Virus record (IMG/VR): IMGVR_UViG_3300030106_005205
Location: 1 to 64,000 of that record
From: a virus
Length of the DNA stretch: 64,000 nt
Direction: 5' to 3' (one strand)
In this document: positions 1 through 64,000 of the stretch, piece after piece
Layout of the letters: every line of letters begins with the position of its first letter
Numbering within the stretch: the first letter of the stretch is position 1
Made by a program: the position numbers and the translations under genes
Notes under the pieces: generated by a model
What the model was told of the DNA's origin: nothing
Seen by the model: only the letters and a program-made list of their open reading frames with translations
Database searches by the model: none

Positions 1-75
1 ACAACGTTTACTAGTAACAATGGCAGACCTATGAAGATTGCTAATTCAGGTAAGGTTATAAAGGAGCTTTTCTAA

Positions 76-651
76 ATGACTCAGTTTGCAAGGCCCGATA
101 GCGATATATCTTTTCTTAGTGCTGGAGATTTTTTTTGGCGATCCAGCAATGGTGCTGGACAACCGTTGTACCCTACAATAGATGAAGTGGTTGCAGACGA
201 TACAGACTATGCGAGATATCGAGCAGGTGATACTGAATCTGGTTACTCGTACTATAAGTTAGGCTTGAGCGATATTGACGAACCCAGCGATAAGTCTACT
301 TTAAGTATTAGAATAAGAATTCAGAACACAAGCGATTATGGAGATCTAAGACTGTACGAAGGATCAACCTTAATTAAAAGGTTTGATGGCCCCAGTGCTG
401 GATTCGGAACTGGCTCTAAAAGAAATCTTGACTTCGCAATTCCTGAATCTGATGCAAATAACATAACAGACTATACAGATCTGAATCTTTGGATTGGTAT
501 TGACGATGATTCATATGGCTATGCTTACATCTATCAGGTGTATTTAGAGGCTGGGGATGCTGGAGGCAGCACAAAAAAAAGAACTTTTGGTCTCGTGCAA
601 GACATGGGAAATGAATTCAACTTATCAGACGATACAGCTCCTAGCTGTTGA
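76..651 (+). CDS. Hypothetical protein, probably virion-associated (beta-rich, Asp/Tyr-rich)
   Basis: 191-aa ORF with AAGGAG RBS at 61-66; composition resembles phage structural accessory domains. Confidence 0.5.
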   Translation: MTQFARPDSDISFLSAGDFFWRSSNGAGQPLYPTIDEVVADDTDYARYRAGDTESGYSYYKLGLSDIDEPSDKSTLSIRIRIQNTSDYGDLRLYEGSTLIKRFDGPSAGFGTGSKRNLDFAIPESDANNITDYTDLNLWIGIDDDSYGYAYIYQVYLEAGDAGGSTKKRTFGLVQDMGNEFNLSDDTAPSC

Positions 652-673
652 TTAATATGGAGTTATAAATATA

Positions 674-967
674 ATGGTTCATCCAAACTTTTTTACTGGT
701 TCAAAAACAGGAATCGAAACAACTGCAGTAGCAATAACAGATACAGATTTGCATTGTAAAAGAGGAATACAGATTGTAGCAGATTCAAGCAATTCAAACT
801 CTTTATATATAGGAAATGATAGTTCAGTGACTGCTGGAACGGCAGAAGCTACTGATGGCTATCCATTAGCTGCTGGAGAAAGTATAGTTCTTCCAGTTAC
901 AGATCCCAACACTGTCTTTGTTATTGGCCCGGCAGGGACAGGTAAACTATTTTTTGTCTCGGTATAA
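674..967 (+). CDS. Small putative virion protein, paralog of 52442-52735
   Basis: Shared motifs NFxTGSK, K[RK]GIQ[IV]VAD, YIG, VTAGT, TDGYPLxAG; GGAG RBS. Confidence 0.6.
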   Translation: MVHPNFFTGSKTGIETTAVAITDTDLHCKRGIQIVADSSNSNSLYIGNDSSVTAGTAEATDGYPLAAGESIVLPVTDPNTVFVIGPAGTGKLFFVSV

Positions 968-969
968 TT

Positions 970-1278
970 ATGAAATTCTATAGAAATGCAGTCTATGTCC
1001 TTGCAACTCTTTGTTTTTTTAACATGTTGCAGAGTGCATATGTATATAAGAAGTTAGTACAAATAGAACAAAAAGAACATAAGATAGATGTTAGAGTTCC
1101 TATTTCAGAAGACCTAAAAGAATTACCTTTACATAGTAGGCTTAGAGATTCACAAATAATGCAAGCAATCCTTATGACCCATCATCAAATAGGTGTTCAT
1201 GAGCCCGGCTCACAACCAATGTGTCCTTCTTGTCAAAAAGCAGGCCTAAAAACAGTAACTCTAGAAAGCAACAACTAA
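970..1278 (+). CDS. Hypothetical protein with N-terminal hydrophobic segment and C-terminal CxxC
   Basis: AVYVLATLCFFNML hydrophobic stretch; HHxxxxH...CPSC. Confidence 0.5.
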   Translation: MKFYRNAVYVLATLCFFNMLQSAYVYKKLVQIEQKEHKIDVRVPISEDLKELPLHSRLRDSQIMQAILMTHHQIGVHEPGSQPMCPSCQKAGLKTVTLESNN

Positions 1279-3224
1279 TGAGCTTTATAACAAATATATC
1301 GACTACTCCCATAACTGGAATTTACGACGAAGATGGTAAACCTTCAGGTATAAATGAGGTGGGGACTACAACTTCTAAATTCAGCTCAGTTACTGATGCA
1401 ACAACAAACTTAGTTCCATCAACATATGCTAGTGGAATATCTAATTCTAGTTCATATCCATTTTCAAACTCAGGTCTAACAGTGTACGGACCGAATATGG
1501 TCACTGGCCTTAAAGTATCAAGTGACTCATCAAATATTGCGCCAAATTATTCAAAGGGTAATGTTTCGACACAACTTCTAACTAGTCTTCGCGAAGGAGA
1601 CTGGGACAGATTTAACGGATGGAGAGAGCCTATAAACTCTTCACTGGCTAGAGGATTTGCAACAATCAATCCATTAGAAACTGGAATGAACATTTCTTCT
1701 AATAAAAATATATCTCCAGACAGAGGAAACAAAAAAACTTCTGTCAGCTTTCTTGCTCCGGGTGCTGCAAACCCAGTTCAAGCCCCGATTGGCGTTCCTA
1801 TAGACGATGATTGCAACAATTGTCCATACACTCTAGAAGATGAGAAGCCTACATATGCCCCAAAAATTCGAAAGTGTGACGTTTGGGCTAGCGAACTGAG
1901 CTGTTTTCCCGAAGAGTTTGTCACTAGATCTTTGTTTTCTGGAGTTATTCCTGCATATAATGACGATGGGTTTAATTATTTTGTAACCGGATATTTTGTC
2001 ATTGACTGGACATATCTCAATATTGGTGGTGGTGCAGACTATGGGCCCCCAGAAAGAGGTGGTCCGACGACCCCAAATGAAGACCAGTATGACCCTTTAT
2101 TTTATGACTACTTTAAAGTGCCTTCTATTGAAGAACACGAACAACTACTTCAGATATTCAACGCGTGTTTGAGCTGCATTGACGATATAGAAGAAAAAGT
2201 TGGTAGAGAATGTACGTGGGGGTATATGCTTGGCGATACAACGCTTACACAAGTTTATTATGTAGGAGATTCCGACACGATAGGCAATAATGCTGAACAG
2301 TCTGGAATAAAATGGACAGGCTGGTGTGCAGAGCATGATAAAAAGAATTTTATGGACCAAACTTTTTATGAGGTTTCTCCGGGGTGTAACAATGGAAGTC
2401 CTCCAATAACACAGCTTGTTGGATGTACAGAGGTTAACACAGGCTTATTTGAGCCCGCAGACTGCATATCTAACCCTTTAGATTATATACGTGATATTGA
2501 GGGACCTTATGGTTGTCGTTGTAAAAATAGATATGATGCAGGATTTTCAAAGAGAAGTAACTGTGCAGGAAGTATGGCAGGAGACATTGATGGAACTCAG
2601 AATATGACCCACCTATCTTCAAAAATACTGTCAGATTGGGATGCTATCATTACAAGCGGAAGCTCGAACTGTTCTACTATGGTTAATATAGTAGACCCAT
2701 ATACTTGCTCTAGAATTGAAGAAGAAGACGGAGAACCAAAATTGTACGTTCCTTGGCCAACAGGATTGACTCCTGAAGGGGCTACAATCTCAGGAGGAGA
2801 TGTCACTGGATATGCAGATCCATATTGGAATGACAACTATTGTGACTTTGTAGTGGGAGTTAGAGAAATAGTAAAAGTAGAAGCTGACGAATGTGCAGAT
2901 CAAGGCTTAAATTGTGGAGGGCTCGAAGCGTTTCAAGCTAGTGGAAATGTGATAGAGTACCCATTCTATAAATTACAGGTTGCTAAAAACATCCAAACTG
3001 ATTTTAACTACTTCGAATCGAGTACAGAATGCATCAGAGCAAACTCTCCTACGCCAACAGGAACTGGAGAAGACCCTTGTGGCTCTGACTGTGTGTGGAT
3101 GTGGGATGGTTCTGATTGGTATGTGTCCAGTAGCGGAGAAAATTGTTTAGACTGTGGAACGGGCCCATCAAGTCCGGGAGGGATGATTAATGACGTAATA
3201 AGTCATCCATGTGACTGTAGTTAA
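1278..3224 (+). CDS. Large protein: Ser/Thr-rich N-terminus plus Cys-rich acidic C-terminal region, probably virion-exposed
   Basis: Start placed at TAATG overlap with upstream stop; about 26 Cys, all after roughly residue 178. Confidence 0.55.
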   Translation: MSFITNISTTPITGIYDEDGKPSGINEVGTTTSKFSSVTDATTNLVPSTYASGISNSSSYPFSNSGLTVYGPNMVTGLKVSSDSSNIAPNYSKGNVSTQLLTSLREGDWDRFNGWREPINSSLARGFATINPLETGMNISSNKNISPDRGNKKTSVSFLAPGAANPVQAPIGVPIDDDCNNCPYTLEDEKPTYAPKIRKCDVWASELSCFPEEFVTRSLFSGVIPAYNDDGFNYFVTGYFVIDWTYLNIGGGADYGPPERGGPTTPNEDQYDPLFYDYFKVPSIEEHEQLLQIFNACLSCIDDIEEKVGRECTWGYMLGDTTLTQVYYVGDSDTIGNNAEQSGIKWTGWCAEHDKKNFMDQTFYEVSPGCNNGSPPITQLVGCTEVNTGLFEPADCISNPLDYIRDIEGPYGCRCKNRYDAGFSKRSNCAGSMAGDIDGTQNMTHLSSKILSDWDAIITSGSSNCSTMVNIVDPYTCSRIEEEDGEPKLYVPWPTGLTPEGATISGGDVTGYADPYWNDNYCDFVVGVREIVKVEADECADQGLNCGGLEAFQASGNVIEYPFYKLQVAKNIQTDFNYFESSTECIRANSPTPTGTGEDPCGSDCVWMWDGSDWYVSSSGENCLDCGTGPSSPGGMINDVISHPCDCS

Positions 3225-3242
3225 TTTTTTGGAGAATTATTA

Positions 3243-3929
3243 GTGGCTAGAAGAAAAAAGACAACCACACAAAGTGAAAGGCCTCAGAGAAGGAAGTCTT
3301 TAAAGGCAAAAACCGAAAACCAACAGATTTATATAGATGAAATGATTGATGAGGATGTCACATTCTGCTCTGGCCCTGCAGGATCAGGTAAAACTAGCGT
3401 AGCAGTAGGACTGGCATGTGAGTATCTTATGTCAGAAAAAGTAAAAAAGATAATTATAACTAGGCCTGTTGTGGAATCTGGAAGAGGATTGGGACATTTG
3501 CCGGGAACCCTCATAGAAAAAATAAATCCTTATCTAGTTCCGATCATTGAAGAAATGAATATGTATCTGACACCTACTAGGGTAGATACTCTAAGAGATA
3601 ATGGAACTATAGAGCTCTGCCCCCTAGAGTACATGAGAGGAAGAAACTTCCACGAATGCTTTATGATTCTTGATGAAGCGCAGAATGCTACGTTTGAACA
3701 AATAAAAATGTTTATAACAAGGATAGGAAGAAATTCTAAAGCTGTCATAAATGGAGATCTTAAACAAACAGATCTAGGAAATGCTAGTGGAGGGCTTGAA
3801 AGATGCATGGACACTCTTGAGCTAGTTGAGGGTGTTGGAGTTTGCGAATTAGATTATTCTGATATTATTCGCAGTGGTATTGTTGCCAGAATTCTTAAAA
3901 AATTACATACCTTTGAAGGCTCTAATTAA
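3243..3929 (+). CDS. phoH: PhoH family ATPase
   Basis: GPAGSGKT Walker A, ITRPVVE, LGHLPG, YMRGRNF, ILDEAQN, GDLKQTD. Confidence 0.95.
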   Translation: MARRKKTTTQSERPQRRKSLKAKTENQQIYIDEMIDEDVTFCSGPAGSGKTSVAVGLACEYLMSEKVKKIIITRPVVESGRGLGHLPGTLIEKINPYLVPIIEEMNMYLTPTRVDTLRDNGTIELCPLEYMRGRNFHECFMILDEAQNATFEQIKMFITRIGRNSKAVINGDLKQTDLGNASGGLERCMDTLELVEGVGVCELDYSDIIRSGIVARILKKLHTFEGSN

Positions 3930-3937
3930 TCAATATC

Positions 3938-3946
3938 TGTTATAAT
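3938..3946 (+). promoter_or_regulatory. Extended -10 promoter (TGnTATAAT) at the head of the replication gene run
   Basis: TGTTATAAT in the AT-rich gap after phoH, followed by AAGGA RBS and ATG 3976. Confidence 0.55.
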
Positions 3947-3975
3947 AGTATAACTACTTTTATAAAGGAAAATAA

Positions 3976-4173
3976 ATGAGCAGGTATGTATATCAATATA
4001 TAAATAGTGCAAATAACAATCCTCCACCGTTGTCTAACTGGAGACTTGTGGTATTAGATGTAAATGAAGATGCAAAAATGCTTTCTGATTCAAAGATTGT
4101 ATTTGAAAGTCCGTGCTGCGAAACTAGAGAAGAATGTGATGTCTATCGCAAGGAGTTTGATTCTTATGCCTGA
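3976..4173 (+). CDS. Hypothetical protein
   Basis: 65-aa ORF with RBS; overlaps next start. Confidence 0.5.
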   Translation: MSRYVYQYINSANNNPPPLSNWRLVVLDVNEDAKMLSDSKIVFESPCCETREECDVYRKEFDSYA

Positions 4174-4543
4174 ATATAGCTATCTTTGTGATAACTGTGG
4201 ATATAAATGGTCTATCTTTTGCCATATGTCAAAGTATAAGAGTCGAAAGAAATGTCCAAGTTGCGGCAAAATAAAAAGTGTTCACAGAGACTATGAAGAG
4301 GATGAAGTCTATGGCAGCTATAGCTACTCGTTATCTGAAACGAAAACGCTTGGTCACTATGCTGATAAACAAGCCGAAAAGCTAGGCAAGAGCAGAGTTG
4401 AAGATATGATCCAAGAACAGAAAACAAAAACAAAAGATACTTTGTCAGACAAACTTACCGATGGGATGAGTAAAATGGATCGTCCCAAAGATGCCAAGAA
4501 TTGGACAAAGGAAAAGAAATCTAAAAGAAAGAGGAACAAGTAA
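4166..4543 (+). CDS. FmdB-family zinc-ribbon protein
   Basis: MPEYSYLCDNCG...CPSCG; AGGAG at 4151 supports ATG 4166. Confidence 0.75.
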   Translation: MPEYSYLCDNCGYKWSIFCHMSKYKSRKKCPSCGKIKSVHRDYEEDEVYGSYSYSLSETKTLGHYADKQAEKLGKSRVEDMIQEQKTKTKDTLSDKLTDGMSKMDRPKDAKNWTKEKKSKRKRNK

Positions 4544-4923
4544 TGGAGTTTGTAATTAATCAAGACAAAGAAGAAAATAACGATTCTTCTACAGACGTAT
4601 TTACAATCTACGGCAAGCAAGAGTTTCAAGACTCAAATGGTTTTCCTCGTCTAGAAGAAAGCAATGAAGACCATGCAGATGCATACGCTAAAAAAATTGT
4701 TGTAGGAAGAAGAACCAAATACTATGTAAAGCGTGGTCGATATGGGCGTCTATATAATCCAATTGGTCTGTACTCGGAAGGTACAGCAAGAAAACAGATG
4801 AGACATGCGGGTCGTCCAGAATGGGAGTTCAAAGAAACAACAAAACAAGTATTTGATAAATATATTAACTTTTTAAAGACCAAGAATGTTGCTTGGTTAA
4901 ATAATGCAGAAAGGGATTCATAA
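4543..4923 (+). CDS. Hypothetical protein
   Basis: ORF coupled by TAATG overlaps on both sides. Confidence 0.55.
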   Translation: MEFVINQDKEENNDSSTDVFTIYGKQEFQDSNGFPRLEESNEDHADAYAKKIVVGRRTKYYVKRGRYGRLYNPIGLYSEGTARKQMRHAGRPEWEFKETTKQVFDKYINFLKTKNVAWLNNAERDS

Positions 4924-5228
4924 TGGGAAAACTATCTAATGCAAAAAAATTAACTAAAACAGAACAGTATGCAATTCAAGGAATGTATAGCAATGGGATG
5001 AAACCACCTGCAGTCGCTCAGGCGCTCGGAAGAGACCTAGACTTAGTTTCACAATATATAGAATCTATCGAGCAAGATTCAAAAACTCACACAACAATAA
5101 ATACCACAGCAAATGGTAATCGTGGAGTGGCTATTATGACCGAAGCAAGTTCGCAAAGAGTAGATGCAATGAGAAATCAAGCAGGCAATACACACAAGAA
5201 TACTTCATCTATTCATAAAATTAAATAA
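4923..5228 (+). CDS. Putative helix-turn-helix DNA-binding protein
   Basis: GMKPPAVAQALGRDLDLVSQYI fits an HTH pattern. Confidence 0.5.
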   Translation: MGKLSNAKKLTKTEQYAIQGMYSNGMKPPAVAQALGRDLDLVSQYIESIEQDSKTHTTINTTANGNRGVAIMTEASSQRVDAMRNQAGNTHKNTSSIHKIK

Positions 5229-5662
5229 TGGCGAAAAACAGAACCGATAAAAGTCGCTACCCTTCTCGCTACAGTCCTAATGGTTGGGTCTCTGCTCCAC
5301 AATACATTACTGAACTTGTATGTGAGAAGAAAGCACAAAAGGAAAAGAAAGAGCTCCCAATGAAATTTTGGGAGATTAAAGAATGGTGTAAATATTACAG
5401 GTATCAAATCACTATTGCCAATAAATTGATCAAGGAATTTGGCGAAGAACCTGTTATCGCAGCACTGAGAGACAATCGTTGTTGGTCTACGTATTCTTTA
5501 CGTTCACCATTCTTAAAAAAGATAATTGAAGAAAAATCAAAAGAAGTTATCGAAAGACCGGCGAATACTGAGTATAATATAAAGGACTCAGAAGAGGTCA
5601 AACACAAAACAAACAATACTAAGAAATCAATTATTTCAAAGCTAAGGGATTTAGATGAATAA
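5228..5662 (+). CDS. Hypothetical basic protein in replication operon
   Basis: 144-aa ORF, overlap-coupled to both neighbours. Confidence 0.55.
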   Translation: MAKNRTDKSRYPSRYSPNGWVSAPQYITELVCEKKAQKEKKELPMKFWEIKEWCKYYRYQITIANKLIKEFGEEPVIAALRDNRCWSTYSLRSPFLKKIIEEKSKEVIERPANTEYNIKDSEEVKHKTNNTKKSIISKLRDLDE

Positions 5663-6644
5663 AGACATTGTCAAAGAATATGGCGATGTCCTTCATGATC
5701 CTGCTTCCATTACAGAACGACCGCTTAAGGTTATATCTGTAGGGCCAAAACTAGACATGGCACTTGGTGGTGGAGTTCCTGAAGGATCACTGTTTATTAT
5801 GACAGGGCCAGAAAAGGTAGGAAAAACCGTAACAGCATTAACATTCTGTGCAAATGCTCAGAAGTATCATAATCGTCAGATATATTATGCGAATATTGAA
5901 GGTCGTCTTAAAAAGCGCGACTTAGAAGGAATCTCAGATCTTGATTTAGATCCAGAAAAGATGAGCATTATTGCTTCAACTGAAGGGAATATTCTTTCTG
6001 CTGAAAAGTATCTAGGAATTATTGATAACATTGTACATACTCAACCGGGAGCATGTGCTGTTGTTGACTCGTTCTCAGCATTATCGAGCGAATCGGAACT
6101 AACAGGAAGCCTATCAGACAATCAGGTTATGTCTGTACAGAAGATTCTAGCCAAATTCTGCCGTAGAGTTTCCAATGTACTTCCAATTAATAGAGTTACT
6201 GTTATTGGTATTACGCATCTAATGGCAAATGTCAATAGGTTTGGTAGGGGAAAAACAAAAGTAGAGAAGTCTGGCTCGGCATTAAAGTATCAGGTGGATG
6301 TTAAGCTTCACGCTACACACTCAACGCCTTTAATGCAAGGAGAGACTCAAATTGGCCAGACGATTCATTGGCAAATTGTAACTTCTGCAATCGGACCTCC
6401 CGGCCAAAAGGTTGAAAGCCATATCAGATACGGTAAAGGGATCTGGAAAGAAATGGAGCTTGCGGATTTACTTATTGATTTCGGCTTGATCTCTAAAGCT
6501 GGTGCTTGGCTGAAGCTTCCTGATGGTGAAAAGGTTCAGGGTAAAGCAAACTTTGCACAGTATCTTGAAGACAACCCAGAGAAGTATAGTGAATACAGTA
6601 AACAAGTATTTGAGATGGTTGGCATTGCACAACCAGAAGATTAG
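5655..6644 (+). CDS. recA: RecA/UvsX-like recombinase
   Basis: LDMALGGGVPEG, GPEKVGKT Walker A, VVDSFSAL Walker B, SGSALKY, ISKAGAWL. Confidence 0.9.
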   Translation: MNKDIVKEYGDVLHDPASITERPLKVISVGPKLDMALGGGVPEGSLFIMTGPEKVGKTVTALTFCANAQKYHNRQIYYANIEGRLKKRDLEGISDLDLDPEKMSIIASTEGNILSAEKYLGIIDNIVHTQPGACAVVDSFSALSSESELTGSLSDNQVMSVQKILAKFCRRVSNVLPINRVTVIGITHLMANVNRFGRGKTKVEKSGSALKYQVDVKLHATHSTPLMQGETQIGQTIHWQIVTSAIGPPGQKVESHIRYGKGIWKEMELADLLIDFGLISKAGAWLKLPDGEKVQGKANFAQYLEDNPEKYSEYSKQVFEMVGIAQPED

Positions 6645-6697
6645 ATCGAGTTTCATGTAGCTATCTAGTTCAGTCTAGATTCATCTCTTCAACTCGA
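6641..6697 (+). ncRNA. Structured intergenic element, copy 1 (stem, symmetric internal loop, stem-loop)
   Basis: TCGAGTT/AACTCGA outer stem, ATCTAG/CTAGAT inner stem; ungapped 37/57 match to 15021-15077. Confidence 0.55.
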
Positions 6698-6710
6698 AAT
6701 AGGAGCAAAG

Positions 6711-7127
6711 ATGAAAATCAGAGACTTAAATAACGAGCAACATAGCTGGAGTTTATCTGGTTATGTGATCAAAGCCAATGACACTCGTCCTCGCTCCAAA
6801 TTACATCTGACAGCTAGGGATCTGCTCAAAGAGCTTTTTCCTACTGTTCAGATTTTAGAGGAGGTGCTCGTACCATTAACTAGAAACGAGCGAGCTTATT
6901 TTGATTTCTATATCAGTACAATTAAGCTTGTTGTAGAAGTCCACGGCGAACAACATTACAGATTTAATTCCATGTTTCATTCTTCTGCACAAGATTTTGC
7001 GAATCAGAGAAGAAAGGACATGCGAAAACAAGACTGGTGTGAGTATAATAATATTACATACGTGGAACTACCGTACAATGAGAAAGTTGAAGAATGGAAA
7101 AGTCGAATACTCCAACGGAACGATTAA
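6711..7127 (+). CDS. DUF559/Vsr-like endonuclease
   Basis: EE...YFDFY...LVVEVHGEQHY...DxxKxxWC pattern. Confidence 0.7.
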   Translation: MKIRDLNNEQHSWSLSGYVIKANDTRPRSKLHLTARDLLKELFPTVQILEEVLVPLTRNERAYFDFYISTIKLVVEVHGEQHYRFNSMFHSSAQDFANQRRKDMRKQDWCEYNNITYVELPYNEKVEEWKSRILQRND

Positions 7128-7582
7128 ATAAATTAGACGAAATCTTAGATCAATATGAATCAGGCTTAGGACTCTCCGCATATTCTAATAATTTTCATGA
7201 CGATTCAGTTCATGAACTAATGAATATGCCTCGGCAGCAAATGGAAAAGCTCACTGTAGATCAGTGTGCTGAAGCTGCACTTGCACTCGGAGGATTCTCG
7301 TTTTATCTGCAAAGATCTTATAATCGAGAAGTAGCAAGGGTTAACTGGGCGGAAGGCGCTATTAGAAGCGTCATCTCAGGAAGAGAGAGTCAATACAGAG
7401 GGTCGTGGGATAGTCAATATTATCAGGCTGCTAATGAAGACGGGTATACTAAAAAGCTTTTAGCTATTAAAAAGTATGCTCAGCAGCGAGCTGATAGATT
7501 GACTTATCTCGCATCCTCGACTAAAAATTTAAGTGACTTGTACATTAACCTTCAAAGAGCAAAGATAAATAGAAATGGATAA
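7094..7582 (+). CDS. Helical protein, possibly UvsY-like recombination mediator
   Basis: All-helical coiled-coil pattern; located near recA (inference). Confidence 0.35.
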   Translation: MEKSNTPTERLNKLDEILDQYESGLGLSAYSNNFHDDSVHELMNMPRQQMEKLTVDQCAEAALALGGFSFYLQRSYNREVARVNWAEGAIRSVISGRESQYRGSWDSQYYQAANEDGYTKKLLAIKKYAQQRADRLTYLASSTKNLSDLYINLQRAKINRNG

Positions 7583-8009
7583 GAAAGAAGCACTACTAAA
7601 ACTATTAAGTCAATTCTCTGAAGAGGAGATCAACGAGTTGTTATCCGCCAAAGAAGAAGACGATAACGATGGTGTGTTCACTATTAATAAAGATAAGAAA
7701 CGTCGTCGTGGAAAAGGCAAGCGTAAGCGTGGGAATAATAAGAATCAAGAAAACAAAAATACTGATTTTGTAAATAAGTTCGATGAAATGATGGGCAATA
7801 TCTCATTGTCATCTGATGAAAGAAAAGAGCTTGATCAAGCGTCGAAAGCAGATAAAAATGCTAAGCCTAATCCCCTAAGAGGAAAGAGGAATAAAGCAGA
7901 AAAAATAACCATAAAGTGTATTGGTTGTCATAAAGACTTTAAAGTTTATCCATCGTCAGTATATAATAAAGATCGCTGGCGGTGCAACTCGTGTATTTCA
8001 GGAAGATAA
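7575..8009 (+). CDS. Hypothetical protein with C-terminal zinc finger
   Basis: CIGC...CNSC; basic central tract. Confidence 0.55.
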   Translation: MDKKEALLKLLSQFSEEEINELLSAKEEDDNDGVFTINKDKKRRRGKGKRKRGNNKNQENKNTDFVNKFDEMMGNISLSSDERKELDQASKADKNAKPNPLRGKRNKAEKITIKCIGCHKDFKVYPSSVYNKDRWRCNSCISGR

Positions 8010-8010
8010 A

Positions 8011-9453
8011 ATGTTAAGTGATTTACCAGCAGAAAGAGCAATCCTAGCAGGGATTTTTCGTTACGGATCAGAAGCATACTATGATGTCTGTGATATAGTA
8101 TCGGAAAGTACATTCACAGATGAATCTAACTCAGTCTTATATTCATGTATGAAGCATGTTTTAGAAAGAGATGACACTAGGTCGCTGGATGCCCCGACCA
8201 TGATGTCTGCCGCAAAGGAACTTGGCCTTTCTGACTTCTTTAACACGCAAGAAGTACAACATATGTCTTCCGTAATAAAGTTTCCAGTATTGCTTCCTAA
8301 TGTCAGGAAGTTTGCTGCTAAAGTAAGAAAGCTTGAGATTGCACGTATGATGCATGATCAACTTGAGCTTACTCAAGAAAAGTATCTAGAAATCAAAGGT
8401 GATGAGCCTATCGCCAAGATCTTAGGTATGGCCGAGGAAGGTGTCATGGATATTACATCTATGGTAGCTGGTGAAGATGAATCCCCAACTCAAATGTTCA
8501 ATGATGTCGAAGAACATCTAGAAGAGCTTTGCGAAACTCCTGTCGATCAGATTGGTATTTCAACCGGCTTCCCCAGATATGACTATGCCATCGGAGGAGG
8601 TTTTAGAAAGGGAACTGTCAATGTTATTGGGGCAAGACCTAAAACGGGTAAAACATTGCTCGCAGATAATATGGGCATTAACATCGCCAAGCAAGGCATT
8701 CCTGTTCTTAATTTAGATACAGAAATGCGTAAAGAAGATCACCAGCATAGAATGATGGCTATGCTCTCCAAAGTTCCGATTAATGATATTGAAACAGGCG
8801 CTTTTGCCAAAAATCCAGCTACTAAAAAGAAGGTTATGGATGCGGCTAAGGAAGTAAATGATCTTCCTTATTACTTCAAGAGTATTGGAGGAGCGTCTTT
8901 TGAAGAGCAAACATCTATTATGAGAAGATGGATTAGTAGGGTTGTAGGATTAAATGATAAAGGAAAAGCAAACGACTGCGTGATAATTTATGATTATCTA
9001 AAGTTGATGGATTCCGCCGAAATAAAAGGCGACATGAAAGAATTTCAGATTCTTGGATTTATGATTACCGCCCTACATAATCTGTCCCTCAAATATGAGG
9101 TTCCTATTTTAACTTTTATACAGCTCAATAGAGATGGTATTACTAAAGAGTCAACAGACACTGCTTCTGGCTCTGACAGAATCATCTGGTTATGCTCTAA
9201 CTTTACAATCTACAAACGTAAATCAGACGAAGAGATTGCAAAGGATGGCCCAGAGAATGGCAATAGGAAACTTGTTCCTGTGATTTCAAGGCATGGAGAA
9301 GGCATACAGCCCGGAGACTATATAAATGCTGAACTAAAAGGTCAGTATGCTATGGTTGTTGAAGGTAAGACAGCTTTTGAATTAGACAATGGTTATGACA
9401 ACGATAGTGACGGAGATTACTTTGGCGATGACGAAGACGTTCCATTTAAATAA
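8011..9453 (+). CDS. dnaB: Replicative DNA helicase
   Basis: AERAILAG N-domain, GISTGF, GARPKTGKT, IIYDYLKLM, QLNR. Confidence 0.92.
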   Translation: MLSDLPAERAILAGIFRYGSEAYYDVCDIVSESTFTDESNSVLYSCMKHVLERDDTRSLDAPTMMSAAKELGLSDFFNTQEVQHMSSVIKFPVLLPNVRKFAAKVRKLEIARMMHDQLELTQEKYLEIKGDEPIAKILGMAEEGVMDITSMVAGEDESPTQMFNDVEEHLEELCETPVDQIGISTGFPRYDYAIGGGFRKGTVNVIGARPKTGKTLLADNMGINIAKQGIPVLNLDTEMRKEDHQHRMMAMLSKVPINDIETGAFAKNPATKKKVMDAAKEVNDLPYYFKSIGGASFEEQTSIMRRWISRVVGLNDKGKANDCVIIYDYLKLMDSAEIKGDMKEFQILGFMITALHNLSLKYEVPILTFIQLNRDGITKESTDTASGSDRIIWLCSNFTIYKRKSDEEIAKDGPENGNRKLVPVISRHGEGIQPGDYINAELKGQYAMVVEGKTAFELDNGYDNDSDGDYFGDDEDVPFK

Positions 9454-10582
9454 TAAAAAGATCGATTATGCTAAAGTTAGAACTTTAGAAAAAATCGCTG
9501 CTCAACATATAGATCAAATTCTAGAGTATTTTGACACTAAGAAGTCATATTCAAATGATATATTGATTAAATCATGCTGTCCTATACATGGTGGAGATAA
9601 TCCAACAGCTCTTAACTTTTATCCTAATGGTGACTTTAAACCACACTTTAAATGCCGGACTCATGGCTGTGAAGATATTTTTGGAAACAGTATGGTAAGC
9701 CTAATTAAAGGAATACTATCAAGAGTAAAGTATGGCTGGGAAAAAGAAGGTGATAAAGAGGCTACATTTAGAGAGTCTGTTGAATTCTTACTATCTTTTC
9801 TAAATAAAGACTTTGATTCATTAGAAGCTTCAAGCACCAATATAGAGAAGATGAAGTTTGGAAGCTTAGTAAAAAACTTAAATGCTGATCCAGCAAAGCC
9901 AGCCGGCCCAACACAACAAGAGTATAGGGCTAGAGTGGAAGTCCCTTGCCAGTATTATCTTGATCGTGGGTTCTCTTCTAAAGTGCTTGAGGAATATGAT
10001 GTAGGTTATTGTGACAATCCCTCAAAACCAATGTATGAGCGAGCAGTCGTACCAATTTATGATAATGACCACAAATATATTGTCGGCTGTACAGGGAGAA
10101 GTATCTTTGAGAAATGTGGTAAGTGCGGACATTACCATAATCCCAAGAGAAAATGTCATCATTTTCCAAAATGGATGCATAGCAAAGGGTTTCAAAAGGA
10201 GAAATGGTTGTATAATTACTGGAGGGCCAAGGATGAAATAGTAAGATCTGGTGTCGCAATCCTAGTAGAATCGCCGGGAAATGTCTGGCGATTAGCTGAA
10301 GCCGGAATACATAATGTTGTTGCTATCTTTGGAACAGCATTTAATAATGAACAGAAAAATTTACTTGACGAATCTGGAGCACTGTCTCTGATATGTCTAA
10401 TGGACAATGATGACGCTGGACAGAAAGCAGCAAAGAAAATAGAAGAACAATGTGCAAGACTTTATCGCTTGTATTTTCCAAGTTTTGATGCTGCTGACAT
10501 CGCTGACCTTAATGTAGATACAGTAACATCAGACATCAAACCTTTTATTGAACAAGCCATGAAAGCTTATGAGGACTTTTAA
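9389..10582 (+). CDS. dnaG: DNA primase (zinc finger + TOPRIM)
   Basis: CPIH...CRTHGC zinc finger, YYLDRGF, VGCTGR, LVES, MDNDDAG; exact start uncertain. Confidence 0.85.
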   Translation: MVMTTIVTEITLAMTKTFHLNNKKIDYAKVRTLEKIAAQHIDQILEYFDTKKSYSNDILIKSCCPIHGGDNPTALNFYPNGDFKPHFKCRTHGCEDIFGNSMVSLIKGILSRVKYGWEKEGDKEATFRESVEFLLSFLNKDFDSLEASSTNIEKMKFGSLVKNLNADPAKPAGPTQQEYRARVEVPCQYYLDRGFSSKVLEEYDVGYCDNPSKPMYERAVVPIYDNDHKYIVGCTGRSIFEKCGKCGHYHNPKRKCHHFPKWMHSKGFQKEKWLYNYWRAKDEIVRSGVAILVESPGNVWRLAEAGIHNVVAIFGTAFNNEQKNLLDESGALSLICLMDNDDAGQKAAKKIEEQCARLYRLYFPSFDAADIADLNVDTVTSDIKPFIEQAMKAYEDF

Positions 10583-10583
10583 A

Positions 10584-10805
10584 ATGAGCTATAAGACAAC
10601 AGCTATTGATTATCTTTACAATAAGACTTACGCAGATCGAGACAAAGCGATTATGTCTTTAAATATTTTGCTAGACCATCCTGCTGGCATAGGAGATCAC
10701 TCTACTGAAGATTTGTATGCCAACCTTGAAGAAGCTCTTAGCGCATTAGCTGATGCTGAAGATAGATTAGAAACTCTAGAAACATATTATAGTCGGAGCG
10801 AATAA
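10584..10805 (+). CDS. Hypothetical protein
   Basis: Helical ORF with HPAGIGDH motif; GAGG RBS before ATG 10584. Confidence 0.55.
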   Translation: MSYKTTAIDYLYNKTYADRDKAIMSLNILLDHPAGIGDHSTEDLYANLEEALSALADAEDRLETLETYYSRSE

Positions 10806-11560
10806 TGACACAAATAGTTGGATTTGCAGGTAAAAAACAAAGTGGTAAGAATACTGCATGTAATTATATATTAGCACTTAAACTTGCAGAGCTGGGAGTA
10901 TGTAAGAAGAGTAGACTTTCAAGCAAAGGAGTTGTTGAAGTCACTGATATATTTGGTGAAACTTTGGACGACAAAGAATGGTTTGAATTTTCTAATGAGA
11001 ACCTAAATATATCTAAATTGTTTGAAGATCATCTTGGGAATTATATTAGAATATATGGACTTGCTGACACATTAAAAGATCTCTGCATTGATGTTCTTGG
11101 TCTAACATATGATCAGGTGTATGGAACTGATAAAGATAAAAATAGCAAAACGAACATTGAATGGTCTTCTTTTGATAAGAGTAAAAAAGGATACATGACT
11201 TCTAGAGAAGTCCTCCAATATGTTGGCACTGACTTCTTTAGAAAGCTAGACCCAAATGTTTGGATTAATTCTTTACTTAGAAAAATTAAAAAAGATAAAC
11301 CAGAAGTAGCATTGATTTGTGATGTTAGATTTAAGAACGAAATAATAGAGCTGCAAAAACAAGGCGCTTATATTGTTGGGTTGACAAGAGATCCTTACTC
11401 CAGCGGAGATGAACATCCAAGCGAGAAAGAAATAGAAGAAGGATTGTCTCTATGTAATTCTATTTGCGATAATGCAAAAGTAGACGTAAAATTATCCATT
11501 GAGATGATTCATAATACACTGAGTGGGCTTCCCAATGTTATTCCAAAGATGGAGAAATAA
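10805..11560 (+). CDS. Deoxynucleoside monophosphate kinase
   Basis: GKKQSGKNT P-loop, REVLQYVGTD, W, DVRFKNE as in T4 gp1/T5 dNMP kinases. Confidence 0.85.
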   Translation: MTQIVGFAGKKQSGKNTACNYILALKLAELGVCKKSRLSSKGVVEVTDIFGETLDDKEWFEFSNENLNISKLFEDHLGNYIRIYGLADTLKDLCIDVLGLTYDQVYGTDKDKNSKTNIEWSSFDKSKKGYMTSREVLQYVGTDFFRKLDPNVWINSLLRKIKKDKPEVALICDVRFKNEIIELQKQGAYIVGLTRDPYSSGDEHPSEKEIEEGLSLCNSICDNAKVDVKLSIEMIHNTLSGLPNVIPKMEK

Positions 11561-12597
11561 TGTCTATACCAATTGTGTACTTCAGGAGTAGCTCTTTTAA
11601 TTCACATAGAATGTGCCCGATGCAATATTATATGGAATATACTCTCGGCTGGAGAGGTTCATCTGGCAAGAAAGCAGATAAAGGTACTATTGTACATAAA
11701 GTACTTGAATTGTGTGCGCTTGCAAAGAAAGCTCTACAAGATGGTCATGCAATTTTTGAGGATCATGAGATTGGTGAAATAGAGACTGCCAATTATGATA
11801 CAGAATATCTAGATGAGATTATTGATAGAGTATATGACTATTACACATCTAGAACTACACATCATGATTGGAAGCCATTAGATCTAAAACATTGTCGAAG
11901 ATGGGTTTGGAAGATATTCAATGATGACGACGGCTTCTTCGATCCAAAAAATAGAACTATTGTAGAAGCTGAGCCACACTTTGACTTTGAAATAGAAGAA
12001 GATTGGGCATCTTATGAATATGATCTAGCAGATGGAACAAAGCTAAAAGGCAATTTGGCGCTAAAAGGAACTATAGATTTAATTACTGATATCGGTGATG
12101 GAGTCTACGAGATTATTGACTGGAAAACAGGAAGAAGGCTGGACTGGGCCACTGGAAAAGAAAAAACTCAAGCTAAACTGCAAAAAGACCCGCAACTGAG
12201 AATGTATCATCTTGCTTGCAAAAAGCTGTATCCAGAAGTTGAAACTTTTCTTGTTACTATTCATTTTATGAATGATGGTGGTCCGTTCACTCTTCATTTT
12301 CAAGACAGTGATATTCCTGAAACGTTAGAAATGATAAAAGCCAAGTTTAATGTAATCAAAAACACAGAGATTCCAGAGCTTAGAAAGTCTTGGAAATGCT
12401 CTAAACTTTGCCCTGCTGGAAAGACTACATACGAAGGAACAGACGTAGATGTTATGGACAATATGTTTGGCGCTCCATTGACGAAATGTGAACAGACCAA
12501 GACAATGATCAAAGAAAATGGTATTGAATGGGTCACTGCAAACTGTATGTCTCCAGACCATGCTATTGGTAAATATAAAGCTCCGGGCGAAGTATGA
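11560..12597 (+). CDS. Cas4/AddB-like PD-(D/E)XK exonuclease
   Basis: SSS..CP, GTIVHKVLE, GTIDLI, IIDWKTG, QLRMY, C-terminal CxxxCP...C (possible Fe-S ligands). Confidence 0.85.
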   Translation: MSIPIVYFRSSSFNSHRMCPMQYYMEYTLGWRGSSGKKADKGTIVHKVLELCALAKKALQDGHAIFEDHEIGEIETANYDTEYLDEIIDRVYDYYTSRTTHHDWKPLDLKHCRRWVWKIFNDDDGFFDPKNRTIVEAEPHFDFEIEEDWASYEYDLADGTKLKGNLALKGTIDLITDIGDGVYEIIDWKTGRRLDWATGKEKTQAKLQKDPQLRMYHLACKKLYPEVETFLVTIHFMNDGGPFTLHFQDSDIPETLEMIKAKFNVIKNTEIPELRKSWKCSKLCPAGKTTYEGTDVDVMDNMFGAPLTKCEQTKTMIKENGIEWVTANCMSPDHAIGKYKAPGEV

Positions 12598-13139
12598 TCA
12601 AATTACACTTTACAAAAAACATGATAAGAAGTGCTAGAGAAAAAGCAGAGTCTCTAGGTTCAATCAACAACTCCATCCTCAAAGGTGGAGGTAATATAGC
12701 TGGGTACTTAGGTGAAGAAGCCTTAGCTCCTTATATCAATGCCACTATTGTTAGTAACAACAGGGGTCTTGAAAAATACAACCACGACTTACTAATTGAA
12801 TCTGGTGACAGATTTGAAGTTAAAACAAAAAGAAGAACAGTTGCTCCAAGACCACACTATGATGTATCAATTGCTGAGACTAGCAGGCATCAGAAGCCAG
12901 ATGTTTATGCATTCATTAGTCTTGAATTTGAAAGGTCTAGCAAATCACATCCAAAGAAATATTATGGGCTAAAAAACATTTGGTTGTGTGGCTTTATGCG
13001 ATCCGAAGAGTATTGGGAAAGAGCAAAACTTTGGAAAAGTGGCAGAATAGACTCTTCTAATAACTTCAAAACTCACGTTAACATGTATAATTTAGCAATC
13101 AGTGATTTGTATCAAGACTTTCTGGAACTAACAAAATGA
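12594..13139 (+). CDS. Putative PD-(D/E)XK-fold nuclease
   Basis: GYLGE...HDLL...FEVKTK spacing typical of the restriction-endonuclease fold. Confidence 0.5.
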   Translation: MIKLHFTKNMIRSAREKAESLGSINNSILKGGGNIAGYLGEEALAPYINATIVSNNRGLEKYNHDLLIESGDRFEVKTKRRTVAPRPHYDVSIAETSRHQKPDVYAFISLEFERSSKSHPKKYYGLKNIWLCGFMRSEEYWERAKLWKSGRIDSSNNFKTHVNMYNLAISDLYQDFLELTK

Positions 13140-15016
13140 AATATGTACCTCTTCACGTTCACTCAGAATACAGCCTATTGGACGGACTGTCTCAAACTAA
13201 ACACATCGCAAAAAGACTAGAGGAAATAGAAGTCGATGGCTGTGCTCTAACAGATCATGGCTCCGTCAGTGGCGCTATTGACTTTCACAAAACAATATCT
13301 AATGGCTTCAAGCCAATCTTAGGTTGTGAGCTTTATGTTAGCAAGCAAGCCGCAACAATTAAAGAACCAGATAATTCAAAACTATTTCATCAAGTAGTAT
13401 TATGTAAAGACCTTCAAGGATGGAAATCTCTTCTGTCAATGGTCTCTATATCAAATAAGATAGAACATTTTTATCATAAACCAAGAGTTGGATATGATTA
13501 TTTTCTTGAGTTAGCTGCCGCCTCTAACGGCAAGCTAGTATCTTTCAGTGGACACTTAGGCTCTCGTCTTGCAAATGTGGTTGTAGATAACCCCAATTGG
13601 AAGAGTGAAGGTATCAGAGAAGCCGAGCGTTTGCAGGAAGCCTTTGGCAAAGGTAATTTTTATATTGAGATTCAGCTTATTGATTCTCTTATTAATACTA
13701 AAGCCAAAGAAGTTGGTGAAAAGCTGCGTGAGATTTCTAAACTTACAGGAATTCCATGCGTAGCTACTCCAGATGCGCACTATTGCAAAAAGGAAGATGC
13801 TCACGATCAGAGAGTTCTTCTTTGCACGGCAATGCGTAAAAGCCTTAGTGAAGTACAGAATGAGATTAAAAAAGGTAAGTCTCGCTCTTTGAAAGCTTTC
13901 TTTGAGTCGGACAACTATCACATTCCTAGCTATGATGAAATGAGACAGTTCCATACTGAAGCAGAGCTGGCTCATACTGTTGATATAGCGAATATGTGCT
14001 CCCAGTATGATATATTGGGACCTCCTAATCCGCCTGTATTCGACTGCCCTGACGGAATGTCTCCTAACGATTACTTACGTTACCTATGTCGTGATGGCTG
14101 GAAGCGTAAGATGGGTCACATTGATAAGGGTGAAAGTGCCTTTGAGGACTATGGTTCAAGAGTTGAGAAAGAGATTAAAATCTTCACTGAAACTAACTTG
14201 TCTAGCTACTTCCTAATTGTTAGAGACATTTTACAGTATGCAAACTCAAGAGGATATTTAACTGGGCCGGGACGCGGCAGTGCAGCAGGATGTATGGTTT
14301 CATATCTTATGGATATAACCAAGATTGATCCTATGCCTTATGATCTTATTTTTGAAAGATTCTATAATGCAGGACGTAATGCTGGCGGTCGTGTTTCGAT
14401 GCCCGATATTGATATTGACGTACCAAAACAGTCTAGAAATGATATTATTGATTATATCAAACAAAAATATGGTGAAGATAATGTTGCTCAGATTGTTACA
14501 TTTCAAACACTTAAAGGCCGAGCAGCGTTGAAAAGAGTTATGGCGGCGCGTGGGAACATTGGATTCAGTGAGCAAAATGCAATCACATCACATATCCTTG
14601 ATGAAGCAAAGATTGCTGATGAGTTACAAGACATGAAGCAGGAACTTGGCACGGCCTCTGTTATTACTTGGGCTTTAGAGAATAAAAAAGACGAGCTGAA
14701 AGAGTGGTGTTATGTTGATGATAATGGTGTCCTTCAAGGCAAGTTTGCAAAAATATTTGAGCAAGCAATTCGACTAGAAGATACAAAGATTATTCAATCC
14801 AAACATGCCGCTGGAGTTGTTGTTTCACCACAGCCGATTTATGATGTATGTCCAATGGTCATTGATAAAGAAGGCAAAGGTCAGCTCGCAGGCTTTGAAG
14901 GTCCATCTTGCGAAGATGCAGGGCTACTTAAGCTTGACGTACTTGGAATTAAAATGCTGGATAAAATCATGGAAATTCCAACAATCATTAAAAATACATA
15001 CAGAATGACAGTATAA
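13136..15016 (+). CDS. dnaE: DNA polymerase III alpha, N-terminal half (PHP, palm, thumb)
   Basis: HVHSEYSLLDG, TDHG, GCE, DAHY, GPGRGSAAG, LIFERF, MPDIDID, SKHAAGVV, LLKLDVLG. Confidence 0.93.
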   Translation: MKYVPLHVHSEYSLLDGLSQTKHIAKRLEEIEVDGCALTDHGSVSGAIDFHKTISNGFKPILGCELYVSKQAATIKEPDNSKLFHQVVLCKDLQGWKSLLSMVSISNKIEHFYHKPRVGYDYFLELAAASNGKLVSFSGHLGSRLANVVVDNPNWKSEGIREAERLQEAFGKGNFYIEIQLIDSLINTKAKEVGEKLREISKLTGIPCVATPDAHYCKKEDAHDQRVLLCTAMRKSLSEVQNEIKKGKSRSLKAFFESDNYHIPSYDEMRQFHTEAELAHTVDIANMCSQYDILGPPNPPVFDCPDGMSPNDYLRYLCRDGWKRKMGHIDKGESAFEDYGSRVEKEIKIFTETNLSSYFLIVRDILQYANSRGYLTGPGRGSAAGCMVSYLMDITKIDPMPYDLIFERFYNAGRNAGGRVSMPDIDIDVPKQSRNDIIDYIKQKYGEDNVAQIVTFQTLKGRAALKRVMAARGNIGFSEQNAITSHILDEAKIADELQDMKQELGTASVITWALENKKDELKEWCYVDDNGVLQGKFAKIFEQAIRLEDTKIIQSKHAAGVVVSPQPIYDVCPMVIDKEGKGQLAGFEGPSCEDAGLLKLDVLGIKMLDKIMEIPTIIKNTYRMTV

Positions 15017-15020
15017 TTAA

Positions 15021-15077
15021 TTAGATCGGGATTCAGCTTTTCATTTAGTTTGGTCTAGATTCAGAGAAGCATTCCGA
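15021..15077 (+). ncRNA. Structured intergenic element, copy 2
   Basis: TCGGGAT/ATTCCGA and ATTTAG/CTAGAT stems (G-U compatible on + strand); same layout as 6641-6697. Confidence 0.55.
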
Positions 15078-15096
15078 CTTTTTAGGAGTAACAACT

Positions 15097-15771
15097 ATGA
15101 TGAATAATAGATGGATTATGGTATTTGATTTAGAAACAGATGCTCCGAATCCGCAGACATGTAATGCCGTTGAGCTTGCCGCAGTCCCAGTAAATCCTAG
15201 AACTTTAGAGATCAAGGCTGAGCAGGCTTTTCGAGCAACAATTAAACCTGATAATATTGACAAAGAAGAATACTTCACAAAGGCTCGTCAAGATACAATC
15301 GCTTGGCACGCAAAGACTCGTGGAGTAGAAACAGAGGATATTATCAAAGATTGGAAAAGTGGACAATCAGAAAAGGTTGTCTGGAAAAACTTCTGTGAAT
15401 ATTGTGCGAAGTATAAGGTTGACAAGAAGCCGGGACAATGGTATACTGAACCTATTCCTGCAGGATATAATATCATTGGCTTTGACATGCCTATTCTTCA
15501 GCGTATGGCCGATAAGTACGGTACAAAGATGCCACTATCAACTGTAACCAAGATTGATATGATGGATATTTTATTCATGTGGTTTGAGAATCTTGATGAG
15601 CCAAACAGCATGAAGCTCGACACTTTCAGAGACTTCTTTGGAATGAAGGCATCATCTCAAGCTCATGAAGCTTTGTCTGATACGATTGATGAAGCTAAAC
15701 TGATGGTTAAATTTATGAAATTTCACAGAAAACAAGCAAGCGTAAGTAAATTTAAAGGTGCTTTCAAATGA
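15097..15771 (+). CDS. DEDDh 3'-5' exonuclease (DnaQ/epsilon-like)
   Basis: ExoI VFDLET, ExoII GYNIIGFD, ExoIII HEALSD. Confidence 0.88.
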   Translation: MMNNRWIMVFDLETDAPNPQTCNAVELAAVPVNPRTLEIKAEQAFRATIKPDNIDKEEYFTKARQDTIAWHAKTRGVETEDIIKDWKSGQSEKVVWKNFCEYCAKYKVDKKPGQWYTEPIPAGYNIIGFDMPILQRMADKYGTKMPLSTVTKIDMMDILFMWFENLDEPNSMKLDTFRDFFGMKASSQAHEALSDTIDEAKLMVKFMKFHRKQASVSKFKGAFK

Positions 15772-17405
15772 TAACTTTAGAGTGTGGGTGCGAGTTCCAA
15801 CAGGATGAACAAGGCCGTATTATCTTTGATACAGATATTACAAAGATGAATATGAACTGTTCTGCTACATGGGATTTAATTTGCGAAGGTAACACCAAAG
15901 GTGTTTTTCAACTTGAATCACAGCTAGGTAGATCTTTAGCAAAGCAAACAAAGCCCAGAAACATAGAAGAACTCTCTGATTTGATTGCTATTATGCGTCC
16001 CGGTTGTTTGGAAGCGATAGTAAAAGGCAAGAGCCTCACTATGCACTATATTGATAGAAAGCACAAGAAAGATGCCATAGAATACTTCCATGAAGCTCTG
16101 GAGCCAATCCTGAAGAGCACCTATGGAATTCTTGTATATCAAGAGCAAGCAATCTTATTAGCACAGGAAATTGCCGGTTTTGACCTTCAAGAGGCGGATA
16201 TCCTTCGTAAAGCTATCGGCAAGAAGAAAGCTGATGTGATGGCAAAAGTTAAGAAAAACTTTATTGATAAATCTATAGGAAGAGGAATTGTAACGAAAGC
16301 AGAAGCAGAAGAGATATTCAGTTGGATTGAAAAGTCGCAAAGATATTCTTTTAATAAATCTCATAGTGTATCTTATGCATACAATGGATATATCACGGCA
16401 TATGCTAAGGCGCACTTCCCACACGAATTTTTTACATCTTATCTCAAGCACTCTATAGGTAAGCCAGATACTTTTGTTGAAGTTCAAGAACTTGTTAACA
16501 ATGCTAAAATTATGGGCATTAATGTTCTTCCTCCAAGCGTTATTGAAATGAACGAAGAATTTGAACTTATTGGTGAAAACCCAACCTATGGCATTACAAA
16601 CGTAAAAGGTGTTGGCTCATCTGTATATAAGAAAATGCGTGATGATATGCAGGCCAATAATGTTGACCCTAGACATTGTGATTGGGATTGCTTCCTGTTG
16701 TTAGTAGCGCCAAAGGTTAACAAGAGAGCGTTTGAAAATCTTATTCTTGCGGGAGCATTTGATTGTTTTAAAATATTACGAGCAAAGATGCAGCATAATT
16801 ATAATACTCTGAAGGACATAGGTAAAAGAGAGACCGCTTGGCTTATGGAGTACAAGAAAAATAATATGGATGCTACAGTAGAAGAGTGTATTCAAAAAAT
16901 GATTGATGTCTCTAAAGAAGGCGGCAAGAAAAGACCGATATTTAGAAAAGACAAGATTCCTGTTGTTCAGGATTTACTTCGCAGTTATAATGATCCCGGA
17001 TATGCGTTGTTTGATTCTCCATCTTGGATGGCAAATAAAGAGCAAGAACTTCTTGGAATCTCATTAACGTGCAATAAGGTAGACGAGTACGATACTACTC
17101 GGGCAAACTGTACATGTAAAGAATTTATAGATGGCTTTGAGAGTCAGCACGGAGCTGTAGTAGCAGTTCAAGTGGAATCGGTTAGGGAATGGACTATTAA
17201 GAAGGGAAAAGCTAAGGGCAACAAAATGGGATTTATTATAGCAAGCGATAATAGTTGTTGTCTGGACAATATCACCGCATTCTCCGAAGAGTGGGAAAAA
17301 TATAAGAATCTTTTATATGAAGGTAATACGGTATTGCTTAGAGGGACAAGAGATAAAAATAGAGGAAGTTTTTTAGTAAAAAGAGTAGAACAACTAACAA
17401 GTTAG
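15768..17405 (+). CDS. dnaE: DNA polymerase III alpha, C-terminal half (fingers, HhH, OB fold)
   Basis: GVFQLES, RPG, TYGILVYQEQ, ADILRKAIGKK, YSFNKSH, VKGVG, GAFD, EQELLG, C-terminal OB fold. Confidence 0.93.
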   Translation: MITLECGCEFQQDEQGRIIFDTDITKMNMNCSATWDLICEGNTKGVFQLESQLGRSLAKQTKPRNIEELSDLIAIMRPGCLEAIVKGKSLTMHYIDRKHKKDAIEYFHEALEPILKSTYGILVYQEQAILLAQEIAGFDLQEADILRKAIGKKKADVMAKVKKNFIDKSIGRGIVTKAEAEEIFSWIEKSQRYSFNKSHSVSYAYNGYITAYAKAHFPHEFFTSYLKHSIGKPDTFVEVQELVNNAKIMGINVLPPSVIEMNEEFELIGENPTYGITNVKGVGSSVYKKMRDDMQANNVDPRHCDWDCFLLLVAPKVNKRAFENLILAGAFDCFKILRAKMQHNYNTLKDIGKRETAWLMEYKKNNMDATVEECIQKMIDVSKEGGKKRPIFRKDKIPVVQDLLRSYNDPGYALFDSPSWMANKEQELLGISLTCNKVDEYDTTRANCTCKEFIDGFESQHGAVVAVQVESVREWTIKKGKAKGNKMGFIIASDNSCCLDNITAFSEEWEKYKNLLYEGNTVLLRGTRDKNRGSFLVKRVEQLTS

Positions 17406-17431
17406 TTTGGAAAGGACGATATAATATAGTA

Positions 17432-17878
17432 ATGGATGATATTATAGAAAAGAATATGGGACTCGTAGCTTCTGTAGTCAATTCTTTTAAGCCAAAAAAT
17501 CATGTAGAAAAAGAAGACTATATGCAGGCTGGTAGAATAGGATTATGGAAAGCTCTTAAAAAACACGATCCATCAAAAGCCGCACTTTCCACATATGCTT
17601 GGAATCCAATCAGATGGGAAATTATCAAAGAAATTAAATCAATAAAGGCAGACAGGTATTGCTCAATATCTGACATAAGAATACCAGAATACAAAATTAA
17701 AAGTGAATTTTGGGAAAACTATCCTAATAATCTTACAGAGGAAGAATGTGAGTTGATTGATCTAAGAAGAATGGGATATACTTTGGAAGAGATCTCGAAT
17801 ATAGCTGGAAGAGGTCGCTCGTATGTCAAAAGAAGAATTTATACAGCAATACAAAAAATAAGAGAATGTAATGACTAA
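17432..17878 (+). CDS. Minimal sigma-70 family RNA polymerase sigma factor (regions 2 and 4)
   Basis: NMGLVASVV...EDYMQAGRIGLWKALKKHDP...STYA; GYTLEEISNIAG HTH. Confidence 0.85.
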   Translation: MDDIIEKNMGLVASVVNSFKPKNHVEKEDYMQAGRIGLWKALKKHDPSKAALSTYAWNPIRWEIIKEIKSIKADRYCSISDIRIPEYKIKSEFWENYPNNLTEEECELIDLRRMGYTLEEISNIAGRGRSYVKRRIYTAIQKIRECND

Positions 17879-19487
17879 AAAAAGAGTACTACTAGTCTCA
17901 GAGTCACACCACCTTGCATCTGGTTTTGGAACATATTCTAAAGAAATTTTGACTCGTCTTTGGGACACTGGCAAATATGAACTTGCTGAGTTCGCTGGAT
18001 ATGGAGATCTTGATAAATGTAAGGATGTTCCTTGGAGATACTATAGCAATACTCCAACAACCGATCAAGAAAAAAATGTATTCAATTCCAATCCAAACAA
18101 CTCATTTGGACTCTGGAGGTTCAATCATGTAGTTCTGGATTTTAAGCCAGATATTGTATTGACATATAGAGATCCTTGGATGGACATGTGGATAAATGAA
18201 TCTCCGTTGAGAAAGTACTTTCATTGGTTATGGATGCCAACCGTTGACTCATACCCTCAAAAAAGAAAATGGCTAGATGTATTCGAGCAATGTGATGGTA
18301 TACTTGCTTACTCAGAATATGGAATAAGGTCACTAAAAAAACAAAGTGACTTCATTACTACTCTTGATTGTGCATCTCCGGGAATACATCCAGAGGTTTT
18401 TAAGCCGGTAAAAGACAAAAAAGCTCATAAGAAGTCTTTTGGAATCCCTGAAGATTCTATTGTAGTTGGCACTGTGATGAGAAACCAAAAGAGAAAACTA
18501 TTTATAGAGTTAATGAAGGCATTTAGAATATTTTTAGATAATGCCCCAAAAGATATCGCTGATAAAACATTTCTTTATCTACATACTAGCTATCCAGAAA
18601 AGGTTGGATGGGACATTGAGTCTGGGATTGTTGAAAATGGGTTATCTTCAAAAGTTTTCTGCACATATATATGCAAGAGCTGTGAACACTGGCATATATC
18701 TAAATATGCGGGAGCAATTGCGACATGTCCAAAATGTGCAAACAGAACATCTTTTATGCCAAGTGTTAGTAATGGGCTCAGCACAGAAGATCTAGTAAGC
18801 GTATACAACATATTGGATCTTTATGTTCAGTATGCTATATGCGAAGGTTTCGGAATGCCCCAAGTAGAGGCGGCTTCTTGTGGAGTTCCTATTGCATCAA
18901 CTGATTACAGTGCAATGGAGGATGTCGTAAGGCATACAGATGGATATCCAGTACCCGTAAAGGTATTTTTCAGAGAGATGGAAACTTGGGCAGAAAGAGC
19001 GTACCCAGATAATGACGCATTGGCAAAAATAATTCAGGAGTTTGCTATGCTGAATGATAGTGATAGGGGTGCTAAATCTGACGCAGCTAGAAAAGGTGCG
19101 ATTAAAAGATATAAGTGGGATGACTCTGCTAAGGTTTGGGAAAAATATATAGATGAGTATACTCAAAAACGCAGAGAGCACTCTTGGGATTCTCCTCCTA
19201 GGTATTTACAAAATACTGGAATGCCGAAAATTGAATCAAATTCAGATTTTGTTAAATGGTGCCTATCAGTAGCATTGCAAAGACCAGAGTTAGTCTACAG
19301 ATATGCATATACTAACTACTGTAAAAATCTAGACAATGGTTGCTATATGGATGGACACTTGGAACCTTTTAGCAGAGAAAAGATGCTTGAAACTATAAAT
19401 GCGAAGATAAATGAAAATAACTTTTTTGAATCTATTAGGGCTGGTAAAAGACAGCCAGAACAGATAAATTATGTAAATGGTAATTAA
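17871..19487 (+). CDS. GT-B (GT4-like) glycosyltransferase with zinc-ribbon insertion
   Basis: SGFG, PDIV, RNQKRK, EGFGMPQVEAASCGVP signature; CKSC...CPKC insert. Confidence 0.88.
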   Translation: MTKKRVLLVSESHHLASGFGTYSKEILTRLWDTGKYELAEFAGYGDLDKCKDVPWRYYSNTPTTDQEKNVFNSNPNNSFGLWRFNHVVLDFKPDIVLTYRDPWMDMWINESPLRKYFHWLWMPTVDSYPQKRKWLDVFEQCDGILAYSEYGIRSLKKQSDFITTLDCASPGIHPEVFKPVKDKKAHKKSFGIPEDSIVVGTVMRNQKRKLFIELMKAFRIFLDNAPKDIADKTFLYLHTSYPEKVGWDIESGIVENGLSSKVFCTYICKSCEHWHISKYAGAIATCPKCANRTSFMPSVSNGLSTEDLVSVYNILDLYVQYAICEGFGMPQVEAASCGVPIASTDYSAMEDVVRHTDGYPVPVKVFFREMETWAERAYPDNDALAKIIQEFAMLNDSDRGAKSDAARKGAIKRYKWDDSAKVWEKYIDEYTQKRREHSWDSPPRYLQNTGMPKIESNSDFVKWCLSVALQRPELVYRYAYTNYCKNLDNGCYMDGHLEPFSREKMLETINAKINENNFFESIRAGKRQPEQINYVNGN

Positions 19488-19489
19488 AA

Positions 19490-20479
19490 ATGATAAATTG
19501 TTTAACAGTATCTCAGTATAGAGACTTATCAGAAGAAGGGCAAAAAGCATTAGAGCTAATAACATCTCTAGAAAATGAAAAGAATATACGTAATAAGAAT
19601 GAATATGTTTCTTTCTCTGAAGATAAGAAGCAGATTAAATTAGAAGATAGTACTAGATTTGAAATTGATATATGTATACAACACATGTTAAATGAAAAAT
19701 TTGTCAGAACAGAGTTCAAAGATGTTGGTATATTTGAACCAACTACAAAAAATGAAATCGGATACAATAATTTTCTTGACTTTATGGATGCGATTATTGT
19801 AAGAAGTTCACATCAGAGGGATATTCTTCCAGAACATCTAAAGAATAAAACACAAGTTATAAGACCTGTTTACTCTTTTCCCTCTAAAAGAGATCGTACA
19901 AAAAGAATCATATCAACCTTTATCTTTTCTTGCCAGCTAACCGATAAGATAGATGATATCCTAACAGCGTACTTCAACTCATTTACTATAAATGATAATG
20001 TATGCCTAGCAGTATTGTCAAGTCCTGAGCAGTTAATAAAAAAAATAGATGAGGTAAAAGGTAAACTTGGCTTATATAAAGGACAAGAGTTTTATCCAGA
20101 GATCAAGATAGTAAATAATCTTGACACACTTTTAAGTATATCTCATTGCTGTATAGAGATTTCAGGAACTTATAACATAAAGAACTTCTGCGCCTCCTCG
20201 TTAAAGTATGGAAATCCAATAATAACGTTAAAGAACAATGCAGTGCTAGAATGGATAGGTGCTGAGTGTTACTACATTGTAGATTCTCATCAAGACTTTG
20301 TTAGGTCAAATCAGACTTGTGAGTTTGTTCATAAGCTCTCACTAGGCGAAAAAATGAGAAGTGTGGCGTATGACAGGAGAGGTTTTTTAGAAAAACAAAG
20401 GTCTATAATGGAGGGCTACTTTAAGTCATTTGATTATCTGAAAAAAGATTCTATAGGAGAAATTTTATGTTCTCTGTAA
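19490..20479 (+). CDS. Divergent glycosyltransferase-like protein
   Basis: MDAIIV, YFNSFTINDNVCL, YGNPII resemble a degenerate GT-B; cluster context. Confidence 0.45.
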   Translation: MINCLTVSQYRDLSEEGQKALELITSLENEKNIRNKNEYVSFSEDKKQIKLEDSTRFEIDICIQHMLNEKFVRTEFKDVGIFEPTTKNEIGYNNFLDFMDAIIVRSSHQRDILPEHLKNKTQVIRPVYSFPSKRDRTKRIISTFIFSCQLTDKIDDILTAYFNSFTINDNVCLAVLSSPEQLIKKIDEVKGKLGLYKGQEFYPEIKIVNNLDTLLSISHCCIEISGTYNIKNFCASSLKYGNPIITLKNNAVLEWIGAECYYIVDSHQDFVRSNQTCEFVHKLSLGEKMRSVAYDRRGFLEKQRSIMEGYFKSFDYLKKDSIGEILCSL

Positions 20480-21321
20480 TGAATTGTATAAAAAGGGCAG
20501 CTCCTCTTACTAAAGATAGGAATATTGAGATACTTGTTATACAACAGTCTCGCGAAAAATATCTTCTAGACATGTGTAAGATTCCTAATGTAACAGTATA
20601 CTCTTATTTTAATAATTTAAATCTTATCGATTCTATACCCGATAACTTGGTTGTCATAAACGACTTAGACAATGTTTTCTCCAAATCACTCGATTACATA
20701 GTATGTATTGGTAAAACAAATAGTGCGCATATATCAAATGTTCTAAGGGAAAGGTTTTCAAGCTCTGTCATTCTTGTAAATGATACTACAGACGAAACAT
20801 ATTGCAATAGGCCTTTTGGCACTAGTGTCACCAACAGAATACCTACAAACTATGATATAAAGGTTTCTATATATCCAAACATTTGCAAGGAGTCCATAAC
20901 AATTCCAAACATAATGAGTGATACAATTATCGCACCAAAAGACGAACAGTTCTGTTTATTCGACAAGCTTGAAAAGCCAGTCTTAACTAGATATCTAGGC
21001 GCACTGAAAGATATTAACTGTCTGACATTCTCTGAAGACAATCTGTTAAGAAGTAGGGTATTTATTGATACGGTAGTTGGTGTGACAGAACATCTGATTA
21101 AAGCAGTGCAAAGTAATTGCTTTATTATTTGCCCATATTCTGAAGAAGCACAAGATCTAATAGGAGAAAATGGATTGACATACAGAGGTTTTGAAGAGTT
21201 GGCAAAACACATACAAACAGTAAAAGATGAAGTAAACTTTAAAATGATTGACCCTAGCAAATATTGCATATCAGAAGATAAATTTGTTAGATCTTGGGAA
21301 AAAGTTTTGAGAGGACAATAG
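20467..21321 (+). CDS. Divergent glycosyltransferase-like protein
   Basis: C-terminal VFID...LIKAVQSNC...ENGL...FVRSWEKVL resembles a GT-B C-domain. Confidence 0.45.
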   Translation: MFSVMNCIKRAAPLTKDRNIEILVIQQSREKYLLDMCKIPNVTVYSYFNNLNLIDSIPDNLVVINDLDNVFSKSLDYIVCIGKTNSAHISNVLRERFSSSVILVNDTTDETYCNRPFGTSVTNRIPTNYDIKVSIYPNICKESITIPNIMSDTIIAPKDEQFCLFDKLEKPVLTRYLGALKDINCLTFSEDNLLRSRVFIDTVVGVTEHLIKAVQSNCFIICPYSEEAQDLIGENGLTYRGFEELAKHIQTVKDEVNFKMIDPSKYCISEDKFVRSWEKVLRGQ

Positions 21322-21741
21322 ATGAAATTACTAATATATTCAGACCAGCAACCACCAATAGTGCCGCTAGACAATAATAGTATTGAAGTAGTGCATAAAG
21401 ACGATATAAATATAGACGACATACCGAATTATCTCTATGACGAGATTGAGTGCTATAATTATCTTGAATACACAGAGGATGATGGACTAGACAAATTGAT
21501 TGCTAAAATGAGTTCGAAAGCTACGCTTAGATTAAAAGGTGTGGATATATTTCAAGCTTCTAAAAGTTTTACTAGTGGCAATATATCAACTTCACAGATG
21601 TCAGAGGCAATAGCTAAAGGCAGGAGAAGATGCTTTAGTGTACACGAATTAGCAGAGTCAATATCTTCAAAAAATCTAAATGTTGTGTTCGCTGGAATAT
21701 CTGGAATAAACTATATGATCGAGGCAAAGAAAAATGATTAA
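21322..21741 (+). CDS. Hypothetical protein (degenerate methyltransferase-like)
   Basis: YDEIECYNYLEY...MIEAKK pattern; weak. Confidence 0.35.
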   Translation: MKLLIYSDQQPPIVPLDNNSIEVVHKDDINIDDIPNYLYDEIECYNYLEYTEDDGLDKLIAKMSSKATLRLKGVDIFQASKSFTSGNISTSQMSEAIAKGRRRCFSVHELAESISSKNLNVVFAGISGINYMIEAKKND

Positions 21742-22546
21742 TCAAGTACACACTAGCTGCAGAGATTGTGCTTTCGCTGAGTATACTAAAGGAACGCAAG
21801 TTGGCTGCGAATTTAATAGGATTGAATCGTATAAAAACTCAGGTGCAGAAGTCTTAGAAGCCTATGATGAAAATGGAAAAGAATTCTATGTTATTAATGA
21901 TAGGATTTGTATTTATCATAGAAGTAAAGACTGGGCAAAAAAGTATCCTACTTCTGATTTAAAAAGTGTTGTTAAATCACAATGCAAGATACCATTTCAT
22001 GCAATTATTATTCATAAAAAAGGACAGACTATACAAGAACTTGAATCTACGATATCTAGCCTTAGTGACCAATATAATCCTCCAACAGTAGTCTCTGTTA
22101 TTAACAGGAATATTGGAGATTCTTTGTACAAGACTAACATGATGATTGAGTCTGTATTTAAAAAATATGAAGATTCATTCAAATGGAGGGTACAAAGCAT
22201 TGTCGATCAAGAAAAACCAGAACGAGAGTGTATTGATTTAGCTATTGATGGGACATACTTTAAGTATAACTATCCATACTATATCACATTTTTTAGTGGC
22301 TTTTCTGTCCCAAAAGATTTTACAAAAGAGCTTGACAATGCAATAATGTTAGACAACAAGCAGGTCATTGTTGCTTATGGAGTTGATAAAACAGAAAACT
22401 GTATGTTGGTTAATAAACTTATGCATAGAAAACATACTGGAAATGCATTTTTAATTAATGTTGAGACTAAAATTCTAGAGCTGGAAGAAGACTCAGAAAG
22501 CTATTTCCATAATATAGAAGACCTATGTCCATGCCTTGTAGGATAG
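21734..22546 (+). CDS. Protein with N-terminal Cys cluster and GT-A-like C-terminal part
   Basis: CRDC...C...C, then LESTISSLSDQYNPP resembling a GT2 N-terminal motif. Confidence 0.4.
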   Translation: MINQVHTSCRDCAFAEYTKGTQVGCEFNRIESYKNSGAEVLEAYDENGKEFYVINDRICIYHRSKDWAKKYPTSDLKSVVKSQCKIPFHAIIIHKKGQTIQELESTISSLSDQYNPPTVVSVINRNIGDSLYKTNMMIESVFKKYEDSFKWRVQSIVDQEKPERECIDLAIDGTYFKYNYPYYITFFSGFSVPKDFTKELDNAIMLDNKQVIVAYGVDKTENCMLVNKLMHRKHTGNAFLINVETKILELEEDSESYFHNIEDLCPCLVG

Positions 22547-22914
22547 TCATAGCATCTCAAAATTTATTTAGAGAAATGCAAACATACAATGATTGTTATG
22601 TGTGGCTAAACCTCTATAATAGACCCAATTTTATAGAAAAAATATTCACTCAAGAAAGCTTTGATATATTTGGAATACTAGTAAAAGGGATGACATTTGC
22701 TAATGAAAATTCAGCAGATGTTATAGTCAAGCTATTTGAAGCTGTAGATGATTTAGCATGTATTATGACTGAAGAAATAGTAAATAACGAATACTGTGTT
22801 TTCATAAATACAAGACTAACCGGCGCTGTGATAAACACTAAAGAAATTATTCAAAATCAACAATGGAAGACTGTCTGTATTGGCGGATTGGTTAAACCGA
22901 ATGGCAAAACATAA
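22525..22914 (+). CDS. Hypothetical protein
   Basis: ORF filling the operon; overlaps neighbours. Confidence 0.45.
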   Translation: MSMPCRIVIASQNLFREMQTYNDCYVWLNLYNRPNFIEKIFTQESFDIFGILVKGMTFANENSADVIVKLFEAVDDLACIMTEEIVNNEYCVFINTRLTGAVINTKEIIQNQQWKTVCIGGLVKPNGKT

Positions 22915-23602
22915 AATTAAAAAATCACATGAAGATGAAATCACGGTTATAATACCTGCAGCAGGAAGAGGTAGGAGGATGAAGTCTTATGGGCCAAAAC
23001 CACTCATAAATATTGGGAGTTGCACCATACTCCAAAGACAGATAACTATGGTAAAATCAATTTTTCCAAATGCAAGATTTGTCATAGTGGCTGGATTTGA
23101 AGCTGATAAACTAATGTCTAGTACTCCAAAGGATTTTATAAATCTTGAGAATGAACTCTACGAACAGACCAATGTATGTAGAAGTGTTTCAATTGCGCTC
23201 AATGCGATTGATACAGAGAGGGTTCTTATAATTATGGGAGACCTCATCTTCAATGACAAAGCATTGTCCACGCTTGACTTTCATAAGTCTTGTATATCTG
23301 CTAATATAGATATAAATAGAGATCGTGAGGTTGGATGTATAGTATCCGCAGATGACACCTTATCAAATATGATGTATGATTTAGACTTGAAGTGGAACCA
23401 GATTATATATCTTCAAAGTAAAGAGTTAGATATCTTCAAAACAATCTGCAAGAAAAGAAAAAATAACAAGCTGTTTTTATTTGAAATAATAAACAAAGTT
23501 ATTGATAAGGGTGGTAAAATTAAGTGCATAGTAAATGATGAAGTAAAAGTAATAGATGTTGACACATCTAAAGACCTATTAAGAGCAGGTAGTATAATAT
23601 GA
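22901..23602 (+). CDS. Sugar/choline-phosphate nucleotidyltransferase (LicC/NTP transferase family)
   Basis: IIPAAGRGRRM...PKPL, EN..Y..TN, MGDLIF, IDVDT..DL. Confidence 0.85.
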   Translation: MAKHKIKKSHEDEITVIIPAAGRGRRMKSYGPKPLINIGSCTILQRQITMVKSIFPNARFVIVAGFEADKLMSSTPKDFINLENELYEQTNVCRSVSIALNAIDTERVLIIMGDLIFNDKALSTLDFHKSCISANIDINRDREVGCIVSADDTLSNMMYDLDLKWNQIIYLQSKELDIFKTICKKRKNNKLFLFEIINKVIDKGGKIKCIVNDEVKVIDVDTSKDLLRAGSII

Positions 23603-24369
23603 AGATAGCAATAGATATATCAAATCCATTTTCAAAGAAACTATTTGATAAACTGGTTAGTGTCAAAACAATACATAACCTAATTCCTTTTTATTGCGAG
23701 AGAACCCCTTTGATGAAGGTGTTCAAGGAGTCAAGAGCTGAAGCTTTTATATTGAATAGTAGATGTAATTACATTGATGCTTCTTATATAAAATCCTGTC
23801 AGGATGTAACAATAATACATTTAGGTAATGATTCTGAAGATATAGTAGTAGCCGATCTAGTGACAGGAGAGTCTTCTAGATACAATTGTTTAGGGTTTGA
23901 TAAGTTTATTGATCTAAACACATTCAAGCCATCACAGTTCGACAAAAAATATAAATCTGACTATGTGTGCATAACAAGTAATTTAAAAGATAACAACGAT
24001 CAAGTTCCTATTGAGATAATTAAAGAGCTTGCTAAAATAAAAACAAAGTTTATCGGCAGTACTAAAATAGATGTTCCAAACTATTTGGGACGAGTTGATG
24101 AAGAAGACATGATTAAATTTTGTGGCTCATCTAAATACTGTATAGATATAACAGGTAATGATTACTTAACATATCTAGCGTCAGGATCAGAAAATATTTT
24201 GAGTGCTCAGTATCACTTCAATTCTGTAGAAACTTTAATGGATGCGATTTCTTATGAAGATATATTTGAGTCAGAAGATCATAAAAAATGGATTAGGGAA
24301 AAGTACGAAGACATCGCAAGAAACAGTTACTCGTCTTTAGTACAGAACTTATTAGAATTTATAGGTTAG
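23599..24369 (+). CDS. Hypothetical protein (possibly a degenerate GT-B)
   Basis: 256-aa ORF; PNYLGRV motif; cluster context. Confidence 0.4.
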   Translation: MKIAIDISNPFSKKLFDKLVSVKTIHNLIPFYCERTPLMKVFKESRAEAFILNSRCNYIDASYIKSCQDVTIIHLGNDSEDIVVADLVTGESSRYNCLGFDKFIDLNTFKPSQFDKKYKSDYVCITSNLKDNNDQVPIEIIKELAKIKTKFIGSTKIDVPNYLGRVDEEDMIKFCGSSKYCIDITGNDYLTYLASGSENILSAQYHFNSVETLMDAISYEDIFESEDHKKWIREKYEDIARNSYSSLVQNLLEFIG

Positions 24370-24372
24370 CAA

Positions 24373-24783
24373 ATGATTGGTGTTATATCAGAAAAAATAA
24401 ACTTCTTACATAATTATAACTTAGATGGTAGTAATACATGTGTATTCTTTGATGGGTATATACCTCCTGTACTAATGCCTGACGTATGCCAGTTTTCGGT
24501 AAGTGGCATATTTGATTTTAGAGGCATAGCTGCTTCTACATGCATTGAATCAACAAAGACACTGTTGAATTCTAGCACTCCGTCCAAGAAGTTTTATCTT
24601 GTAGAAAATGCGGAATGGACTAATGCTGAAATATCATATAAGGACCTTATGCGTATTTTCTTTAATAAAGATTTAAAAATAGTTGCTTTGAATGAAGAAA
24701 TACATGAAATCATATCAGACTTTTTTAGAGAGCCCGACCTTCTCATGGAAAGTTTTGATTTAAGACTATTGGAGAATGTATAA
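24373..24783 (+). CDS. Hypothetical protein
   Basis: ORF coupled by TAATG to next gene. Confidence 0.5.
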   Translation: MIGVISEKINFLHNYNLDGSNTCVFFDGYIPPVLMPDVCQFSVSGIFDFRGIAASTCIESTKTLLNSSTPSKKFYLVENAEWTNAEISYKDLMRIFFNKDLKIVALNEEIHEIISDFFREPDLLMESFDLRLLENV

Positions 24784-25568
24784 TGGAATATTCCAAACTT
24801 ACTGAAAAGGAAAAGAAAAAGTTCATAAAAGATAATTATATTAAAAAGAAGCTTAGCTTTGCAGAAATTGCAAAAATTGCAGGAACATATTCTAATAAGA
24901 TTAGAAGAGATGCAAATAAGTTTGGTATTACTATAAGAAATCGTAGTGAAGCTGCAAAGATCGCGCTCAATCAAGGACGATCAGAACACCCTACTAAAGG
25001 CAAAGGTCATGATAAGTCTACTAGGCTTAAAATTAGTGAGGCTCAGGGTAAGGTATGGGATTCTTTAGATGAAGAAGAAAGACAAAAAAGGTCTGAGATA
25101 GGAAAGCAAAGCTGGAATAAAAAGAGTGAATCTGAAAAGCGTGAAGTTATAGAAAAGGGAGGTCAAGCTATCAGGGAGGCTTCTAGAATAGGTTCTAAGC
25201 TAGAAAGATATATATTGCAAGAGTTGATAAAGCTAAATTATAATGTTCAATTCCATAGAGAGCATGTGCTGAGAAATCATAGGCTAGAAATCGACTTGTA
25301 TGTAACAGATTTACAAACAGCTATTGAAGTTGATGGCCCGTCTCATTTTGAACCTGTATGGGGCGAAGAAAATTTAATCAGAAATCAGCGCTCAGATAAG
25401 CAAAAAACGGGTTTAATTATATCACAGGGAATGGTTCTGATAAGAATCAAGCAGGATAAGCGTATTTCACAACGATACTTTAGGAATATATTAAATAAAC
25501 TCGTTGAGGAACTTGAGAAGATTAAAACAAATTTTCCAGAACAGGATAAGAGGTATATAGAGATATGA
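24783..25568 (+). CDS. HTH + DUF559/Vsr-like endonuclease (possible free-standing homing endonuclease)
   Basis: LSFAEIAKIAG HTH; NUMOD3-like KGKGH...TRLKISEA; SKLE...EIDLY...AIEVDGPSH...DKQK. Confidence 0.7.
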   Translation: MEYSKLTEKEKKKFIKDNYIKKKLSFAEIAKIAGTYSNKIRRDANKFGITIRNRSEAAKIALNQGRSEHPTKGKGHDKSTRLKISEAQGKVWDSLDEEERQKRSEIGKQSWNKKSESEKREVIEKGGQAIREASRIGSKLERYILQELIKLNYNVQFHREHVLRNHRLEIDLYVTDLQTAIEVDGPSHFEPVWGEENLIRNQRSDKQKTGLIISQGMVLIRIKQDKRISQRYFRNILNKLVEELEKIKTNFPEQDKRYIEI

Positions 25569-26311
25569 GTAAAGCAAAAGCAAAGAAAACAGATTTTGAA
25601 GACATTGTAGAAGTAGTTGAGGATACTTTGGAAACAAAGGAAGAGGATATTGTTATTCGGCCACAAGACCCTGAGTGGAGTGAATATGTGCTTGATCAAA
25701 TGCATGACAGCGAACTAAAAGATGGTAATCCTACAGTTGATGGTTTACGTCGTGTTACAGAGAGAATATATGGTGAGATTATTCAATCTTCAAGTGAAAT
25801 TTTTAATTACAATACTGATCGTGGCATTTGTACTGTAAAGCATACTTTAGCGATCCAAAAATACGCTACGGATACTATAATAACTGTAGATGGTTGTGTT
25901 GATGTTAAGTATCAAAACATTCCACACCCTTTCAACCAACATCTTGTTTCGACTGCAGACACGCGCGCCGAAGGGAAAGCTCTTCGTAGAGCATTAAAGC
26001 TTCGAGTAGTGACTGCCGAAGAAGTACAGCAGACATCAGAAGATGATGTTCTTGCCGCTGAAGAAAATATCACAGATCAACAGATCTTGGCTATTAATCA
26101 GATGTGCAAGAGACTGGACGTTAATTTGGTTGAGGGTGTAAAGAGCGTTTGTCCTAACGCAGACTCAATCAGAGATTCAAGCAACCTCCAAGGCCGTATG
26201 CTGTTAAGTACTCTATCCGAGTATCAACGTAGTCCAGCATCCATTCCTGAAAACCTTGTTGGTTATAACCCACAGTGGAGAGACACTTTTGATAGCGGAG
26301 GTAAAAAATAA
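25565..26311 (+). CDS. Putative single-strand annealing protein (Rad52/Sak-like)
   Basis: DGLRRV...TADTRAEGKALRRAL; C-terminal ITDQQ module. Confidence 0.5.
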   Translation: MSKAKAKKTDFEDIVEVVEDTLETKEEDIVIRPQDPEWSEYVLDQMHDSELKDGNPTVDGLRRVTERIYGEIIQSSSEIFNYNTDRGICTVKHTLAIQKYATDTIITVDGCVDVKYQNIPHPFNQHLVSTADTRAEGKALRRALKLRVVTAEEVQQTSEDDVLAAEENITDQQILAINQMCKRLDVNLVEGVKSVCPNADSIRDSSNLQGRMLLSTLSEYQRSPASIPENLVGYNPQWRDTFDSGGKK

Positions 26312-26697
26312 TGAAAGCTAATGTGAGAGCAACAGCAGATTTATCATTTCAAGTTGATGCGGAAACCGAAGAAGAACTTTTTAAGCAAATTGCAAGAGTT
26401 CAGGAGGTCTTCCAACATCAGTCATGTGGAAAATGCAATTCTACTGATGTAAAATTTGTGTGCCGTCATGACAGCTCAGAGAACGACTGGCTTGAGGTAG
26501 TCTGTAAAGAATGCCGAGCAAAAGTAATCTTTGGGCGCACCAAGAAAGGTGGTCAAATCTATCCAAAGATCAGATGGGATCAACTTTCACAAAAGCAACA
26601 AGAGCAAAGGATCAATGAAAAGTCCTATGCTGACAAAAATAGAGGCTTCCTGCCTCACAGAGGGTGGTTTATTTATAAGCCACAGGGCGCCAGCTAA
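26311..26697 (+). CDS. Zinc-finger hypothetical protein
   Basis: CGKC...CKEC; GGAGG RBS. Confidence 0.55.
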   Translation: MKANVRATADLSFQVDAETEEELFKQIARVQEVFQHQSCGKCNSTDVKFVCRHDSSENDWLEVVCKECRAKVIFGRTKKGGQIYPKIRWDQLSQKQQEQRINEKSYADKNRGFLPHRGWFIYKPQGAS

Positions 26698-26724
26698 GTT
26701 GCTGAATACAGTTTTTAAAACTGG

Positions 26725-26750
26725 ACGGGGTTTTATACCCCGTTTTTTAT
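26725..26750 (+). terminator. Intrinsic terminator at the convergence of the two gene blocks
   Basis: ACGGGGT-tttat-ACCCCGT followed by a T tract; a second hairpin CAGTTTTTAAAACTG lies just upstream. Confidence 0.8.
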
Positions 26751-27506
26751 TTAACGCCTTGTAAAATTCCTACACACGTTTTTGAACCAAAGTTTTTCTA
26801 GACTCTTTGTATCTACCTTACTTGGTTTTGTGATAGCAATAGCGTATCCAGATCGTTCGTTATTACTAAAGTACTCAAGAAGGAACTTCTTCATCTTATC
26901 TTGCTCTTTATACTCAGGTAGATGTATTAAGTTTTCCTCTAGGAACTCATCTACTGCTGGTTTGACACCATTGAATACTTCTTCATAATAGTAATCATCT
27001 ATTACAATCACTCCTCCTTCTTTAAGTCTATTCCAAACAAGTGGTAGTATATGTTTGGTGGGCTCATATATATCTAAATCTATGTAACAAAAAGATATTT
27101 TATTAGGTAAGTCGCCTTGTTCAATATCTCTGACATCTACTTTTAATATCTCGTCTGGAATAGGTGTATCAAATTTATTAAATGTGTTTAGAAAATTGTC
27201 TAGACTTGAAGCAAGGTCGCCATCCTCACAGTGTCCGTGAGCATTTGAATCTTTATCAGAAGTCCCTAATATACCTTCAAAGCTATCAAATACCCAAAAC
27301 TCTTTATCAGGACAAAAGAGATCTATAAAAGTTTTTATAATAACAGATGTCTGACCATAGGAACATCCTACCTCTATTATATCACCACCCTTATCTTCAC
27401 ATAAAAAAGAAGTATTCCACAGGTGTTTTAGTATAAGAGATTTTCTTTCTATCGTGGTCATATTAGGAAATGCACATAACTGTTCTAGAAATTGTCTTAA
27501 GTCCAT
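26751..27506 (-). CDS. TylF/MycF/NovP-family O-methyltransferase
   Basis: GDIIEVG, VFDSFEG, ISFCYIDLDIYEPT, GGVIVIDDY, GVKPAVDEF. Confidence 0.88.
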   Translation of the reverse strand: MDLRQFLEQLCAFPNMTTIERKSLILKHLWNTSFLCEDKGGDIIEVGCSYGQTSVIIKTFIDLFCPDKEFWVFDSFEGILGTSDKDSNAHGHCEDGDLASSLDNFLNTFNKFDTPIPDEILKVDVRDIEQGDLPNKISFCYIDLDIYEPTKHILPLVWNRLKEGGVIVIDDYYYEEVFNGVKPAVDEFLEENLIHLPEYKEQDKMKKFLLEYFSNNERSGYAIAITKPSKVDTKSLEKLWFKNVCRNFTRR

Positions 27507-27515
27507 TGTTCTTCT

Positions 27516-28523
27516 TTATATATGTAAGTTTGTTGCCCTAATTACTTCTACGGAGTTAACTCTTGTGTCTAGAATAATGTCTAGATTCTCTTGCACTGTA
27601 GTCAAAAATTCATGATACATTGGATGATCTTTATTTGATATATCTTTTGACTCAAAAAGTTTTCTGTCTGTTCTTCCCCAAAATCCCATCATTGTCAAAT
27701 TAACAAATGAAGCCCCATATATATTAAAGGCTTGCTCTATAAATAATGGAATCTCTCGAAAGTTATCTTGTTGTACAACCATATTTACATGTATTTCTTT
27801 TCCTAATTTGCTTACAAACTGCATAGCATCTGTTAATTCGGAAAATGTTGACCCAAGTCTAGTCTTGTTATAGGTTTCCTCTGTGGCCGCGTCAATACTA
27901 ACCTTAATATTTTTTATATTGCTATGTATATTTTTTATTGAATCCCAGTAACGAGGAATCAGTATTCCATTAGTAAATATTTCTATACTCAAATCATTGT
28001 ATAATGAAGGATCTAGCTGCTGAAGTATCTTTCTCCAAGCCGGGCTAGCAAAAGGATCTCCAGAGCCTATACACTCTATCCAAGTAATACTATCTTTAAA
28101 TGTGTCAAGTACTAAATTAGTTTGCTCAAAGACAGCTTGCTGGTTTTTATCTATTATAGGCCGAATCCTACATGTCCAGCAATGCAGGTTACAAGTTTGG
28201 TCATTAGCAAAAGTTATATATCTTGGCCCTTCCTGCATCACAGGAGTCATATAGCTATCTTTGTATTGAACGTGCTTTGGAGCCGATGATAGAACAGGAC
28301 AATTGAGACACAATCTAGAATCAGAAGAAAGCCATGATGACCGCAAGTTCTGGAATATCTCATGATTCCACATATCCCACAGATTTCTGAAGTCTCCCTT
28401 TACTATCATATCGTTATGGTTACTAAACCAAGAGCCACAACATGTCATATAGTGTGGATAAGGATAAAAAGTTGCTTTATTTAGAACGTGCAGAGTGTGA
28501 AAGGGATGATTGCAAAATCTCAT
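27516..28523 (-). CDS. Radical SAM protein with N-terminal SPASM/Twitch-like domain
   Basis: CNLHCWTC (CxxxCxxC), GDPF, TNG, VSIDA; N-terminal CxxPF...CC...W...CxxCP. Confidence 0.85.
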   Translation of the reverse strand: MRFCNHPFHTLHVLNKATFYPYPHYMTCCGSWFSNHNDMIVKGDFRNLWDMWNHEIFQNLRSSWLSSDSRLCLNCPVLSSAPKHVQYKDSYMTPVMQEGPRYITFANDQTCNLHCWTCRIRPIIDKNQQAVFEQTNLVLDTFKDSITWIECIGSGDPFASPAWRKILQQLDPSLYNDLSIEIFTNGILIPRYWDSIKNIHSNIKNIKVSIDAATEETYNKTRLGSTFSELTDAMQFVSKLGKEIHVNMVVQQDNFREIPLFIEQAFNIYGASFVNLTMMGFWGRTDRKLFESKDISNKDHPMYHEFLTTVQENLDIILDTRVNSVEVIRATNLHI

Positions 28524-28795
28524 TCCTCTTTCTCTGTTGTTTTCTTGAAGAAAGGAAACAGGCGATTTAAGAATCTTTTTCTTTCTTTACACCCACATCC
28601 GCGAATTCCAAAGACTCTTTCCATCCTTTCTGGAGTAACGCCCATCTTGCTTAATACAGATTCTATTGCTGTCCCTAAGCCCTCTTCATTTTCTGGGAAT
28701 ATAGAATGTTCGTCCTTAACACCCTCTTGTGCTAAGTGCTCCCTAAACTTATCTGCTAGCTGATCATCAGACAGATTGTCATAATTTTCACTCAT
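28520..28795 (-). CDS. Small Cys-motif protein (domain B)
   Basis: EGLGTAIE...GCGCKERKRFLN; paralogous to the C-terminus of 28788-29249. Confidence 0.6.
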   Translation of the reverse strand: MSENYDNLSDDQLADKFREHLAQEGVKDEHSIFPENEEGLGTAIESVLSKMGVTPERMERVFGIRGCGCKERKRFLNRLFPFFKKTTEKEE

Positions 28796-29249
28796 CTTGT
28801 TTTCCTTTGTTTGTATAAGAAAATATTTTGTTAAACCAAGTTTTTCTTTCGCTGCATCCACATCCGGGGCCGCCTAATATCTTTTCTATTTTATCTTGAT
28901 TTATACCAAACTTATTTAAAACTTTTTCTATCGTATCACCAAGACCCTCTGAATGTTTATTAATATCAATACCAGAATCTTTCATTTCTTTAATTGCCAT
29001 ATCAGCAGTCTTATCCATCTCTGTTTTTTTTCTCATCTTCCTATCATAGTTTTTTCTGACTTCGTTGTTATGAACACCTTTCATGGTAGCGGTTTGTAAG
29101 AATAGAGTTCTATACCTAACGTCTGTTTTACATAGGTGATGAAGCCTTTGTGTCATAGATTTTTGTAATAGAGGACAATATCCTGCAGCTTCACAATCGC
29201 ATTCGAAACCCTCTTTTGACATTTTTTCATAGTCATATTCATCTTGCAT
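28788..29249 (-). CDS. Cys-motif protein (domain A + domain B)
   Basis: CDC..YC..L..MT..L..CK and EGLGDTIE...GCGCSERKTWFN. Confidence 0.6.
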   Translation of the reverse strand: MQDEYDYEKMSKEGFECDCEAAGYCPLLQKSMTQRLHHLCKTDVRYRTLFLQTATMKGVHNNEVRKNYDRKMRKKTEMDKTADMAIKEMKDSGIDINKHSEGLGDTIEKVLNKFGINQDKIEKILGGPGCGCSERKTWFNKIFSYTNKGKQDE

Positions 29250-30264
29250 AATAAATTTCCCCTGAGTTTGGACAAACAACAGTCTTTCCTTGTGTGTATA
29301 CTGATATTTTTTTCGCTAATAAATCATCACTCTCTATAAATATTTTAGCTCTTGACTTAAGAAAAATGTCGCCTTTATATTTGGAAACATTTTTTATGAA
29401 CGAGGCATCTCTAAAAGATTTATCAAAAGGATACATATATAGTTGGTTATATCTTATATTATTGTTTTTTAACCAAGTCTCTGTTATGGCTCTGTATTTT
29501 TCTAGTCTTGCAGTAACAATAGACATGCACATATTTGATCTAGGTATTCTAAAATCAATAGGCTCAACAGTACTTATAAAATCTACGTAAAGTTTTTCGT
29601 CTTCGCATATATCATCAGGAACATCCGGACAGAATATACCATCTAAATCAAACATAGCTGTTTCTGTAAAGTAACTATTAAAAAAATGCCATTCTAGATA
29701 GTGAGGACGTGCAAGTTCAAGACCATAGAAATCTACAAACTTCTTAGACTCAGGAGTACAATACAAACAAGCATATTTATTATTAGGATATTTCTTTCTG
29801 ACCCTTCTAATCTCTTTTCCTGTGTAGCACGTGTCATCAATGAATAAAATTTTACCCTGAACTTCTGAGTGTGATTTCATCCTTTTTCCACCAGACGATG
29901 TTGAAGAGGAACATTTAATCAAGGTATTTCCGCAACTGGAAAGTGTATACAAAGGTTTATTTAAAAGAACTGCGCATATAGATGCAACTACCATTCCAGA
30001 TCTAGGCACCCCAACAATACATTTTATATTCGCGTTTGCTATCTTAGGGATAAGATTGTTTATGCAGTCTATTGGGATATCAGAGACTTTTTTGAACTGA
30101 TGGCTAGTTACTTTATCTTCGGAAAAGATAACGGGCTCCTTATACAGCTTAGATCTAGAAGATGGATGACTCTTACAAAACTTAACCAAACTAGGAGTCA
30201 TCATCCTATTAAGATTATTGCAATAAGTAGAAGATATTGGGCAATCACATTTATCAAGAGACAT
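29239..30264 (-). CDS. Phosphoribosyltransferase-HAD phosphatase fusion with N-terminal Cys domain A
   Basis: VGVPRSG and ILFIDDTCYTG (type I PRT); FDLDG, VTAR, K, FIESD (HAD). Confidence 0.8.
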   Translation of the reverse strand: MSLDKCDCPISSTYCNNLNRMMTPSLVKFCKSHPSSRSKLYKEPVIFSEDKVTSHQFKKVSDIPIDCINNLIPKIANANIKCIVGVPRSGMVVASICAVLLNKPLYTLSSCGNTLIKCSSSTSSGGKRMKSHSEVQGKILFIDDTCYTGKEIRRVRKKYPNNKYACLYCTPESKKFVDFYGLELARPHYLEWHFFNSYFTETAMFDLDGIFCPDVPDDICEDEKLYVDFISTVEPIDFRIPRSNMCMSIVTARLEKYRAITETWLKNNNIRYNQLYMYPFDKSFRDASFIKNVSKYKGDIFLKSRAKIFIESDDLLAKKISVYTQGKTVVCPNSGEIYYAR

Positions 30265-30270
30265 ATTAAC

Positions 30271-31053
30271 TTACTCAGTTATAGTAATTGATATTGTTTG
30301 GTCGTTTTCTCCCCCTTCGCAACAGTCACAATTCCATCTTGTTCCGCTAGCTTCAAAGTCAAGCATAAAAGGGTCGCATGTTCCATTTACAAGTGAAAAC
30401 ATATTAAATATATCTAGAGCTGCTCCAGCATGAGCCGATGGCAACTGTGGCACGTCATAATATCCAGTGGGGCAATGACAATAGTCATCTATGCTAGTAC
30501 CGTCTCTTCCAGACAAAGGAATGAATCTCATAGTCAGTTGATAGTTGCACACATGGCATTCTCCAGTTGATCCGGGCCTTACACCACCCATTGATCCCGG
30601 AGTTTCACAACAACATAAAGATAGATTAATTTTTGAACCGGAACAAGGAGGGTCAGGATCACACAAAACTCCGGAATACTTACCAAATTTTTCTTCGCGT
30701 ATTGGTTTTAGATAATATGGGCCTAGATCTTTATAACATGTAGTAGTAGTTCCTGCTAATCCGGGATTCTCACCTGAACATATATCTATTCCATCTCCTT
30801 GGTTTAATGGTATTTCTACACTTAGACCACAAGGAGAAACAGTTAGACTTGCTGTTAATGTAGTCTCATCTGGGCATGGGCAACAGGTATATGGAAAACA
30901 CGGACCTCCATCTTCATGAGTGCTATACAGAGGCATATCGCTTGTGCAGTGCGACTCACAATCATTCCCTATATTCCCACAAACACAGCATTCACTATCT
31001 GGCATTCCTGCTGAAATAAATTTTGGCTCTTTGACTTCAAAATCGTCTGGCAC
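30271..31053 (-). CDS. Cys-rich putative tail-tip protein
   Basis: 25 Cys in 260 aa; last gene of the tail run; AAGGAG RBS with GTG start. Confidence 0.5.
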   Translation of the reverse strand: MPDDFEVKEPKFISAGMPDSECCVCGNIGNDCESHCTSDMPLYSTHEDGGPCFPYTCCPCPDETTLTASLTVSPCGLSVEIPLNQGDGIDICSGENPGLAGTTTTCYKDLGPYYLKPIREEKFGKYSGVLCDPDPPCSGSKINLSLCCCETPGSMGGVRPGSTGECHVCNYQLTMRFIPLSGRDGTSIDDYCHCPTGYYDVPQLPSAHAGAALDIFNMFSLVNGTCDPFMLDFEASGTRWNCDCCEGGENDQTISITITE

Positions 31054-31092
31054 TTGCTACTCCTTTTATAAATTTATATAATATCCTATTGA

Positions 31093-32511
31093 CTATGATG
31101 CACATCCACTATAAGCAGTACCTGTAAAGCAACCTTCTACAAATCCCATCGTCCCATACCTAATGTCAAGACCACTACCTGAACAGCATATATCATGTAC
31201 ATACTGAACATTGGCTGACGCTCCATCTGTACATGCTCCTGCGCCTCCCGAGAGAGTATAGTTACATGTTCCGGACTGAGAAGGTGTCTGATATAAAGTT
31301 AGTCCTCCTTGCAATACTATGTTTGAAAAGTACTCTCCTCCAAATTTATGTATTGTAGATATTTTTATTCCAGAACCACCACAATCTGAAGTTCCATCTG
31401 TAAATCTTTCTCCTACAATCCCGTCTCCAAGTACCATTCCTTTATATTTTAAATATTCTTCATCATATCCATTGATTCCGTCCACATCTAAGTCTTCTGC
31501 AATACAACCACTAGCTCTTCGAACTTTCCAGCATAAAGCCGGAGAAGTAACTATTCCATAATAATCGCAAAGCTTGGTATCATAGAAAGCCCAAAACTTC
31601 TCTAGCGGCTCAATATCTCTTTGAAAGCTGGGATTGGTTACGGTTATAGTAGGACTGCTTACTGTGCTGCCATTAGCGTCATATACTGGATCTAGGTTTT
31701 GTGGCACAACATTGGCAGCTGAGCTTCCACGTTCAATCCCTGTTGGAGCTAGGCCTATAATCATTCTAAAAGTTTGAGGAACTGTCCATACTTGTCTCTT
31801 CCTATCATATCTTACATCAAGAGGGGCGACAGGCCAAGTTTCTCTTTTCAACATATGATTATCAAGGAACTTATCTTTAAGGTTAGAATCTTGAAATGTG
31901 CCTGCCCTAGCATTAGATGCACTATCGACTTTGTTAGGAATGGGCTTGCCATTTAAGTCGTATCCCCACCCTTGTATTACAATAGGACCTCTAATAGCCA
32001 CAGGTCTAAGATCTGTAGGAAAACTTCCTCCTTGTAGATGAACCTTGCTCACTAGATTTTGTGTAGTGCTTGTACTCCCATTAAAGATTACCTGCCCATC
32101 ATAGGTATCACTCGAAGTGTCTGAGTGCTGAGGATCGGCAGCCCTTTTAAATGGGTTTAAGTATTGACTATTAACTGTCGGAGGAGTCCATTGATCAACA
32201 GGTGGGTCAACATGATTGGATTGTGCTGGAACACATGTTGAGGATGGGGATGTTGGATACGTAGGTAGTTTACTAGAACCTCCATTTATCTGAAATGGAG
32301 AAAATACTGTATCTATACTTCCTCCTCCTAAGTCTGAGAAGGAGGTGTTTGGGGACGTTAGAACTTCCCTATTAGAGGCAAACAGCATACTGGTTGTACC
32401 AGTCGGGCTATTGACCTCATTTATGAAGCCCGCGATCACATTCTTTGCGCCAGCCTCTGTTCTCCTCTGCTGGTTGTTATAAGATGCATTTGAAAATCTT
32501 TGACTGCTCAT
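31093..32511 (-). CDS. Putative tail-tip/baseplate protein
   Basis: Position after hub gene; RGP..GWGYD..GKP.PN...W...D.R.D..R.VW motif; Cys/SG-rich end. Confidence 0.5.
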   Translation of the reverse strand: MSSQRFSNASYNNQQRRTEAGAKNVIAGFINEVNSPTGTTSMLFASNREVLTSPNTSFSDLGGGSIDTVFSPFQINGGSSKLPTYPTSPSSTCVPAQSNHVDPPVDQWTPPTVNSQYLNPFKRAADPQHSDTSSDTYDGQVIFNGSTSTTQNLVSKVHLQGGSFPTDLRPVAIRGPIVIQGWGYDLNGKPIPNKVDSASNARAGTFQDSNLKDKFLDNHMLKRETWPVAPLDVRYDRKRQVWTVPQTFRMIIGLAPTGIERGSSAANVVPQNLDPVYDANGSTVSSPTITVTNPSFQRDIEPLEKFWAFYDTKLCDYYGIVTSPALCWKVRRASGCIAEDLDVDGINGYDEEYLKYKGMVLGDGIVGERFTDGTSDCGGSGIKISTIHKFGGEYFSNIVLQGGLTLYQTPSQSGTCNYTLSGGAGACTDGASANVQYVHDICCSGSGLDIRYGTMGFVEGCFTGTAYSGCAS

Positions 32512-32512
32512 A

Positions 32513-35176
32513 TTAACCTCTATTAGTCCTAGCTCTATTTCTAGACATCTGAGTATACATTCTCATGAACTGTTGCTGCCTTGACATTTTTGATTGCATT
32601 ACCCTTTGTTTTGCAGCTGATTTTATTCTGCCTGTATTTAACTTAGACATTCTACCAAAAGATGGTGTAAAAGTACTTAGCTCATATGTCGTTGTCACGC
32701 CATTGGAATTGGCATTAACATTTACAGAAGTTATGTTAGGTCCAAATGCTCCTGTTGAGCTAGCTATATCAATATAATAATAGTATTGACTCGCTACTGT
32801 ACCTTGACCATTTGCGCATGTATCCCAATTTAACGTAGATACGGCGTAATCTTCATATAATGTCGTATCGGATCGTAGTTCCGACCCAATCCTATGTAAT
32901 GGGTATCCCGGCCAGTTTATTGAGCCTCTTTCTCCAACCTGCATAAATGTCAAACCGTCTTGACTCTGTGAATTTGCCACTATAGTCATATTTACAGCCC
33001 CATCATACTCCCAAGGATTTAGGCTATCGTCTGGCTTCAGATTCACTGGTCCCGGAGGGCCAAGAAAACCAAAAGGCCCATACTTGCTGTAATTACTTCT
33101 TAATGGTACGGCAAAGTTATTTGGATAAATTCTTTTCTTTTCAAATCCCATAGCCATTCCTGCACCTCCACCCAAATGTAGATTATCCATTATGGCGGTT
33201 ATTGAAGCATCGTTGGCCTCTAAATTCTTTAGTATAATTGGGGTGCAAGCGATGAGATCATCATAGCCGATCTCCTGCGTCTTTGTAAATCCCGGACTTG
33301 AAATATCTACAACAGCGAACAGAATGCCAGTTCCTAAACTAGAAGTATTTGCCTTAGCGTTTGCGTCTTTTATAATGTAATCAGAATCAACGGAAGCCCT
33401 AGTATAGATATTACTACCATCTGTTACAGAGTTTCCATCATCTTGTATCAATGTACTACCGGGAAACCTGACACCTCCAGTTATCATATTTTGATCTGTA
33501 GTAAAATGATCTAAATATACAGATGGTTTTGTTAGTCCGAGCCAAGCATCACCATCTTCAAGCCAAGCTTCAGAACCGGGCATCGCTTGGTAAAAATTCT
33601 TTTGAGATTCTGTATTGAAGTAATAATTTACTGGCCCTGCTTCTTTCGAAGGTTCTCCGACAGGTACTAAAACCTTTCTTCCATAAAACTCATCCGCAAA
33701 TTTTGACACAAATGCGTGGACTGCTTTCGCGTCATTTTCTGAACTTGCACTATACATGATGCCAGACAATATATTGTCGATACCATTAATAACAAGTGCA
33801 GCCTTGGCCTGATCTTCTATGCCTATATTCCAGTCACCGTCTGGGAAAAATGGCCTCAAAGATAATTGATTATATAGATAATTTCCTATTACAGTCATGC
33901 CTCTATGGTTATAATTTAAGCAGTATTCTTTCCAGCCCTCAAAGCCAGAAAGAGCTGCTCTTAATTCATTTTCAAGAACGTACACAAAGTCTGTAGGAAT
34001 CGCAGTTCCTAATGATGTATTTAGTTTTCTAACATCTAAGTTGATTCTGTAAGCAGTACCTAAGTCATCAGTTTCAACAGTGTCCCAATCATGAGGATTT
34101 CCTTCTGTATCAAATCCCCACCAAGGTTCAAACATATGTGTTTCTCGGAAATACTGTTTATTAGCACCATATGCTAAAGACTGAGTAGGTTCATTTCTTA
34201 GCTCTCTACCAACGTTTTTAGCTATAACTCCCACTCGACTATCAATGAAAGCTTGCACTTCTCCTAATATTGGCTGTTCTCTTCTTTGTTGAGTTCTTAC
34301 TTTTATTATTTTTTTAGTATCTCCGGGATTATCTACAACAAATAACTCTATATAATAATCACATCCAGCATCTGCGCAGACTTGACTTATTAAGTCTAGC
34401 AAATTTGTATCAGTATTCTGCAATCTATAAATACTTGGAGCAAAAGGAATTTCATGTAAATCTACGAAGTATCCTGTATACCAGCCATTGGTATTAAAAT
34501 CAGTTGTTAGAGTGGGTTCATTTGTATCTGTGCCGTCTTTTATTAAACCAAAGTCTGCCTCAACAAGATTCCAATTATGTGCTCTATATGCCAACGCCCC
34601 ATATGGCCCATAACAAGCATCTTTTAGACCGGAAAGAAGACTTGATACCGCTAGCTTCACATTATTCCAAGGTATGCCAACCTCATTCATGTCTGAGCAA
34701 CCAAAACCATATTGTTCATGGAAGCCAAAAGCATTAACTGCGTTGAAGACATCCCCTACACATCCATTGTTTTCATTTAGAATGATCTGCGTATTTTGAA
34801 GAATAAATCTAGGATCTGATATATTTACATTATATTGGCCAAGTCCATTGACATCGTCTTTTTTCATCCAAGATTGGACAACACCAGCAAACTCAAAGTC
34901 ACCAAATCTAAAGTAGACAGGACCGCCAATAGTGGGCTGATATTCTTCAAATCCGGGGTCTGCTTTTTTCCATTCCTTCCTTTCTCCGGGAAGAGGATAA
35001 TAGATTTTAGGGTCATCTTCTGGAGGTATGCATGGATCTTCGATCAGATCAACACTTATAGAGGTGGTCTGTTCATTCCATCCTACTGTGCAATTAAAAC
35101 CTTTTATACTACAGCCTAAAAATAGAGTGTGTTCAAAAGGCCCATATATATTTTCCGGTGTACAAACTTTAGGCAT
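32513..35176 (-). CDS. Putative tail hub/baseplate protein
   Basis: 888 aa; second gene after tape measure; beta-rich, ends ITSVNVN...TTTYEL. Confidence 0.55.
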   Translation of the reverse strand: MPKVCTPENIYGPFEHTLFLGCSIKGFNCTVGWNEQTTSISVDLIEDPCIPPEDDPKIYYPLPGERKEWKKADPGFEEYQPTIGGPVYFRFGDFEFAGVVQSWMKKDDVNGLGQYNVNISDPRFILQNTQIILNENNGCVGDVFNAVNAFGFHEQYGFGCSDMNEVGIPWNNVKLAVSSLLSGLKDACYGPYGALAYRAHNWNLVEADFGLIKDGTDTNEPTLTTDFNTNGWYTGYFVDLHEIPFAPSIYRLQNTDTNLLDLISQVCADAGCDYYIELFVVDNPGDTKKIIKVRTQQRREQPILGEVQAFIDSRVGVIAKNVGRELRNEPTQSLAYGANKQYFRETHMFEPWWGFDTEGNPHDWDTVETDDLGTAYRINLDVRKLNTSLGTAIPTDFVYVLENELRAALSGFEGWKEYCLNYNHRGMTVIGNYLYNQLSLRPFFPDGDWNIGIEDQAKAALVINGIDNILSGIMYSASSENDAKAVHAFVSKFADEFYGRKVLVPVGEPSKEAGPVNYYFNTESQKNFYQAMPGSEAWLEDGDAWLGLTKPSVYLDHFTTDQNMITGGVRFPGSTLIQDDGNSVTDGSNIYTRASVDSDYIIKDANAKANTSSLGTGILFAVVDISSPGFTKTQEIGYDDLIACTPIILKNLEANDASITAIMDNLHLGGGAGMAMGFEKKRIYPNNFAVPLRSNYSKYGPFGFLGPPGPVNLKPDDSLNPWEYDGAVNMTIVANSQSQDGLTFMQVGERGSINWPGYPLHRIGSELRSDTTLYEDYAVSTLNWDTCANGQGTVASQYYYYIDIASSTGAFGPNITSVNVNANSNGVTTTYELSTFTPSFGRMSKLNTGRIKSAAKQRVMQSKMSRQQQFMRMYTQMSRNRARTNRG

Positions 35177-35178
35177 TA

Positions 35179-36831
35179 TCAATCACACCTTGTATAAATC
35201 CAACTAACATTCCTACTATATCTTCCTGTTTTAACATCATATGATTCACTGTCTGCAGTCCTAAATATACTTCCATATTCTCCACTAAGACTAATTTCTA
35301 GGTCGTCCACAACTTCATCATATTGTGTCAATGGGCCTCCGCTGACAAACTCAACTCCGCTACACCCAGTGTTTGGTACGACTGTTGATTCTATTGATAT
35401 GTCCTGAGTGAAAGCCGTTTTTGTTCCTATATCCTGCAACAGCGGACCAGAATTTCTTCCTAAAATAGTATGAGAAGCATATATATCTATAGGCCTTTGC
35501 CTTGTTACTGAAATAATTTCAGATAGAACTCCAGTAACACAAGTCGAAGGTCTATTATTAAATTGTAGGGCATATGTTATAGTGCCCTCCTCTATATTAT
35601 AGCCATAAGTTTCAGATAATGGCTTTCTATTTATATCAAGATCTAAGACGCCGCTTAAATGCTTTGTTGGTTGTCCTGATGTGAATTCTTCATCTCCACT
35701 ATATGCCATGCCAGCCCTGTTTGCAAAAACACCGCTATCTAAACAGTGTGTAACATAGAACCGTGCCATATCAAAGCCACCAGTTCCTGTGACTCTAAAA
35801 GAACCTGAGACAATATCTAATGAAGGATATCCTTGTACGCTACCATCAATTGATACGACTGTTAGTCCATCTTCATTTGACTTCTCTATATTTACATTAA
35901 ATGTATCTACAGCACAAAAGTCTCCCGCTGGCATATAAGCACAGCCCGTTGCTACAGGAACATATCCACTAGCTTCTGTATACGATCCTTGCCCAACAAT
36001 AGCGCCAGCAGCAGCTAATGGAGGTGAGGGAGAACCAACATCATTAGGTATCCCAGTTGCAATAGCTATAAAAGTATCATCTACGCTAACTGAACCAGCA
36101 ACCTCATCTTGAGATACTGTTCTTTCCGTTAGATATGTTTTAAATGCATCTCCCGATCCTAAATCTAGCATATGGTTGTAGTCAAAACTTATTTGGTTTG
36201 TAGCAACGCCAGTTAAATAACTAACAGCATTTTGAACTGCGGTTATAGTTCCAGTCTCAGTAAGATCAGCTATATCTCCACTACCTATAGTTTGACCAAC
36301 CGCGCTCATACTTCTCTGTATTTCTACTACAGCAGGAAACTCAACTCCATAATATTTATATGGTTTTTTAAGGTACGAAAAGGCATAAGAAGTCGATACG
36401 TCCTCTAGTAACAGACCTGTTCCTAGATGATCTTCAGTTCCTGTGAGCGACGTTACTGGAAAGGTTAGACCAATGGAATATTGAGCTTTTTGTATATAGC
36501 CTCCATTGTCATTACTTGATATTTCTATGGAATCAACGAGAGGTCTTCCTCTTACAACATATCCCGTGCAATCAGCAGTGCCTAAAAATTCTGCCACAAA
36601 GACCTTATAGTCATCTTTGACTCCAGAATATAAATGCTCTTTAGCTTGAAAAACATCTAAAGCACTTTGTAGTCCGGTTGGGATAAGTGTTCCATCTAGT
36701 GTAAGCCTATAGTTGCCACCAATAGTTTTACCTGTATTCTTAATTGAAAAAGATTCTCTTTCATAAGATATATTAGGTGCAGGTTTAAACTGATAATCAC
36801 CATAAGTTACATTTACGCCTGTTATAGCCAT
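35179..36831 (-). CDS. Putative distal tail protein, [S/T]G-rich
   Basis: Directly after tape measure; beta-strand pattern; 28 SG/TG dipeptides in 550 aa. Confidence 0.5.
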   Translation of the reverse strand: MAITGVNVTYGDYQFKPAPNISYERESFSIKNTGKTIGGNYRLTLDGTLIPTGLQSALDVFQAKEHLYSGVKDDYKVFVAEFLGTADCTGYVVRGRPLVDSIEISSNDNGGYIQKAQYSIGLTFPVTSLTGTEDHLGTGLLLEDVSTSYAFSYLKKPYKYYGVEFPAVVEIQRSMSAVGQTIGSGDIADLTETGTITAVQNAVSYLTGVATNQISFDYNHMLDLGSGDAFKTYLTERTVSQDEVAGSVSVDDTFIAIATGIPNDVGSPSPPLAAAGAIVGQGSYTEASGYVPVATGCAYMPAGDFCAVDTFNVNIEKSNEDGLTVVSIDGSVQGYPSLDIVSGSFRVTGTGGFDMARFYVTHCLDSGVFANRAGMAYSGDEEFTSGQPTKHLSGVLDLDINRKPLSETYGYNIEEGTITYALQFNNRPSTCVTGVLSEIISVTRQRPIDIYASHTILGRNSGPLLQDIGTKTAFTQDISIESTVVPNTGCSGVEFVSGGPLTQYDEVVDDLEISLSGEYGSIFRTADSESYDVKTGRYSRNVSWIYTRCD

Positions 36832-36849
36832 TTAATTTTTCCTTATATA

Positions 36850-39800
36850 TTATGCATAGGCGCCCGGAGGACCATTTATCTGACTCACTACGTCCCCACC
36901 GGCTGGAGCATTATTCAAGTCCACCGAACCAACACCTTCCTTTACAGCCTCCACAACCATGGATTTAATTGAATTAGCCAGTTCTGTAGCATTACTTATT
37001 GTTACATTGATTTCGCCTACATTAATTTGGAATCCGTCTTTGACACCATTTAAGGCTTGTGCAAGGTTATTCATTGCTACGTCTGGACCAGCAACTCCAC
37101 CTCCAGCGGCAGCAGGACCGGCAGCAGGAGGACCAGCAGCAGCAGGACCGGCGTTAGCTCCAAAAGCCGGCTTGGGCATTTGTCCTGTTTTTATATAGTC
37201 TTGAACTTGGCCTTTTTGAAGCTTGCCTGAACGAAGCATGTTTCTAGCTTGGTTGATACGCTGTGCTTTGCCTAACTGTCTTTCTTTAGTTGCTGATAAT
37301 ATATCTTCTTTGCTCTTAAATCCTCTAGCTTCTCTCCCTTTATCAGTTAGAGCTCCAGACATCGGATCTATATTTCCAGCGGCTAAGTCCTGTTGCCTTC
37401 TAAACTCTATAGCTGCAGAAACCTCCTGATTTGTAACCCTACTACTTAGATAGCTGTCTTTCTTTAATAATCCTAACTTTGGATCATAACCTTTGAAGTT
37501 TCTTATTTTCCCTTGAGGAATTAAACCTTGATCTTCTGCAAGACTCTGAGGAATATCATACTCCAGCCTTGCTGCCCCTGTACCATCTTCATCAGTCATC
37601 AATCCAGTGCCTTCAAACTCGCCTCTTTTTATAGCATCGGCTAGTCTGAGCTTAGAATTACTTATACCGAACTGTGATTCAACTGTACCTACAGGTCTTC
37701 CTCCACGTTGTTTATTAAACCTCATTCTTCTTTCCATCTCAGTTTCTCGCTTTTTAGGCGCTTGAGAAACCCCTTGTATAGGTTGGAATGGAGTGCCGCC
37801 TGCTGGACGACCAAGTTGTGCATTTAAGGCCTCATCATCATAAAGACGGGCATCAAACGCACTCATTGTCGGATCAAATTTCAACATCGCTTCGCGATCT
37901 GCTACAAATTGTTGAGCGCTAGGAGAAGCATCTAATTTAGCTTTTCTTTGAGCTGCCATTTCTGCAAGCTTTGCCTCTGCTTTTTCCTCGTCTGGACGTA
38001 AGAAGTCATCAAGCGACTTTTGTTCTGCTTTTCTTAACCCTTCTTGATGCGCTTCCAGTGTTGCTTCAGTTCGCCTCAAATCATCTAATAACACGGTTCT
38101 ATCTGTGTTCCCAAGGTCGAGACCTCCTCTCATGTCGAGACCGCCAACCTGCTCAACACGAGAACCTCCTTTCTTAAAGAAAGCTCCTGAAATCCCGGTG
38201 CCTCTCTGTCTCTTTTTTATAAATTCTTTTCCGCTTAGAGGCGATCCAGAGTCATCAAATCCGGTTAGTGTTGATCCCTCTTTAGTCTCCTTATCAAGAA
38301 TTTCAGCTAAAGAATCAAGGCCTGTAGCACCCTTTTCTTTCATCAAAGAGCCAAGATCCTTCTCTCGTCGCATTGCCCTGTTTTCTTCATCGAATTTTCT
38401 GAGATTCTCTTGAGCAAGCTTAAACTGATCCTCACTTAGTTTGACAGAATCCCTCATCCGAGCAACTCTAGCTTGATTAGCCTTATTAATCTCAGTCTGA
38501 TTAGCCCTTGCCTCATCAGCAGACTTTCTTTCTGAAGCCAATCTCTCCTCAAGGACCTTTTCTTCTTCCTTAAGAGTTTTAAATCTATTAACATTACCTC
38601 CTGTAAGTGCCTTAATCTGTTCTCCCCTCTTTATAGCGGCAGGGTTTTTCCTCACTTTGCCGGGTTCAATATTCTGGAAGCCACCGCCTCCTGCCGCTAC
38701 AGCTTGTGCGGCGGCAGCGGGAGCTGCGGCAGCAGGTTGTTCTGGCGGCGCTTGATTTGGATTTACATTAAACTGCAAAGCTCGCTTAAAATTAAGCAAC
38801 TCAACCGTAGTGTCCCTTAATGCTTTTTGCATAATATCCGCTGCTGTTTTTGAATTGTTTACAGCATCGCTAGCAAGCTTGGCGTTATTCTTGAGTGCTT
38901 CAAAAGCTGCATTTTGTAATTTAGCAATTCTATCTGCTTCATTTTTTGCATCGTTTATCTGATCTCCTAGATTAACATTTTCAAAGGCATTAGCTGGAAG
39001 CTGTATTCCAAGCTGCCCCAGTCCGCCTACCGCAGCGCCTCTACCTAGCTTAAAGCCATTATCAATTGCCTTCTTCAAGGCTTCAGGATTTGCTCCTAAA
39101 TCAAGCAATAACTGGTCAAACTCTCCGCCAAGAACTTTAGCAGCCTCATCTAGGTTGAGAGGAATTCCCTTTTGAAGCTTCTGAATAGTTGCGAATGTTT
39201 TTCTAATATCTAGAGCTTGCTCTCTTGCTCCTTTAAAATCTCCAGCCCTTGCTCTATTCTGAACTTCTCCCAGTTGTCCTAAAAGTCCAACTAGTCCTTT
39301 TCTTGATGCATCTTGTCTAGATTGAAGTTCGGCTATTTTATTTTGTACAGCGGTCAATGCTGATGTATTTTCGGCAAGTAATTTTAGCGCTTCAGTATTT
39401 CTGGAAAACTCATCCTTCAGTCCAGCTAATTCTGTTAACTCATCCTCATTTAGTGGTTGACCTTCTCTTTTTGTTTGAAGTTCCGTTATCCTTCCTCTGA
39501 TTCTACCTTGGGCTTTACCAATAGCTGTAGGATTTGTTTCTCCTCCAGTTAATATAGCAATTCTCTTTCCTAAATCTGCAACAACTTGCTGAATATTTGC
39601 ATCTCTTCTTCCTACATTGCCTATTCCTCGTATATCACGAACTCTATCTGCTAGATCTAGCTGTTTTAAGTCTATTTTTCTAACTGCATCTGCTATTTTA
39701 AATTCTTGTGCCAGTCTTTGAAGTGTAGCTTGCTCAACCTCTCTCATTGAGTCAATTATATCTGCAAGTGTTTCCGTAATAGTTTTTCCACTTTCAGAGA

Positions 39801-42800
39801 ATCTCTCGAAAAGATCGGAACCATTTTCAAGGGTGGCCTTCAAAGTGTCTAGGGGTATTATAGACTCTCCCTCTCTAGCTGTAGCTTTTGACTGAATTGA
39901 AGCTCTGAAGTCATCTATGAAAATTTTTCCAACCTTACTTTTAGAAAACTCTTCACCTAAAGCTTTTTCAAAGTTTTGTACCACCTGATCAACATTTATT
40001 ATTTGATCTCCTTGGTCGATGCTTTGTTGGGTTGTTGTTTTTATAACATCAGTGATTACCTTATTAAAGTCAGCACCAAAAGTAACAGCCTCCTTGAGAC
40101 CATTCAGTAATCCTTTTGTTGCTTCATCTCCAGCACTGCCTAGTATAGAAAATGCTTGCTCGACTTGAGCAGCAGAATTAGCTGCAAAAAGATCAAGATT
40201 TTTCAATGGGTTTGCTTGCTCGCCAAGAGTGAAGTTTGCCTGACCGGACAATATCTCGGACACATCTTTATCTAAATTTGAGTTTACCCTATTTAGCCCT
40301 GCAGACAATTGTTTACTAGCAGCAGCAAATCTTCTAAGTGTATTTATCGTGCTATCTATAAAGATTGAAGTCTCTTTTAATGCTTGGTTCATAATCCCTA
40401 TTCTCTGGGATGACTTTGCAGTTTCTACAGTTGTAGCAAGTGCCTCTTTTGACAATTTGTTAAACTCTGCACCAAGAATTCTAGCTGTTTCAGGATCAAA
40501 ATTCTCACGAATAAATTGTGAAACTGAATCTATGGAACCTAGCGCGCTTTCAACATCAGCAAAAGCTTGAGGGTCCCCTTCAAATAATTGACCTACAACC
40601 GCCCTGAGTTTATCGCCAGCAGGACCAAGTCTTGCGGCTGTTTCTTCTACTTTAGAAATGAATTGGACTTGTAAGTCTCTTCCTATTTGCTCTGCTGCAG
40701 CTTGACCAGCGTCACCACTATCCCTCAATATAGCTTCTAACATTCTAAGTGATGTTGTGGTTTTTCTAAAGTCTATATCTCCAGCATCATTTAGGGTTTT
40801 GAGCTGATTTAAAACATTCGTTACCATCCGAGCGGCATCCTCACCACTTCCTCCAGCACTTGTAAATTGCTGAATTTGGTCTGCTGCAAATTGTTCCTGC
40901 ACTTTAGCAAAGGCTTTGCTCGAAGATTCAGCAAACTCCGCATCAAATCCAGAAAAGTTTTCTCTAAAAGTTCGCCCAAGCCTTCCGGCTGCACTAGACA
41001 TTTCAAGTCTTCTTCTTTCGTCGCTACCCCTACCTACATTACCAACCATTTCCGATAAAAGAGTAAGACCACGAGTGAAGGAACCACCAAACGTTTCATT
41101 TTCCATTAAAGTAGCTTGATTACTCAATTCTATGCTGCCACTAAATGATTTTACAGCAGCTGCTGCATTCTTATTTGCCCTTTCCAATAGCTGCAGATTA
41201 AGACCGGACGTATTTTCAGCTATTTCTCTAAATGAATCAGCCGCCTTTTTCATTGCGTCTGTTAGTTCTGTCAATCCTCTTGTTCTTAAATTGTCGGCAA
41301 CTTTCTTTGTAGACTTGTCAAGGATAAATAAAGCGGCAGCGCCTGCAGCTGCAGCAGCACCAAGCACTGGTAAAGAGGCAAGACCAAGACCTTTTAATGC
41401 TGCCACACCTCGCGACCCACCTCGTGCTCCTCCACCTCTTGTGATTAAAGCTTCTCTAGCTGATTCAAAACGACCAGCACCTTGCCTTCTAGCAAAATCA
41501 AATACTTTAGCACCTTGTTTCCCTAGAAATAAACCCTTAAGACCACCGACACTCTTACCAAGGTTGACTAATGAAGGTGCAAGAAATGCCGCAGTAGTTG
41601 CCAGACTTATCAGTGCAAACGTTAACTGTGATCCTGCTCCTTCCACTCCTTCTGCTGATTGTTTCACAGCCTCAGTAAGCATTGGAATAGTAAATAGAAG
41701 GTCGGGTAATAATAAAGCGCCCATCATTGCGCCGCCACCCATCCCTCCCTTTACTGGGCCTCCATTATTGAAACCTTGGACTCTGCCACCCTTAGCATAC
41801 TTATTTATATTTTTAAGATTTCCATAGCCAAACGATTTCGCTGAATTTTTATTAACAACAAACTCACCCGGAGTAAGAAGAGCAGGTACGGTATCAGTTC
41901 CTGATGCCATTCCACCACTTGCGAATAAAGAGAACTTCTCTACCATGGCAGGATTAAATCTAATCGACTGAGACTTAAACGTTTTTACCGCCTTGCCAAA
42001 TGTGCTGTCTATTTTATCTTGTGCAAAGTTATTCTTTATCTCACTCGGAAAGGAGAATAAAGTTCCGAAAAGTTCCTTGTATCTAGCTAAATTCCCACCT
42101 TGAACATCAAACAGAGGGGATGTTGTATCACGAAGCTCATCAGTTAGAAAATTTTGAGTTGCTAGTCTTGTAAAACCCTCAAAGAGCTGACCTTCTACTG
42201 AACCTAATGCTCCCCTGTCCAATAGCCTTGTTAATGGCTGAGGTAGAGTGGCAAGCGTTTTGCCCATTTCACCAAGTCCCTGAGCTAACAACTGAGGCAC
42301 TCTTTGCATTAATATGTCACCAAACTTGTCTCTAAAGTTTGGATTTACACCAGTAGCTATTCCTCTAGGAGCTATAAGGCTTGCTCCCTGCATTAATGAA
42401 TTGATACCTGCTGTTTCTAAGTCAGCACCCTCTACAAAAGCTATTGCCTGATCTGTGCTTTTAAAGTTCTTAAGCCTTTTGACATTACCTCTTCCTTTTA
42501 CCTTATTTGCAATTCTTGACCTTAAGCCTGAGTACTGATTGCTTTTTAATGGATTAGCTCCTCCGGTTGCCGATCCAGCTACTCTTAGGGCCCTGAGTTC
42601 AGCAAGCTCAGAATCCAAATTTGCACCACCCTTGCTAACGTCCCTTCTAAATGCTTTTTCAAGCTCTATCCTTGCTGAGCTTCCTTCATTTGCTATTGAT
42701 CTAACACTGGCGCCTCGTGCACTGAATCTTGAAGAGCCAGAAAGTCCATTTAAAACAGACATGTTAAAGGGCGATGTTACACTACCAACAACACCACCAG

Positions 42801-44628
42801 AAGCATATTTATTTATACCAGCTAAATTGCCTGCGCCAAATGCTTGCGTAGCAGATTTTCTAATCACAAACTCGCCCGGAGTTAGCATTGCTGGAACTGT
42901 GTCTCTATTGCCTGTTCCGGGAACAAGACCTCCTGAAGCAAAGCCTCTAGGTCCTGATCCTATTGATGGAACACTAAGTCTTCTGAGTAGTGAATTAATA
43001 GCTATATTATTTGCTATAACAGCCGTGGTATTTCCAGACAGGGCCTTAGTATTTGGTACTAAAGCGGCAGCTAATTGTTTAACTGTTCCGCTCAACAAGC
43101 TTGTAGCACTTGCCTGTTTTGCTACTGTTGATGAACCAGTTCCGGATATAGCTCCACCAACAGCTGACCCAACCCTTCCTACTCCACCAAACGAGCTAGC
43201 AAATCCTTGAGCAAACCCTATTGCTCCTTTAGCTAGTTTTATTGTAGCAAACTTAAGCATTAATGGTAGCAGTGGAACTAAAGTTTCTGATACGCTCAAA
43301 AATGCATTAGCCAATCCAGCCAAACTTTTTGCAACTGCCTGAAATGTTGCTGACTCAGATATAGTTCTGATCAATTTTCCGAACCTAGCAGATATTTGTT
43401 CGAATGTTTTTATAAGTGGGGTTAGACCTTTTTCTACGTCTGAACCCAATCCTTCAACTGCACCAGCTTGAGCCTCAGCAAAAGCAGACTCAGCTTTCCT
43501 GAAGTTTCTAATTGCGGGTAGTAATTTACCAATCTGGCGAATACCACCAAGTTGTTCTGTAATTGCAGAAAGCGTAACTGCATCACCTTTCTGAACAATC
43601 TTATCAAGTTCGCTAGATAATATTCGAAACGATTGAAAGAGCCCAACAAACTTACCATTGGCATCTGTAAGATTAATTCCTAATTGTTTTAATGTATCAA
43701 TTGTACCTCTTCTCTGAATACGAGAAAAGATTGTTCTTAAGCCAGTAGCAACTGTTTCGGCAGATTCACGAGTCGTAGAACGTACAGCTGTAAAAACACC
43801 AATAAATTGATTGAGCGCATCAATTGGTTTCTCAACTTCGCCAGCAGAAAGTGCAAAAACACCACCGGCACGTCTAATCGCTGCAATTAAATCATCAGAC
43901 TCAACGGCGAATTTCTTAGAAACTCTATTCAACGATCCAAGAATAGCTTCAGACTGAGATGCAGAAATACCAAACTGATTCAGAGCAGCAACTAGCCCTT
44001 CAGCGGTCTGTTTCATTTCACCAAATGTAGGAGCAAGAGAAGACCTTGCAACAGCAGTTATAGAGGACTTTATTTGATTTATTGATTGTCCTGTTTGTGC
44101 AAATATTTGGCTAATTTCTAATAGCTCATTTGCATCTTTACCTAACCCTGTAGCTAAATCATTAACAGCCTTTTTCAGTGAATTTAAGTTACCAGTAGTT
44201 CTTCCTGTTATTTGTGAAAGTTTTACAAGACCTCTTTCAAACTCAAGAGCTTTTGAAACGCCTTCTGAAATAGCTTGTGTCAAACGGAAGACTGTCCCGG
44301 TTACGATACCAGCAGCAGCAAATCTTTTAAAGGTAAGCGCAGTTTCTTTACCTAAAATCTGCATGGCATTTGCAGCTTGTTTTGTATTGTTGCCAAGCGT
44401 TCTCACACTCTTGCCAGCAGTCATCGCGTTTGTATTTAACCTGCTAGTATTTTTACTTAGCGTTTTAGTGGCATTGCTAATCTGAGTTAGCTGTTGTTTT
44501 GCACCCTTGGGCAAGTTAAGATTAACATTAGCATTTATATTGCCAAGCTGTTGACGTATAGTCTGTGTAATGGCCCTAATATTTTTAGGACCAGAAAGTA
44601 TAACCTGTGCATTTATATTAAAAGCCAT
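36850..44628 (-). CDS. Tail tape measure protein
   Basis: 2592 aa, Ala/Leu-rich helical; TP901-like core (AIRRAGG...RESAETVATGLRTIFSRI); hydrophobic segments; two FASGG...PGEFV repeats. Confidence 0.9.
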   Translation of the reverse strand: MAFNINAQVILSGPKNIRAITQTIRQQLGNINANVNLNLPKGAKQQLTQISNATKTLSKNTSRLNTNAMTAGKSVRTLGNNTKQAANAMQILGKETALTFKRFAAAGIVTGTVFRLTQAISEGVSKALEFERGLVKLSQITGRTTGNLNSLKKAVNDLATGLGKDANELLEISQIFAQTGQSINQIKSSITAVARSSLAPTFGEMKQTAEGLVAALNQFGISASQSEAILGSLNRVSKKFAVESDDLIAAIRRAGGVFALSAGEVEKPIDALNQFIGVFTAVRSTTRESAETVATGLRTIFSRIQRRGTIDTLKQLGINLTDANGKFVGLFQSFRILSSELDKIVQKGDAVTLSAITEQLGGIRQIGKLLPAIRNFRKAESAFAEAQAGAVEGLGSDVEKGLTPLIKTFEQISARFGKLIRTISESATFQAVAKSLAGLANAFLSVSETLVPLLPLMLKFATIKLAKGAIGFAQGFASSFGGVGRVGSAVGGAISGTGSSTVAKQASATSLLSGTVKQLAAALVPNTKALSGNTTAVIANNIAINSLLRRLSVPSIGSGPRGFASGGLVPGTGNRDTVPAMLTPGEFVIRKSATQAFGAGNLAGINKYASGGVVGSVTSPFNMSVLNGLSGSSRFSARGASVRSIANEGSSARIELEKAFRRDVSKGGANLDSELAELRALRVAGSATGGANPLKSNQYSGLRSRIANKVKGRGNVKRLKNFKSTDQAIAFVEGADLETAGINSLMQGASLIAPRGIATGVNPNFRDKFGDILMQRVPQLLAQGLGEMGKTLATLPQPLTRLLDRGALGSVEGQLFEGFTRLATQNFLTDELRDTTSPLFDVQGGNLARYKELFGTLFSFPSEIKNNFAQDKIDSTFGKAVKTFKSQSIRFNPAMVEKFSLFASGGMASGTDTVPALLTPGEFVVNKNSAKSFGYGNLKNINKYAKGGRVQGFNNGGPVKGGMGGGAMMGALLLPDLLFTIPMLTEAVKQSAEGVEGAGSQLTFALISLATTAAFLAPSLVNLGKSVGGLKGLFLGKQGAKVFDFARRQGAGRFESAREALITRGGGARGGSRGVAALKGLGLASLPVLGAAAAAGAAALFILDKSTKKVADNLRTRGLTELTDAMKKAADSFREIAENTSGLNLQLLERANKNAAAAVKSFSGSIELSNQATLMENETFGGSFTRGLTLLSEMVGNVGRGSDERRRLEMSSAAGRLGRTFRENFSGFDAEFAESSSKAFAKVQEQFAADQIQQFTSAGGSGEDAARMVTNVLNQLKTLNDAGDIDFRKTTTSLRMLEAILRDSGDAGQAAAEQIGRDLQVQFISKVEETAARLGPAGDKLRAVVGQLFEGDPQAFADVESALGSIDSVSQFIRENFDPETARILGAEFNKLSKEALATTVETAKSSQRIGIMNQALKETSIFIDSTINTLRRFAAASKQLSAGLNRVNSNLDKDVSEILSGQANFTLGEQANPLKNLDLFAANSAAQVEQAFSILGSAGDEATKGLLNGLKEAVTFGADFNKVITDVIKTTTQQSIDQGDQIINVDQVVQNFEKALGEEFSKSKVGKIFIDDFRASIQSKATAREGESIIPLDTLKATLENGSDLFERFSESGKTITETLADIIDSMREVEQATLQRLAQEFKIADAVRKIDLKQLDLADRVRDIRGIGNVGRRDANIQQVVADLGKRIAILTGGETNPTAIGKAQGRIRGRITELQTKREGQPLNEDELTELAGLKDEFSRNTEALKLLAENTSALTAVQNKIAELQSRQDASRKGLVGLLGQLGEVQNRARAGDFKGAREQALDIRKTFATIQKLQKGIPLNLDEAAKVLGGEFDQLLLDLGANPEALKKAIDNGFKLGRGAAVGGLGQLGIQLPANAFENVNLGDQINDAKNEADRIAKLQNAAFEALKNNAKLASDAVNNSKTAADIMQKALRDTTVELLNFKRALQFNVNPNQAPPEQPAAAAPAAAAQAVAAGGGGFQNIEPGKVRKNPAAIKRGEQIKALTGGNVNRFKTLKEEEKVLEERLASERKSADEARANQTEINKANQARVARMRDSVKLSEDQFKLAQENLRKFDEENRAMRREKDLGSLMKEKGATGLDSLAEILDKETKEGSTLTGFDDSGSPLSGKEFIKKRQRGTGISGAFFKKGGSRVEQVGGLDMRGGLDLGNTDRTVLLDDLRRTEATLEAHQEGLRKAEQKSLDDFLRPDEEKAEAKLAEMAAQRKAKLDASPSAQQFVADREAMLKFDPTMSAFDARLYDDEALNAQLGRPAGGTPFQPIQGVSQAPKKRETEMERRMRFNKQRGGRPVGTVESQFGISNSKLRLADAIKRGEFEGTGLMTDEDGTGAARLEYDIPQSLAEDQGLIPQGKIRNFKGYDPKLGLLKKDSYLSSRVTNQEVSAAIEFRRQQDLAAGNIDPMSGALTDKGREARGFKSKEDILSATKERQLGKAQRINQARNMLRSGKLQKGQVQDYIKTGQMPKPAFGANAGPAAAGPPAAGPAAAGGGVAGPDVAMNNLAQALNGVKDGFQINVGEINVTISNATELANSIKSMVVEAVKEGVGSVDLNNAPAGGDVVSQINGPPGAYA

Positions 44629-44648
44629 ATTTGTCTCTTAGCTTATTT

Positions 44649-44694
44649 AAAAAATAAAGCGGCCACAACACAACTTTTATTGCTATGACCGCTT
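44649..44694 (-). terminator. Intrinsic terminator upstream of tape measure gene
   Basis: AAGCGGTCATAGCA/TGTTGTGGCCGCTT stem followed by TATTTTTT. Confidence 0.7.
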
Positions 44695-44704
44695 ATCCAT
44701 TTAA

Positions 44705-45640
44705 TTATGAAGCATGAGCTTCTTTATTCTTTTCCGTATCGGCCTTTTTAGGTCGGCCACGACGCTTTTTCGGAGGTTCTTCTACAGCTTCTTCAACTAC
44801 TTCTTCAACCTCTTCTTCTGTGTCGTCTTCCTTATTAGCGGAAACGGGATTACCATCATCATCTAAAAAGGGAGAAAACTCAACTTCCCAGTCACCACTT
44901 TTAGTAACCTCACGTCCTGTGATATCAACAAAGATGTACTCGTCATCATTAATCCATTTTATGAGATTACCATTTTCGTCGATGTGATTTCCCTCGTAGT
45001 CAATAAGCTTGCCTTGATTGTCAACCAACCGAAACTTATCGTCTACATAGTCAAATTCCTTTAAGAACTTATTTTCTGGAAGTTTTTGGTCTAGATCTTC
45101 TGTTCCAGACATTAAATAGAAGAATTCAGTGGCTCCAGCAACCGCAACCGGATCGTCTTGGTTAGCCATATATTCATCATAACCTTCTTTAAAATATGGT
45201 TCTTCTGTAGTATTATACACCAGACATCGAGAAAAAAGAAAGTTAAAACGCGCTGCATCTGCTTTGCCCTCGCAAGTAATAGAGTCTAATTCTGACCTTC
45301 CAGATAGCATAGATATCATTTCTGCTCTTGATCGTGCCATTTCTAGCGCAATGTCTTTAGCTTCAGAAAGTTTAATTCCACCTTTAGTTAGAGAATATTC
45401 TCCATCAACTACTTTTTTTCTTAAGGCCTGATATTGTTTTTCTCGTTCATCATTCCAGAGTTCTCTTTTTCTAAGCTCATTATCGAGCTGGTCTCTAAGC
45501 AAGTCACCGCCCTGAAGAGCATCATTAAAAACTTTGGCTCTTATTTCATTAGCTTCCTTGACTTGCTCAATTTTTGGTCGAATGACTGCATAATCTTCAT
45601 CTGCAAATTTAAAAGTTCTTTTATCCCTAGAATTACTCAT
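44705..45640 (-). CDS. Putative tail assembly chaperone
   Basis: Immediately before tape measure; acidic/basic C-terminal tail. Confidence 0.45.
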   Translation of the reverse strand: MSNSRDKRTFKFADEDYAVIRPKIEQVKEANEIRAKVFNDALQGGDLLRDQLDNELRKRELWNDEREKQYQALRKKVVDGEYSLTKGGIKLSEAKDIALEMARSRAEMISMLSGRSELDSITCEGKADAARFNFLFSRCLVYNTTEEPYFKEGYDEYMANQDDPVAVAGATEFFYLMSGTEDLDQKLPENKFLKEFDYVDDKFRLVDNQGKLIDYEGNHIDENGNLIKWINDDEYIFVDITGREVTKSGDWEVEFSPFLDDDGNPVSANKEDDTEEEVEEVVEEAVEEPPKKRRGRPKKADTEKNKEAHAS

Positions 45641-45956
45641 TATCCTGATCTCCTACTACATAAAAATTAGTTATATATCTGTTCCATGTTAAAGTATATT
45701 GGCTTACTTCATTCTGAGCAGCCCTCGAATTTGAATTTCCAAGATCCAAAATTTTAGTTCTTGCTTCTGACCACAAATTTCTGTAATATTTTTCGTCATC
45801 ATCTAAGTCTGAATATGGTTTTCCGTGACCCCATAAAAACCCAAAAGAATCTTCAAAAGCCGCAAGAGACCCAATTGTTGTCGTATTAAATTTTTTAGTT
45901 AAATTATTTATTAATCTCTTCTTAGAAAAATTCGAAAATTCATCTTTCTTGTTCAC
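45633..45956 (-). CDS. Hypothetical protein
   Basis: AGGAG RBS, GTG start. Confidence 0.5.
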   Translation of the reverse strand: MNKKDEFSNFSKKRLINNLTKKFNTTTIGSLAAFEDSFGFLWGHGKPYSDLDDDEKYYRNLWSEARTKILDLGNSNSRAAQNEVSQYTLTWNRYITNFYVVGDQDNE

Positions 45957-45971
45957 ATCCTGTACTCCTTA

Positions 45972-47012
45972 TTATTTTTTAGTTGCCATTTCCATAAGTT
46001 CTTTCCTTAATCTCATTTTTACATCACTTAGCTGATGTTCATGTATAACTTCACCACCTGCTTGCTTAACTTCCTTAAGTCTATTCTTCACTTTCATTCT
46101 ATCACTATGGGTGTTCAAATCATAGATATTTTCAGCATCTTCTCTATTGGTGACCATAAATATCTCACCCCCCTTTTGCCCAGAAATCTTGTCTGCATTT
46201 TTCTGATCTCTGTATTTATCAGCCTCTTTTCTTTGAATTGTACTCCACCCATCAAATGCGTCATCATCGTTAAAAACTTCATCTGGGGGAGCCTCGGGAC
46301 TTTGTCTTGCATTATCATACATCTTAGAATACAAGATAAGGTTTCTTTGAAAGATATTGAAATGTGATGAAGGGAAATCAAAAATAGGATTATCTTTTTG
46401 TGAATCCCAATAGCTTTTCCAAGGGTTTGTTCTCGATACCTCTCTTAAATACGGTACTATAGAATATTCTTCGATCCATCTGTCGTATGCAAAATCTAAT
46501 AAGCCGGAACTCTGGTCTAGCAATTTATCGGGATCATATATCTGGTTTTCTTTCAAGTCAAATATTGAGAGAGCTATAGCAAACCTATCCCTAACAAAAT
46601 CTTTATATGATTCCAATGTTACATGATCTGTAGACGATTTCTTGTGAATTGCGTCTGTTATTGCTTTTCTAACACCTGCAAGCCTTCTTTTTAGTGATTG
46701 CTTTGCTTTTGTATTGTAGAAATTTTTAAAGATAGATATTTGTATTTCTTCTACTGTTTCTTCGGCTGCTTTCAGCCTTTTATCATCGTCAGAAGTCCAA
46801 ATACCTCTATTGTGAAGAACTTGTTTTAGCTGTTCTTTTGTAATTAACTGGTTATAATTTAAGCCTTCTCCAGCCTCTTTTGCAAGAAACTCAGCAAGAG
46901 TTCTTTTCTCTGGAGTTGGACTTACTATCTTGTATATTTGTCCATCAAATCTAAAAAAGATAACACCAGACAAAAGCTTTTCTACTATGAAGCTTTTTTC
47001 ACTACTGTCCAT
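45972..47012 (-). CDS. Putative tail assembly protein
   Basis: Between tail tube and tape measure; PEAPPDEV..DDDAFDGW motif. Confidence 0.45.
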   Translation of the reverse strand: MDSSEKSFIVEKLLSGVIFFRFDGQIYKIVSPTPEKRTLAEFLAKEAGEGLNYNQLITKEQLKQVLHNRGIWTSDDDKRLKAAEETVEEIQISIFKNFYNTKAKQSLKRRLAGVRKAITDAIHKKSSTDHVTLESYKDFVRDRFAIALSIFDLKENQIYDPDKLLDQSSGLLDFAYDRWIEEYSIVPYLREVSRTNPWKSYWDSQKDNPIFDFPSSHFNIFQRNLILYSKMYDNARQSPEAPPDEVFNDDDAFDGWSTIQRKEADKYRDQKNADKISGQKGGEIFMVTNREDAENIYDLNTHSDRMKVKNRLKEVKQAGGEVIHEHQLSDVKMRLRKELMEMATKK

Positions 47013-47097
47013 AAAATTCCTAAAAATCCTAAAACGTCAGCAACCTCACTTGCCCATTCCGCGCGTCTTTATTTGGGCTATCGCTATCGCTACCGAC

Positions 47098-47133
47098 AAA
47101 AATAAAGCAAAGGGGCCACATTGCTGCAGCCCC
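47098..47133 (-). terminator. Intrinsic terminator after tail tube gene
   Basis: GGGGCTGCA-GCAA-TGTGGCCCC (GNRA loop) then TTTGCTTTATTTTT. Confidence 0.8.
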
Positions 47134-47145
47134 AATGCATTATCA

Positions 47146-48315
47146 TTACACATATACACCAGTGCCGACGTAGGTTTCACGCTCGCCCCACCACGTTTCA
47201 CCGTCAGTGGCACCACCGCTAGCATCTACATCTGAAAGATGCATTACAGTAAAGTCATTGAAATTGGTATAAGAATAAGTAACTGTAGCGTTTCCACCAC
47301 CAGCATCACCACCACCGTATGAAACGGAAGATAGTTTATTCTTCTGACCCATCCAAACTCTTAAACCTTCACAGGTTGCAATACGAATTCTTCTCTCATT
47401 AAGATTAGATTTTGTATTACATACAGCCGAATCAGTACAATCGTCCAAAGCGTTAATCAAATCACCACTAGATGTGGTAACTTCAATATCACAAGTAACT
47501 TCAACTGGGAATGTAACTGTCTTAGCGTAAGGCAGCTTAGAGCCCAGTTCAAAGATATCCTCGCGAGAGACATCAGTAGAAACTGTAATCGAGGAAATGT
47601 GCGCAGTTCCCTTTTGTCCTGACGTACCAACACCCGGAATGTCTTCTGGAACAATTGTGTAGTCAGCTTTATTACACTGAGTGAGTCCGGTTGCGAACTG
47701 AATGTTTTCACGTCTATTCACACCGCCTGAACCAATCGGAGCATCGTTATTACCACCAAATGCACCAGCGGTAGCAGTTGGATGATAGCGAACACCACAA
47801 TCTTCAGAAATAGTATTCTTTGCTGTCCCAGACTTCCATACTTTATAGTTACCGACTAAAGTGATATCTTCAGAGAAGTTATCATCAAGCGGGAAGTTAT
47901 AGCCAACAGAAGAAACAACAAGACCTGACATTTCTACGTAGGAACCAGCGGCGGAGGAGTCTTCTCCAGCTGATTGCTTCGCTTCATCCCATATACCAAG
48001 TTGAACAAATGTTTTAACATCTGAATCAACCCTGTTGGTTAATGAGGGTCCGTTTGATTGATCTGCAGTGGCCAAACAATAAAGTGGAATGTAACCATCT
48101 AAAACTTTAGACATAGTCACTTCAACGTCTGGTGTTCCCTCTACGTTTTCGTAAATGGAAATTTGACCGAGCTCGAATACTTGTTCTAGGTTAAAGTTTG
48201 TTGTAATACCAATGGATTGAACACCGTGAGCAGCAGTCCGTGTACCGGAGCCGCCTGAACCGTTCTTACCAAAGGATACTTGCTGAATAGCGTAATATAC
48301 TCTATTATTTGCCAT
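47146..48315 (-). CDS. Major tail (tube) protein
   Basis: GVQS...LEQVFELGQ, REDIFELG (duplicated tube-fold motif); strong RBS, own terminator, position. Confidence 0.7.
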   Translation of the reverse strand: MANNRVYYAIQQVSFGKNGSGGSGTRTAAHGVQSIGITTNFNLEQVFELGQISIYENVEGTPDVEVTMSKVLDGYIPLYCLATADQSNGPSLTNRVDSDVKTFVQLGIWDEAKQSAGEDSSAAGSYVEMSGLVVSSVGYNFPLDDNFSEDITLVGNYKVWKSGTAKNTISEDCGVRYHPTATAGAFGGNNDAPIGSGGVNRRENIQFATGLTQCNKADYTIVPEDIPGVGTSGQKGTAHISSITVSTDVSREDIFELGSKLPYAKTVTFPVEVTCDIEVTTSSGDLINALDDCTDSAVCNTKSNLNERRIRIATCEGLRVWMGQKNKLSSVSYGGGDAGGGNATVTYSYTNFNDFTVMHLSDVDASGGATDGETWWGERETYVGTGVYV

Positions 48316-48359
48316 TAAACTTCTCCTGAAAAAATATAGTTAGATACCGTATCTAGTCT

Positions 48360-48369
48360 AATATACACC
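48360..48369 (-). promoter_or_regulatory. Candidate late promoter GGTGTATATT
   Basis: Motif recurs at 53850 and 63101 upstream of structural genes. Confidence 0.5.
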
Positions 48370-48372
48370 AAA

Positions 48373-49347
48373 TTAGTCTATCACGACCTCAAAAGTGGTC
48401 CTGACAGTTGCCTCATGGAGTCTAGAATTATAACTTTGCATCTCGGTTACATTCATGTCCACCATTCTAGCTAACAAATATCTATAATCTTCATCTGTAA
48501 CAATGTTGTCATAGTTATTTGGGTTAGCGACGGTCATTCCCCTAAAATCTAAGGGGAACGCCCCGCTAGAAGCTACAGTATTGCTATTATATAGCCATAC
48601 CTGCTCATCTTTTTGTAAAGAAACAATATCGACAAGCTGATTCCTCCACCATCTAGATTCGGCAATAATATGGAACAAAACATCTTGTCTAACGAACTGA
48701 GATGTATCACCCATCTGATAAGGAGTCATTCTTCTTCTCGGGACCGCTTCAATTACAATTGCGGGCATTTGGACCCTGTGGTTCGCTAAGATACCCCAAG
48801 ATCCTGATCCTGCTACACTGTAGCTAGAATCGTCAACTCGTAAAGAATCATATTGAAGCTCATCCCACCAAGGGGCTTGATCAGCAACATAAGTCTGAAC
48901 ATTCCTGTAGCTGTATTCTAATTCAACAGTAGATGTTGTAGGTATTGCGCTATTAAATACGACCCTACCATTTGGATAATCATAATGATGTCCATAGCTA
49001 GCATCTCCTGTACCCTTTAATACTCCATCAACATAGACTCCTGAGATCTGCGTTGCGGAATAGTCTACTGATTTGTCTGAGTATAGTGTTCCGGTTTCCC
49101 AAACCCAATCTTTTCTGGCAGTCTCCCACACTTCTCCATTATTATAAGACGGATCTTCAACAGGTCTAAGGTCACTAAAATCGCCACCGAAAGCTCCAGA
49201 GGTTGGCTTATCAACATCAGTCCATCCTCCAATTCCTAGAAGTCCCCAATCCATATACCATTTTAGATTAGATTCTAATTCAGAAGTAAATAAAGTATCT
49301 CCAATATTTGATACTTTAGAAAAAGTTGTATAAGGTTCTACTGTCAT
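48373..49347 (-). CDS. Putative tail terminator/neck protein
   Basis: Directly before tail tube; MPAIVIE...DVLFHIIAE. Confidence 0.5.
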   Translation of the reverse strand: MTVEPYTTFSKVSNIGDTLFTSELESNLKWYMDWGLLGIGGWTDVDKPTSGAFGGDFSDLRPVEDPSYNNGEVWETARKDWVWETGTLYSDKSVDYSATQISGVYVDGVLKGTGDASYGHHYDYPNGRVVFNSAIPTTSTVELEYSYRNVQTYVADQAPWWDELQYDSLRVDDSSYSVAGSGSWGILANHRVQMPAIVIEAVPRRRMTPYQMGDTSQFVRQDVLFHIIAESRWWRNQLVDIVSLQKDEQVWLYNSNTVASSGAFPLDFRGMTVANPNNYDNIVTDEDYRYLLARMVDMNVTEMQSYNSRLHEATVRTTFEVVID

Positions 49348-49348
49348 T

Positions 49349-49990
49349 TTATACCACCCTTGATAGTTCTCTTCTTACTATTACTTCAATGTTATCTTCT
49401 AAATCTTCAAGCGCTCTTGTTGCAAAATTGTTATTATCTGTGCCCTGAAATTGAGGAGGTACGGACCAAGCACTTCCTTGTCTTTCTATCATAATTCCAC
49501 TTCCAGTTCTACTTCTTGCTGCACTTCCATCTTTGAAGGAATATCCAATAACAATTCTATTTCCTCCCTCTTGCAATAACCATCTTAACCATTCCAGAGG
49601 TTTTCCTTTTTCTGTGACAAACTCTGCGGCAGGCAAAGAGAGAACTCTTGAATATGATGTCTCTAATATACCTATCTTTATTCCTCCAAAATCGCCTAGT
49701 CCGGGAACAAAGGTTACTTGTATTTCGTCAGCAAATTGTTCCACTATATTTGCAATTCTTGCGGCCCCATCAACCAATCCAAACTGATGTCTTAAAACTC
49801 CTCCAGCAATAGACTGATATTCGGGCGCTGCCTCTAAACTATTTGTAACTAAAATTCTTATGCTTTTTTCTATGTTCGCTATTGCTCTTGGTAAAGATTT
49901 AAGTATCTTATTTCTTATTTCCAGTCTGACTTGTTTTTCAAACTTTTGTACAAAACCTCTCTCTAATTGTATCTTGAAATTAATTGACAT
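49349..49990 (-). CDS. Putative neck/tail completion protein
   Basis: Position; WLRWLL.EG, SRTG, GT..NNF.TRAL. Confidence 0.45.
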   Translation of the reverse strand: MSINFKIQLERGFVQKFEKQVRLEIRNKILKSLPRAIANIEKSIRILVTNSLEAAPEYQSIAGGVLRHQFGLVDGAARIANIVEQFADEIQVTFVPGLGDFGGIKIGILETSYSRVLSLPAAEFVTEKGKPLEWLRWLLQEGGNRIVIGYSFKDGSAARSRTGSGIMIERQGSAWSVPPQFQGTDNNNFATRALEDLEDNIEVIVRRELSRVV

Positions 49991-50520
49991 TATTTAATTC
50001 TTTTCCAATTACAAAATACAAAATCATCGTTGCCGAACCCAACAGGCTGTGGATCTGATATTCTCTCAAACCTAGCATCAGCATAATTCTTAATAGCTGT
50101 AGAAGGTTGCAGCTCTTTTGCTCTATAAAGCTTAGGTGTTATCTCTTTTTTAGCAATAGTCTGAATTAGTCCATCTGGTACATTAACAGGCGTTTCCACT
50201 CCAAGAAAGTCTCTATAGTTATATATTACTGCTAAGTTTAAATTCTCGGTACTAATGACAGGCTTCTTGCCAGCTCCTGAACATACAGGACACACTCCTC
50301 CATTCCGAAAAGGTACTGGCCCTCCTGTTAGAAACCTGTTTGAAGACTTCCTTCCAATAGGATCATACACACAATTGCTACAATCTTCATACTTAGTAAC
50401 GCCAAAATAAAGAGTGCACGCAACGGTAAGTGCTGCATCTTCTAACAATGACTTAATCGCATTGCTGAATAAGGTTTTAAATTCACTAGTAATAATACCT
50501 GAAAACGGATTCGTTGACAT
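49990..50520 (-). CDS. Putative head-closure protein
   Basis: CSNC...CPVCxGxG zinc motif; position in neck module. Confidence 0.45.
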   Translation of the reverse strand: MSTNPFSGIITSEFKTLFSNAIKSLLEDAALTVACTLYFGVTKYEDCSNCVYDPIGRKSSNRFLTGGPVPFRNGGVCPVCSGAGKKPVISTENLNLAVIYNYRDFLGVETPVNVPDGLIQTIAKKEITPKLYRAKELQPSTAIKNYADARFERISDPQPVGFGNDDFVFCNWKRIK

Positions 50521-50521
50521 A

Positions 50522-51607
50522 TTAATCTCCAGTTACACTAAATGCACCAAGATCACCACCATTTAAGGTAATATTCTTTAGCAAAATTTTATTCTGGCTT
50601 GACATAGAGCAGCTAGCACATTGATGAGCCCCAATATCCCAGTTCATATATCCAGTCGTATCTCTGTCTACTCCATCTATATCTTTTTGAACATCATTTG
50701 ATGTTCCTATATTTTGGCCTTTTCTGAGTGCGGGCGAACCATTTTTTAAATGTAAATCTTCTGAGCCCTGTGTCCTTGAAACATAAATTCTAGGAGTGAC
50801 TGCATTTGTTATTGAGTTAGCACCAAAAGCAGTTGAGTCGCTAGATAAATTATAGTTGCTCGAACTTCCTGTCTGCTGTTTAAAATCAAAATCGCATCCA
50901 GTTATTATTGTATTCGTATAGACTCCATTAAATCCGCCATAAGAACTTGCGGTAGGAGTGTCATCATACATATTATGTATAGTCAAATTTTTGTATACTG
51001 CACTTGAGTGAGAATAAAGAGCCTGAACCCTACCATTTGAACTAGAACCTGTAGCTGTTTTACCACAATTAAATATCATTGTATTCTGTATAGTTGAGCC
51101 ATTCGTAGTAGTAGTTCCAAAAACGTAGAATGTCTTATTTCCTGCACCAGCATGAACTATGTTATTAATAAGACACCTAGACATTATAGTGCAGCTTACA
51201 CCAAGTCCAATTATAGCAACATTCGTATCAGTGGATATGGTGATATCTGCAAACTCAAGATCTTCTATTTTCACCAAGTTGCTACCATATGTCCCTTGAT
51301 CATAAGAGACTTTGAATATTGGCGAATAAGTAGAAAAAGAACCTGTATATGAAATTTTTACTCCAGAGTCAGGAGTTCCATCATGCTTGTGTGCAGAATT
51401 TGCCTTAAGTGTTATTGAGGTAAGCCCAAAGGCAGGGCCTGTATCATCTATATCAAAGGACTCATCAAAAACGCCATCACTGTAACATTCTCCAACTGCT
51501 TGGTCTCCAGAGGAGTATATCCCAGCATTAGAAAGATCAGCCTCCCAAGCTGATATTGTACTGTAGTCCCTTGAATTTGTTCCTATTGATTTTGTTACTG
51601 TTGCCAT
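50522..51607 (-). CDS. Putative beta-helix virion appendage protein, paralog of 54079-55476
   Basis: RDYSTISAWEA, NLSSDSTA, DLHLK.GSPA...WDIGAHQ (choice-of-anchor-Q-like end). Confidence 0.6.
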   Translation of the reverse strand: MATVTKSIGTNSRDYSTISAWEADLSNAGIYSSGDQAVGECYSDGVFDESFDIDDTGPAFGLTSITLKANSAHKHDGTPDSGVKISYTGSFSTYSPIFKVSYDQGTYGSNLVKIEDLEFADITISTDTNVAIIGLGVSCTIMSRCLINNIVHAGAGNKTFYVFGTTTTNGSTIQNTMIFNCGKTATGSSSNGRVQALYSHSSAVYKNLTIHNMYDDTPTASSYGGFNGVYTNTIITGCDFDFKQQTGSSSNYNLSSDSTAFGANSITNAVTPRIYVSRTQGSEDLHLKNGSPALRKGQNIGTSNDVQKDIDGVDRDTTGYMNWDIGAHQCASCSMSSQNKILLKNITLNGGDLGAFSVTGD

Positions 51608-52431
51608 TATAAGAGACCTTCTGAAACTTTATCATAAGTCAAAATATCGATATGTTCTCTTTCTTCCATTGGTTTTCTGCAATCACAAGAAACATTGGGA
51701 TTTCTAAGATCATCTACAGAATTTGCAAGCTCGTTAGACAAGTCCCAATAGGGTACAAACCACTTTCTTTTTGCTAATATGACAGGCGAATAATCATCAG
51801 ATACTTCATCCGGAGGATCTTGAATCGCTGGTAACGCTCTAGTATGTACCGTATCTCCAGATAATTCAACTCTGCTAAATGAGTCTCCATTGTAACTACG
51901 ACCAGAAGTGTTTATGCAAGCAAAGTGCAGCTTTTCAAGCTCTGTAAAAGGCCAAGAAAAATGATCTGCTTTTAGATAGTCTGTATGGGTTTCAATGTCG
52001 TTCCATATAGCATCTAAATCAATGTCCGATCTAGGCTGGCCATACCAAATTTCAGAACCTGCAGAACCAAATATGCAGTGCTTTGGATTTCTCAATCTTC
52101 TAGAAAGATATGCATGAGCATCTATATATTCACCTTTGTCATTTGAAGATTTTGATAATGTATCCTGTTCATTAGTTATTAGATTAGTTCTTAGAACAGT
52201 GTCTAATGTTACTCTCTCAAATTTATAAAGATTAGTTTTTTCTTTATACTTCATCAATAAAGAATTATTCTGCCTTAAACCCGTAGTTAGATCAAGAGGG
52301 AAGTTACCTATATCACACTTTTGTGCGGCATGACAGCTATGTATGCGTTCGATTGAAAATGCCTGAACGACATCTCCATCCTTATAGGAGTTATCTCCCG
52401 GATTCGAATTTATCTTTACTATTAATTCCAT
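51607..52431 (-). CDS. Conserved partner protein, paralog of 55476-56285
   Basis: YKDGDV, ERV...VLRTNL.T.EQ, IFG...G.E.WY, IW.DIE.HT, AKR.W..PY. Confidence 0.6.
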   Translation of the reverse strand: MELIVKINSNPGDNSYKDGDVVQAFSIERIHSCHAAQKCDIGNFPLDLTTGLRQNNSLLMKYKEKTNLYKFERVTLDTVLRTNLITNEQDTLSKSSNDKGEYIDAHAYLSRRLRNPKHCIFGSAGSEIWYGQPRSDIDLDAIWNDIETHTDYLKADHFSWPFTELEKLHFACINTSGRSYNGDSFSRVELSGDTVHTRALPAIQDPPDEVSDDYSPVILAKRKWFVPYWDLSNELANSVDDLRNPNVSCDCRKPMEEREHIDILTYDKVSEGLL

Positions 52432-52441
52432 TAGGAAGTTT

Positions 52442-52735
52442 CTAAATTAACATAAAATGAATAGTTGCTGTTGAGCTAGAAGTTATTGCATATACTTCAC
52501 TAGCATGAAAAATAGGGATAACAACAGTGTCTCCTGCTTGAAGAGGATATCCATCTGTTGTTGATGCAGATGTTCCTGCAGTTACCGTATCATCTCCAAT
52601 ATATACAACAACTGTATTGTTTGGATCAGCTACAACTTGGATACCTTTTTTGGCAACCTCTGAAGTACTTCCGATCTGTGAACGAGTAGTTCCAACATCA
52701 TTTTTACTTCCTGTTGCAAAATTATTAACCGGCAT
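52442..52735 (-). CDS. Small putative virion protein, paralog of 674-967
   Basis: Shared motifs along the whole 97 aa. Confidence 0.6.
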   Translation of the reverse strand: MPVNNFATGSKNDVGTTRSQIGSTSEVAKKGIQVVADPNNTVVVYIGDDTVTAGTSASTTDGYPLQAGDTVVIPIFHASEVYAITSSSTATIHFMLI

Positions 52736-52737
52736 TG

Positions 52738-52935
52738 TTACTTGCCTCCAAAATCAAATCTATTGGTATATTTAGTGATTACTGTGCCTGTAGCAGGAAG
52801 ATTACTAACGTAAGTATCAATAGTATAGTTATCGCCAAGCACACCGCTACCGGCACCTTCCGGACCATTAACAACAATTGTGCCTTCTTTATGCTCTGTC
52901 GCAGCACCTTTTGGCTGTGATAATATATCTGACAT
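52738..52935 (-). CDS. Small hypothetical virion protein
   Basis: AGGAG RBS; fills operon. Confidence 0.5.
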   Translation of the reverse strand: MSDILSQPKGAATEHKEGTIVVNGPEGAGSGVLGDNYTIDTYVSNLPATGTVITKYTNRFDFGGK

Positions 52936-52952
52936 TTTTAAAGTCTCCTAAA

Positions 52953-53489
52953 TTAAAGTCTTGAATCGTTTTCTGAATATCTTATTCTTTCACCAGAATC
53001 ATCTGTTGGTATAAAATCATTAGATGCAAATGGACTCATTACAGCACGAATAATCTTCTTGCCTTCATAACCAAAGTTATATTCGTATTTATATGTTTCG
53101 TAAGCTTTGCAAGGTCCTTCGTTTAGCAGGACAGAAAGTTGACCTCCATAGCCCGCTGTTTGAAGTGCTGCTGGGCCTAGTCTAGCAGATATTCCCTGAA
53201 CAAGAGCTGCATTTCTAAACGCCCCTTCATCTGCCATACAAGCAGCCTTAAGCACCATAAAAGAAATGAAGTCCTTACCATCTGCTTGATCGTCAGGACT
53301 AGGAGTTACTGTGTATGCTCCGACATCAACTACATAATCGCTACTGAAATTAATATCAATAGGCAAAAAATAAGCGCTTGTAATTAATAGATCCTCTAAT
53401 CTACTATTTGTGTAAGTATTTGTTCCATCACAACCAGCATCATTGAGCATGGTTCTTAACATAATTAAACTTGTATTCTGCCAACTCAT
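52953..53489 (-). CDS. Putative head-tail adaptor
   Basis: LRTMLND...YTNSRL pattern typical of head-tail adaptors; position. Confidence 0.55.
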   Translation of the reverse strand: MSWQNTSLIMLRTMLNDAGCDGTNTYTNSRLEDLLITSAYFLPIDINFSSDYVVDVGAYTVTPSPDDQADGKDFISFMVLKAACMADEGAFRNAALVQGISARLGPAALQTAGYGGQLSVLLNEGPCKAYETYKYEYNFGYEGKKIIRAVMSPFASNDFIPTDDSGERIRYSENDSRL

Positions 53490-53494
53490 ATGTA

Positions 53495-53818
53495 TTACCT
53501 ATCTGATACGTAAAGTATACCATCACCTTCTAGTGTTGCCGATTCTGAAGTTCCAACAATAGCTTCAATTCTATAATTGTTACCAGTTGTTCCCCCAGAA
53601 ATCCAAAACGTTATTAAACTGTTTTTACTACTTGTAGCAGAACTTTCTATACCAGTAGTTCCAATCGTTAAATCTGTAGTTGTACCATCTATTTTTTCAG
53701 AGGATATTGAAGAAATAGACGTAACCGTTTCACTTGTAGCCAACAAATTATTAAATTCAATCGAAAATTTTCTATTCTCTGACGGTTGTTTACAAAGTCT
53801 TTCGCTAGCCGATGACAT
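53495..53818 (-). CDS. Putative fibre-attachment adaptor protein
   Basis: KQPSE...F...L...WISGGTTG..Y.I pattern. Confidence 0.5.
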   Translation of the reverse strand: MSSASERLCKQPSENRKFSIEFNNLLATSETVTSISSISSEKIDGTTTDLTIGTTGIESSATSSKNSLITFWISGGTTGNNYRIEAIVGTSESATLEGDGILYVSDR

Positions 53819-53849
53819 TAAATTCTCCTTAAAAAATAGTCTCTAATAA

Positions 53850-53859
53850 ATTATACACC
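53850..53859 (-). promoter_or_regulatory. Candidate late promoter GGTGTATAAT
   Basis: Intergenic; about 30 nt upstream of ATG 53818. Confidence 0.55.
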
Positions 53860-53864
53860 GTAAT

Positions 53865-54068
53865 CTAAGCAGTCCAAGTCGTTTCGGAGCTATTTGTGCT
53901 CCATCTTGTTGGAGGCTTATTCGTAGAGTCATCCTCTGGAGGTAAAACCCAATTGGTGTTAGAGGCCTTAAGAGTCCAAGTTTCTATCTTTGCTTCTCTT
54001 GCTACTTCAAATGCTGTGAACTGAACATCTGAAAGTGGAAATTCTGATATGCTATGAAAACCTAACAT
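53865..54068 (-). CDS. Small virion-associated protein
   Basis: MLGFHSISEFPLS N-terminal motif; AGGAG RBS. Confidence 0.5.
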   Translation of the reverse strand: MLGFHSISEFPLSDVQFTAFEVAREAKIETWTLKASNTNWVLPPEDDSTNKPPTRWSTNSSETTWTA

Positions 54069-54078
54069 TATTGATCTC

Positions 54079-55476
54079 CTAAATATCTAAAAATATAATA
54101 AATGCTGGATTTGCAGTAGATGATGCAGTTCTTGTTACTTGATGAGCACCAATATCCCAATCTACATCTACACTATTTCTATCAAACTCCGTAATATCTA
54201 TATTCGCTTCTGACGATAAGTCTGTACCATTACCAGCCGCATCGGAATCACTTTTTATAAATAAACCACTTGCTGGATAACCCGCCTCAAAAGTATTTGC
54301 TGCCGTTTTACTAGTCTGTGCATTAGTTCCATTTGTGCTCGCTGTTGAGTCACTAGATAAACAAAAGTCGCAATCGGTTGACCCACCACTTCTGCGAAAG
54401 TCTACACTGTGTGATGCTGTACCTCCTCCAGCAGTATTTTCAGAGTCTATACCAATGCAGTTTTTTATATTGATCGTGCCATTAGTTCCCCAATAATAAG
54501 CAGTCGCATATTTGCTTGTACTGCCTGTTACTGTCATATCGTAAGAAGTATTATTATAGCATTTAACCGTAGCTCTACTTTGGTTCATATTGAATGCTGT
54601 TACATGGTCATCACTTTCTTGAAAATCATATAATATACAATTGAAAATGTGATGATACCCTCCACTTCCTCCTCTAAGTAGTATTCCATGTAGAGGGTCT
54701 GGCGTTTGGTTAGTACCCCAAGAGTGAATTAACATATGTTGGATGACTGCATTAATCTTTGTCTGAGTATTACTTGTTCCGGTCTGAATACAAATCCCAG
54801 TACTTGTAGAGCTGGACATATCAATCTCTATCCACTCAATAGTAAAGTTATCTATACTTAGATTATATATAGACTTGCTGGAGTCTCCGGGATTTGCATT
54901 TGGTTTATTAACAACCTTACCTGTTTGACCCTCTATTCCATGCTGTCTATCATCTTCATTTACTGTTAGTTTTATGCTATCATAAGTAGTTGAAGTATAA
55001 TTAAAAATAACGTTTTCTTCTGTAAAATCACTGTCGGCGTGCATCCAGCCAGTTAAATCATCATTAGCTGAGTAGAAGTTACTATTATTAAGGCCCGCTT
55101 CCCACTCTACTACAGTATCATAAGTCCTGCTGTATGTGTGTCCCGCTTTTACAATATCTCCATAATCGTCTGTATACTGTAAACTTGTAGGGTTTTGTGC
55201 GCCGTGTGATCCGCTATCTTCATACATCCATACAACTTCTACGGTGTTGCCAGATACTGATTTAACAAAATAATAAAAGGTTGTACCACTGTAGCTTGTA
55301 TTGTCAGTTATAGCAAGTTTGTCTCCAACACCAACATCTCCGGGTGAAGAGCCATAAGTCATACTCCATGGGCTAGAAAAGTTTCCAGCACCGGAGGCAC
55401 TAGCTGGAAGTTTAGAATCCCCATCTGCAATAGCTATATCAGATCTAGTTCCTATACTAGCATATACCTCTGCCAT
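54079..55476 (-). CDS. Putative beta-helix virion appendage protein, paralog of 50522-51607
   Basis: RTYDTVVEWEA, YNNT, IKNCI, CLSSDSTA, WDIGAHQ. Confidence 0.6.
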   Translation of the reverse strand: MAEVYASIGTRSDIAIADGDSKLPASASGAGNFSSPWSMTYGSSPGDVGVGDKLAITDNTSYSGTTFYYFVKSVSGNTVEVVWMYEDSGSHGAQNPTSLQYTDDYGDIVKAGHTYSRTYDTVVEWEAGLNNSNFYSANDDLTGWMHADSDFTEENVIFNYTSTTYDSIKLTVNEDDRQHGIEGQTGKVVNKPNANPGDSSKSIYNLSIDNFTIEWIEIDMSSSTSTGICIQTGTSNTQTKINAVIQHMLIHSWGTNQTPDPLHGILLRGGSGGYHHIFNCILYDFQESDDHVTAFNMNQSRATVKCYNNTSYDMTVTGSTSKYATAYYWGTNGTINIKNCIGIDSENTAGGGTASHSVDFRRSGGSTDCDFCLSSDSTASTNGTNAQTSKTAANTFEAGYPASGLFIKSDSDAAGNGTDLSSEANIDITEFDRNSVDVDWDIGAHQVTRTASSTANPAFIIFLDI

Positions 55477-56285
55477 TATAATATATACTCCCCAAGATCT
55501 ACTTTGTCAAACATGATGTTGTCAAGCTTATTCTTTTCGGTTTGTTGGATATCCTGTCTAGGGTCTACAATCTTATTAAGATCCAAAACATCGTCAATAT
55601 CAATTGCTAACTCAGAATCCATATCTTTATATGGTATTTTCCATTGTCTTTTTGCTATTAGTGTAGTCTGGATAGTTTCATCATTCTCGTCTTCCCTAAC
55701 GACAATAGGAGAAGACCTATCGGACGCTGTGTGTTTAGAAATTTCTGTATAAGTACTATTCAAAAATCCTGTGCAATCCAATGCCAGCATTCTCTGTTTC
55801 ACTGTTGGTGTAAATTCCTTCCTCATGTTATTTTGCCTAAGATTGCCTGTGTGCTGCTCTATGTCGTCCCATATAGAGTGTATCTTAGTTGAGTCTCCAA
55901 ACAGTGGTAGCTTTTCCATATACCAAACTTCTCGACCCTGCTCAGTACCGAAAATAGTATGATTTGGAATAGATAATAATTTAGTTATAAATCTATACAG
56001 ATTAGTTGGCGAAATTGTTTCCTGCTCTTCAGTTAATAGGTTGGTCCTCAGCACTTGATTTGAATTAACCCTCTCACACTTGTATTTGTGGGTTTTTTGC
56101 TCGTACTTTTCTAGTAAAGTTCCAAAATCCCTCAGTCCGGCTGAATTATAACCAAATTTTTTAGGCAAACAGATATTCTGCCCTCTCTGTAAGAGAGTGT
56201 TTAAAAAAGGATAACAGCCGATCACATCTCCATCTTTATAGCCTAGTGGGTCTGGGCTATCACCTATATGAATTAACATATCCAT
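55476..56285 (-). CDS. Conserved partner protein, paralog of 51607-52431
   Basis: Same motif set as 51607-52431. Confidence 0.6.
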   Translation of the reverse strand: MDMLIHIGDSPDPLGYKDGDVIGCYPFLNTLLQRGQNICLPKKFGYNSAGLRDFGTLLEKYEQKTHKYKCERVNSNQVLRTNLLTEEQETISPTNLYRFITKLLSIPNHTIFGTEQGREVWYMEKLPLFGDSTKIHSIWDDIEQHTGNLRQNNMRKEFTPTVKQRMLALDCTGFLNSTYTEISKHTASDRSSPIVVREDENDETIQTTLIAKRQWKIPYKDMDSELAIDIDDVLDLNKIVDPRQDIQQTEKNKLDNIMFDKVDLGEYIL

Positions 56286-59200
56286 TTATATATTCTGTCC
56301 TATAATAAATCCATCGTAAGACCCGGATACAACACATAAGAAACCGAACACGTCTGTCTTGCTTGTTGTAGCTGTTAGCGTAGGAACAGTTCCTCCCGGC
56401 CATCTAACTCCTCCAAAGAATGAGACTGTACCTGTAGCAGTTGCATTCTGTGTAAGTCTCAAAACAAATTTTTGTCCAGCCGTTACATTTGTAAGGGTTA
56501 TATTGTTAAGCCCTTGATTCATACTATGGTGGAATGTTGAAGCTTGAGAAAGATCTAGATTACGAGTATCTCCGGGAGAAGATCCTGCTCCTGACTGCAT
56601 CGCAGATCTCACACCTGAAGTATCAACCATGCCAACGTTAATTCCATTGGTGGTCGTAGCCCCATTGTCTGTTACCGCGTCAAGGTTAACATCAGAAGCA
56701 AGTTTGCTTTCAGATATAGAGCCCGCAAGCATAGCGTTCGTTACGCCTCCGGGAGTTATATCTATAACCTTTGTGGCTCCAAGATCAACTTCTCCGCCAT
56801 TAGATAGACCGCTACCAGCTGTTATGGTAACAGAATCATTAGCTAATTTAGCATTAGAAACGCCAGCGTCTTTAATTTGTATAATGTCAGAGTTGAATTC
56901 TAACGTAGAGTTATCTAGTTTGACATCGAACTCAGTGCCATCAAGATTTAACCCAGAGCCAGCGGTATAAGTGTTGATGTTACCATTGATGACGCCAGAC
57001 ATATCATAGACCGCATTAGGGGTGACGGCTCTGTCAATCGTCCCATTTGTAATAGCATCTTGCAACTGAACAACACCAGTGCCGCTAGTCGTTGCTAAGA
57101 TAGCATCAAAAGTTACAGATGCCCCTAGTGCTACGACACCTCCATTGGTCAATCCCGTTCCGGCAGTTACTGTAACCCCAGTATTGGCTAGCTTGGCATT
57201 TGTGACACCGTCGTCCTTAATCTGTATAATGTCAGAGTTGAATTCCACCGTAGAATTATCTAGCTTGACATCGAACTCAGTGCCATCAAGATTCAACCCA
57301 GAACCGGCGGTGTAACTGTTGATGTTCCCGTTGATAACGCCAGACATATCGTAGACAGCGTTAGGCGTGACAGCCCTGTTTGTAGTCCCGTCTGTAACGG
57401 TGTCTTGCAACTGAACAACTCCCACAGCACTTGTACTGGCAGTGATTGCATCTACAGTCACGGATGCTCCTAGTGCTACGACGCCTCCATTGGTCAATCC
57501 CGTTCCGGCACTTACTGTAACCCCAGTATTGGCGAGTTTAGCATTTGTAACTCCATTATCTTTGATTCTTACTATATCAGAATTAACTTCAAGGGTAGAA
57601 TTGTCTGTTTGCACATTGAATGTTTTTGATGGGTCTTCATTCAATCCGGAGCCAGCATTATAAGTATTTGATACATCGTTACCACTAATAGTTACAGTGT
57701 TACTTGATGTATTATAACTTACTGTTGTGTTTCCGCCTCCAGTAAAATTAACTTGACCTCCAGCAGTGATAGCTTCTGAATTTAAGCCATCACTTACAGT
57801 CCAGCTAGTATACAATAATCCTGAAACGGTGTTAAGGTTTCCAGACACTCCTGTGATCTTAGCGGTGTTAATGTCAACCGAACCTGACACGTCTGCAAGT
57901 CTTGCTGTATTCGCTGCGATGTTCGTTGTATTGGTTGAGATACTCGACGTGTTGGTAGCAGCAGTCCCAGAAACCCCTGTGATCATAGCGGTGTTGATAT
58001 CCACAGAGCCTGAGACAGTCCCAAGCCTTGCTGTATTCGCTGCTATGTTCGTTACATTCGTTGTAATGTTCGTTGTGTTGGTAGCAGCGGTTCCAGAGAC
58101 CCCTGTGATCATAGCGGTGTTAATATCAACCGAACCTGACACATCCGCAAGTCTTGCTGTATTAGCTGCGATATTCGTTACATTACTTGCAATATCTGAG
58201 TCATTACTGGATATCTGAGTCTGTAAATGTCCAGATGCACCCGTTACGTAAGCCTGAGTTGCATAGCTTGACAGGTCTTGGTCTGCGCCACTGACTGTGA
58301 ATATGTTTGGAGACCCACTGGCAAAATCAACAGTTACATTGCCTGCTCCTGTTATCCTGACAGCCTGACCATTTGCAACACTAGAAGTATTCGCACTACC
58401 ATCTGTTGCTGTCCAGTACTCGTATCCGGCCTCTGAGCTAGGAGTATTAACAGTTAGAGTGTTTGTGCCCGTATCATAAGAAACAGTAGTTGCACCAGTT
58501 CCGGTAAACTTAACCTTTTCCGTTTTTGCGACGTTTTCTTGCACGGCTCCGGCAGAGATTATCCAGTGTCCATATAAGTCTCCAGAAGTGTTTGCTATAT
58601 TAGTAGCGTTATCAGCTGCAGTGCCAGATACCGTTCCTATCTTAGCTGTATTGATGTCTACAGATCCTGATACATCTGCAAGTCTTGTCGTGTTAGTTGA
58701 AATGTTCGTTACATTAGTTGATATATTCGTCGCATTAGTAGCAGCGGTGCCAGAAACCCCAGTAATCTTAGCAAGATTTATAGAAATGTCATTATCATTA
58801 GAAGTAATTTGGCTTTGCAAATGACCCGATGCGCCAGTTACGTAAGATTGAGTAGCGTAACTCGAAAGATCTTGGTCTGCTCCACTTATCGAGAAAGTAT
58901 TAGAGCTTGAATTATAAGTTACTGTGTTATTTCCAAGTCCAGTCCATATTACGGTCTGCCCACTAGATATTGTATCAGCAGACCCTCCAGCAGAGACATT
59001 AAAGTCGTAACCATCTCCACCTCCACCTGCGGAAGAACCACTGATTGTTACAACATTACTAGAATATGAAACCGAAGTGTTTCCAGCGCCAGTAAATGTA
59101 ATTTTTTCAGTAGTAGTTACATCTTCATCCGTAGCACCATCTGACAGTGTCCAGTACTGGTAGTTGTCCTTGGATGCAGCTACGCCCGAAACTCCTGTGA

Positions 59201-59936
59201 TCTTAGCGGTATTGATATCGACAGAGCCTGAGACAGTCCCAAGCCTTGCTGTGTTGGTTGCGATATTCGTGGTGTTAGTATCGACAGTCCCTGAAACAGT
59301 TCCGATATTAGCGGTGTTAATATCCACAGAGCCTGAGACAGTCCCAAGCCTTGCTGTGTTGGTTGCGATGTTCGTTGTATTGGTTGAGATACTCGACGTG
59401 TTGGTCGCAGCGGTTCCAGAAACGCCAGTTATCTTAGCGAGGTTGGCCGCTATGTCTGAGTCATTGCTAGATATTTGAGTCTGTAAATGACCTGAAGCAC
59501 CTGTGACATATGCTTCTGTTGCAAAGCCAGCTATGCCTGTGAAGGCTGTTGTTTGTTTTGTTCCGTCGTTGAATACTATACCAGTTGCACCTACATCTAG
59601 GCCGGTGACTGAAACATTATTATTTTCATCAGCTATTACTATTTTGCTAGCTGGTAATGTAACAAAGACTAAGCCACTACCGCCTAGGTTTATCTTTGCT
59701 CCTCCTGCACTACTGTCAAATACAGTGTCTCTTGAGAGGGTGTTAGAACTATAGGTTCCTATGCCTACCTCCCAGCCAGAAGGTGATTCTTCTATTGCGT
59801 AATAGGTTTTGGTCCCATTTCCTAAGACAGAGAAATCATCAAAGCCGCTGGAAGCGTATGAGACATGAAATGTGATTGTGCCAGAACCAGTAGTGTTGGT
59901 TCCTTGCTTTACTCTATCTTGTATTTTGATAGCCAC
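56286..59936 (-). CDS. Long repetitive fibre protein
   Basis: DRVK..T.T.G.G...WEVGIGTY N-domain; heptad repeats; GVVQL and VTNAKLAN repeats; W.GG..PTLT...DVFGF C-domain; GTG start after AAAGGAG. Confidence 0.8.
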   Translation of the reverse strand: MAIKIQDRVKQGTNTTGSGTITFHVSYASSGFDDFSVLGNGTKTYYAIEESPSGWEVGIGTYSSNTLSRDTVFDSSAGGAKINLGGSGLVFVTLPASKIVIADENNNVSVTGLDVGATGIVFNDGTKQTTAFTGIAGFATEAYVTGASGHLQTQISSNDSDIAANLAKITGVSGTAATNTSSISTNTTNIATNTARLGTVSGSVDINTANIGTVSGTVDTNTTNIATNTARLGTVSGSVDINTAKITGVSGVAASKDNYQYWTLSDGATDEDVTTTEKITFTGAGNTSVSYSSNVVTISGSSAGGGGDGYDFNVSAGGSADTISSGQTVIWTGLGNNTVTYNSSSNTFSISGADQDLSSYATQSYVTGASGHLQSQITSNDNDISINLAKITGVSGTAATNATNISTNVTNISTNTTRLADVSGSVDINTAKIGTVSGTAADNATNIANTSGDLYGHWIISAGAVQENVAKTEKVKFTGTGATTVSYDTGTNTLTVNTPSSEAGYEYWTATDGSANTSSVANGQAVRITGAGNVTVDFASGSPNIFTVSGADQDLSSYATQAYVTGASGHLQTQISSNDSDIASNVTNIAANTARLADVSGSVDINTAMITGVSGTAATNTTNITTNVTNIAANTARLGTVSGSVDINTAMITGVSGTAATNTSSISTNTTNIAANTARLADVSGSVDINTAKITGVSGNLNTVSGLLYTSWTVSDGLNSEAITAGGQVNFTGGGNTTVSYNTSSNTVTISGNDVSNTYNAGSGLNEDPSKTFNVQTDNSTLEVNSDIVRIKDNGVTNAKLANTGVTVSAGTGLTNGGVVALGASVTVDAITASTSAVGVVQLQDTVTDGTTNRAVTPNAVYDMSGVINGNINSYTAGSGLNLDGTEFDVKLDNSTVEFNSDIIQIKDDGVTNAKLANTGVTVTAGTGLTNGGVVALGASVTFDAILATTSGTGVVQLQDAITNGTIDRAVTPNAVYDMSGVINGNINTYTAGSGLNLDGTEFDVKLDNSTLEFNSDIIQIKDAGVSNAKLANDSVTITAGSGLSNGGEVDLGATKVIDITPGGVTNAMLAGSISESKLASDVNLDAVTDNGATTTNGINVGMVDTSGVRSAMQSGAGSSPGDTRNLDLSQASTFHHSMNQGLNNITLTNVTAGQKFVLRLTQNATATGTVSFFGGVRWPGGTVPTLTATTSKTDVFGFLCVVSGSYDGFIIGQNI
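56800..59520 (-). repeat. Imperfect intragenic repeats of the fibre gene
   Basis: Near-identical DNA blocks, e.g. GTTCGTTGTATTGGTTGAGATACTCGACGTGTTGGT near 57921 and 59370; duplicated AGSGLNLDGTEFDVKLDNST units. Confidence 0.8.
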
Positions 59937-59952
59937 GAGATCTCCTTTGTGC

Positions 59953-59998
59953 AATAAAAAAGTCGCCCCCAGCAACGCTTAGGTCACTAAAGGCGACT
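59953..59998 (-). terminator. Intrinsic terminator after major capsid gene
   Basis: AGTCGCCTTTAGTGAC/GTTGCTGGGGGCGACT 16-bp stem with G-U pairs, then a T tract. Confidence 0.8.
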
Positions 59999-60022
59999 CG
60001 TCATAAACTAAGTCAAATACTC

Positions 60023-61027
60023 TTAGAATGCTCCAAGGAGTACTCGTCTGTTGTCAAGGACAGCGAAGCCGTGTTCAGCCCAACCGTACATTCCAGCTCG
60101 TTTCTGTCTATGAAGAGTGTCATCTTCAAAGATCTGAACTTCTTGGCGTACTGGCATAACAAAACTGTCATTACTTCCCAAATCAAGACCAACTACAATT
60201 TCTTTCTTACCTGTTGGTAGTGTACCACTTAGGTCGTCAGTGTAGTAGCTTTGATATTCTTGACCTTCTCCAAGTTCATCAATATCATGAAGATTTACTT
60301 GGAAGATTCGGCTCAGTAAGCCACCTTCTCTAGTAATCAACTCACGACGTGTGATGTCATCGACTTCATCAACGCCCCAGTTACGGATATCTTCAAGACC
60401 TTCTGGACTAATAAAGAGATCGGTCATTTGGCCACGATTAACAGATGAGCTGTTACCGCCACCATTACGTCTCATGATAAGCTTCATAAGAGAAACAAGT
60501 CTCTTACTAAAGTAACCACCAGATGCATCAGCATCATATACTAAGATGTTTCTGTCAACACCAGCACTCAAAATTGTGTGCCATCCGTCGTCATTCATCT
60601 TCTTAACAAACTGACCTTGAAGAACGTCCATTGCACGTCCAACAACGTCCCAACGAGCGTCACGAGCATACTTCAACAGGAAGTCGATAGATGCACCAAC
60701 GTCATATGTTGGAACCATTACGTAGTCACCCTCAACGTGTCGTTCAGGAATTCTACCATGATTAGGGATAGTATAAGCTACAAAGTTGCTTTCTGTTCCG
60801 GGAGCAAGAAAATCCAAAGGAAATTCTGCGCTAGCACCGGGAGCAAGACGGACAGCTTCGTAGATACCATCAAGGATATCGCCGCTCATTACTCCTTTTC
60901 GAAGAGGAATTTCAAGAGCCTTAGCAAGTTCTGCTGTTGCTCCTAAAGATTCATCTTTGACCAATGAACCAGCTTGGCGAAGCACCTGATTCATCTCTGG
61001 AGTTGGGTCAAATAACTTTCTAGTCAT
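60023..61027 (-). CDS. Major capsid protein
   Basis: 334 aa after scaffold and decoration genes; strong RBS and terminator; HK97-like ending GMYGWAEHGFAVLD. Confidence 0.8.
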   Translation of the reverse strand: MTRKLFDPTPEMNQVLRQAGSLVKDESLGATAELAKALEIPLRKGVMSGDILDGIYEAVRLAPGASAEFPLDFLAPGTESNFVAYTIPNHGRIPERHVEGDYVMVPTYDVGASIDFLLKYARDARWDVVGRAMDVLQGQFVKKMNDDGWHTILSAGVDRNILVYDADASGGYFSKRLVSLMKLIMRRNGGGNSSSVNRGQMTDLFISPEGLEDIRNWGVDEVDDITRRELITREGGLLSRIFQVNLHDIDELGEGQEYQSYYTDDLSGTLPTGKKEIVVGLDLGSNDSFVMPVRQEVQIFEDDTLHRQKRAGMYGWAEHGFAVLDNRRVLLGAF

Positions 61028-61038
61028 TTAAATTCTCC

Positions 61039-61494
61039 TTACACATTTGGTATAATGTTAATTTCTACTTTAGCGTATCCGTCAGAATCCTTCGAAGAAA
61101 GGAATTGTCCGACAGGTTGACTGTCAACATCAGTTGTCAGCTCGCCATCCGATTTGTAATAAGCAATGTCGCCAGCGCTTGGAGACTTGCCTGTTTCAAT
61201 TTTATTTGTTACAACCGTACCTCTACGGAGCAAAAGAACTTTACCGCCCTTTTGAACTTCGTCTTTAGCAAAGTTGATGTGTTGACGTGTAAGGTCTAAA
61301 TTTACAACGTCATTTAACAGAAGCCCAGCAGGCTTTCCTGAACCAGTGGCTTTCACGACTTTAGCATTGCTATCGTCCATTGCTGCCCCAGAAGCTGATG
61401 TGGAAATAATAGTCATTACTCCACGTTCTGCCTCTTCGTTCATGAAAAAGCTGAGGTCTGTTAAGTGCTCGACTCTATCAGGTTTAAGTGCCAT
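61039..61494 (-). CDS. Capsid decoration/cement protein
   Basis: Between scaffold and capsid genes; PAGLLLND...G.V.T...G.L...VG.F. Confidence 0.6.
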   Translation of the reverse strand: MALKPDRVEHLTDLSFFMNEEAERGVMTIISTSASGAAMDDSNAKVVKATGSGKPAGLLLNDVVNLDLTRQHINFAKDEVQKGGKVLLLRRGTVVTNKIETGKSPSAGDIAYYKSDGELTTDVDSQPVGQFLSSKDSDGYAKVEINIIPNV

Positions 61495-61511
61495 TTAGAT
61501 ATCTCCTCAAA

Positions 61512-63083
61512 TTACTCTTTGTTAAAAATGTAGGAATCTACCCAGTCGCGAAGACCAGCTCGGGTAGTGTCTAATTCGTCTACTTCTTCTTCGGAAGCTA
61601 CTGACAAGTCAGCCTCTTCTTCTTCGGAAGCAGTCTCTAGGACTTCCTCTGCTAATACTTCAGCTTCTGCCTCTGCTTCTTCAGACTGTTCAGTATCTTC
61701 TACTGCTTCATCTGCTTCTGCGGAATCTTCTTCTCCTTCAGACGCTTCTGTTTCTTCAACTTCAACATCTTCTGGTTTAATACTCGCAATTGTCTGAACA
61801 ACTTCTTCAAATTGTTCATCTGAAAGGGAAGCAAAAGTGTCTAGCTTAGCTTCAACCTGATCTTCAGCAATACCTGCTTCGATTAAGGATGCGGCTCTCG
61901 CGTTGCGCTTCTCCTTCTCTTTCATTTCTGCGATTGCAGTTTCAGCTGCTTCTTTAGCTTCAGTCAACTCAGCGATTGTTGCTTCAAGAGCTTCAACCTT
62001 TTCTGCGTCTTCTGTAGCTTTTTCTTCAGCTTTCACTACGGCTTCGCTCAAAGACTCAACTGTCTGATTTAACTCAGCAGTTTCAGCTTCAAGCTTCTCA
62101 ACGTTGGCCTTGGAAACTTTTTCGGTTAACTCTTTTACTTCAGCTTGTGAAGTTGCTAGAGCTTCCTTAAGTTCTTTAACCTGTTCGTTTAAGAAATCGC
62201 TTGACATAAGAATCTCCTCTTCGGAACCTGCGTTAGAAATAATGTCTTGTTCTATTCTAACTGATACACCATTATTTTTAGAAAACAGGTTTTTTGACGC
62301 TGAAGCACCTGCAAAATCAAATATTTGATCTTTATCAAAGATCACACTATCTGGATTTGCCGGCCTTTCAACAAAACCCTTCCCTGAAAACGTAATATTT
62401 CTCAACATCCTGCCTACTTTGTGGTCTTGGTACTGTCCTGTACCTCCATATGATCTAAGATGTCTTGTTAAGAAAGAAGTTTCTTCGTTCCTTGCAACAA
62501 CATGATTCTCACCATCGGGGGATCGGACAGCATAGTCAAAACCTCTAAATATGCATTCCATTGATACGAACATATTCCCTTGCTCGATTTTTGATATTAG
62601 CTCTTCTGCTCTAGACTTGTATTCAGGATCTTGCCATTGTCTATAAATTACAGAAGATACTAATATATGAAGTGGGTCAGGCAAGTCATCTCCACTTGTT
62701 TCTTCACTTATTAAGTTGAACTCATTATCTACAGGCCAGCTAGATATAATACTGCCTATAATCTTTTTTTCGTCATGTTCTAGATTTGCCGGTTTGTATT
62801 CCGGAGTCTTTCTAGCCGCCCATATTTCCTCATTTCCAAAAACATCATCATTTCTATTCCAAGACGAAGTAACTAGAACTGAGTATGTGTGGTATACATC
62901 TGAATCTTGCCGGCCCGCTTTAGACAGGAACTCAGCGACATTTGCTTTACATAAATCATGTACAAATGGTTTTGATTCGTCTGAAGCAAATAGAGGGGAG
63001 GCATAAGCTATAGAAGCATTTGCTCTAATCTTTTTCTCTAAACCTGCTTCTTTTTCTGCGTTGTAAATAATAATATCATTCAT
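61512..63083 (-). CDS. Prohead protease/scaffold fusion
   Basis: N-domain NLEH...VSMEC...FSGKGFV..PA (protease-like His/Ser); long acidic coiled-coil C-terminal half. Confidence 0.65.
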   Translation of the reverse strand: MNDIIIYNAEKEAGLEKKIRANASIAYASPLFASDESKPFVHDLCKANVAEFLSKAGRQDSDVYHTYSVLVTSSWNRNDDVFGNEEIWAARKTPEYKPANLEHDEKKIIGSIISSWPVDNEFNLISEETSGDDLPDPLHILVSSVIYRQWQDPEYKSRAEELISKIEQGNMFVSMECIFRGFDYAVRSPDGENHVVARNEETSFLTRHLRSYGGTGQYQDHKVGRMLRNITFSGKGFVERPANPDSVIFDKDQIFDFAGASASKNLFSKNNGVSVRIEQDIISNAGSEEEILMSSDFLNEQVKELKEALATSQAEVKELTEKVSKANVEKLEAETAELNQTVESLSEAVVKAEEKATEDAEKVEALEATIAELTEAKEAAETAIAEMKEKEKRNARAASLIEAGIAEDQVEAKLDTFASLSDEQFEEVVQTIASIKPEDVEVEETEASEGEEDSAEADEAVEDTEQSEEAEAEAEVLAEEVLETASEEEEADLSVASEEEVDELDTTRAGLRDWVDSYIFNKE

Positions 63084-63100
63084 TTATATCACCTCTATGT

Positions 63101-63110
63101 ATTTTACACC
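63101..63110 (-). promoter_or_regulatory. Candidate late promoter GGTGTAAAAT
   Basis: Overlaps the portal stop codon, just upstream of GAGGTG RBS and ATG 63083. Confidence 0.45.
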
Positions 63111-64000
63111 AAGTTACCATTTTTAACTTGCAAATAAGTATAGTAAGAAGCACGTATGCTTCTGATCTCTTCGATACTTAGGCGTCCTTCTGAAACTTCA
63201 GATGCTTGATTAATCCATTCATCACATTCATTATGAATCTTGCTACTTGCTGGAACAGACTTAATTGCCTGTGCTATACTCTCAGGTGTTACCTTAGAGT
63301 TAGGGTCTAATGAACATAATATCTCAAACTTTACTTTTTCAGAGTGCATGGTCTCTGTAGAGCTTAGACTTCTCATATTCTTTTTGTCAAATGTCTTTAA
63401 CAATCCCGGATTTACTATCTTAGATATTTTTTTCTGTGCCTTCTGAGCCCATATCTCTGTAGATGCCTTTAATGCTGGTTTGAACTCCCTTCTTTCTCTT
63501 GGAGATGTATCCTGAGAATTCTTTGGCCTGCCAACCTCACCCGGAGAGACAGTTTCATCAACCTCTATCTTTTCTTCTTTTGGCCTGCTCCTCATCTCTA
63601 ATCCGCTTTTTTCGTCTGGAGATTGAGGCTTCAACTTTAGACCAACTTGAGAAGGAGATGCAATCCCTGTTTGTAGGGCGATCTTTTCCTTGGCAAAGTC
63701 TTTGTCAACTGCATGGTATGGACTGACTTTTTCTTGCATTGATCCTCTATTTCTTTTCTTGGTCTCGTTTGAGATTCTTTTCTCTTCAATGTTTGGTTTA
63801 GCTTTAATTTGTCTCTGAACAAATTCATCACTAATTATATTCCTGTCAGCAAGATTAATCATAAGCTGCATCATAGAAGCTGGGTCATCAAGCTGCATAA
63901 AATCAAACTCAACTTGTGCGGGCTGTCTAAAACCCATAGACTTCTGAATAGCTTTAGACTGAGCATTCCAAAATTGTAATAAGATTGATCTAACATAATT
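63104..64000 (-). CDS. Portal protein, C-terminal part (truncated by window edge)
   Basis: Frame open to window end; LADRNIIS and GRP motifs; precedes protease and capsid genes. Confidence 0.55.
   Translation of the reverse strand, partial: NYVRSILLQFWNAQSKAIQKSMGFRQPAQVEFDFMQLDDPASMMQLMINLADRNIISDEFVQRQIKAKPNIEEKRISNETKKRNRGSMQEKVSPYHAVDKDFAKEKIALQTGIASPSQVGLKLKPQSPDEKSGLEMRSRPKEEKIEVDETVSPGEVGRPKNSQDTSPRERREFKPALKASTEIWAQKAQKKISKIVNPGLLKTFDKKNMRSLSSTETMHSEKVKFEILCSLDPNSKVTPESIAQAIKSVPASSKIHNECDEWINQASEVSEGRLSIEEIRSIRASYYTYLQVKNGNLV

Follow-up and report, generated by a model that had tools for sequence, protein, structure and literature searches.

What does a row of nine tightly coupled genes, several with glycosyltransferase-like products, do in the replication operon of a phage, and on which acceptor would it act? 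The question is raised by a 64,000-nt window (the whole stretch analysed, positions 1 to 64,000 of IMGVR_UViG_3300030106_005205) from an uncultured, widespread marine phage. An earlier note on this DNA had proposed a virion glycosylation pathway at 17871-24783; a literature search found no published description of this module.

Gene layout and conservation of the locus

The ORF list places nine translationally coupled plus-strand ORFs at exactly these coordinates. The cluster belongs to the replication operon: the genes for a split DnaE and a sigma factor immediately precede it, and a dNMP kinase gene also lies upstream. ORF1 overlaps the sigma factor gene by 8 nt, and the following junctions are a 2-nt gap (ORF1/2), a 13-nt overlap (ORF2/3), abutting ends (ORF3/4), overlaps of 8 nt (ORF4/5) and 22 nt (ORF5/6), an overlap of 35 or 14 nt (ORF6/7, depending on whether ORF7 starts at TTG 22880 or ATG 22901), a 4-nt overlap (ORF7/8), a 3-nt gap (ORF8/9) and a 1-nt overlap of ORF9 with the next gene. 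Since syntenic orthologues of matching length are found in the related contig L001 as well as in some 20 other viral contigs, ORF1 to ORF9 are real genes, and the earlier description of nine tightly coupled genes holds. A conserved Vsr-type nuclease gene adjoins the cluster. A strong stem-loop terminator (26723-26745, no strand assigned; 9-bp stem with five GC pairs, T run) sits in a 53-nt gap, where the replication/glycosylation operon and the tail operon converge.

Conservation was followed in a DnaE-seeded sample (42 loci, each followed by 6 kb or more of sequence) and an ORF5-seeded sample (61 loci). Both the GT4 (ORF1) and the nucleotidyltransferase (ORF7) genes follow DnaE in 42/42 loci of the former and hence are core genes; in the latter, the GT4 is found in 61/61 loci and the nucleotidyltransferase in 56/61. 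The ORF1/ORF7 pair belongs to the core gene set of a large phage clade and is universal in the DnaE-seeded sample, and ORF5 is present beside it in most relatives. Minimal lineages have only the GT4, ORF5, the nucleotidyltransferase and one small protein, and in other lineages the same slot holds a canonical GT2, three NAD epimerase/dehydratases and a UDP-GlcNAc 2-epimerase. As this content differs between lineages, the locus would build a variable glycan. Compared to L001, DnaE is 96% identical and the accessory proteins range from 25 to 55% (ORF3 37.5%, ORF8 25%); compared to L002-L006, ORF2-9 are 22-62% identical and the tail-end proteins Cys260 and P472 34-46%. The accessory genes therefore diverge at the pace of distal tail proteins.

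Glycosyltransferase-like proteins, nucleotidyltransferase and tailoring genes

ORF1 (538 aa, 17871-19487) matches Pfam Glycos_transf_1 (GT4, GT-B fold; 2.6e-12, 47 bits against a cut-off of 26.4) and PHROG 2170 (1.6e-28), and both acidic residues of its EX7E site (E325-x7-E333) are the same in 47/47 family members. This establishes ORF1 as a predicted retaining-type GT4 with an intact catalytic EX7E, the clear GT4 of the earlier note. A Cys4 ribbon (C268, C271, C286, C289), conserved in the family, is inserted in the protein, and a helical C-terminal extension of about 100 aa follows; the C-terminal domain weakly matches a chain named as a type I restriction enzyme. In the homologues of L024 and L055, an intein lies between I323 and C324, at the catalytic site. 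MshA, BshA, GtfA and glycogen synthase appear among the partial NCBIfam matches, with scores well short of the cut-off, and the PDB matches shared by ORF1, ORF2 and ORF8 include the chlorovirus GT4 B736L (3oy2).

ORF7 (22880-23602, 240 aa, or 233 aa from ATG 22901), previously described as a LicC-like nucleotidyltransferase, keeps that assignment: it matches NTP_transf_3 (6e-12), IspD (1e-7) and a GlmU-type N-domain (1e-11, all such matches being far below equivalog cut-offs), and a PAAGRGRRM motif was read from its translation. Fold and nucleotide-binding motif establish a predicted sugar-1-phosphate nucleotidyltransferase.

ORF2 (329 aa, 19490-20479) is a full-length GT-B paralogue of ORF1 (93% in hhalign against the GT4 family, 326 columns), and its profile matches WbaZ-1 (2.4e-6) and B736L (1.8e-4) in the PDB. 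Its EX7E site reads Y..S in the window and E..D in all distant lineages; no member of the window's subclade retains either of the catalytic acidic residues. ORF3 (284 aa, 20467-21321) is GT4-type, grouped with ORF1 by BLAST linkage, and its family profile matches BshA-type GT4 structures (4xso at 3e-7, 2jjm and 3mbo at about 1e-6); its second Glu is K in the window, kept in 18/31 members and erratic inside the window's subclade. These losses relative to distant lineages support the view that ORF2 and ORF3 are catalytically degenerate in this lineage. ORF8 (256 aa, 23599-24369) has a compact GT-B fold without the EX7E motif and no Pfam match; its AlphaFold model (pLDDT 91.6) matches BshA in Foldseek (5e-6), as well as PimA, Gtf3 and B736L (TMq up to 0.60). 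Structures of Gtf1, Gtf3 and Gap1 are among the weak PDB matches of the cluster proteins.

ORF5 (270 aa, 21734-22546) fuses an N-terminal Cys4 domain (residues 1-82, HTxCxxC...C...C), its most conserved part, to a GT-A fold (residues 83-270 of an AlphaFold model with pLDDT 92.9; VIA Z 15.2 over residues 80-269). Foldseek matches are TarP (3.6e-5), TarS and SpsA. The DXD slot varies in all lineages, so that there is no conserved DXD. ORF5 has no Pfam or PHROG match and represents an undescribed family, which counts 742 representative clusters at E<=1e-10.

ORF4 (139 aa, 21322-21741), present in 35/42 DnaE-seeded loci, is possibly class I methyltransferase-like, a lead from its named ESM Atlas neighbours, among those listed (Methyltransf_11/23, score 0.88-0.90); there was no Pfam match across 26 members and no significant PDB match. 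ORF6 (129 aa, 22525-22914) has no Pfam, PHROG or PADLOC match and has orthologues in 12 close loci; in L025 and others, its slot holds the canonical GT2 (Glycos_transf_2, 8.5e-23; family f9). ORF9 (136 aa, 24373-24783) has no Pfam or PDB match with a 28-member alignment, and a weak hhalign link (24%) connects it to the protein of about 120 aa in the corresponding slot of the minimal lineages. Hence, the degenerate GT-B/GT-A-like ORFs of the earlier note are found in ORF2, ORF3 and ORF8 (GT-B) and ORF5 (GT-A, no DXD), which the proposed structure-based check (profiles, AlphaFold and Foldseek) could assign; the description does not extend to ORF4, which has a lead only, or to ORF6 and ORF9, which have no assignment.

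The second enzyme group, said to close the tail operon, is also present on the minus strand (26751-30264): a TylF-type O-methyltransferase (6e-16 in Pfam/PHROG searches), a radical SAM protein (1e-9), two small Cys proteins and a PRTase fused to a HAD/PNK-like part, coupled to the last tail genes by junctions of 6-9 nt or overlaps. Their occurrence varies between relatives (TylF in 4, radical SAM in 2 and PRTase in 5 of the 61 loci). Because only a few relatives have them, they are loosely tied to the core module, with which they are possibly associated.

Comparison with known glycosylation systems

Mycobacteriophages of the Che8, Corndog and Myrna type reportedly glycosylate their virions, as Freeman et al. 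(2023, cited in PMC12619734) are said to have described, with genes that are reportedly accessory, few and without a phage-encoded nucleotidyltransferase. The likeness lies in phage-encoded cytoplasmic glycosyltransferases acting on a phage-made product without export machinery. However, their glycosyltransferases are linked to the structural module, whereas here the GT4/nucleotidyltransferase pair is part of the clade core, lies in the replication operon and is accompanied by pseudo-GT paralogues, and the virion target is putative. The GtfA-GtfB pair of the accessory Sec system combines an active GT4, glycosylating protein Ser/Thr, with a GT-B paralogue without catalytic residues, which resembles the arrangement here, but no specific sequence relationship was detected, no serine-rich repeat substrate was identified in this phage and the complex here is a putative one. 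The nearest cultured-phage GT4 relatives (24% identity) are in Synechococcus phage S-CBS4, where the gene lies between portal and head-protease genes with a second GT and a methyltransferase, and in Tetrasphaera phage TJE1, where it occurs with a nucleotidyltransferase, a sugar epimerase and a methyltransferase. Unlike the present module, these clusters lie in or beside the head/packaging module, have no DnaE link and contain neither a member of the ORF5 family nor the Cys4 ribbon; in both phages the function is a predicted one.

Giant viruses glycosylate autonomously, with chlorovirus capsid glycans and Mimivirus fibril clusters as examples (compare PMC9614988 and PMC7826918). They share with this phage virus-encoded sugar activation, several soluble GTs (the chlorovirus B736L among them) and sugar-methylating enzymes, giving a glycan independent of host machinery. 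In contrast to these eukaryotic viruses, whose genes are scattered or in dedicated islands and whose acceptor (capsid or fibrils) is proven, here a compact module is embedded in the replication operon of a tailed phage, and its acceptor is a putative one.

Candidate acceptors and the favoured reading

None of ORF1-9 contains a membrane-span-like segment (maximum 19-aa hydropathy 1.29 or less), and the ORFs scanned yielded no flippase, polymerase or polyprenyl transferase, so the acceptor should be intracellular. Eight of the nine proteins have an acidic or neutral net charge. The assignments of ORF7, ORF1 and the GT-like proteins, all soluble, support the earlier reading as a sugar-activation and sugar-transfer cluster, and the nine genes very probably form a phage-autonomous, fully cytoplasmic glycosylation module.

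The position directly behind DnaE, with a dNMP kinase upstream, would fit a module in which ORF1, with ORF5, puts the ORF7-derived sugar on phage DNA during or after replication and accessory GTs extend it, shielding the DNA against host nucleases. This is the case in T-even phages (T4 alpha/beta-GT), in RB69 and DLP3 with poly-arabinosyl-5-hydroxycytosine (PMC13326640) and in 5mYOX-linked pathways combining a C5-MT, 5mYOX and a GT (10.1101/2023.12.21.572611). Such clusters likewise combine a HAD phosphatase and a LicC/MurU-like nucleotidyltransferase with multiple BshA/MshA-like GT-Bs (PMC13326640), include TarP-like GT-A folds (10.1101/2023.12.21.572611), lie among DNA-metabolism genes with a dNMP kinase nearby and diversify rapidly, as the hypervariable accessory genes do here. 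The Cys4 ribbons of ORF1 and ORF5, the intein, the restriction-enzyme-named match and the adjoining Vsr-type nuclease also point this way. However, the known hydroxyl-generating base enzymes were not found: homologues of thymidylate synthase (TS) turned up in 2/49 related records and in 0/3 complete genomes, and Tet_JBP gave no matches (a search without positive control). The acceptor-generating TS homologue or 5mYOX/TET is missing from 47/49 related records, the 3 complete genomes among them. This carries to the clade the earlier note's observation on base-hypermodification genes, whose absence from the window alone is a weak argument, given a record completeness of only about 49%. The restriction-site avoidance noted before is strong (CCWGG 0 against about 72 expected, twelve hexamer palindromes 0 against 50), which implies that ordinary restriction has access to the DNA, unlike the expectation for shielded DNA. 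Moreover, phage GT-A enzymes that act on DNA carry R...DDD...EDY/F motifs, which are missing from the GT-A domain of ORF5, and the GT-like proteins have no basic net charge. These sequence features give no support to known DNA sugar hypermodification, and DNA glycosylation in general appears unlikely.

GT4 relatives use a very wide range of acceptors, small molecules in the case of MshA, BshA and sucrose-phosphate synthase; MshA and BshA are also among the below-cut-off NCBIfam matches. The acceptor could be a small molecule, a phage protein that is not structural, a host protein targeted in takeover or anti-defence, or a host lipid-linked envelope precursor at the cytoplasmic face. Expression with early/middle replication genes would fit host takeover, the proteins are soluble, and the minimal lineages would add a single sugar. 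We nevertheless regard such an acceptor as doubtful, since lineage-specific epimerases, extra GTs and O-methyl/ribofuranosyl tailoring point to a glycan that is displayed and matters for recognition, and less to a metabolite or one regulatory sugar, and there is neither a PADLOC match nor any membrane or export part. A separate question concerns the multi-subunit complex proposed earlier: ORF2, ORF3, ORF6 and perhaps ORF8 and ORF9 might instead be decaying remnants of a longer ancestral pathway with little or no function here, only ORF1, ORF5 and ORF7 mattering. The lost or erratic acidic residues of ORF2 and ORF3, the very fast divergence beside a nearly constant DnaE and the minimal lineages, which manage without these genes, are consistent with decay. 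It is rather improbable, however, as the genes stay open, constant in length, fixed in order and tightly coupled across about 20 divergent subclade contigs, which is unexpected for neutral decay, and ORF8 gives a confident model.

A virion protein is our tentative best guess for the acceptor. The coupling of the tailoring genes to the tail operon, the accessory genes diverging like distal tail proteins, the position of the remote S-CBS4 relative, the absence of known DNA routes and the restriction-site avoidance count for it. Against it count the location outside the structural module, coupled to the sigma factor and DnaE and so presumably expressed with the replication genes, and the universal conservation and catalytic-site intein, more typical of DNA-metabolism genes than of accessory genes for decorating the virion; in addition, the tailoring genes, found in few relatives, have a loose link to the core, and the zinc-ribbon-type modules of ORF1 and ORF5 could bind nucleic acid.

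With a virion protein as acceptor, ORF7 would make an NDP-sugar that the host supplies insufficiently in amount or kind, and ORF1 would move this sugar onto an acceptor made within the infected cell, with ORF5, instead of working as a classical GT2, serving as a metal-binding adaptor or specificity subunit. ORF2, ORF3 and ORF8 would derive from chain-extending GT-B enzymes, whose acidic residues would still be intact in distant lineages, and in the marine subclade, where these residues would have been lost, may persist as enzymes in altered form or as partners without catalytic activity. The TylF, radical SAM and PRTase-HAD genes may tailor the same glycan late in infection. In summary, the acceptor would most likely be a virion protein, and the progeny particles would then bear a lineage-specific glycan.

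Position of the cluster in the replication operon

The window covers 64 kb from the start of a linear IMG/VR virus record of 74,832 bp, for which CheckV gives a completeness of ~49%. Its plus strand carries the replication module (76-26697), which encodes PhoH, a RecA/UvsX-like protein, DnaB, a primase, a dNMP kinase, exonucleases, a split DnaE interrupted in the window by an exonuclease gene, and a sigma factor. The structural genes lie on the minus strand from 26751 onward, and a strong stem-loop (26723-26745) is found between the two convergent operons. The nine-ORF cluster (17871-24783, plus strand) starts directly after the sigma factor gene, with an 8-nt overlap, and neighbouring genes within it either overlap or are no more than 3 nt apart, so that the tight coupling proposed in the earlier note is borne out. 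Syntenic orthologues of the same length were found for all nine ORFs in related contigs. No convincing terminator was detected between the cluster and the stem-loop at 26723-26745, which, together with the sigma factor overlap, places the cluster in the replication operon and not in the tail operon. Only the variable tailoring genes (TylF, radical SAM and PRTase-HAD; 26751-30264, minus strand) are coupled to the tail operon, the core module being in the replication operon.

Predicted enzymes of the pathway

ORF1 (17871-19487) matches PF00534 (Glycos_transf_1) with 47 bits (Pfam cut-off 26.4), and its EX7E motif (E325-GFGMPQV-E333) in the C-terminal Rossmann domain aligns to that of BshA and is invariant in all 47 family members, confirming it as a clear GT4. 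Further features of the protein are a Cys4 ribbon, which is conserved, and a C-terminal extension that is helical. This extension (residues 430-538; window 19158-19484) gave a weak match (E 2.5e-4 for the profile of the whole protein, 0.003 for that of the domain only) to the 115-aa PDB chain 8tzm_A, whose deposited name is 'Type I site-specific deoxyribonuclease'; it could be a protein-interaction or DNA-related module. In two separate lineages (L024:3208-6045 and L055:7113-9977), the GT4 gene contains an intein of ~405 aa with Hint and LAGLIDADG domains. It is inserted after I323, so that only C324 separates it from the first catalytic Glu (YAI|CEGFGMPQVE; window numbering). Inteins are unusual in glycosyltransferase active sites, and their presence here suggests that the enzyme is indispensable.

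ORF7 (22880-23602) scored above the Pfam cut-off of 27 bits against both PF12804 (46.5 bits) and PF01128 (32.4 bits), and its N-terminal G-x-G-x-R nucleotide-binding loop is intact (PAAGRGRRM in the translation). As had been noticed from the sequence, it is a predicted nucleotidyltransferase, of the sugar-1-phosphate type, which reached no specific subfamily cut-off among the NCBIfam equivalogs.

Three further ORFs encode GT-B proteins. ORF2 (19490-20479) is a full-length paralogue of ORF1 (93% to the ORF1 family in hhalign), and ORF3 (20467-21321) clusters with ORF1, its family profile matching BshA-type PDB structures (3e-7). The only match of ORF8 (23599-24369) with E<0.001 in the sequence-profile search of the PDB, to the designed TIM-barrel 7mcd (6.6e-5), was judged to be spurious. 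The E-x7-D pair of the ORF2 family is kept in all distant lineages, but both residues are lost in every member of the window's subclade, the window copy having Y and S at the positions aligned to EX7E. The second Glu of ORF3 is kept in 18 of 31 members and is Lys in the window, and the EX7E motif is absent from the ORF8 family consensus. Hence, the degenerate GT-B-like and GT-A-like ORFs of the earlier note were recovered as three GT-B proteins and, in ORF5, a GT-A-fold protein with no conserved DXD, with the qualification that the degeneracy of ORF2 and ORF3, as read from family alignments, is lineage-specific. The pseudo-glycosyltransferase genes are nevertheless still open, of constant length and in fixed order.

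The structure-based assignment that the earlier note had called for was carried out for ORF8 and ORF5. The ORF8 model (pLDDT 91.6) is a compact GT-B fold with a Foldseek match to BshA (5e-6), and the ORF5 model (21734-22546; pLDDT 92.9) has an N-terminal, beta-rich Cys4 domain followed by a GT-A fold. In VIA comparisons, residues 80-270 of ORF5 reached Z scores of 15.2 against BcsA and 14.8 against mannosylglycerate synthase; since nucleotidyltransferases that share this superfold reach 13-14, the fold alone has no power to separate GT-A enzymes from them. With the viral structure library, Foldseek returned generic GT2 matches only. The DXD slot, which is S-G-F in the window, varies across all 45 family members and no lineage has a conserved DXD; the best-conserved part of the protein is the Cys4 domain. 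ORF5 had no Pfam GT2 match, nothing significant in the sequence-profile search of the PDB and no match at all in the cultured-phage collection. There was also no relative of the family among 185,579 species genomes, and therefore neither a clue to the host nor a cellular homologue. The family comprises 742 representative clusters at E<=1e-10. In a search of 1.84 billion representatives with the Cys4-domain profile, the best 150 matches were mostly proteins of 240-315 aa, a few being shorter, with the domain N-terminal; this uniformity gives no Rosetta-stone clue to other fusion partners. ORF5 defines a large protein family that has no Pfam or PHROG model.

Among the small proteins, ORF4 (21322-21741) gave an Atlas score of 0.88-0.90 to small viral class I methyltransferases, which is a lead only. 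Nothing significant was found for ORF4 or ORF9 (24373-24783) in the PDB sequence-profile search, nor for any member of the two families in the Pfam scan. With hhalign, no link was detected among ORF4, ORF6 (22525-22914) and ORF9, or between ORF6 and the GT2 that replaces it elsewhere. No PADLOC defence-system match was obtained for ORF1-9. In summary, because the acidic residues of ORF2 and ORF3 are lost and ORF5 has no conserved DXD, the proteins of the window phage that resemble conventional active enzymes, judging by their motifs, are ORF1 and ORF7 only.

Conservation and spread of the module

Two samples of IMG/VR loci were compared, one of 61 loci collected by alignment of ORF5 homologues, and an independent one of 42 loci seeded with the C-terminal half of DnaE and having at least 6 kb downstream. 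In the ORF5-seeded sample, the GT4 was present in 61/61 loci, the nucleotidyltransferase in 56/61 and the DnaE halves in 56-60; in the DnaE-seeded sample, both the GT4 and the nucleotidyltransferase were present in 42/42, with ORF2 and ORF4 in 35 each and ORF5 in 31. The minimal architecture consists of the GT4, ORF5, the nucleotidyltransferase and a ~120-aa protein, and the nine-gene architecture is that of the window's subclade. In expanded architectures, the ORF6 slot holds a canonical GT2, and NAD epimerase/dehydratases (up to three) and a UDP-GlcNAc 2-epimerase are added. This series implies that the locus is a true glycan pathway built of modules, in which one pair is invariant and the genes around it can be exchanged. 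Compared to the closest relative of the window (L001), DnaE is 96% identical and the downstream nuclease 93%, versus 25-76% for the cluster genes, a divergence comparable to that of distal tail proteins in other relatives.

The position of phoH also differs between lineages: in the window it lies at 3243-3929, 14 kb upstream of the cluster, and in one lineage (L025, L027, L028 and related loci; e.g. L025:7795-8529) it interrupts the glycosylation cluster, with the ORF2 orthologue on one side and that of ORF3 on the other. At the end of the replication operon, two plus-strand genes are kept 3′ of the nuclease gene, encoding an acidic 248-aa protein (25565-26311) and a 128-aa Zn-ribbon protein (26311-26697), both with no family match; they occur in 42-46 of the 61 loci, with identities of 80-92% among close relatives.

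In the cultured-phage collection, neither nucleotide nor protein searches returned a near relative, the best GT4 matches being 24% identical. At least 560 DnaE-related stretches were found in IMG/VR, and near-identical copies of 17871-24783 (57-100% of sampled 31-mers) occur in marine and seawater metagenome contigs of at least 14 studies (2014-2025), which makes the phage widespread in the sea; the sequencing-run search for copies of the cluster listed no RNA run.

Possible acceptors of the glycan

Giant viruses, a few mycobacteriophages and DNA-modifying phages are the established cases of virus-encoded glycosylation. In its way of working, the module would resemble the autonomous glycosylation of giant viruses and the virion glycosylation of mycobacteriophages. 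In composition it is also like the phage DNA-glycan clusters, but the acceptor-making enzyme that defines them was not detected in the window's record and was rare in related ones. Literature searches found no published description of a DnaE-linked glycosyltransferase cluster of marine phages.

A role in modifying or seroconverting the host surface polysaccharide (O-antigen or capsule) was rejected as unlikely, because membrane and export parts are missing and the genes belong to the core, unlike moron-type accessory genes. No membrane-span-like segment occurs in ORF1-9 or their plus-strand neighbours (maximum 19-aa hydropathy 1.29), and Pfam scans showed no flippase, polymerase, GtrA/B/C or polyprenyl-phosphate transferase families. 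A virion protein is the acceptor that we tentatively favour, at somewhat less than even chances. In its favour are the necessarily intracellular acceptor, the variation of the glycan between lineages, the coupling of the tailoring genes to the tail operon and the location of the related GT4 of S-CBS4 in a head module. Against it stand the position in the replication operon, the conservation across the whole clade and the intein found in the active site of ORF1. Another intracellular molecule as the acceptor is doubtful, and DNA is rather improbable.

Known sugar hypermodification of DNA needs an acceptor made either by a thymidylate-synthase homologue (5hm/5ho-pyrimidine) or by a C5-MT together with 5mYOX/TET (PMC13326640; 10.1101/2023.12.21.572611). 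In agreement with the earlier note, which had seen no such route, PF00303 (thymidylate synthase) was found in only two of 49 related records, both of one lineage, in none of the three rated 100% complete, and not in the ~49%-complete record of the window. These two proteins (L062/L066, from the records of L026 and L018; 306 bits) look, by sequence, like ordinary ThyA rather than a hydroxymethylase. PF12851 (Tet_JBP) had no match in five records, a result that is uninformative alone as no control genome gave one either. The strong avoidance of restriction sites reported earlier also held: in the window and the rest of the record, CCWGG is absent (~72 expected), as are 12 hexamer palindromes (ACCGGT, CCCGGG, CGATCG, CTCGAG, GACGTC, GCATGC, GGATCC, GGTACC, GTCGAC and three more; 50 expected in total). 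This avoidance argues that the phage DNA is exposed to restriction, and the evidence argues against DNA shielded by known chemistry. There is a slim chance that the universally conserved trio (the GT4 with its Cys4 ribbon, the Cys4/GT-A protein and the nucleotidyltransferase), joined as it is to the genes of the DNA polymerase, carries out a glycosylation that is linked to replication and of undescribed chemistry, for example adding a DNA sugar that needs no hydroxymethyl- or hydroxy-pyrimidine precursor, perhaps at specific sites only, or modifying a replication or packaging protein essential to the clade.

The 261-aa nuclease encoded directly 3′ of the cluster (24783-25568, plus strand) combines an HTH-like N-terminal part with a Vsr/DUF559-type domain (PHROG 559 at 1.6e-12); in PADLOC it weakly matches a methyl-directed type II restriction enzyme (E 0.0011). 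It occupies this place in 33/42 loci, and this fixed position rules out a mobile homing endonuclease. Given the absence of CCWGG, the nuclease might be directed against Dcm-methylated host DNA.

In summary, the uncultured environmental phages of this very large clade share two core genes in a fixed place behind the polymerase, one for a sugar-activating enzyme and one for a glycosyltransferase. If the glycan decorates the particles, as in the virion-protein reading, it would affect how abundant marine viruses adsorb, aggregate and are grazed, as well as their host range; if it sits on DNA or on a replication protein, the chemistry would be new. Glycosyltransferase paralogues that are retained despite a lineage-specific loss of catalytic residues offer a clean example, from nature, of how pseudo-enzymes evolve in a viral pathway.

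What the first reader, a model, noticed from the sequence alone, without database searches (positions are those of the whole stretch)
26751..30264. Tail-operon modification cassette linked by a chain of shared Cys domains (A-enzyme, A-B, B)
Seen: straight after the Cys-rich tail-tip gene come PRT-HAD, two small proteins, a radical SAM enzyme and a TylF methyltransferase. Domain A (CDC-x4/5-YC-xx-L-xxx-MT-xx-L-xxx-CK[ST]-xxxx-R) occurs at the N-terminus of both 29239-30264 and 28788-29249. Domain B (EGLG[DT]xIExVLxKxG...GCGCxERKxxxN) occurs in both 28788-29249 and 28520-28795. Inference: A and B are metal-binding adaptor tags that tether interchangeable tailoring enzymes to the tail tip or its assembly site, a plug-in system I do not recognise as described.
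Basis: partly seen in the sequence, partly recalled or inferred. Interest (0 to 1): 0.7.

Follow-up and report, generated by a model that had tools for sequence, protein, structure and literature searches.

The report
Shared cysteine tags in phage tail cassette
A large marine phage ends its tail operon with two small non-enzyme proteins built from two undescribed cysteine modules; module A also heads many phage sugar-modifying enzymes, whereas module B is a common phage domain of unknown function that is not specific to tails or enzymes.

Summary
Domains A and B occur exactly where stated. B-to-B similarity is E=4e-17. A-to-A is E=1e-3 pairwise and is confirmed through the wider family.

The flanking enzymes are a type I phosphoribosyltransferase-HAD fusion, a radical SAM enzyme and a TylF methyltransferase.

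Bacterial PRT-HAD homologues lack it.

The prediction fails for B. B is a widespread phage module with the signature GLGD...CGC..RK..LN (phrog_32048/27568). It mostly lies after a sigma-like gene and before terminase, or inside virion gene blocks. None of 154 such loci held a relative of my 23 reference glycan enzymes.

In more than a dozen non-identical relatives of this phage, the A-B protein always sits at the end of the tail operon, directly after a Cys-rich protein or separated from it only by a PRT-HAD gene. Two lineages lack both. The enzymes around it are swapped in and out.

My best reading (confidence about 0.4) is that A-B and B are non-catalytic scaffold or assembly partners of the Cys-rich tail-end protein, and that A-tagged tailoring enzymes plug into them. 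Metal binding and physical tethering are untested.

Other first readers in this scan flagged the sigma-adjacent form of B on other DNA. A and B have no Pfam family and no fold match.

The parts
30271..31053 (-). Cys-rich tail-end protein (260 aa, 25 Cys, 9.6%), the conserved upstream partner of the A-B gene
   Evidence: Fourth gene after the tape measure. Homologues or equally Cys-rich proteins (6.9-11.5% Cys) lie upstream of A-B in every A-B locus long enough to show its upstream gene. No Pfam, PHROG, PDB or Atlas match.
29239..30264 (-). A-PRT-HAD enzyme (341 aa), a candidate PRPP-dependent ribofuranosyl transferase plus phosphatase with an N-terminal A module
   Evidence: AF2 pLDDT 90.6. 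The PRT domain matches XPRTases at Foldseek E=3.5e-9. phrog_8995 and phrog_415 hits. 106 homologue clusters, about 35 with A. The dual gPRT plus HAD architecture is described in PMC11127046.
30127..30258 (-). Domain A copy 1 (CDC-x6-C-x14-C), N-terminus of the PRT-HAD enzyme
   Evidence: Profile hit in the phage's own record. Pairwise match to copy 2 at E=1e-3. Conserved in PRT-HAD homologues P0152-P0189.
28788..29249 (-). A-B protein (153 aa): A module, long helix, B module; no enzyme domain
   Evidence: 238 relatives at E<=1e-3. 45 of the best 150 representatives carry both A and B (43 as plain A-B, 2 with an N-terminal extension). AF2 pLDDT 83: hairpin plus two helices (A), helix 62-91, three helices (B). 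No fold match in PDB.
29079..29213 (-). Domain A copy 2
   Evidence: Four Cys invariant or 98% conserved in 58 copies.
28806..28985 (-). Domain B copy 1 (GLGD...GCGC.ERK..FN)
   Evidence: Signature conserved in 284 unique copies.
28520..28795 (-). B-only protein (91 aa): N-terminal helix plus B module
   Evidence: E=4e-17 to the B half of the A-B protein. A homologous gene follows A-B in most relatives.
28538..28696 (-). Domain B copy 2
27516..28523 (-). Radical SAM enzyme (335 aa), a variable member of the cassette
   Evidence: PF04055 at 39.1 bits and a CNLHCWTC motif. Homologues are present only in L207 and L231/L232 among the relatives.
26751..27506 (-). TylF-type (macrocin O-) methyltransferase (251 aa), a variable member of the cassette
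   Evidence: PF05711 at 58.9 bits. Present in L084, L205 and L206; absent in L085, L087, L088 and L115.

Best explanation
What is shown. The region is the 3' end of the tail operon of a large marine siphophage (about 150 kb). It holds a conserved non-enzymatic core: the Cys-rich tail-end protein, the A-B protein and usually a B-only protein. Around this core lies a hot spot where glycan-tailoring enzymes are gained and lost. In this phage they are an A-tagged PRT-HAD, a radical SAM enzyme and a TylF O-methyltransferase. A is a phage-specific module with four invariant or near-invariant Cys at the N-terminus of sugar-modifying enzymes. B is a separate, widespread three-helix phage module with near-invariant GLGD, C-G-C, R and N positions.

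What is inferred. A is probably a small zinc knuckle. A-B and B act as non-catalytic scaffold or assembly subunits that work with the Cys-rich tail-end protein during tail maturation. A-tagged enzymes join them through the shared modules (A with B, or A with A), so that different enzymes can be plugged in to decorate the distal tail. The PRT-HAD would add ribofuranose from PRPP, and the methyltransferase would O-methylate a sugar.
For: (1) A sits on varied glyco-enzymes: sulfotransferase (L089), GT8-GT4 (L094), GT8-GT2 (L096), GT8 (L101, L102), GT2-like (L090) and PRT-HAD. Bacterial PRT-HAD homologues lack A.

(2) Synteny in more than a dozen non-identical relatives. The order is Cys-rich, [PRT-HAD], A-B, [B], [second PRT-HAD, radical SAM, TylF, sulfotransferase-like or methyltransferase-like], then the convergent p128 gene. 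This holds even for A-B subgroups only 35-40% identical to each other.

(3) Joint absence. L231/L232 and the complete 167-kb relative G005 have neither a Cys-rich protein nor A-B. They keep B-only and A-tagged enzymes.

(4) Fusions. L088 and P0007 join PRT-HAD to A-B, and that enzyme then lacks its own N-terminal A. L223 carries A, a B-like segment and PRT-HAD in one chain. P0057 joins Cys-rich repeats to B.

(5) In G005, A-PRT-HAD with methyltransferase-like and sulfotransferase-like genes lies among long ORFs that I read by eye as tail-fibre genes.

(6) The genes are tightly translationally coupled.

(7) The gPRT plus HAD two-step ribofuranosyl transfer is established chemistry (PMC11127046).
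Against: No physical interaction, metal content or glycan was tested, and no multimer prediction was available.

B is mostly found where there are no glyco-enzymes and no tail genes. Its near-invariant polar residues suggest a specific activity of its own rather than a passive tag.

A-tagged enzymes in other phages lie next to replication genes, not tails.

All A-B loci with enough flank to place them belong to one broad phage group. The link with the Cys-rich protein therefore rests on conserved synteny plus one or two loss events.

The target of the enzymes (virion, host glycan or DNA) is unknown.
Confidence: 0.4

Rival explanations
1. A-B (with B) is a dedicated maturation factor for the Cys-rich tail-end protein. 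It would be a tail-fibre-assembly-type chaperone that delivers metal or handles thiols and disulfides through the CGC motif at a helix start. The neighbouring enzymes would be unrelated cargo in a permissive insertion site. A on enzymes would be only a structural zinc knuckle.
For: A-B follows the Cys-rich gene in every A-B locus long enough to show it, also where no enzyme is present (L085, L087, L115, L226-L230). Both genes are lost together in L231/L232 and G005. Fibre chaperone genes classically lie just downstream of their fibre gene (general knowledge). The middle residue of CxC is Gly in 86% of 284 copies, and the motif starts helix 132-142 of the model. P0057 is a Cys-rich repeat protein fused to B.
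Against: Very Cys-rich neighbours occur only in the A-B family, not around the many other B genes. This reading does not explain why the same A module heads so many glyco-enzymes, nor the PRT-HAD::A-B fusions. There is no similarity to known chaperones or oxidoreductases.
Confidence: 0.25
2. B is a nucleic-acid- or RNA-polymerase-binding regulatory module. A-B and B would be late-gene regulators or packaging accessories that merely sit at an operon end, with no role in tail modification.
For: In 53 of 80 B loci a B protein with a basic N-terminal tail and a C-terminal extension lies directly after a Sigma70_r2-like gene and before the small and large terminase genes. The same order is seen in cultured Nonlabens phage P12024L: gp35 sigma-like, gp37 B. 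The three-helix layout has conserved R, K and N on the last helix. Earlier readers proposed an anti-sigma or pac-site role.
Against: B-only genes also sit in the middle of virion structural blocks and in a GT/MT cluster of Microcystis phage Mel-JY01. No HTH or anti-sigma family was detected. The zinc-binding anti-sigma motif (H-x3-C-x2-C) is absent. The strict adjacency of A-B to the Cys-rich gene is left unexplained.
Confidence: 0.15
3. The A-tagged enzymes do not act on the virion. They would remodel host envelope glycans (to exclude superinfection or free progeny from debris) or glycan-modified phage DNA. A would target them to host glycan-assembly machinery or to DNA.
For: Known gPRT-HAD ribofuranosyl transferases act on polysaccharide intermediates in the cytoplasm (PMC11127046). 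A-GT8 genes in L094-L102 lie next to replication genes. The window phage has a further GT and nucleotidyltransferase block on the plus strand after its polymerase genes.
Against: No ThyA-like pyrimidine hydroxymethylase was found in the window record or in complete G005. The Tet/JBP test was uninformative. Tailoring genes repeatedly lie at the tail-operon end or among what I read as fibre genes. A has no membrane segment.
Confidence: 0.15
4. The shared motifs are chance resemblances between cysteine-containing stretches.
For: The pairwise A-to-A match alone is weak (E=1e-3).
Against: B-to-B is E=4e-17. Hundreds of relatives exist. Cys columns are invariant or nearly so. Shuffles give about 0 matches against 2 observed.
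Confidence: 0.01

Closest known systems
Dual-domain PRPP-dependent ribofuranosyl transferases of bacterial polysaccharide synthesis (gPRT plus HAD phosphoribose phosphatase; PMC11127046 and its reference 2)
   Same: A phosphoribosyltransferase domain is fused to a HAD phosphatase domain. The PRT fold is confirmed. A HAD DxDG-type motif is present. Bacterial homologues about 312 aa long exist.
   Different: The phage enzymes carry an extra N-terminal four-Cys module (A) or other Cys-rich heads. Activity, donor and acceptor are untested. I could not compare with a characterised member directly.
Virion glycosylation by phage-encoded glycosyltransferases in mycobacteriophages (Freeman et al. 2023, cited in PMC12619734)
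   Same: Sugar-modifying genes are placed with or after structural genes. The idea that virion proteins are the substrate is shared.
   Different: No shared tag or adaptor proteins are described there. Here the enzymes are PRT-HAD, radical SAM, O-methyltransferase and sulfotransferase-like, and no glycan has been observed.
Tail-fibre assembly chaperones encoded directly downstream of fibre genes (lambda Tfa, T4 gp38 type; general knowledge)
   Same: A small non-structural-looking gene lies immediately after a distal tail gene and is conserved together with it.
   Different: No sequence or fold similarity was found. A-B shares its modules with enzymes and with many non-tail phage proteins.
Docking-domain systems (cohesin-dockerin; NRPS/PKS docking domains; general knowledge)
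   Same: Small modules recur on different catalytic subunits and on a non-catalytic scaffold, with natural fused and split forms.
   Different: This is an analogy only. There is no homology and binding has not been shown.
PHROG families phrog_32048 and phrog_27568 (unknown function)
   Same: Relatives of B match them.
   Different: The window's own two B proteins do not reach E 0.01 against them. Neither family has an assigned function.

Membership tests
Type I phosphoribosyltransferase fold | PRT Rossmann-like core with a PRPP-binding loop | tested here: met
   AF2 model (pLDDT 90.6) matches E. coli and Yersinia XPRT at Foldseek E=3.5e-9 to 1e-8. Pfam PF00156 scores only 15.7 bits, below its cut-off. 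Many homologues carry PF00156.
gPRT-HAD ribofuranosyl transferases | HAD-family phosphatase domain fused to the PRT domain | tested here: inconclusive
   FDLDG motif; phrog_415 (polynucleotide kinase/phosphatase) at E=1.2e-5; source names 'HAD superfamily protein' on homologues. No direct comparison with a characterised member was made.
gPRT-HAD ribofuranosyl transferases | Transfer of ribose-5-P from PRPP to a glycan acceptor, followed by dephosphorylation | not testable with these tools
   Needs an enzyme assay.
Radical SAM superfamily | CX3CX2C cluster motif and the Radical_SAM domain | tested here: met
   CNLHCWTC motif; PF04055 at 39.1 bits against a cut-off of 29.5.
TylF macrocin O-methyltransferase family | PF05711 domain above the gathering score | tested here: met
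   58.9 bits against a cut-off of 23.
Zinc-finger or zinc-knuckle modules (for A) | Four metal ligands in a compact fold, and bound zinc | tested here: inconclusive
   Three Cys are invariant and the fourth is 98% conserved in 58 copies. A confident hairpin plus two helices is predicted. No Pfam, PDB or fold match. Metal was not measured.
Zinc-binding anti-sigma factors (for B) | H-x3-C-x2-C motif and pairing with a sigma factor gene | tested here: not met
   B has C-x-C and no conserved His. No anti-sigma family was detected. Only the B-plus-extension subgroup lies next to a sigma-like gene; the window's B genes do not.
phrog_32048 / phrog_27568 (for B) | Significant profile match | tested here: inconclusive
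   Relatives match at E 4.7e-7 to 6e-4. The window's own B proteins gave no hit at E<=0.01.
Phage virion glycosylation systems | Glycan attached to a virion protein by phage-encoded enzymes | not testable with these tools
   Only gene content and position are available.

The most novel reading that the evidence does not exclude
A and B are a cognate docking pair. Large marine siphophages would use an A tag on interchangeable glycan-tailoring enzymes and a B (or A-B) scaffold to assemble a modular tailoring complex at the Cys-rich tail end. This would be a plug-in system comparable in logic to cohesin-dockerin, previously undescribed in viruses.
Probability: 0.2. Interest if true: 0.8.

Novelty: new variant of a known kind. 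Interest (0 to 1): 0.55.

Why it matters
Phage sugar-modifying genes are usually annotated one by one. Here, a single small cysteine module marks a whole set of different tailoring enzymes in a group of large marine phages: GT8, GT2, GT4, sulfotransferase and PRPP-dependent ribosyl transferase. A non-enzymatic protein carrying the same module travels with a Cys-rich tail-end protein.

If the modules mediate assembly, this would be a simple rule for how phages swap surface-decorating chemistry. That in turn would affect host range and recognition.

Independently, B is one of the more widespread uncharacterised phage modules. I found at least 489 and 525 confirmed stretches in two capped and overlapping scans. 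It has an almost invariant GLGD...CGC..R....N signature and three distinct genomic settings, so it is a good target for structural and biochemical work.

Tried and rejected
- Near-identical DNA search in cultured phages: no match.
- Profile search for longer fused forms (406-2000 aa): nothing, which is weak evidence only.
- Several alignments were too diverse to seed locus searches. The A10 subgroup gave no viral locus.
- Sequence search of PDB with A and B profiles: only chance-level hits.
- Foldseek against PDB with the A-B model: best E 6.7. Full VIA-align scan: best Z 3.5. BFVD: only uncharacterised B relatives.
- Protein Atlas: only unnamed viral clusters for A-B and nothing for the Cys-rich protein.
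- P0057's Cys-rich part has no relative among the fetched loci and no similarity to the window's Cys-rich protein.
- The idea that B generally accompanies Cys-rich structural proteins is rejected. Proteins with more than 8% Cys occur only in the A-B family.
- The idea that B generally accompanies glyco-enzymes is rejected at phmmer sensitivity: 0 of 154 loci.
- DNA hypermodification as the target has no support. No ThyA-like gene was found, and the Tet/JBP control did not ring.
- A region-restricted homologue search with an A module found only 7 proteins.
- Cellular genomes: only 6 hits in MAG bins, probably phage contigs.
- Literature searches found no description of A or B.
Full report
**The genes**

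The window is part of a 74.8-kb IMG/VR virus record estimated at about half a genome. A 2592-aa tape measure gene at 36850-44628 is on the minus strand. Four genes follow it, encoding proteins of 550, 889, 472 and 260 aa. The last has 25 Cys.

The five genes of the finding come next, each overlapping its neighbour by an ATGA-type junction.

- The TylF and radical SAM assignments pass Pfam's own cut-offs.
- The 341-aa protein is a type I phosphoribosyltransferase by fold. Its AF2 model has pLDDT 90.6 and matches xanthine PRTases at Foldseek E=3.5e-9.
- Its C-terminal half is HAD-like: an FDLDG motif, a phrog_415 hit, and homologues named HAD superfamily.
- A PRT plus HAD fusion is the architecture of the PRPP-dependent ribofuranosyl transferases of bacterial polysaccharides (PMC11127046).

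**The observation**

B is shared by 28788-29249 and 28520-28795 at E=4e-17. A is shared by 29239-30264 and 28788-29249 at E=1e-3.

Both are families. The A-B protein has 238 relatives at E<=1e-3 among 1.84 billion representatives. Of the best 150 representatives:

| Architecture | Count |
|---|---|
| B alone | 61 |
| A-B | 43 (plus 2 with an N-terminal extension) |
| B plus a C-terminal extension | 22 (plus 3 with an N-terminal extension too) |
| B preceded by more than 60 residues | 13 |
| A without B | 4 |
| Other (B-B, A-A) | 2 |

In 58 A copies three Cys are invariant and the fourth is 98% conserved. In 284 B copies the GLGD, C-G-C, R and N positions are 97-100% conserved, and the Gly between the two Cys is 86%.

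**What A is**

Loci found with A profiles show A at the N-terminus of different enzymes:

- a sulfotransferase inside a UDP-GlcNAc-epimerase and GT4 cluster (L089);
- GT8-GT4 (L094), GT8-GT2 (L096) and GT8 (L101, L102);
- a GT2-like protein (L090);
- PRT-HAD enzymes;
- a class of about 400 aa with no assigned domain.

Among 106 PRT-HAD homologue clusters, about 35 carry A. These are all environmental, about 340 aa long. The bacterial ones, about 312 aa, start directly with the PRT domain. Some other variants carry different Cys-rich heads.

A and B are almost absent from 185,579 cellular genomes, with 6 hits in MAG bins. A has no Pfam, PDB-sequence or fold match.

**What B is**

Two capped and overlapping scans of viral contigs confirmed at least 489 and 525 B stretches. 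I saw three settings.

1. A protein of about 130 aa with a basic N-terminal tail, B, and a Cys-containing extension. In 53 of 80 loci it lies directly after a Sigma70_r2-like gene, followed by small and large terminase. Cultured Nonlabens phage P12024L shows the same order.
2. B-only proteins of 50-90 aa inside blocks of virion structural genes, in 14 loci.
3. The A-B and B genes of the window's phage family.

None of 154 B loci outside this family holds anything similar to a panel of 23 glycan-enzyme sequences by phmmer. One exception in another collection is Microcystis phage Mel-JY01, where a 62-aa B gene lies in a GT/MT cluster.

Relatives of B match phrog_32048 and phrog_27568, both of unknown function.

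**The family picture**

More than a dozen non-identical relatives share the tail genes and the convergent p128/p248/p261 block.

| Locus | Gene order after the tail genes |
|---|---|
| Window | Cys-rich, A-PRT-HAD, A-B, B, radical SAM, TylF |
| L207 | Cys-rich, A-PRT-HAD, A-B, B, second A-PRT-HAD, radical SAM |
| L114 | Cys-rich, A-PRT-HAD, A-B, B, sulfotransferase-like, methyltransferase-like |
| L088 | Cys-rich, PRT-HAD fused to A-B (no N-terminal A), B |
| L084, L205, L206 | Cys-rich, A-B, B, TylF |
| L085, L234 | Cys-rich, A-B, B |
| L087, L202 | Cys-rich, A-B |
| L226, L227, L230 | Cys-rich (6.9, 11.5 and 4.7% Cys), A-B, then unrelated genes |

The last row comes from divergent A-B subgroups.

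Two lineages lack both the Cys-rich protein and A-B, yet keep a B-only gene and A-tagged enzymes. One is L231/L232. The other is G005, a complete 167-kb distant relative. In G005, A-PRT-HAD with methyltransferase-like and sulfotransferase-like genes sits among long ORFs that I read by eye as tail-fibre genes.

Three conclusions follow.

- The enzymes are interchangeable.
- A-B is linked to the Cys-rich protein.
- A on enzymes does not depend on that protein.

**Mechanism**

The A-B model is confident (pLDDT 83). It shows a hairpin plus two helices (A), a 30-residue helix, and three short helices (B). The CxC motif lies at the start of the last helix.

I favour a scaffold or assembly role for A-B and B with the Cys-rich tail-end protein, with A-tagged enzymes docking through the shared modules. 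The fused and split forms (L088, L223, P0007, P0057) are what one expects of interacting modules. This is inference, and no interaction was tested.

The main rival is a chaperone, metal-handling or thiol-handling role for A-B alone, with the enzymes as unrelated cargo. A regulatory role for B is suggested by its sigma-adjacent form, which earlier readers also proposed. Host-glycan or DNA targets for the enzymes remain open. I found no ThyA-like hydroxymethylase in the window record or in G005.

**Limits**

- No multimer prediction was available, and model coordinates could not be inspected.
- Pfam and PHROG look-ups were exhausted (12 of 12).
- Neighbour gene calls in fetched loci are my own longest-ORF calls.
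- All A-B loci with enough flank to place them belong to one broad phage group, so independent evolutionary events are few.

**Verdict**

A and B are undescribed modules. The cassette is a new variant of phage glycan-tailoring gene sets.

Noticed in passing
L004-L083 (for example L031:10007-10405); Nonlabens phage P12024L gp37 (L225:5001-5360): A B-domain protein of about 130 aa has a basic N-terminal tail and a C-terminal extension (CL..EY.YL...IYNRVF...C.SC). In 53 of 80 loci it lies directly after a Sigma70_r2-like gene and before small and large terminase. It may be a sigma partner or a packaging accessory.
   Followed up: partly
L116-L133, L186 and others (for example L120:6652-6804): B-only genes of 50-60 aa are embedded in a conserved block of virion structural genes (phrog_13704, 14543, 13977 and a 2729-aa phrog_14478 protein) in 14 loci.
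   Followed up: partly
L223:4995-6392; L217:586-1929; P0111: Single chains combine A with a B-like segment (G..L...I...G....C..C......LN or G.AL...GI..GC.C...MD..G..WC). In L223, PRT-HAD follows. The B-like variant may link B to a wider family.
   Followed up: no
P0190-P0192, P0200, P0222, P0240-P0252: Other PRT-HAD homologues, apparently viral, carry different N-terminal Cys-rich heads (paired CxxC motifs) in place of A. This suggests a general need for a small Cys module on these enzymes.
   Followed up: no
window 24783-26697 (+); homologues in L084-L088, L226-L235 and G005: The convergent genes p261, p248 and p128 are the best-conserved markers of this whole phage group (E down to 1e-161). 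p128 has paired CxxC motifs. By eye, p261 looks like an HTH plus a small endonuclease-type C-terminus; this is unverified.
   Followed up: no
L085:5191-9144; L087:2507-9043; L114:1-7887; L115:3062-8965; L231:3631-8982: The window's separate 889-aa and 472-aa tail genes are fused or expanded into single proteins of 1317-2628 aa in relatives.
   Followed up: no
L090, L092, L094, L100, L101 (for example L094:4422-6928): Phages with A-GT8 genes encode one or two proteins of about 410-425 aa with twin-arginine-like N-termini next to the glycan genes. This is read by eye only and was not annotated.
   Followed up: no
L209:2318-3511, L208, L218 (about 397 aa); L091:7913-9847: One class has A plus an unassigned domain, with a weak DUF6171 hit at E=1.4e-3. 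Its truncated L091 copy (L091:9995-10681) follows a 644-aa protein with an FGE-sulfatase domain (PF03781, E=4e-33).
   Followed up: no
window 17871-24783 (+): The plus-strand block includes a MobA/IspD-like nucleotidyltransferase (22880-23602; PF12804 at 46.5 bits). The neighbouring ORFs have no Pfam hit.
   Followed up: partly
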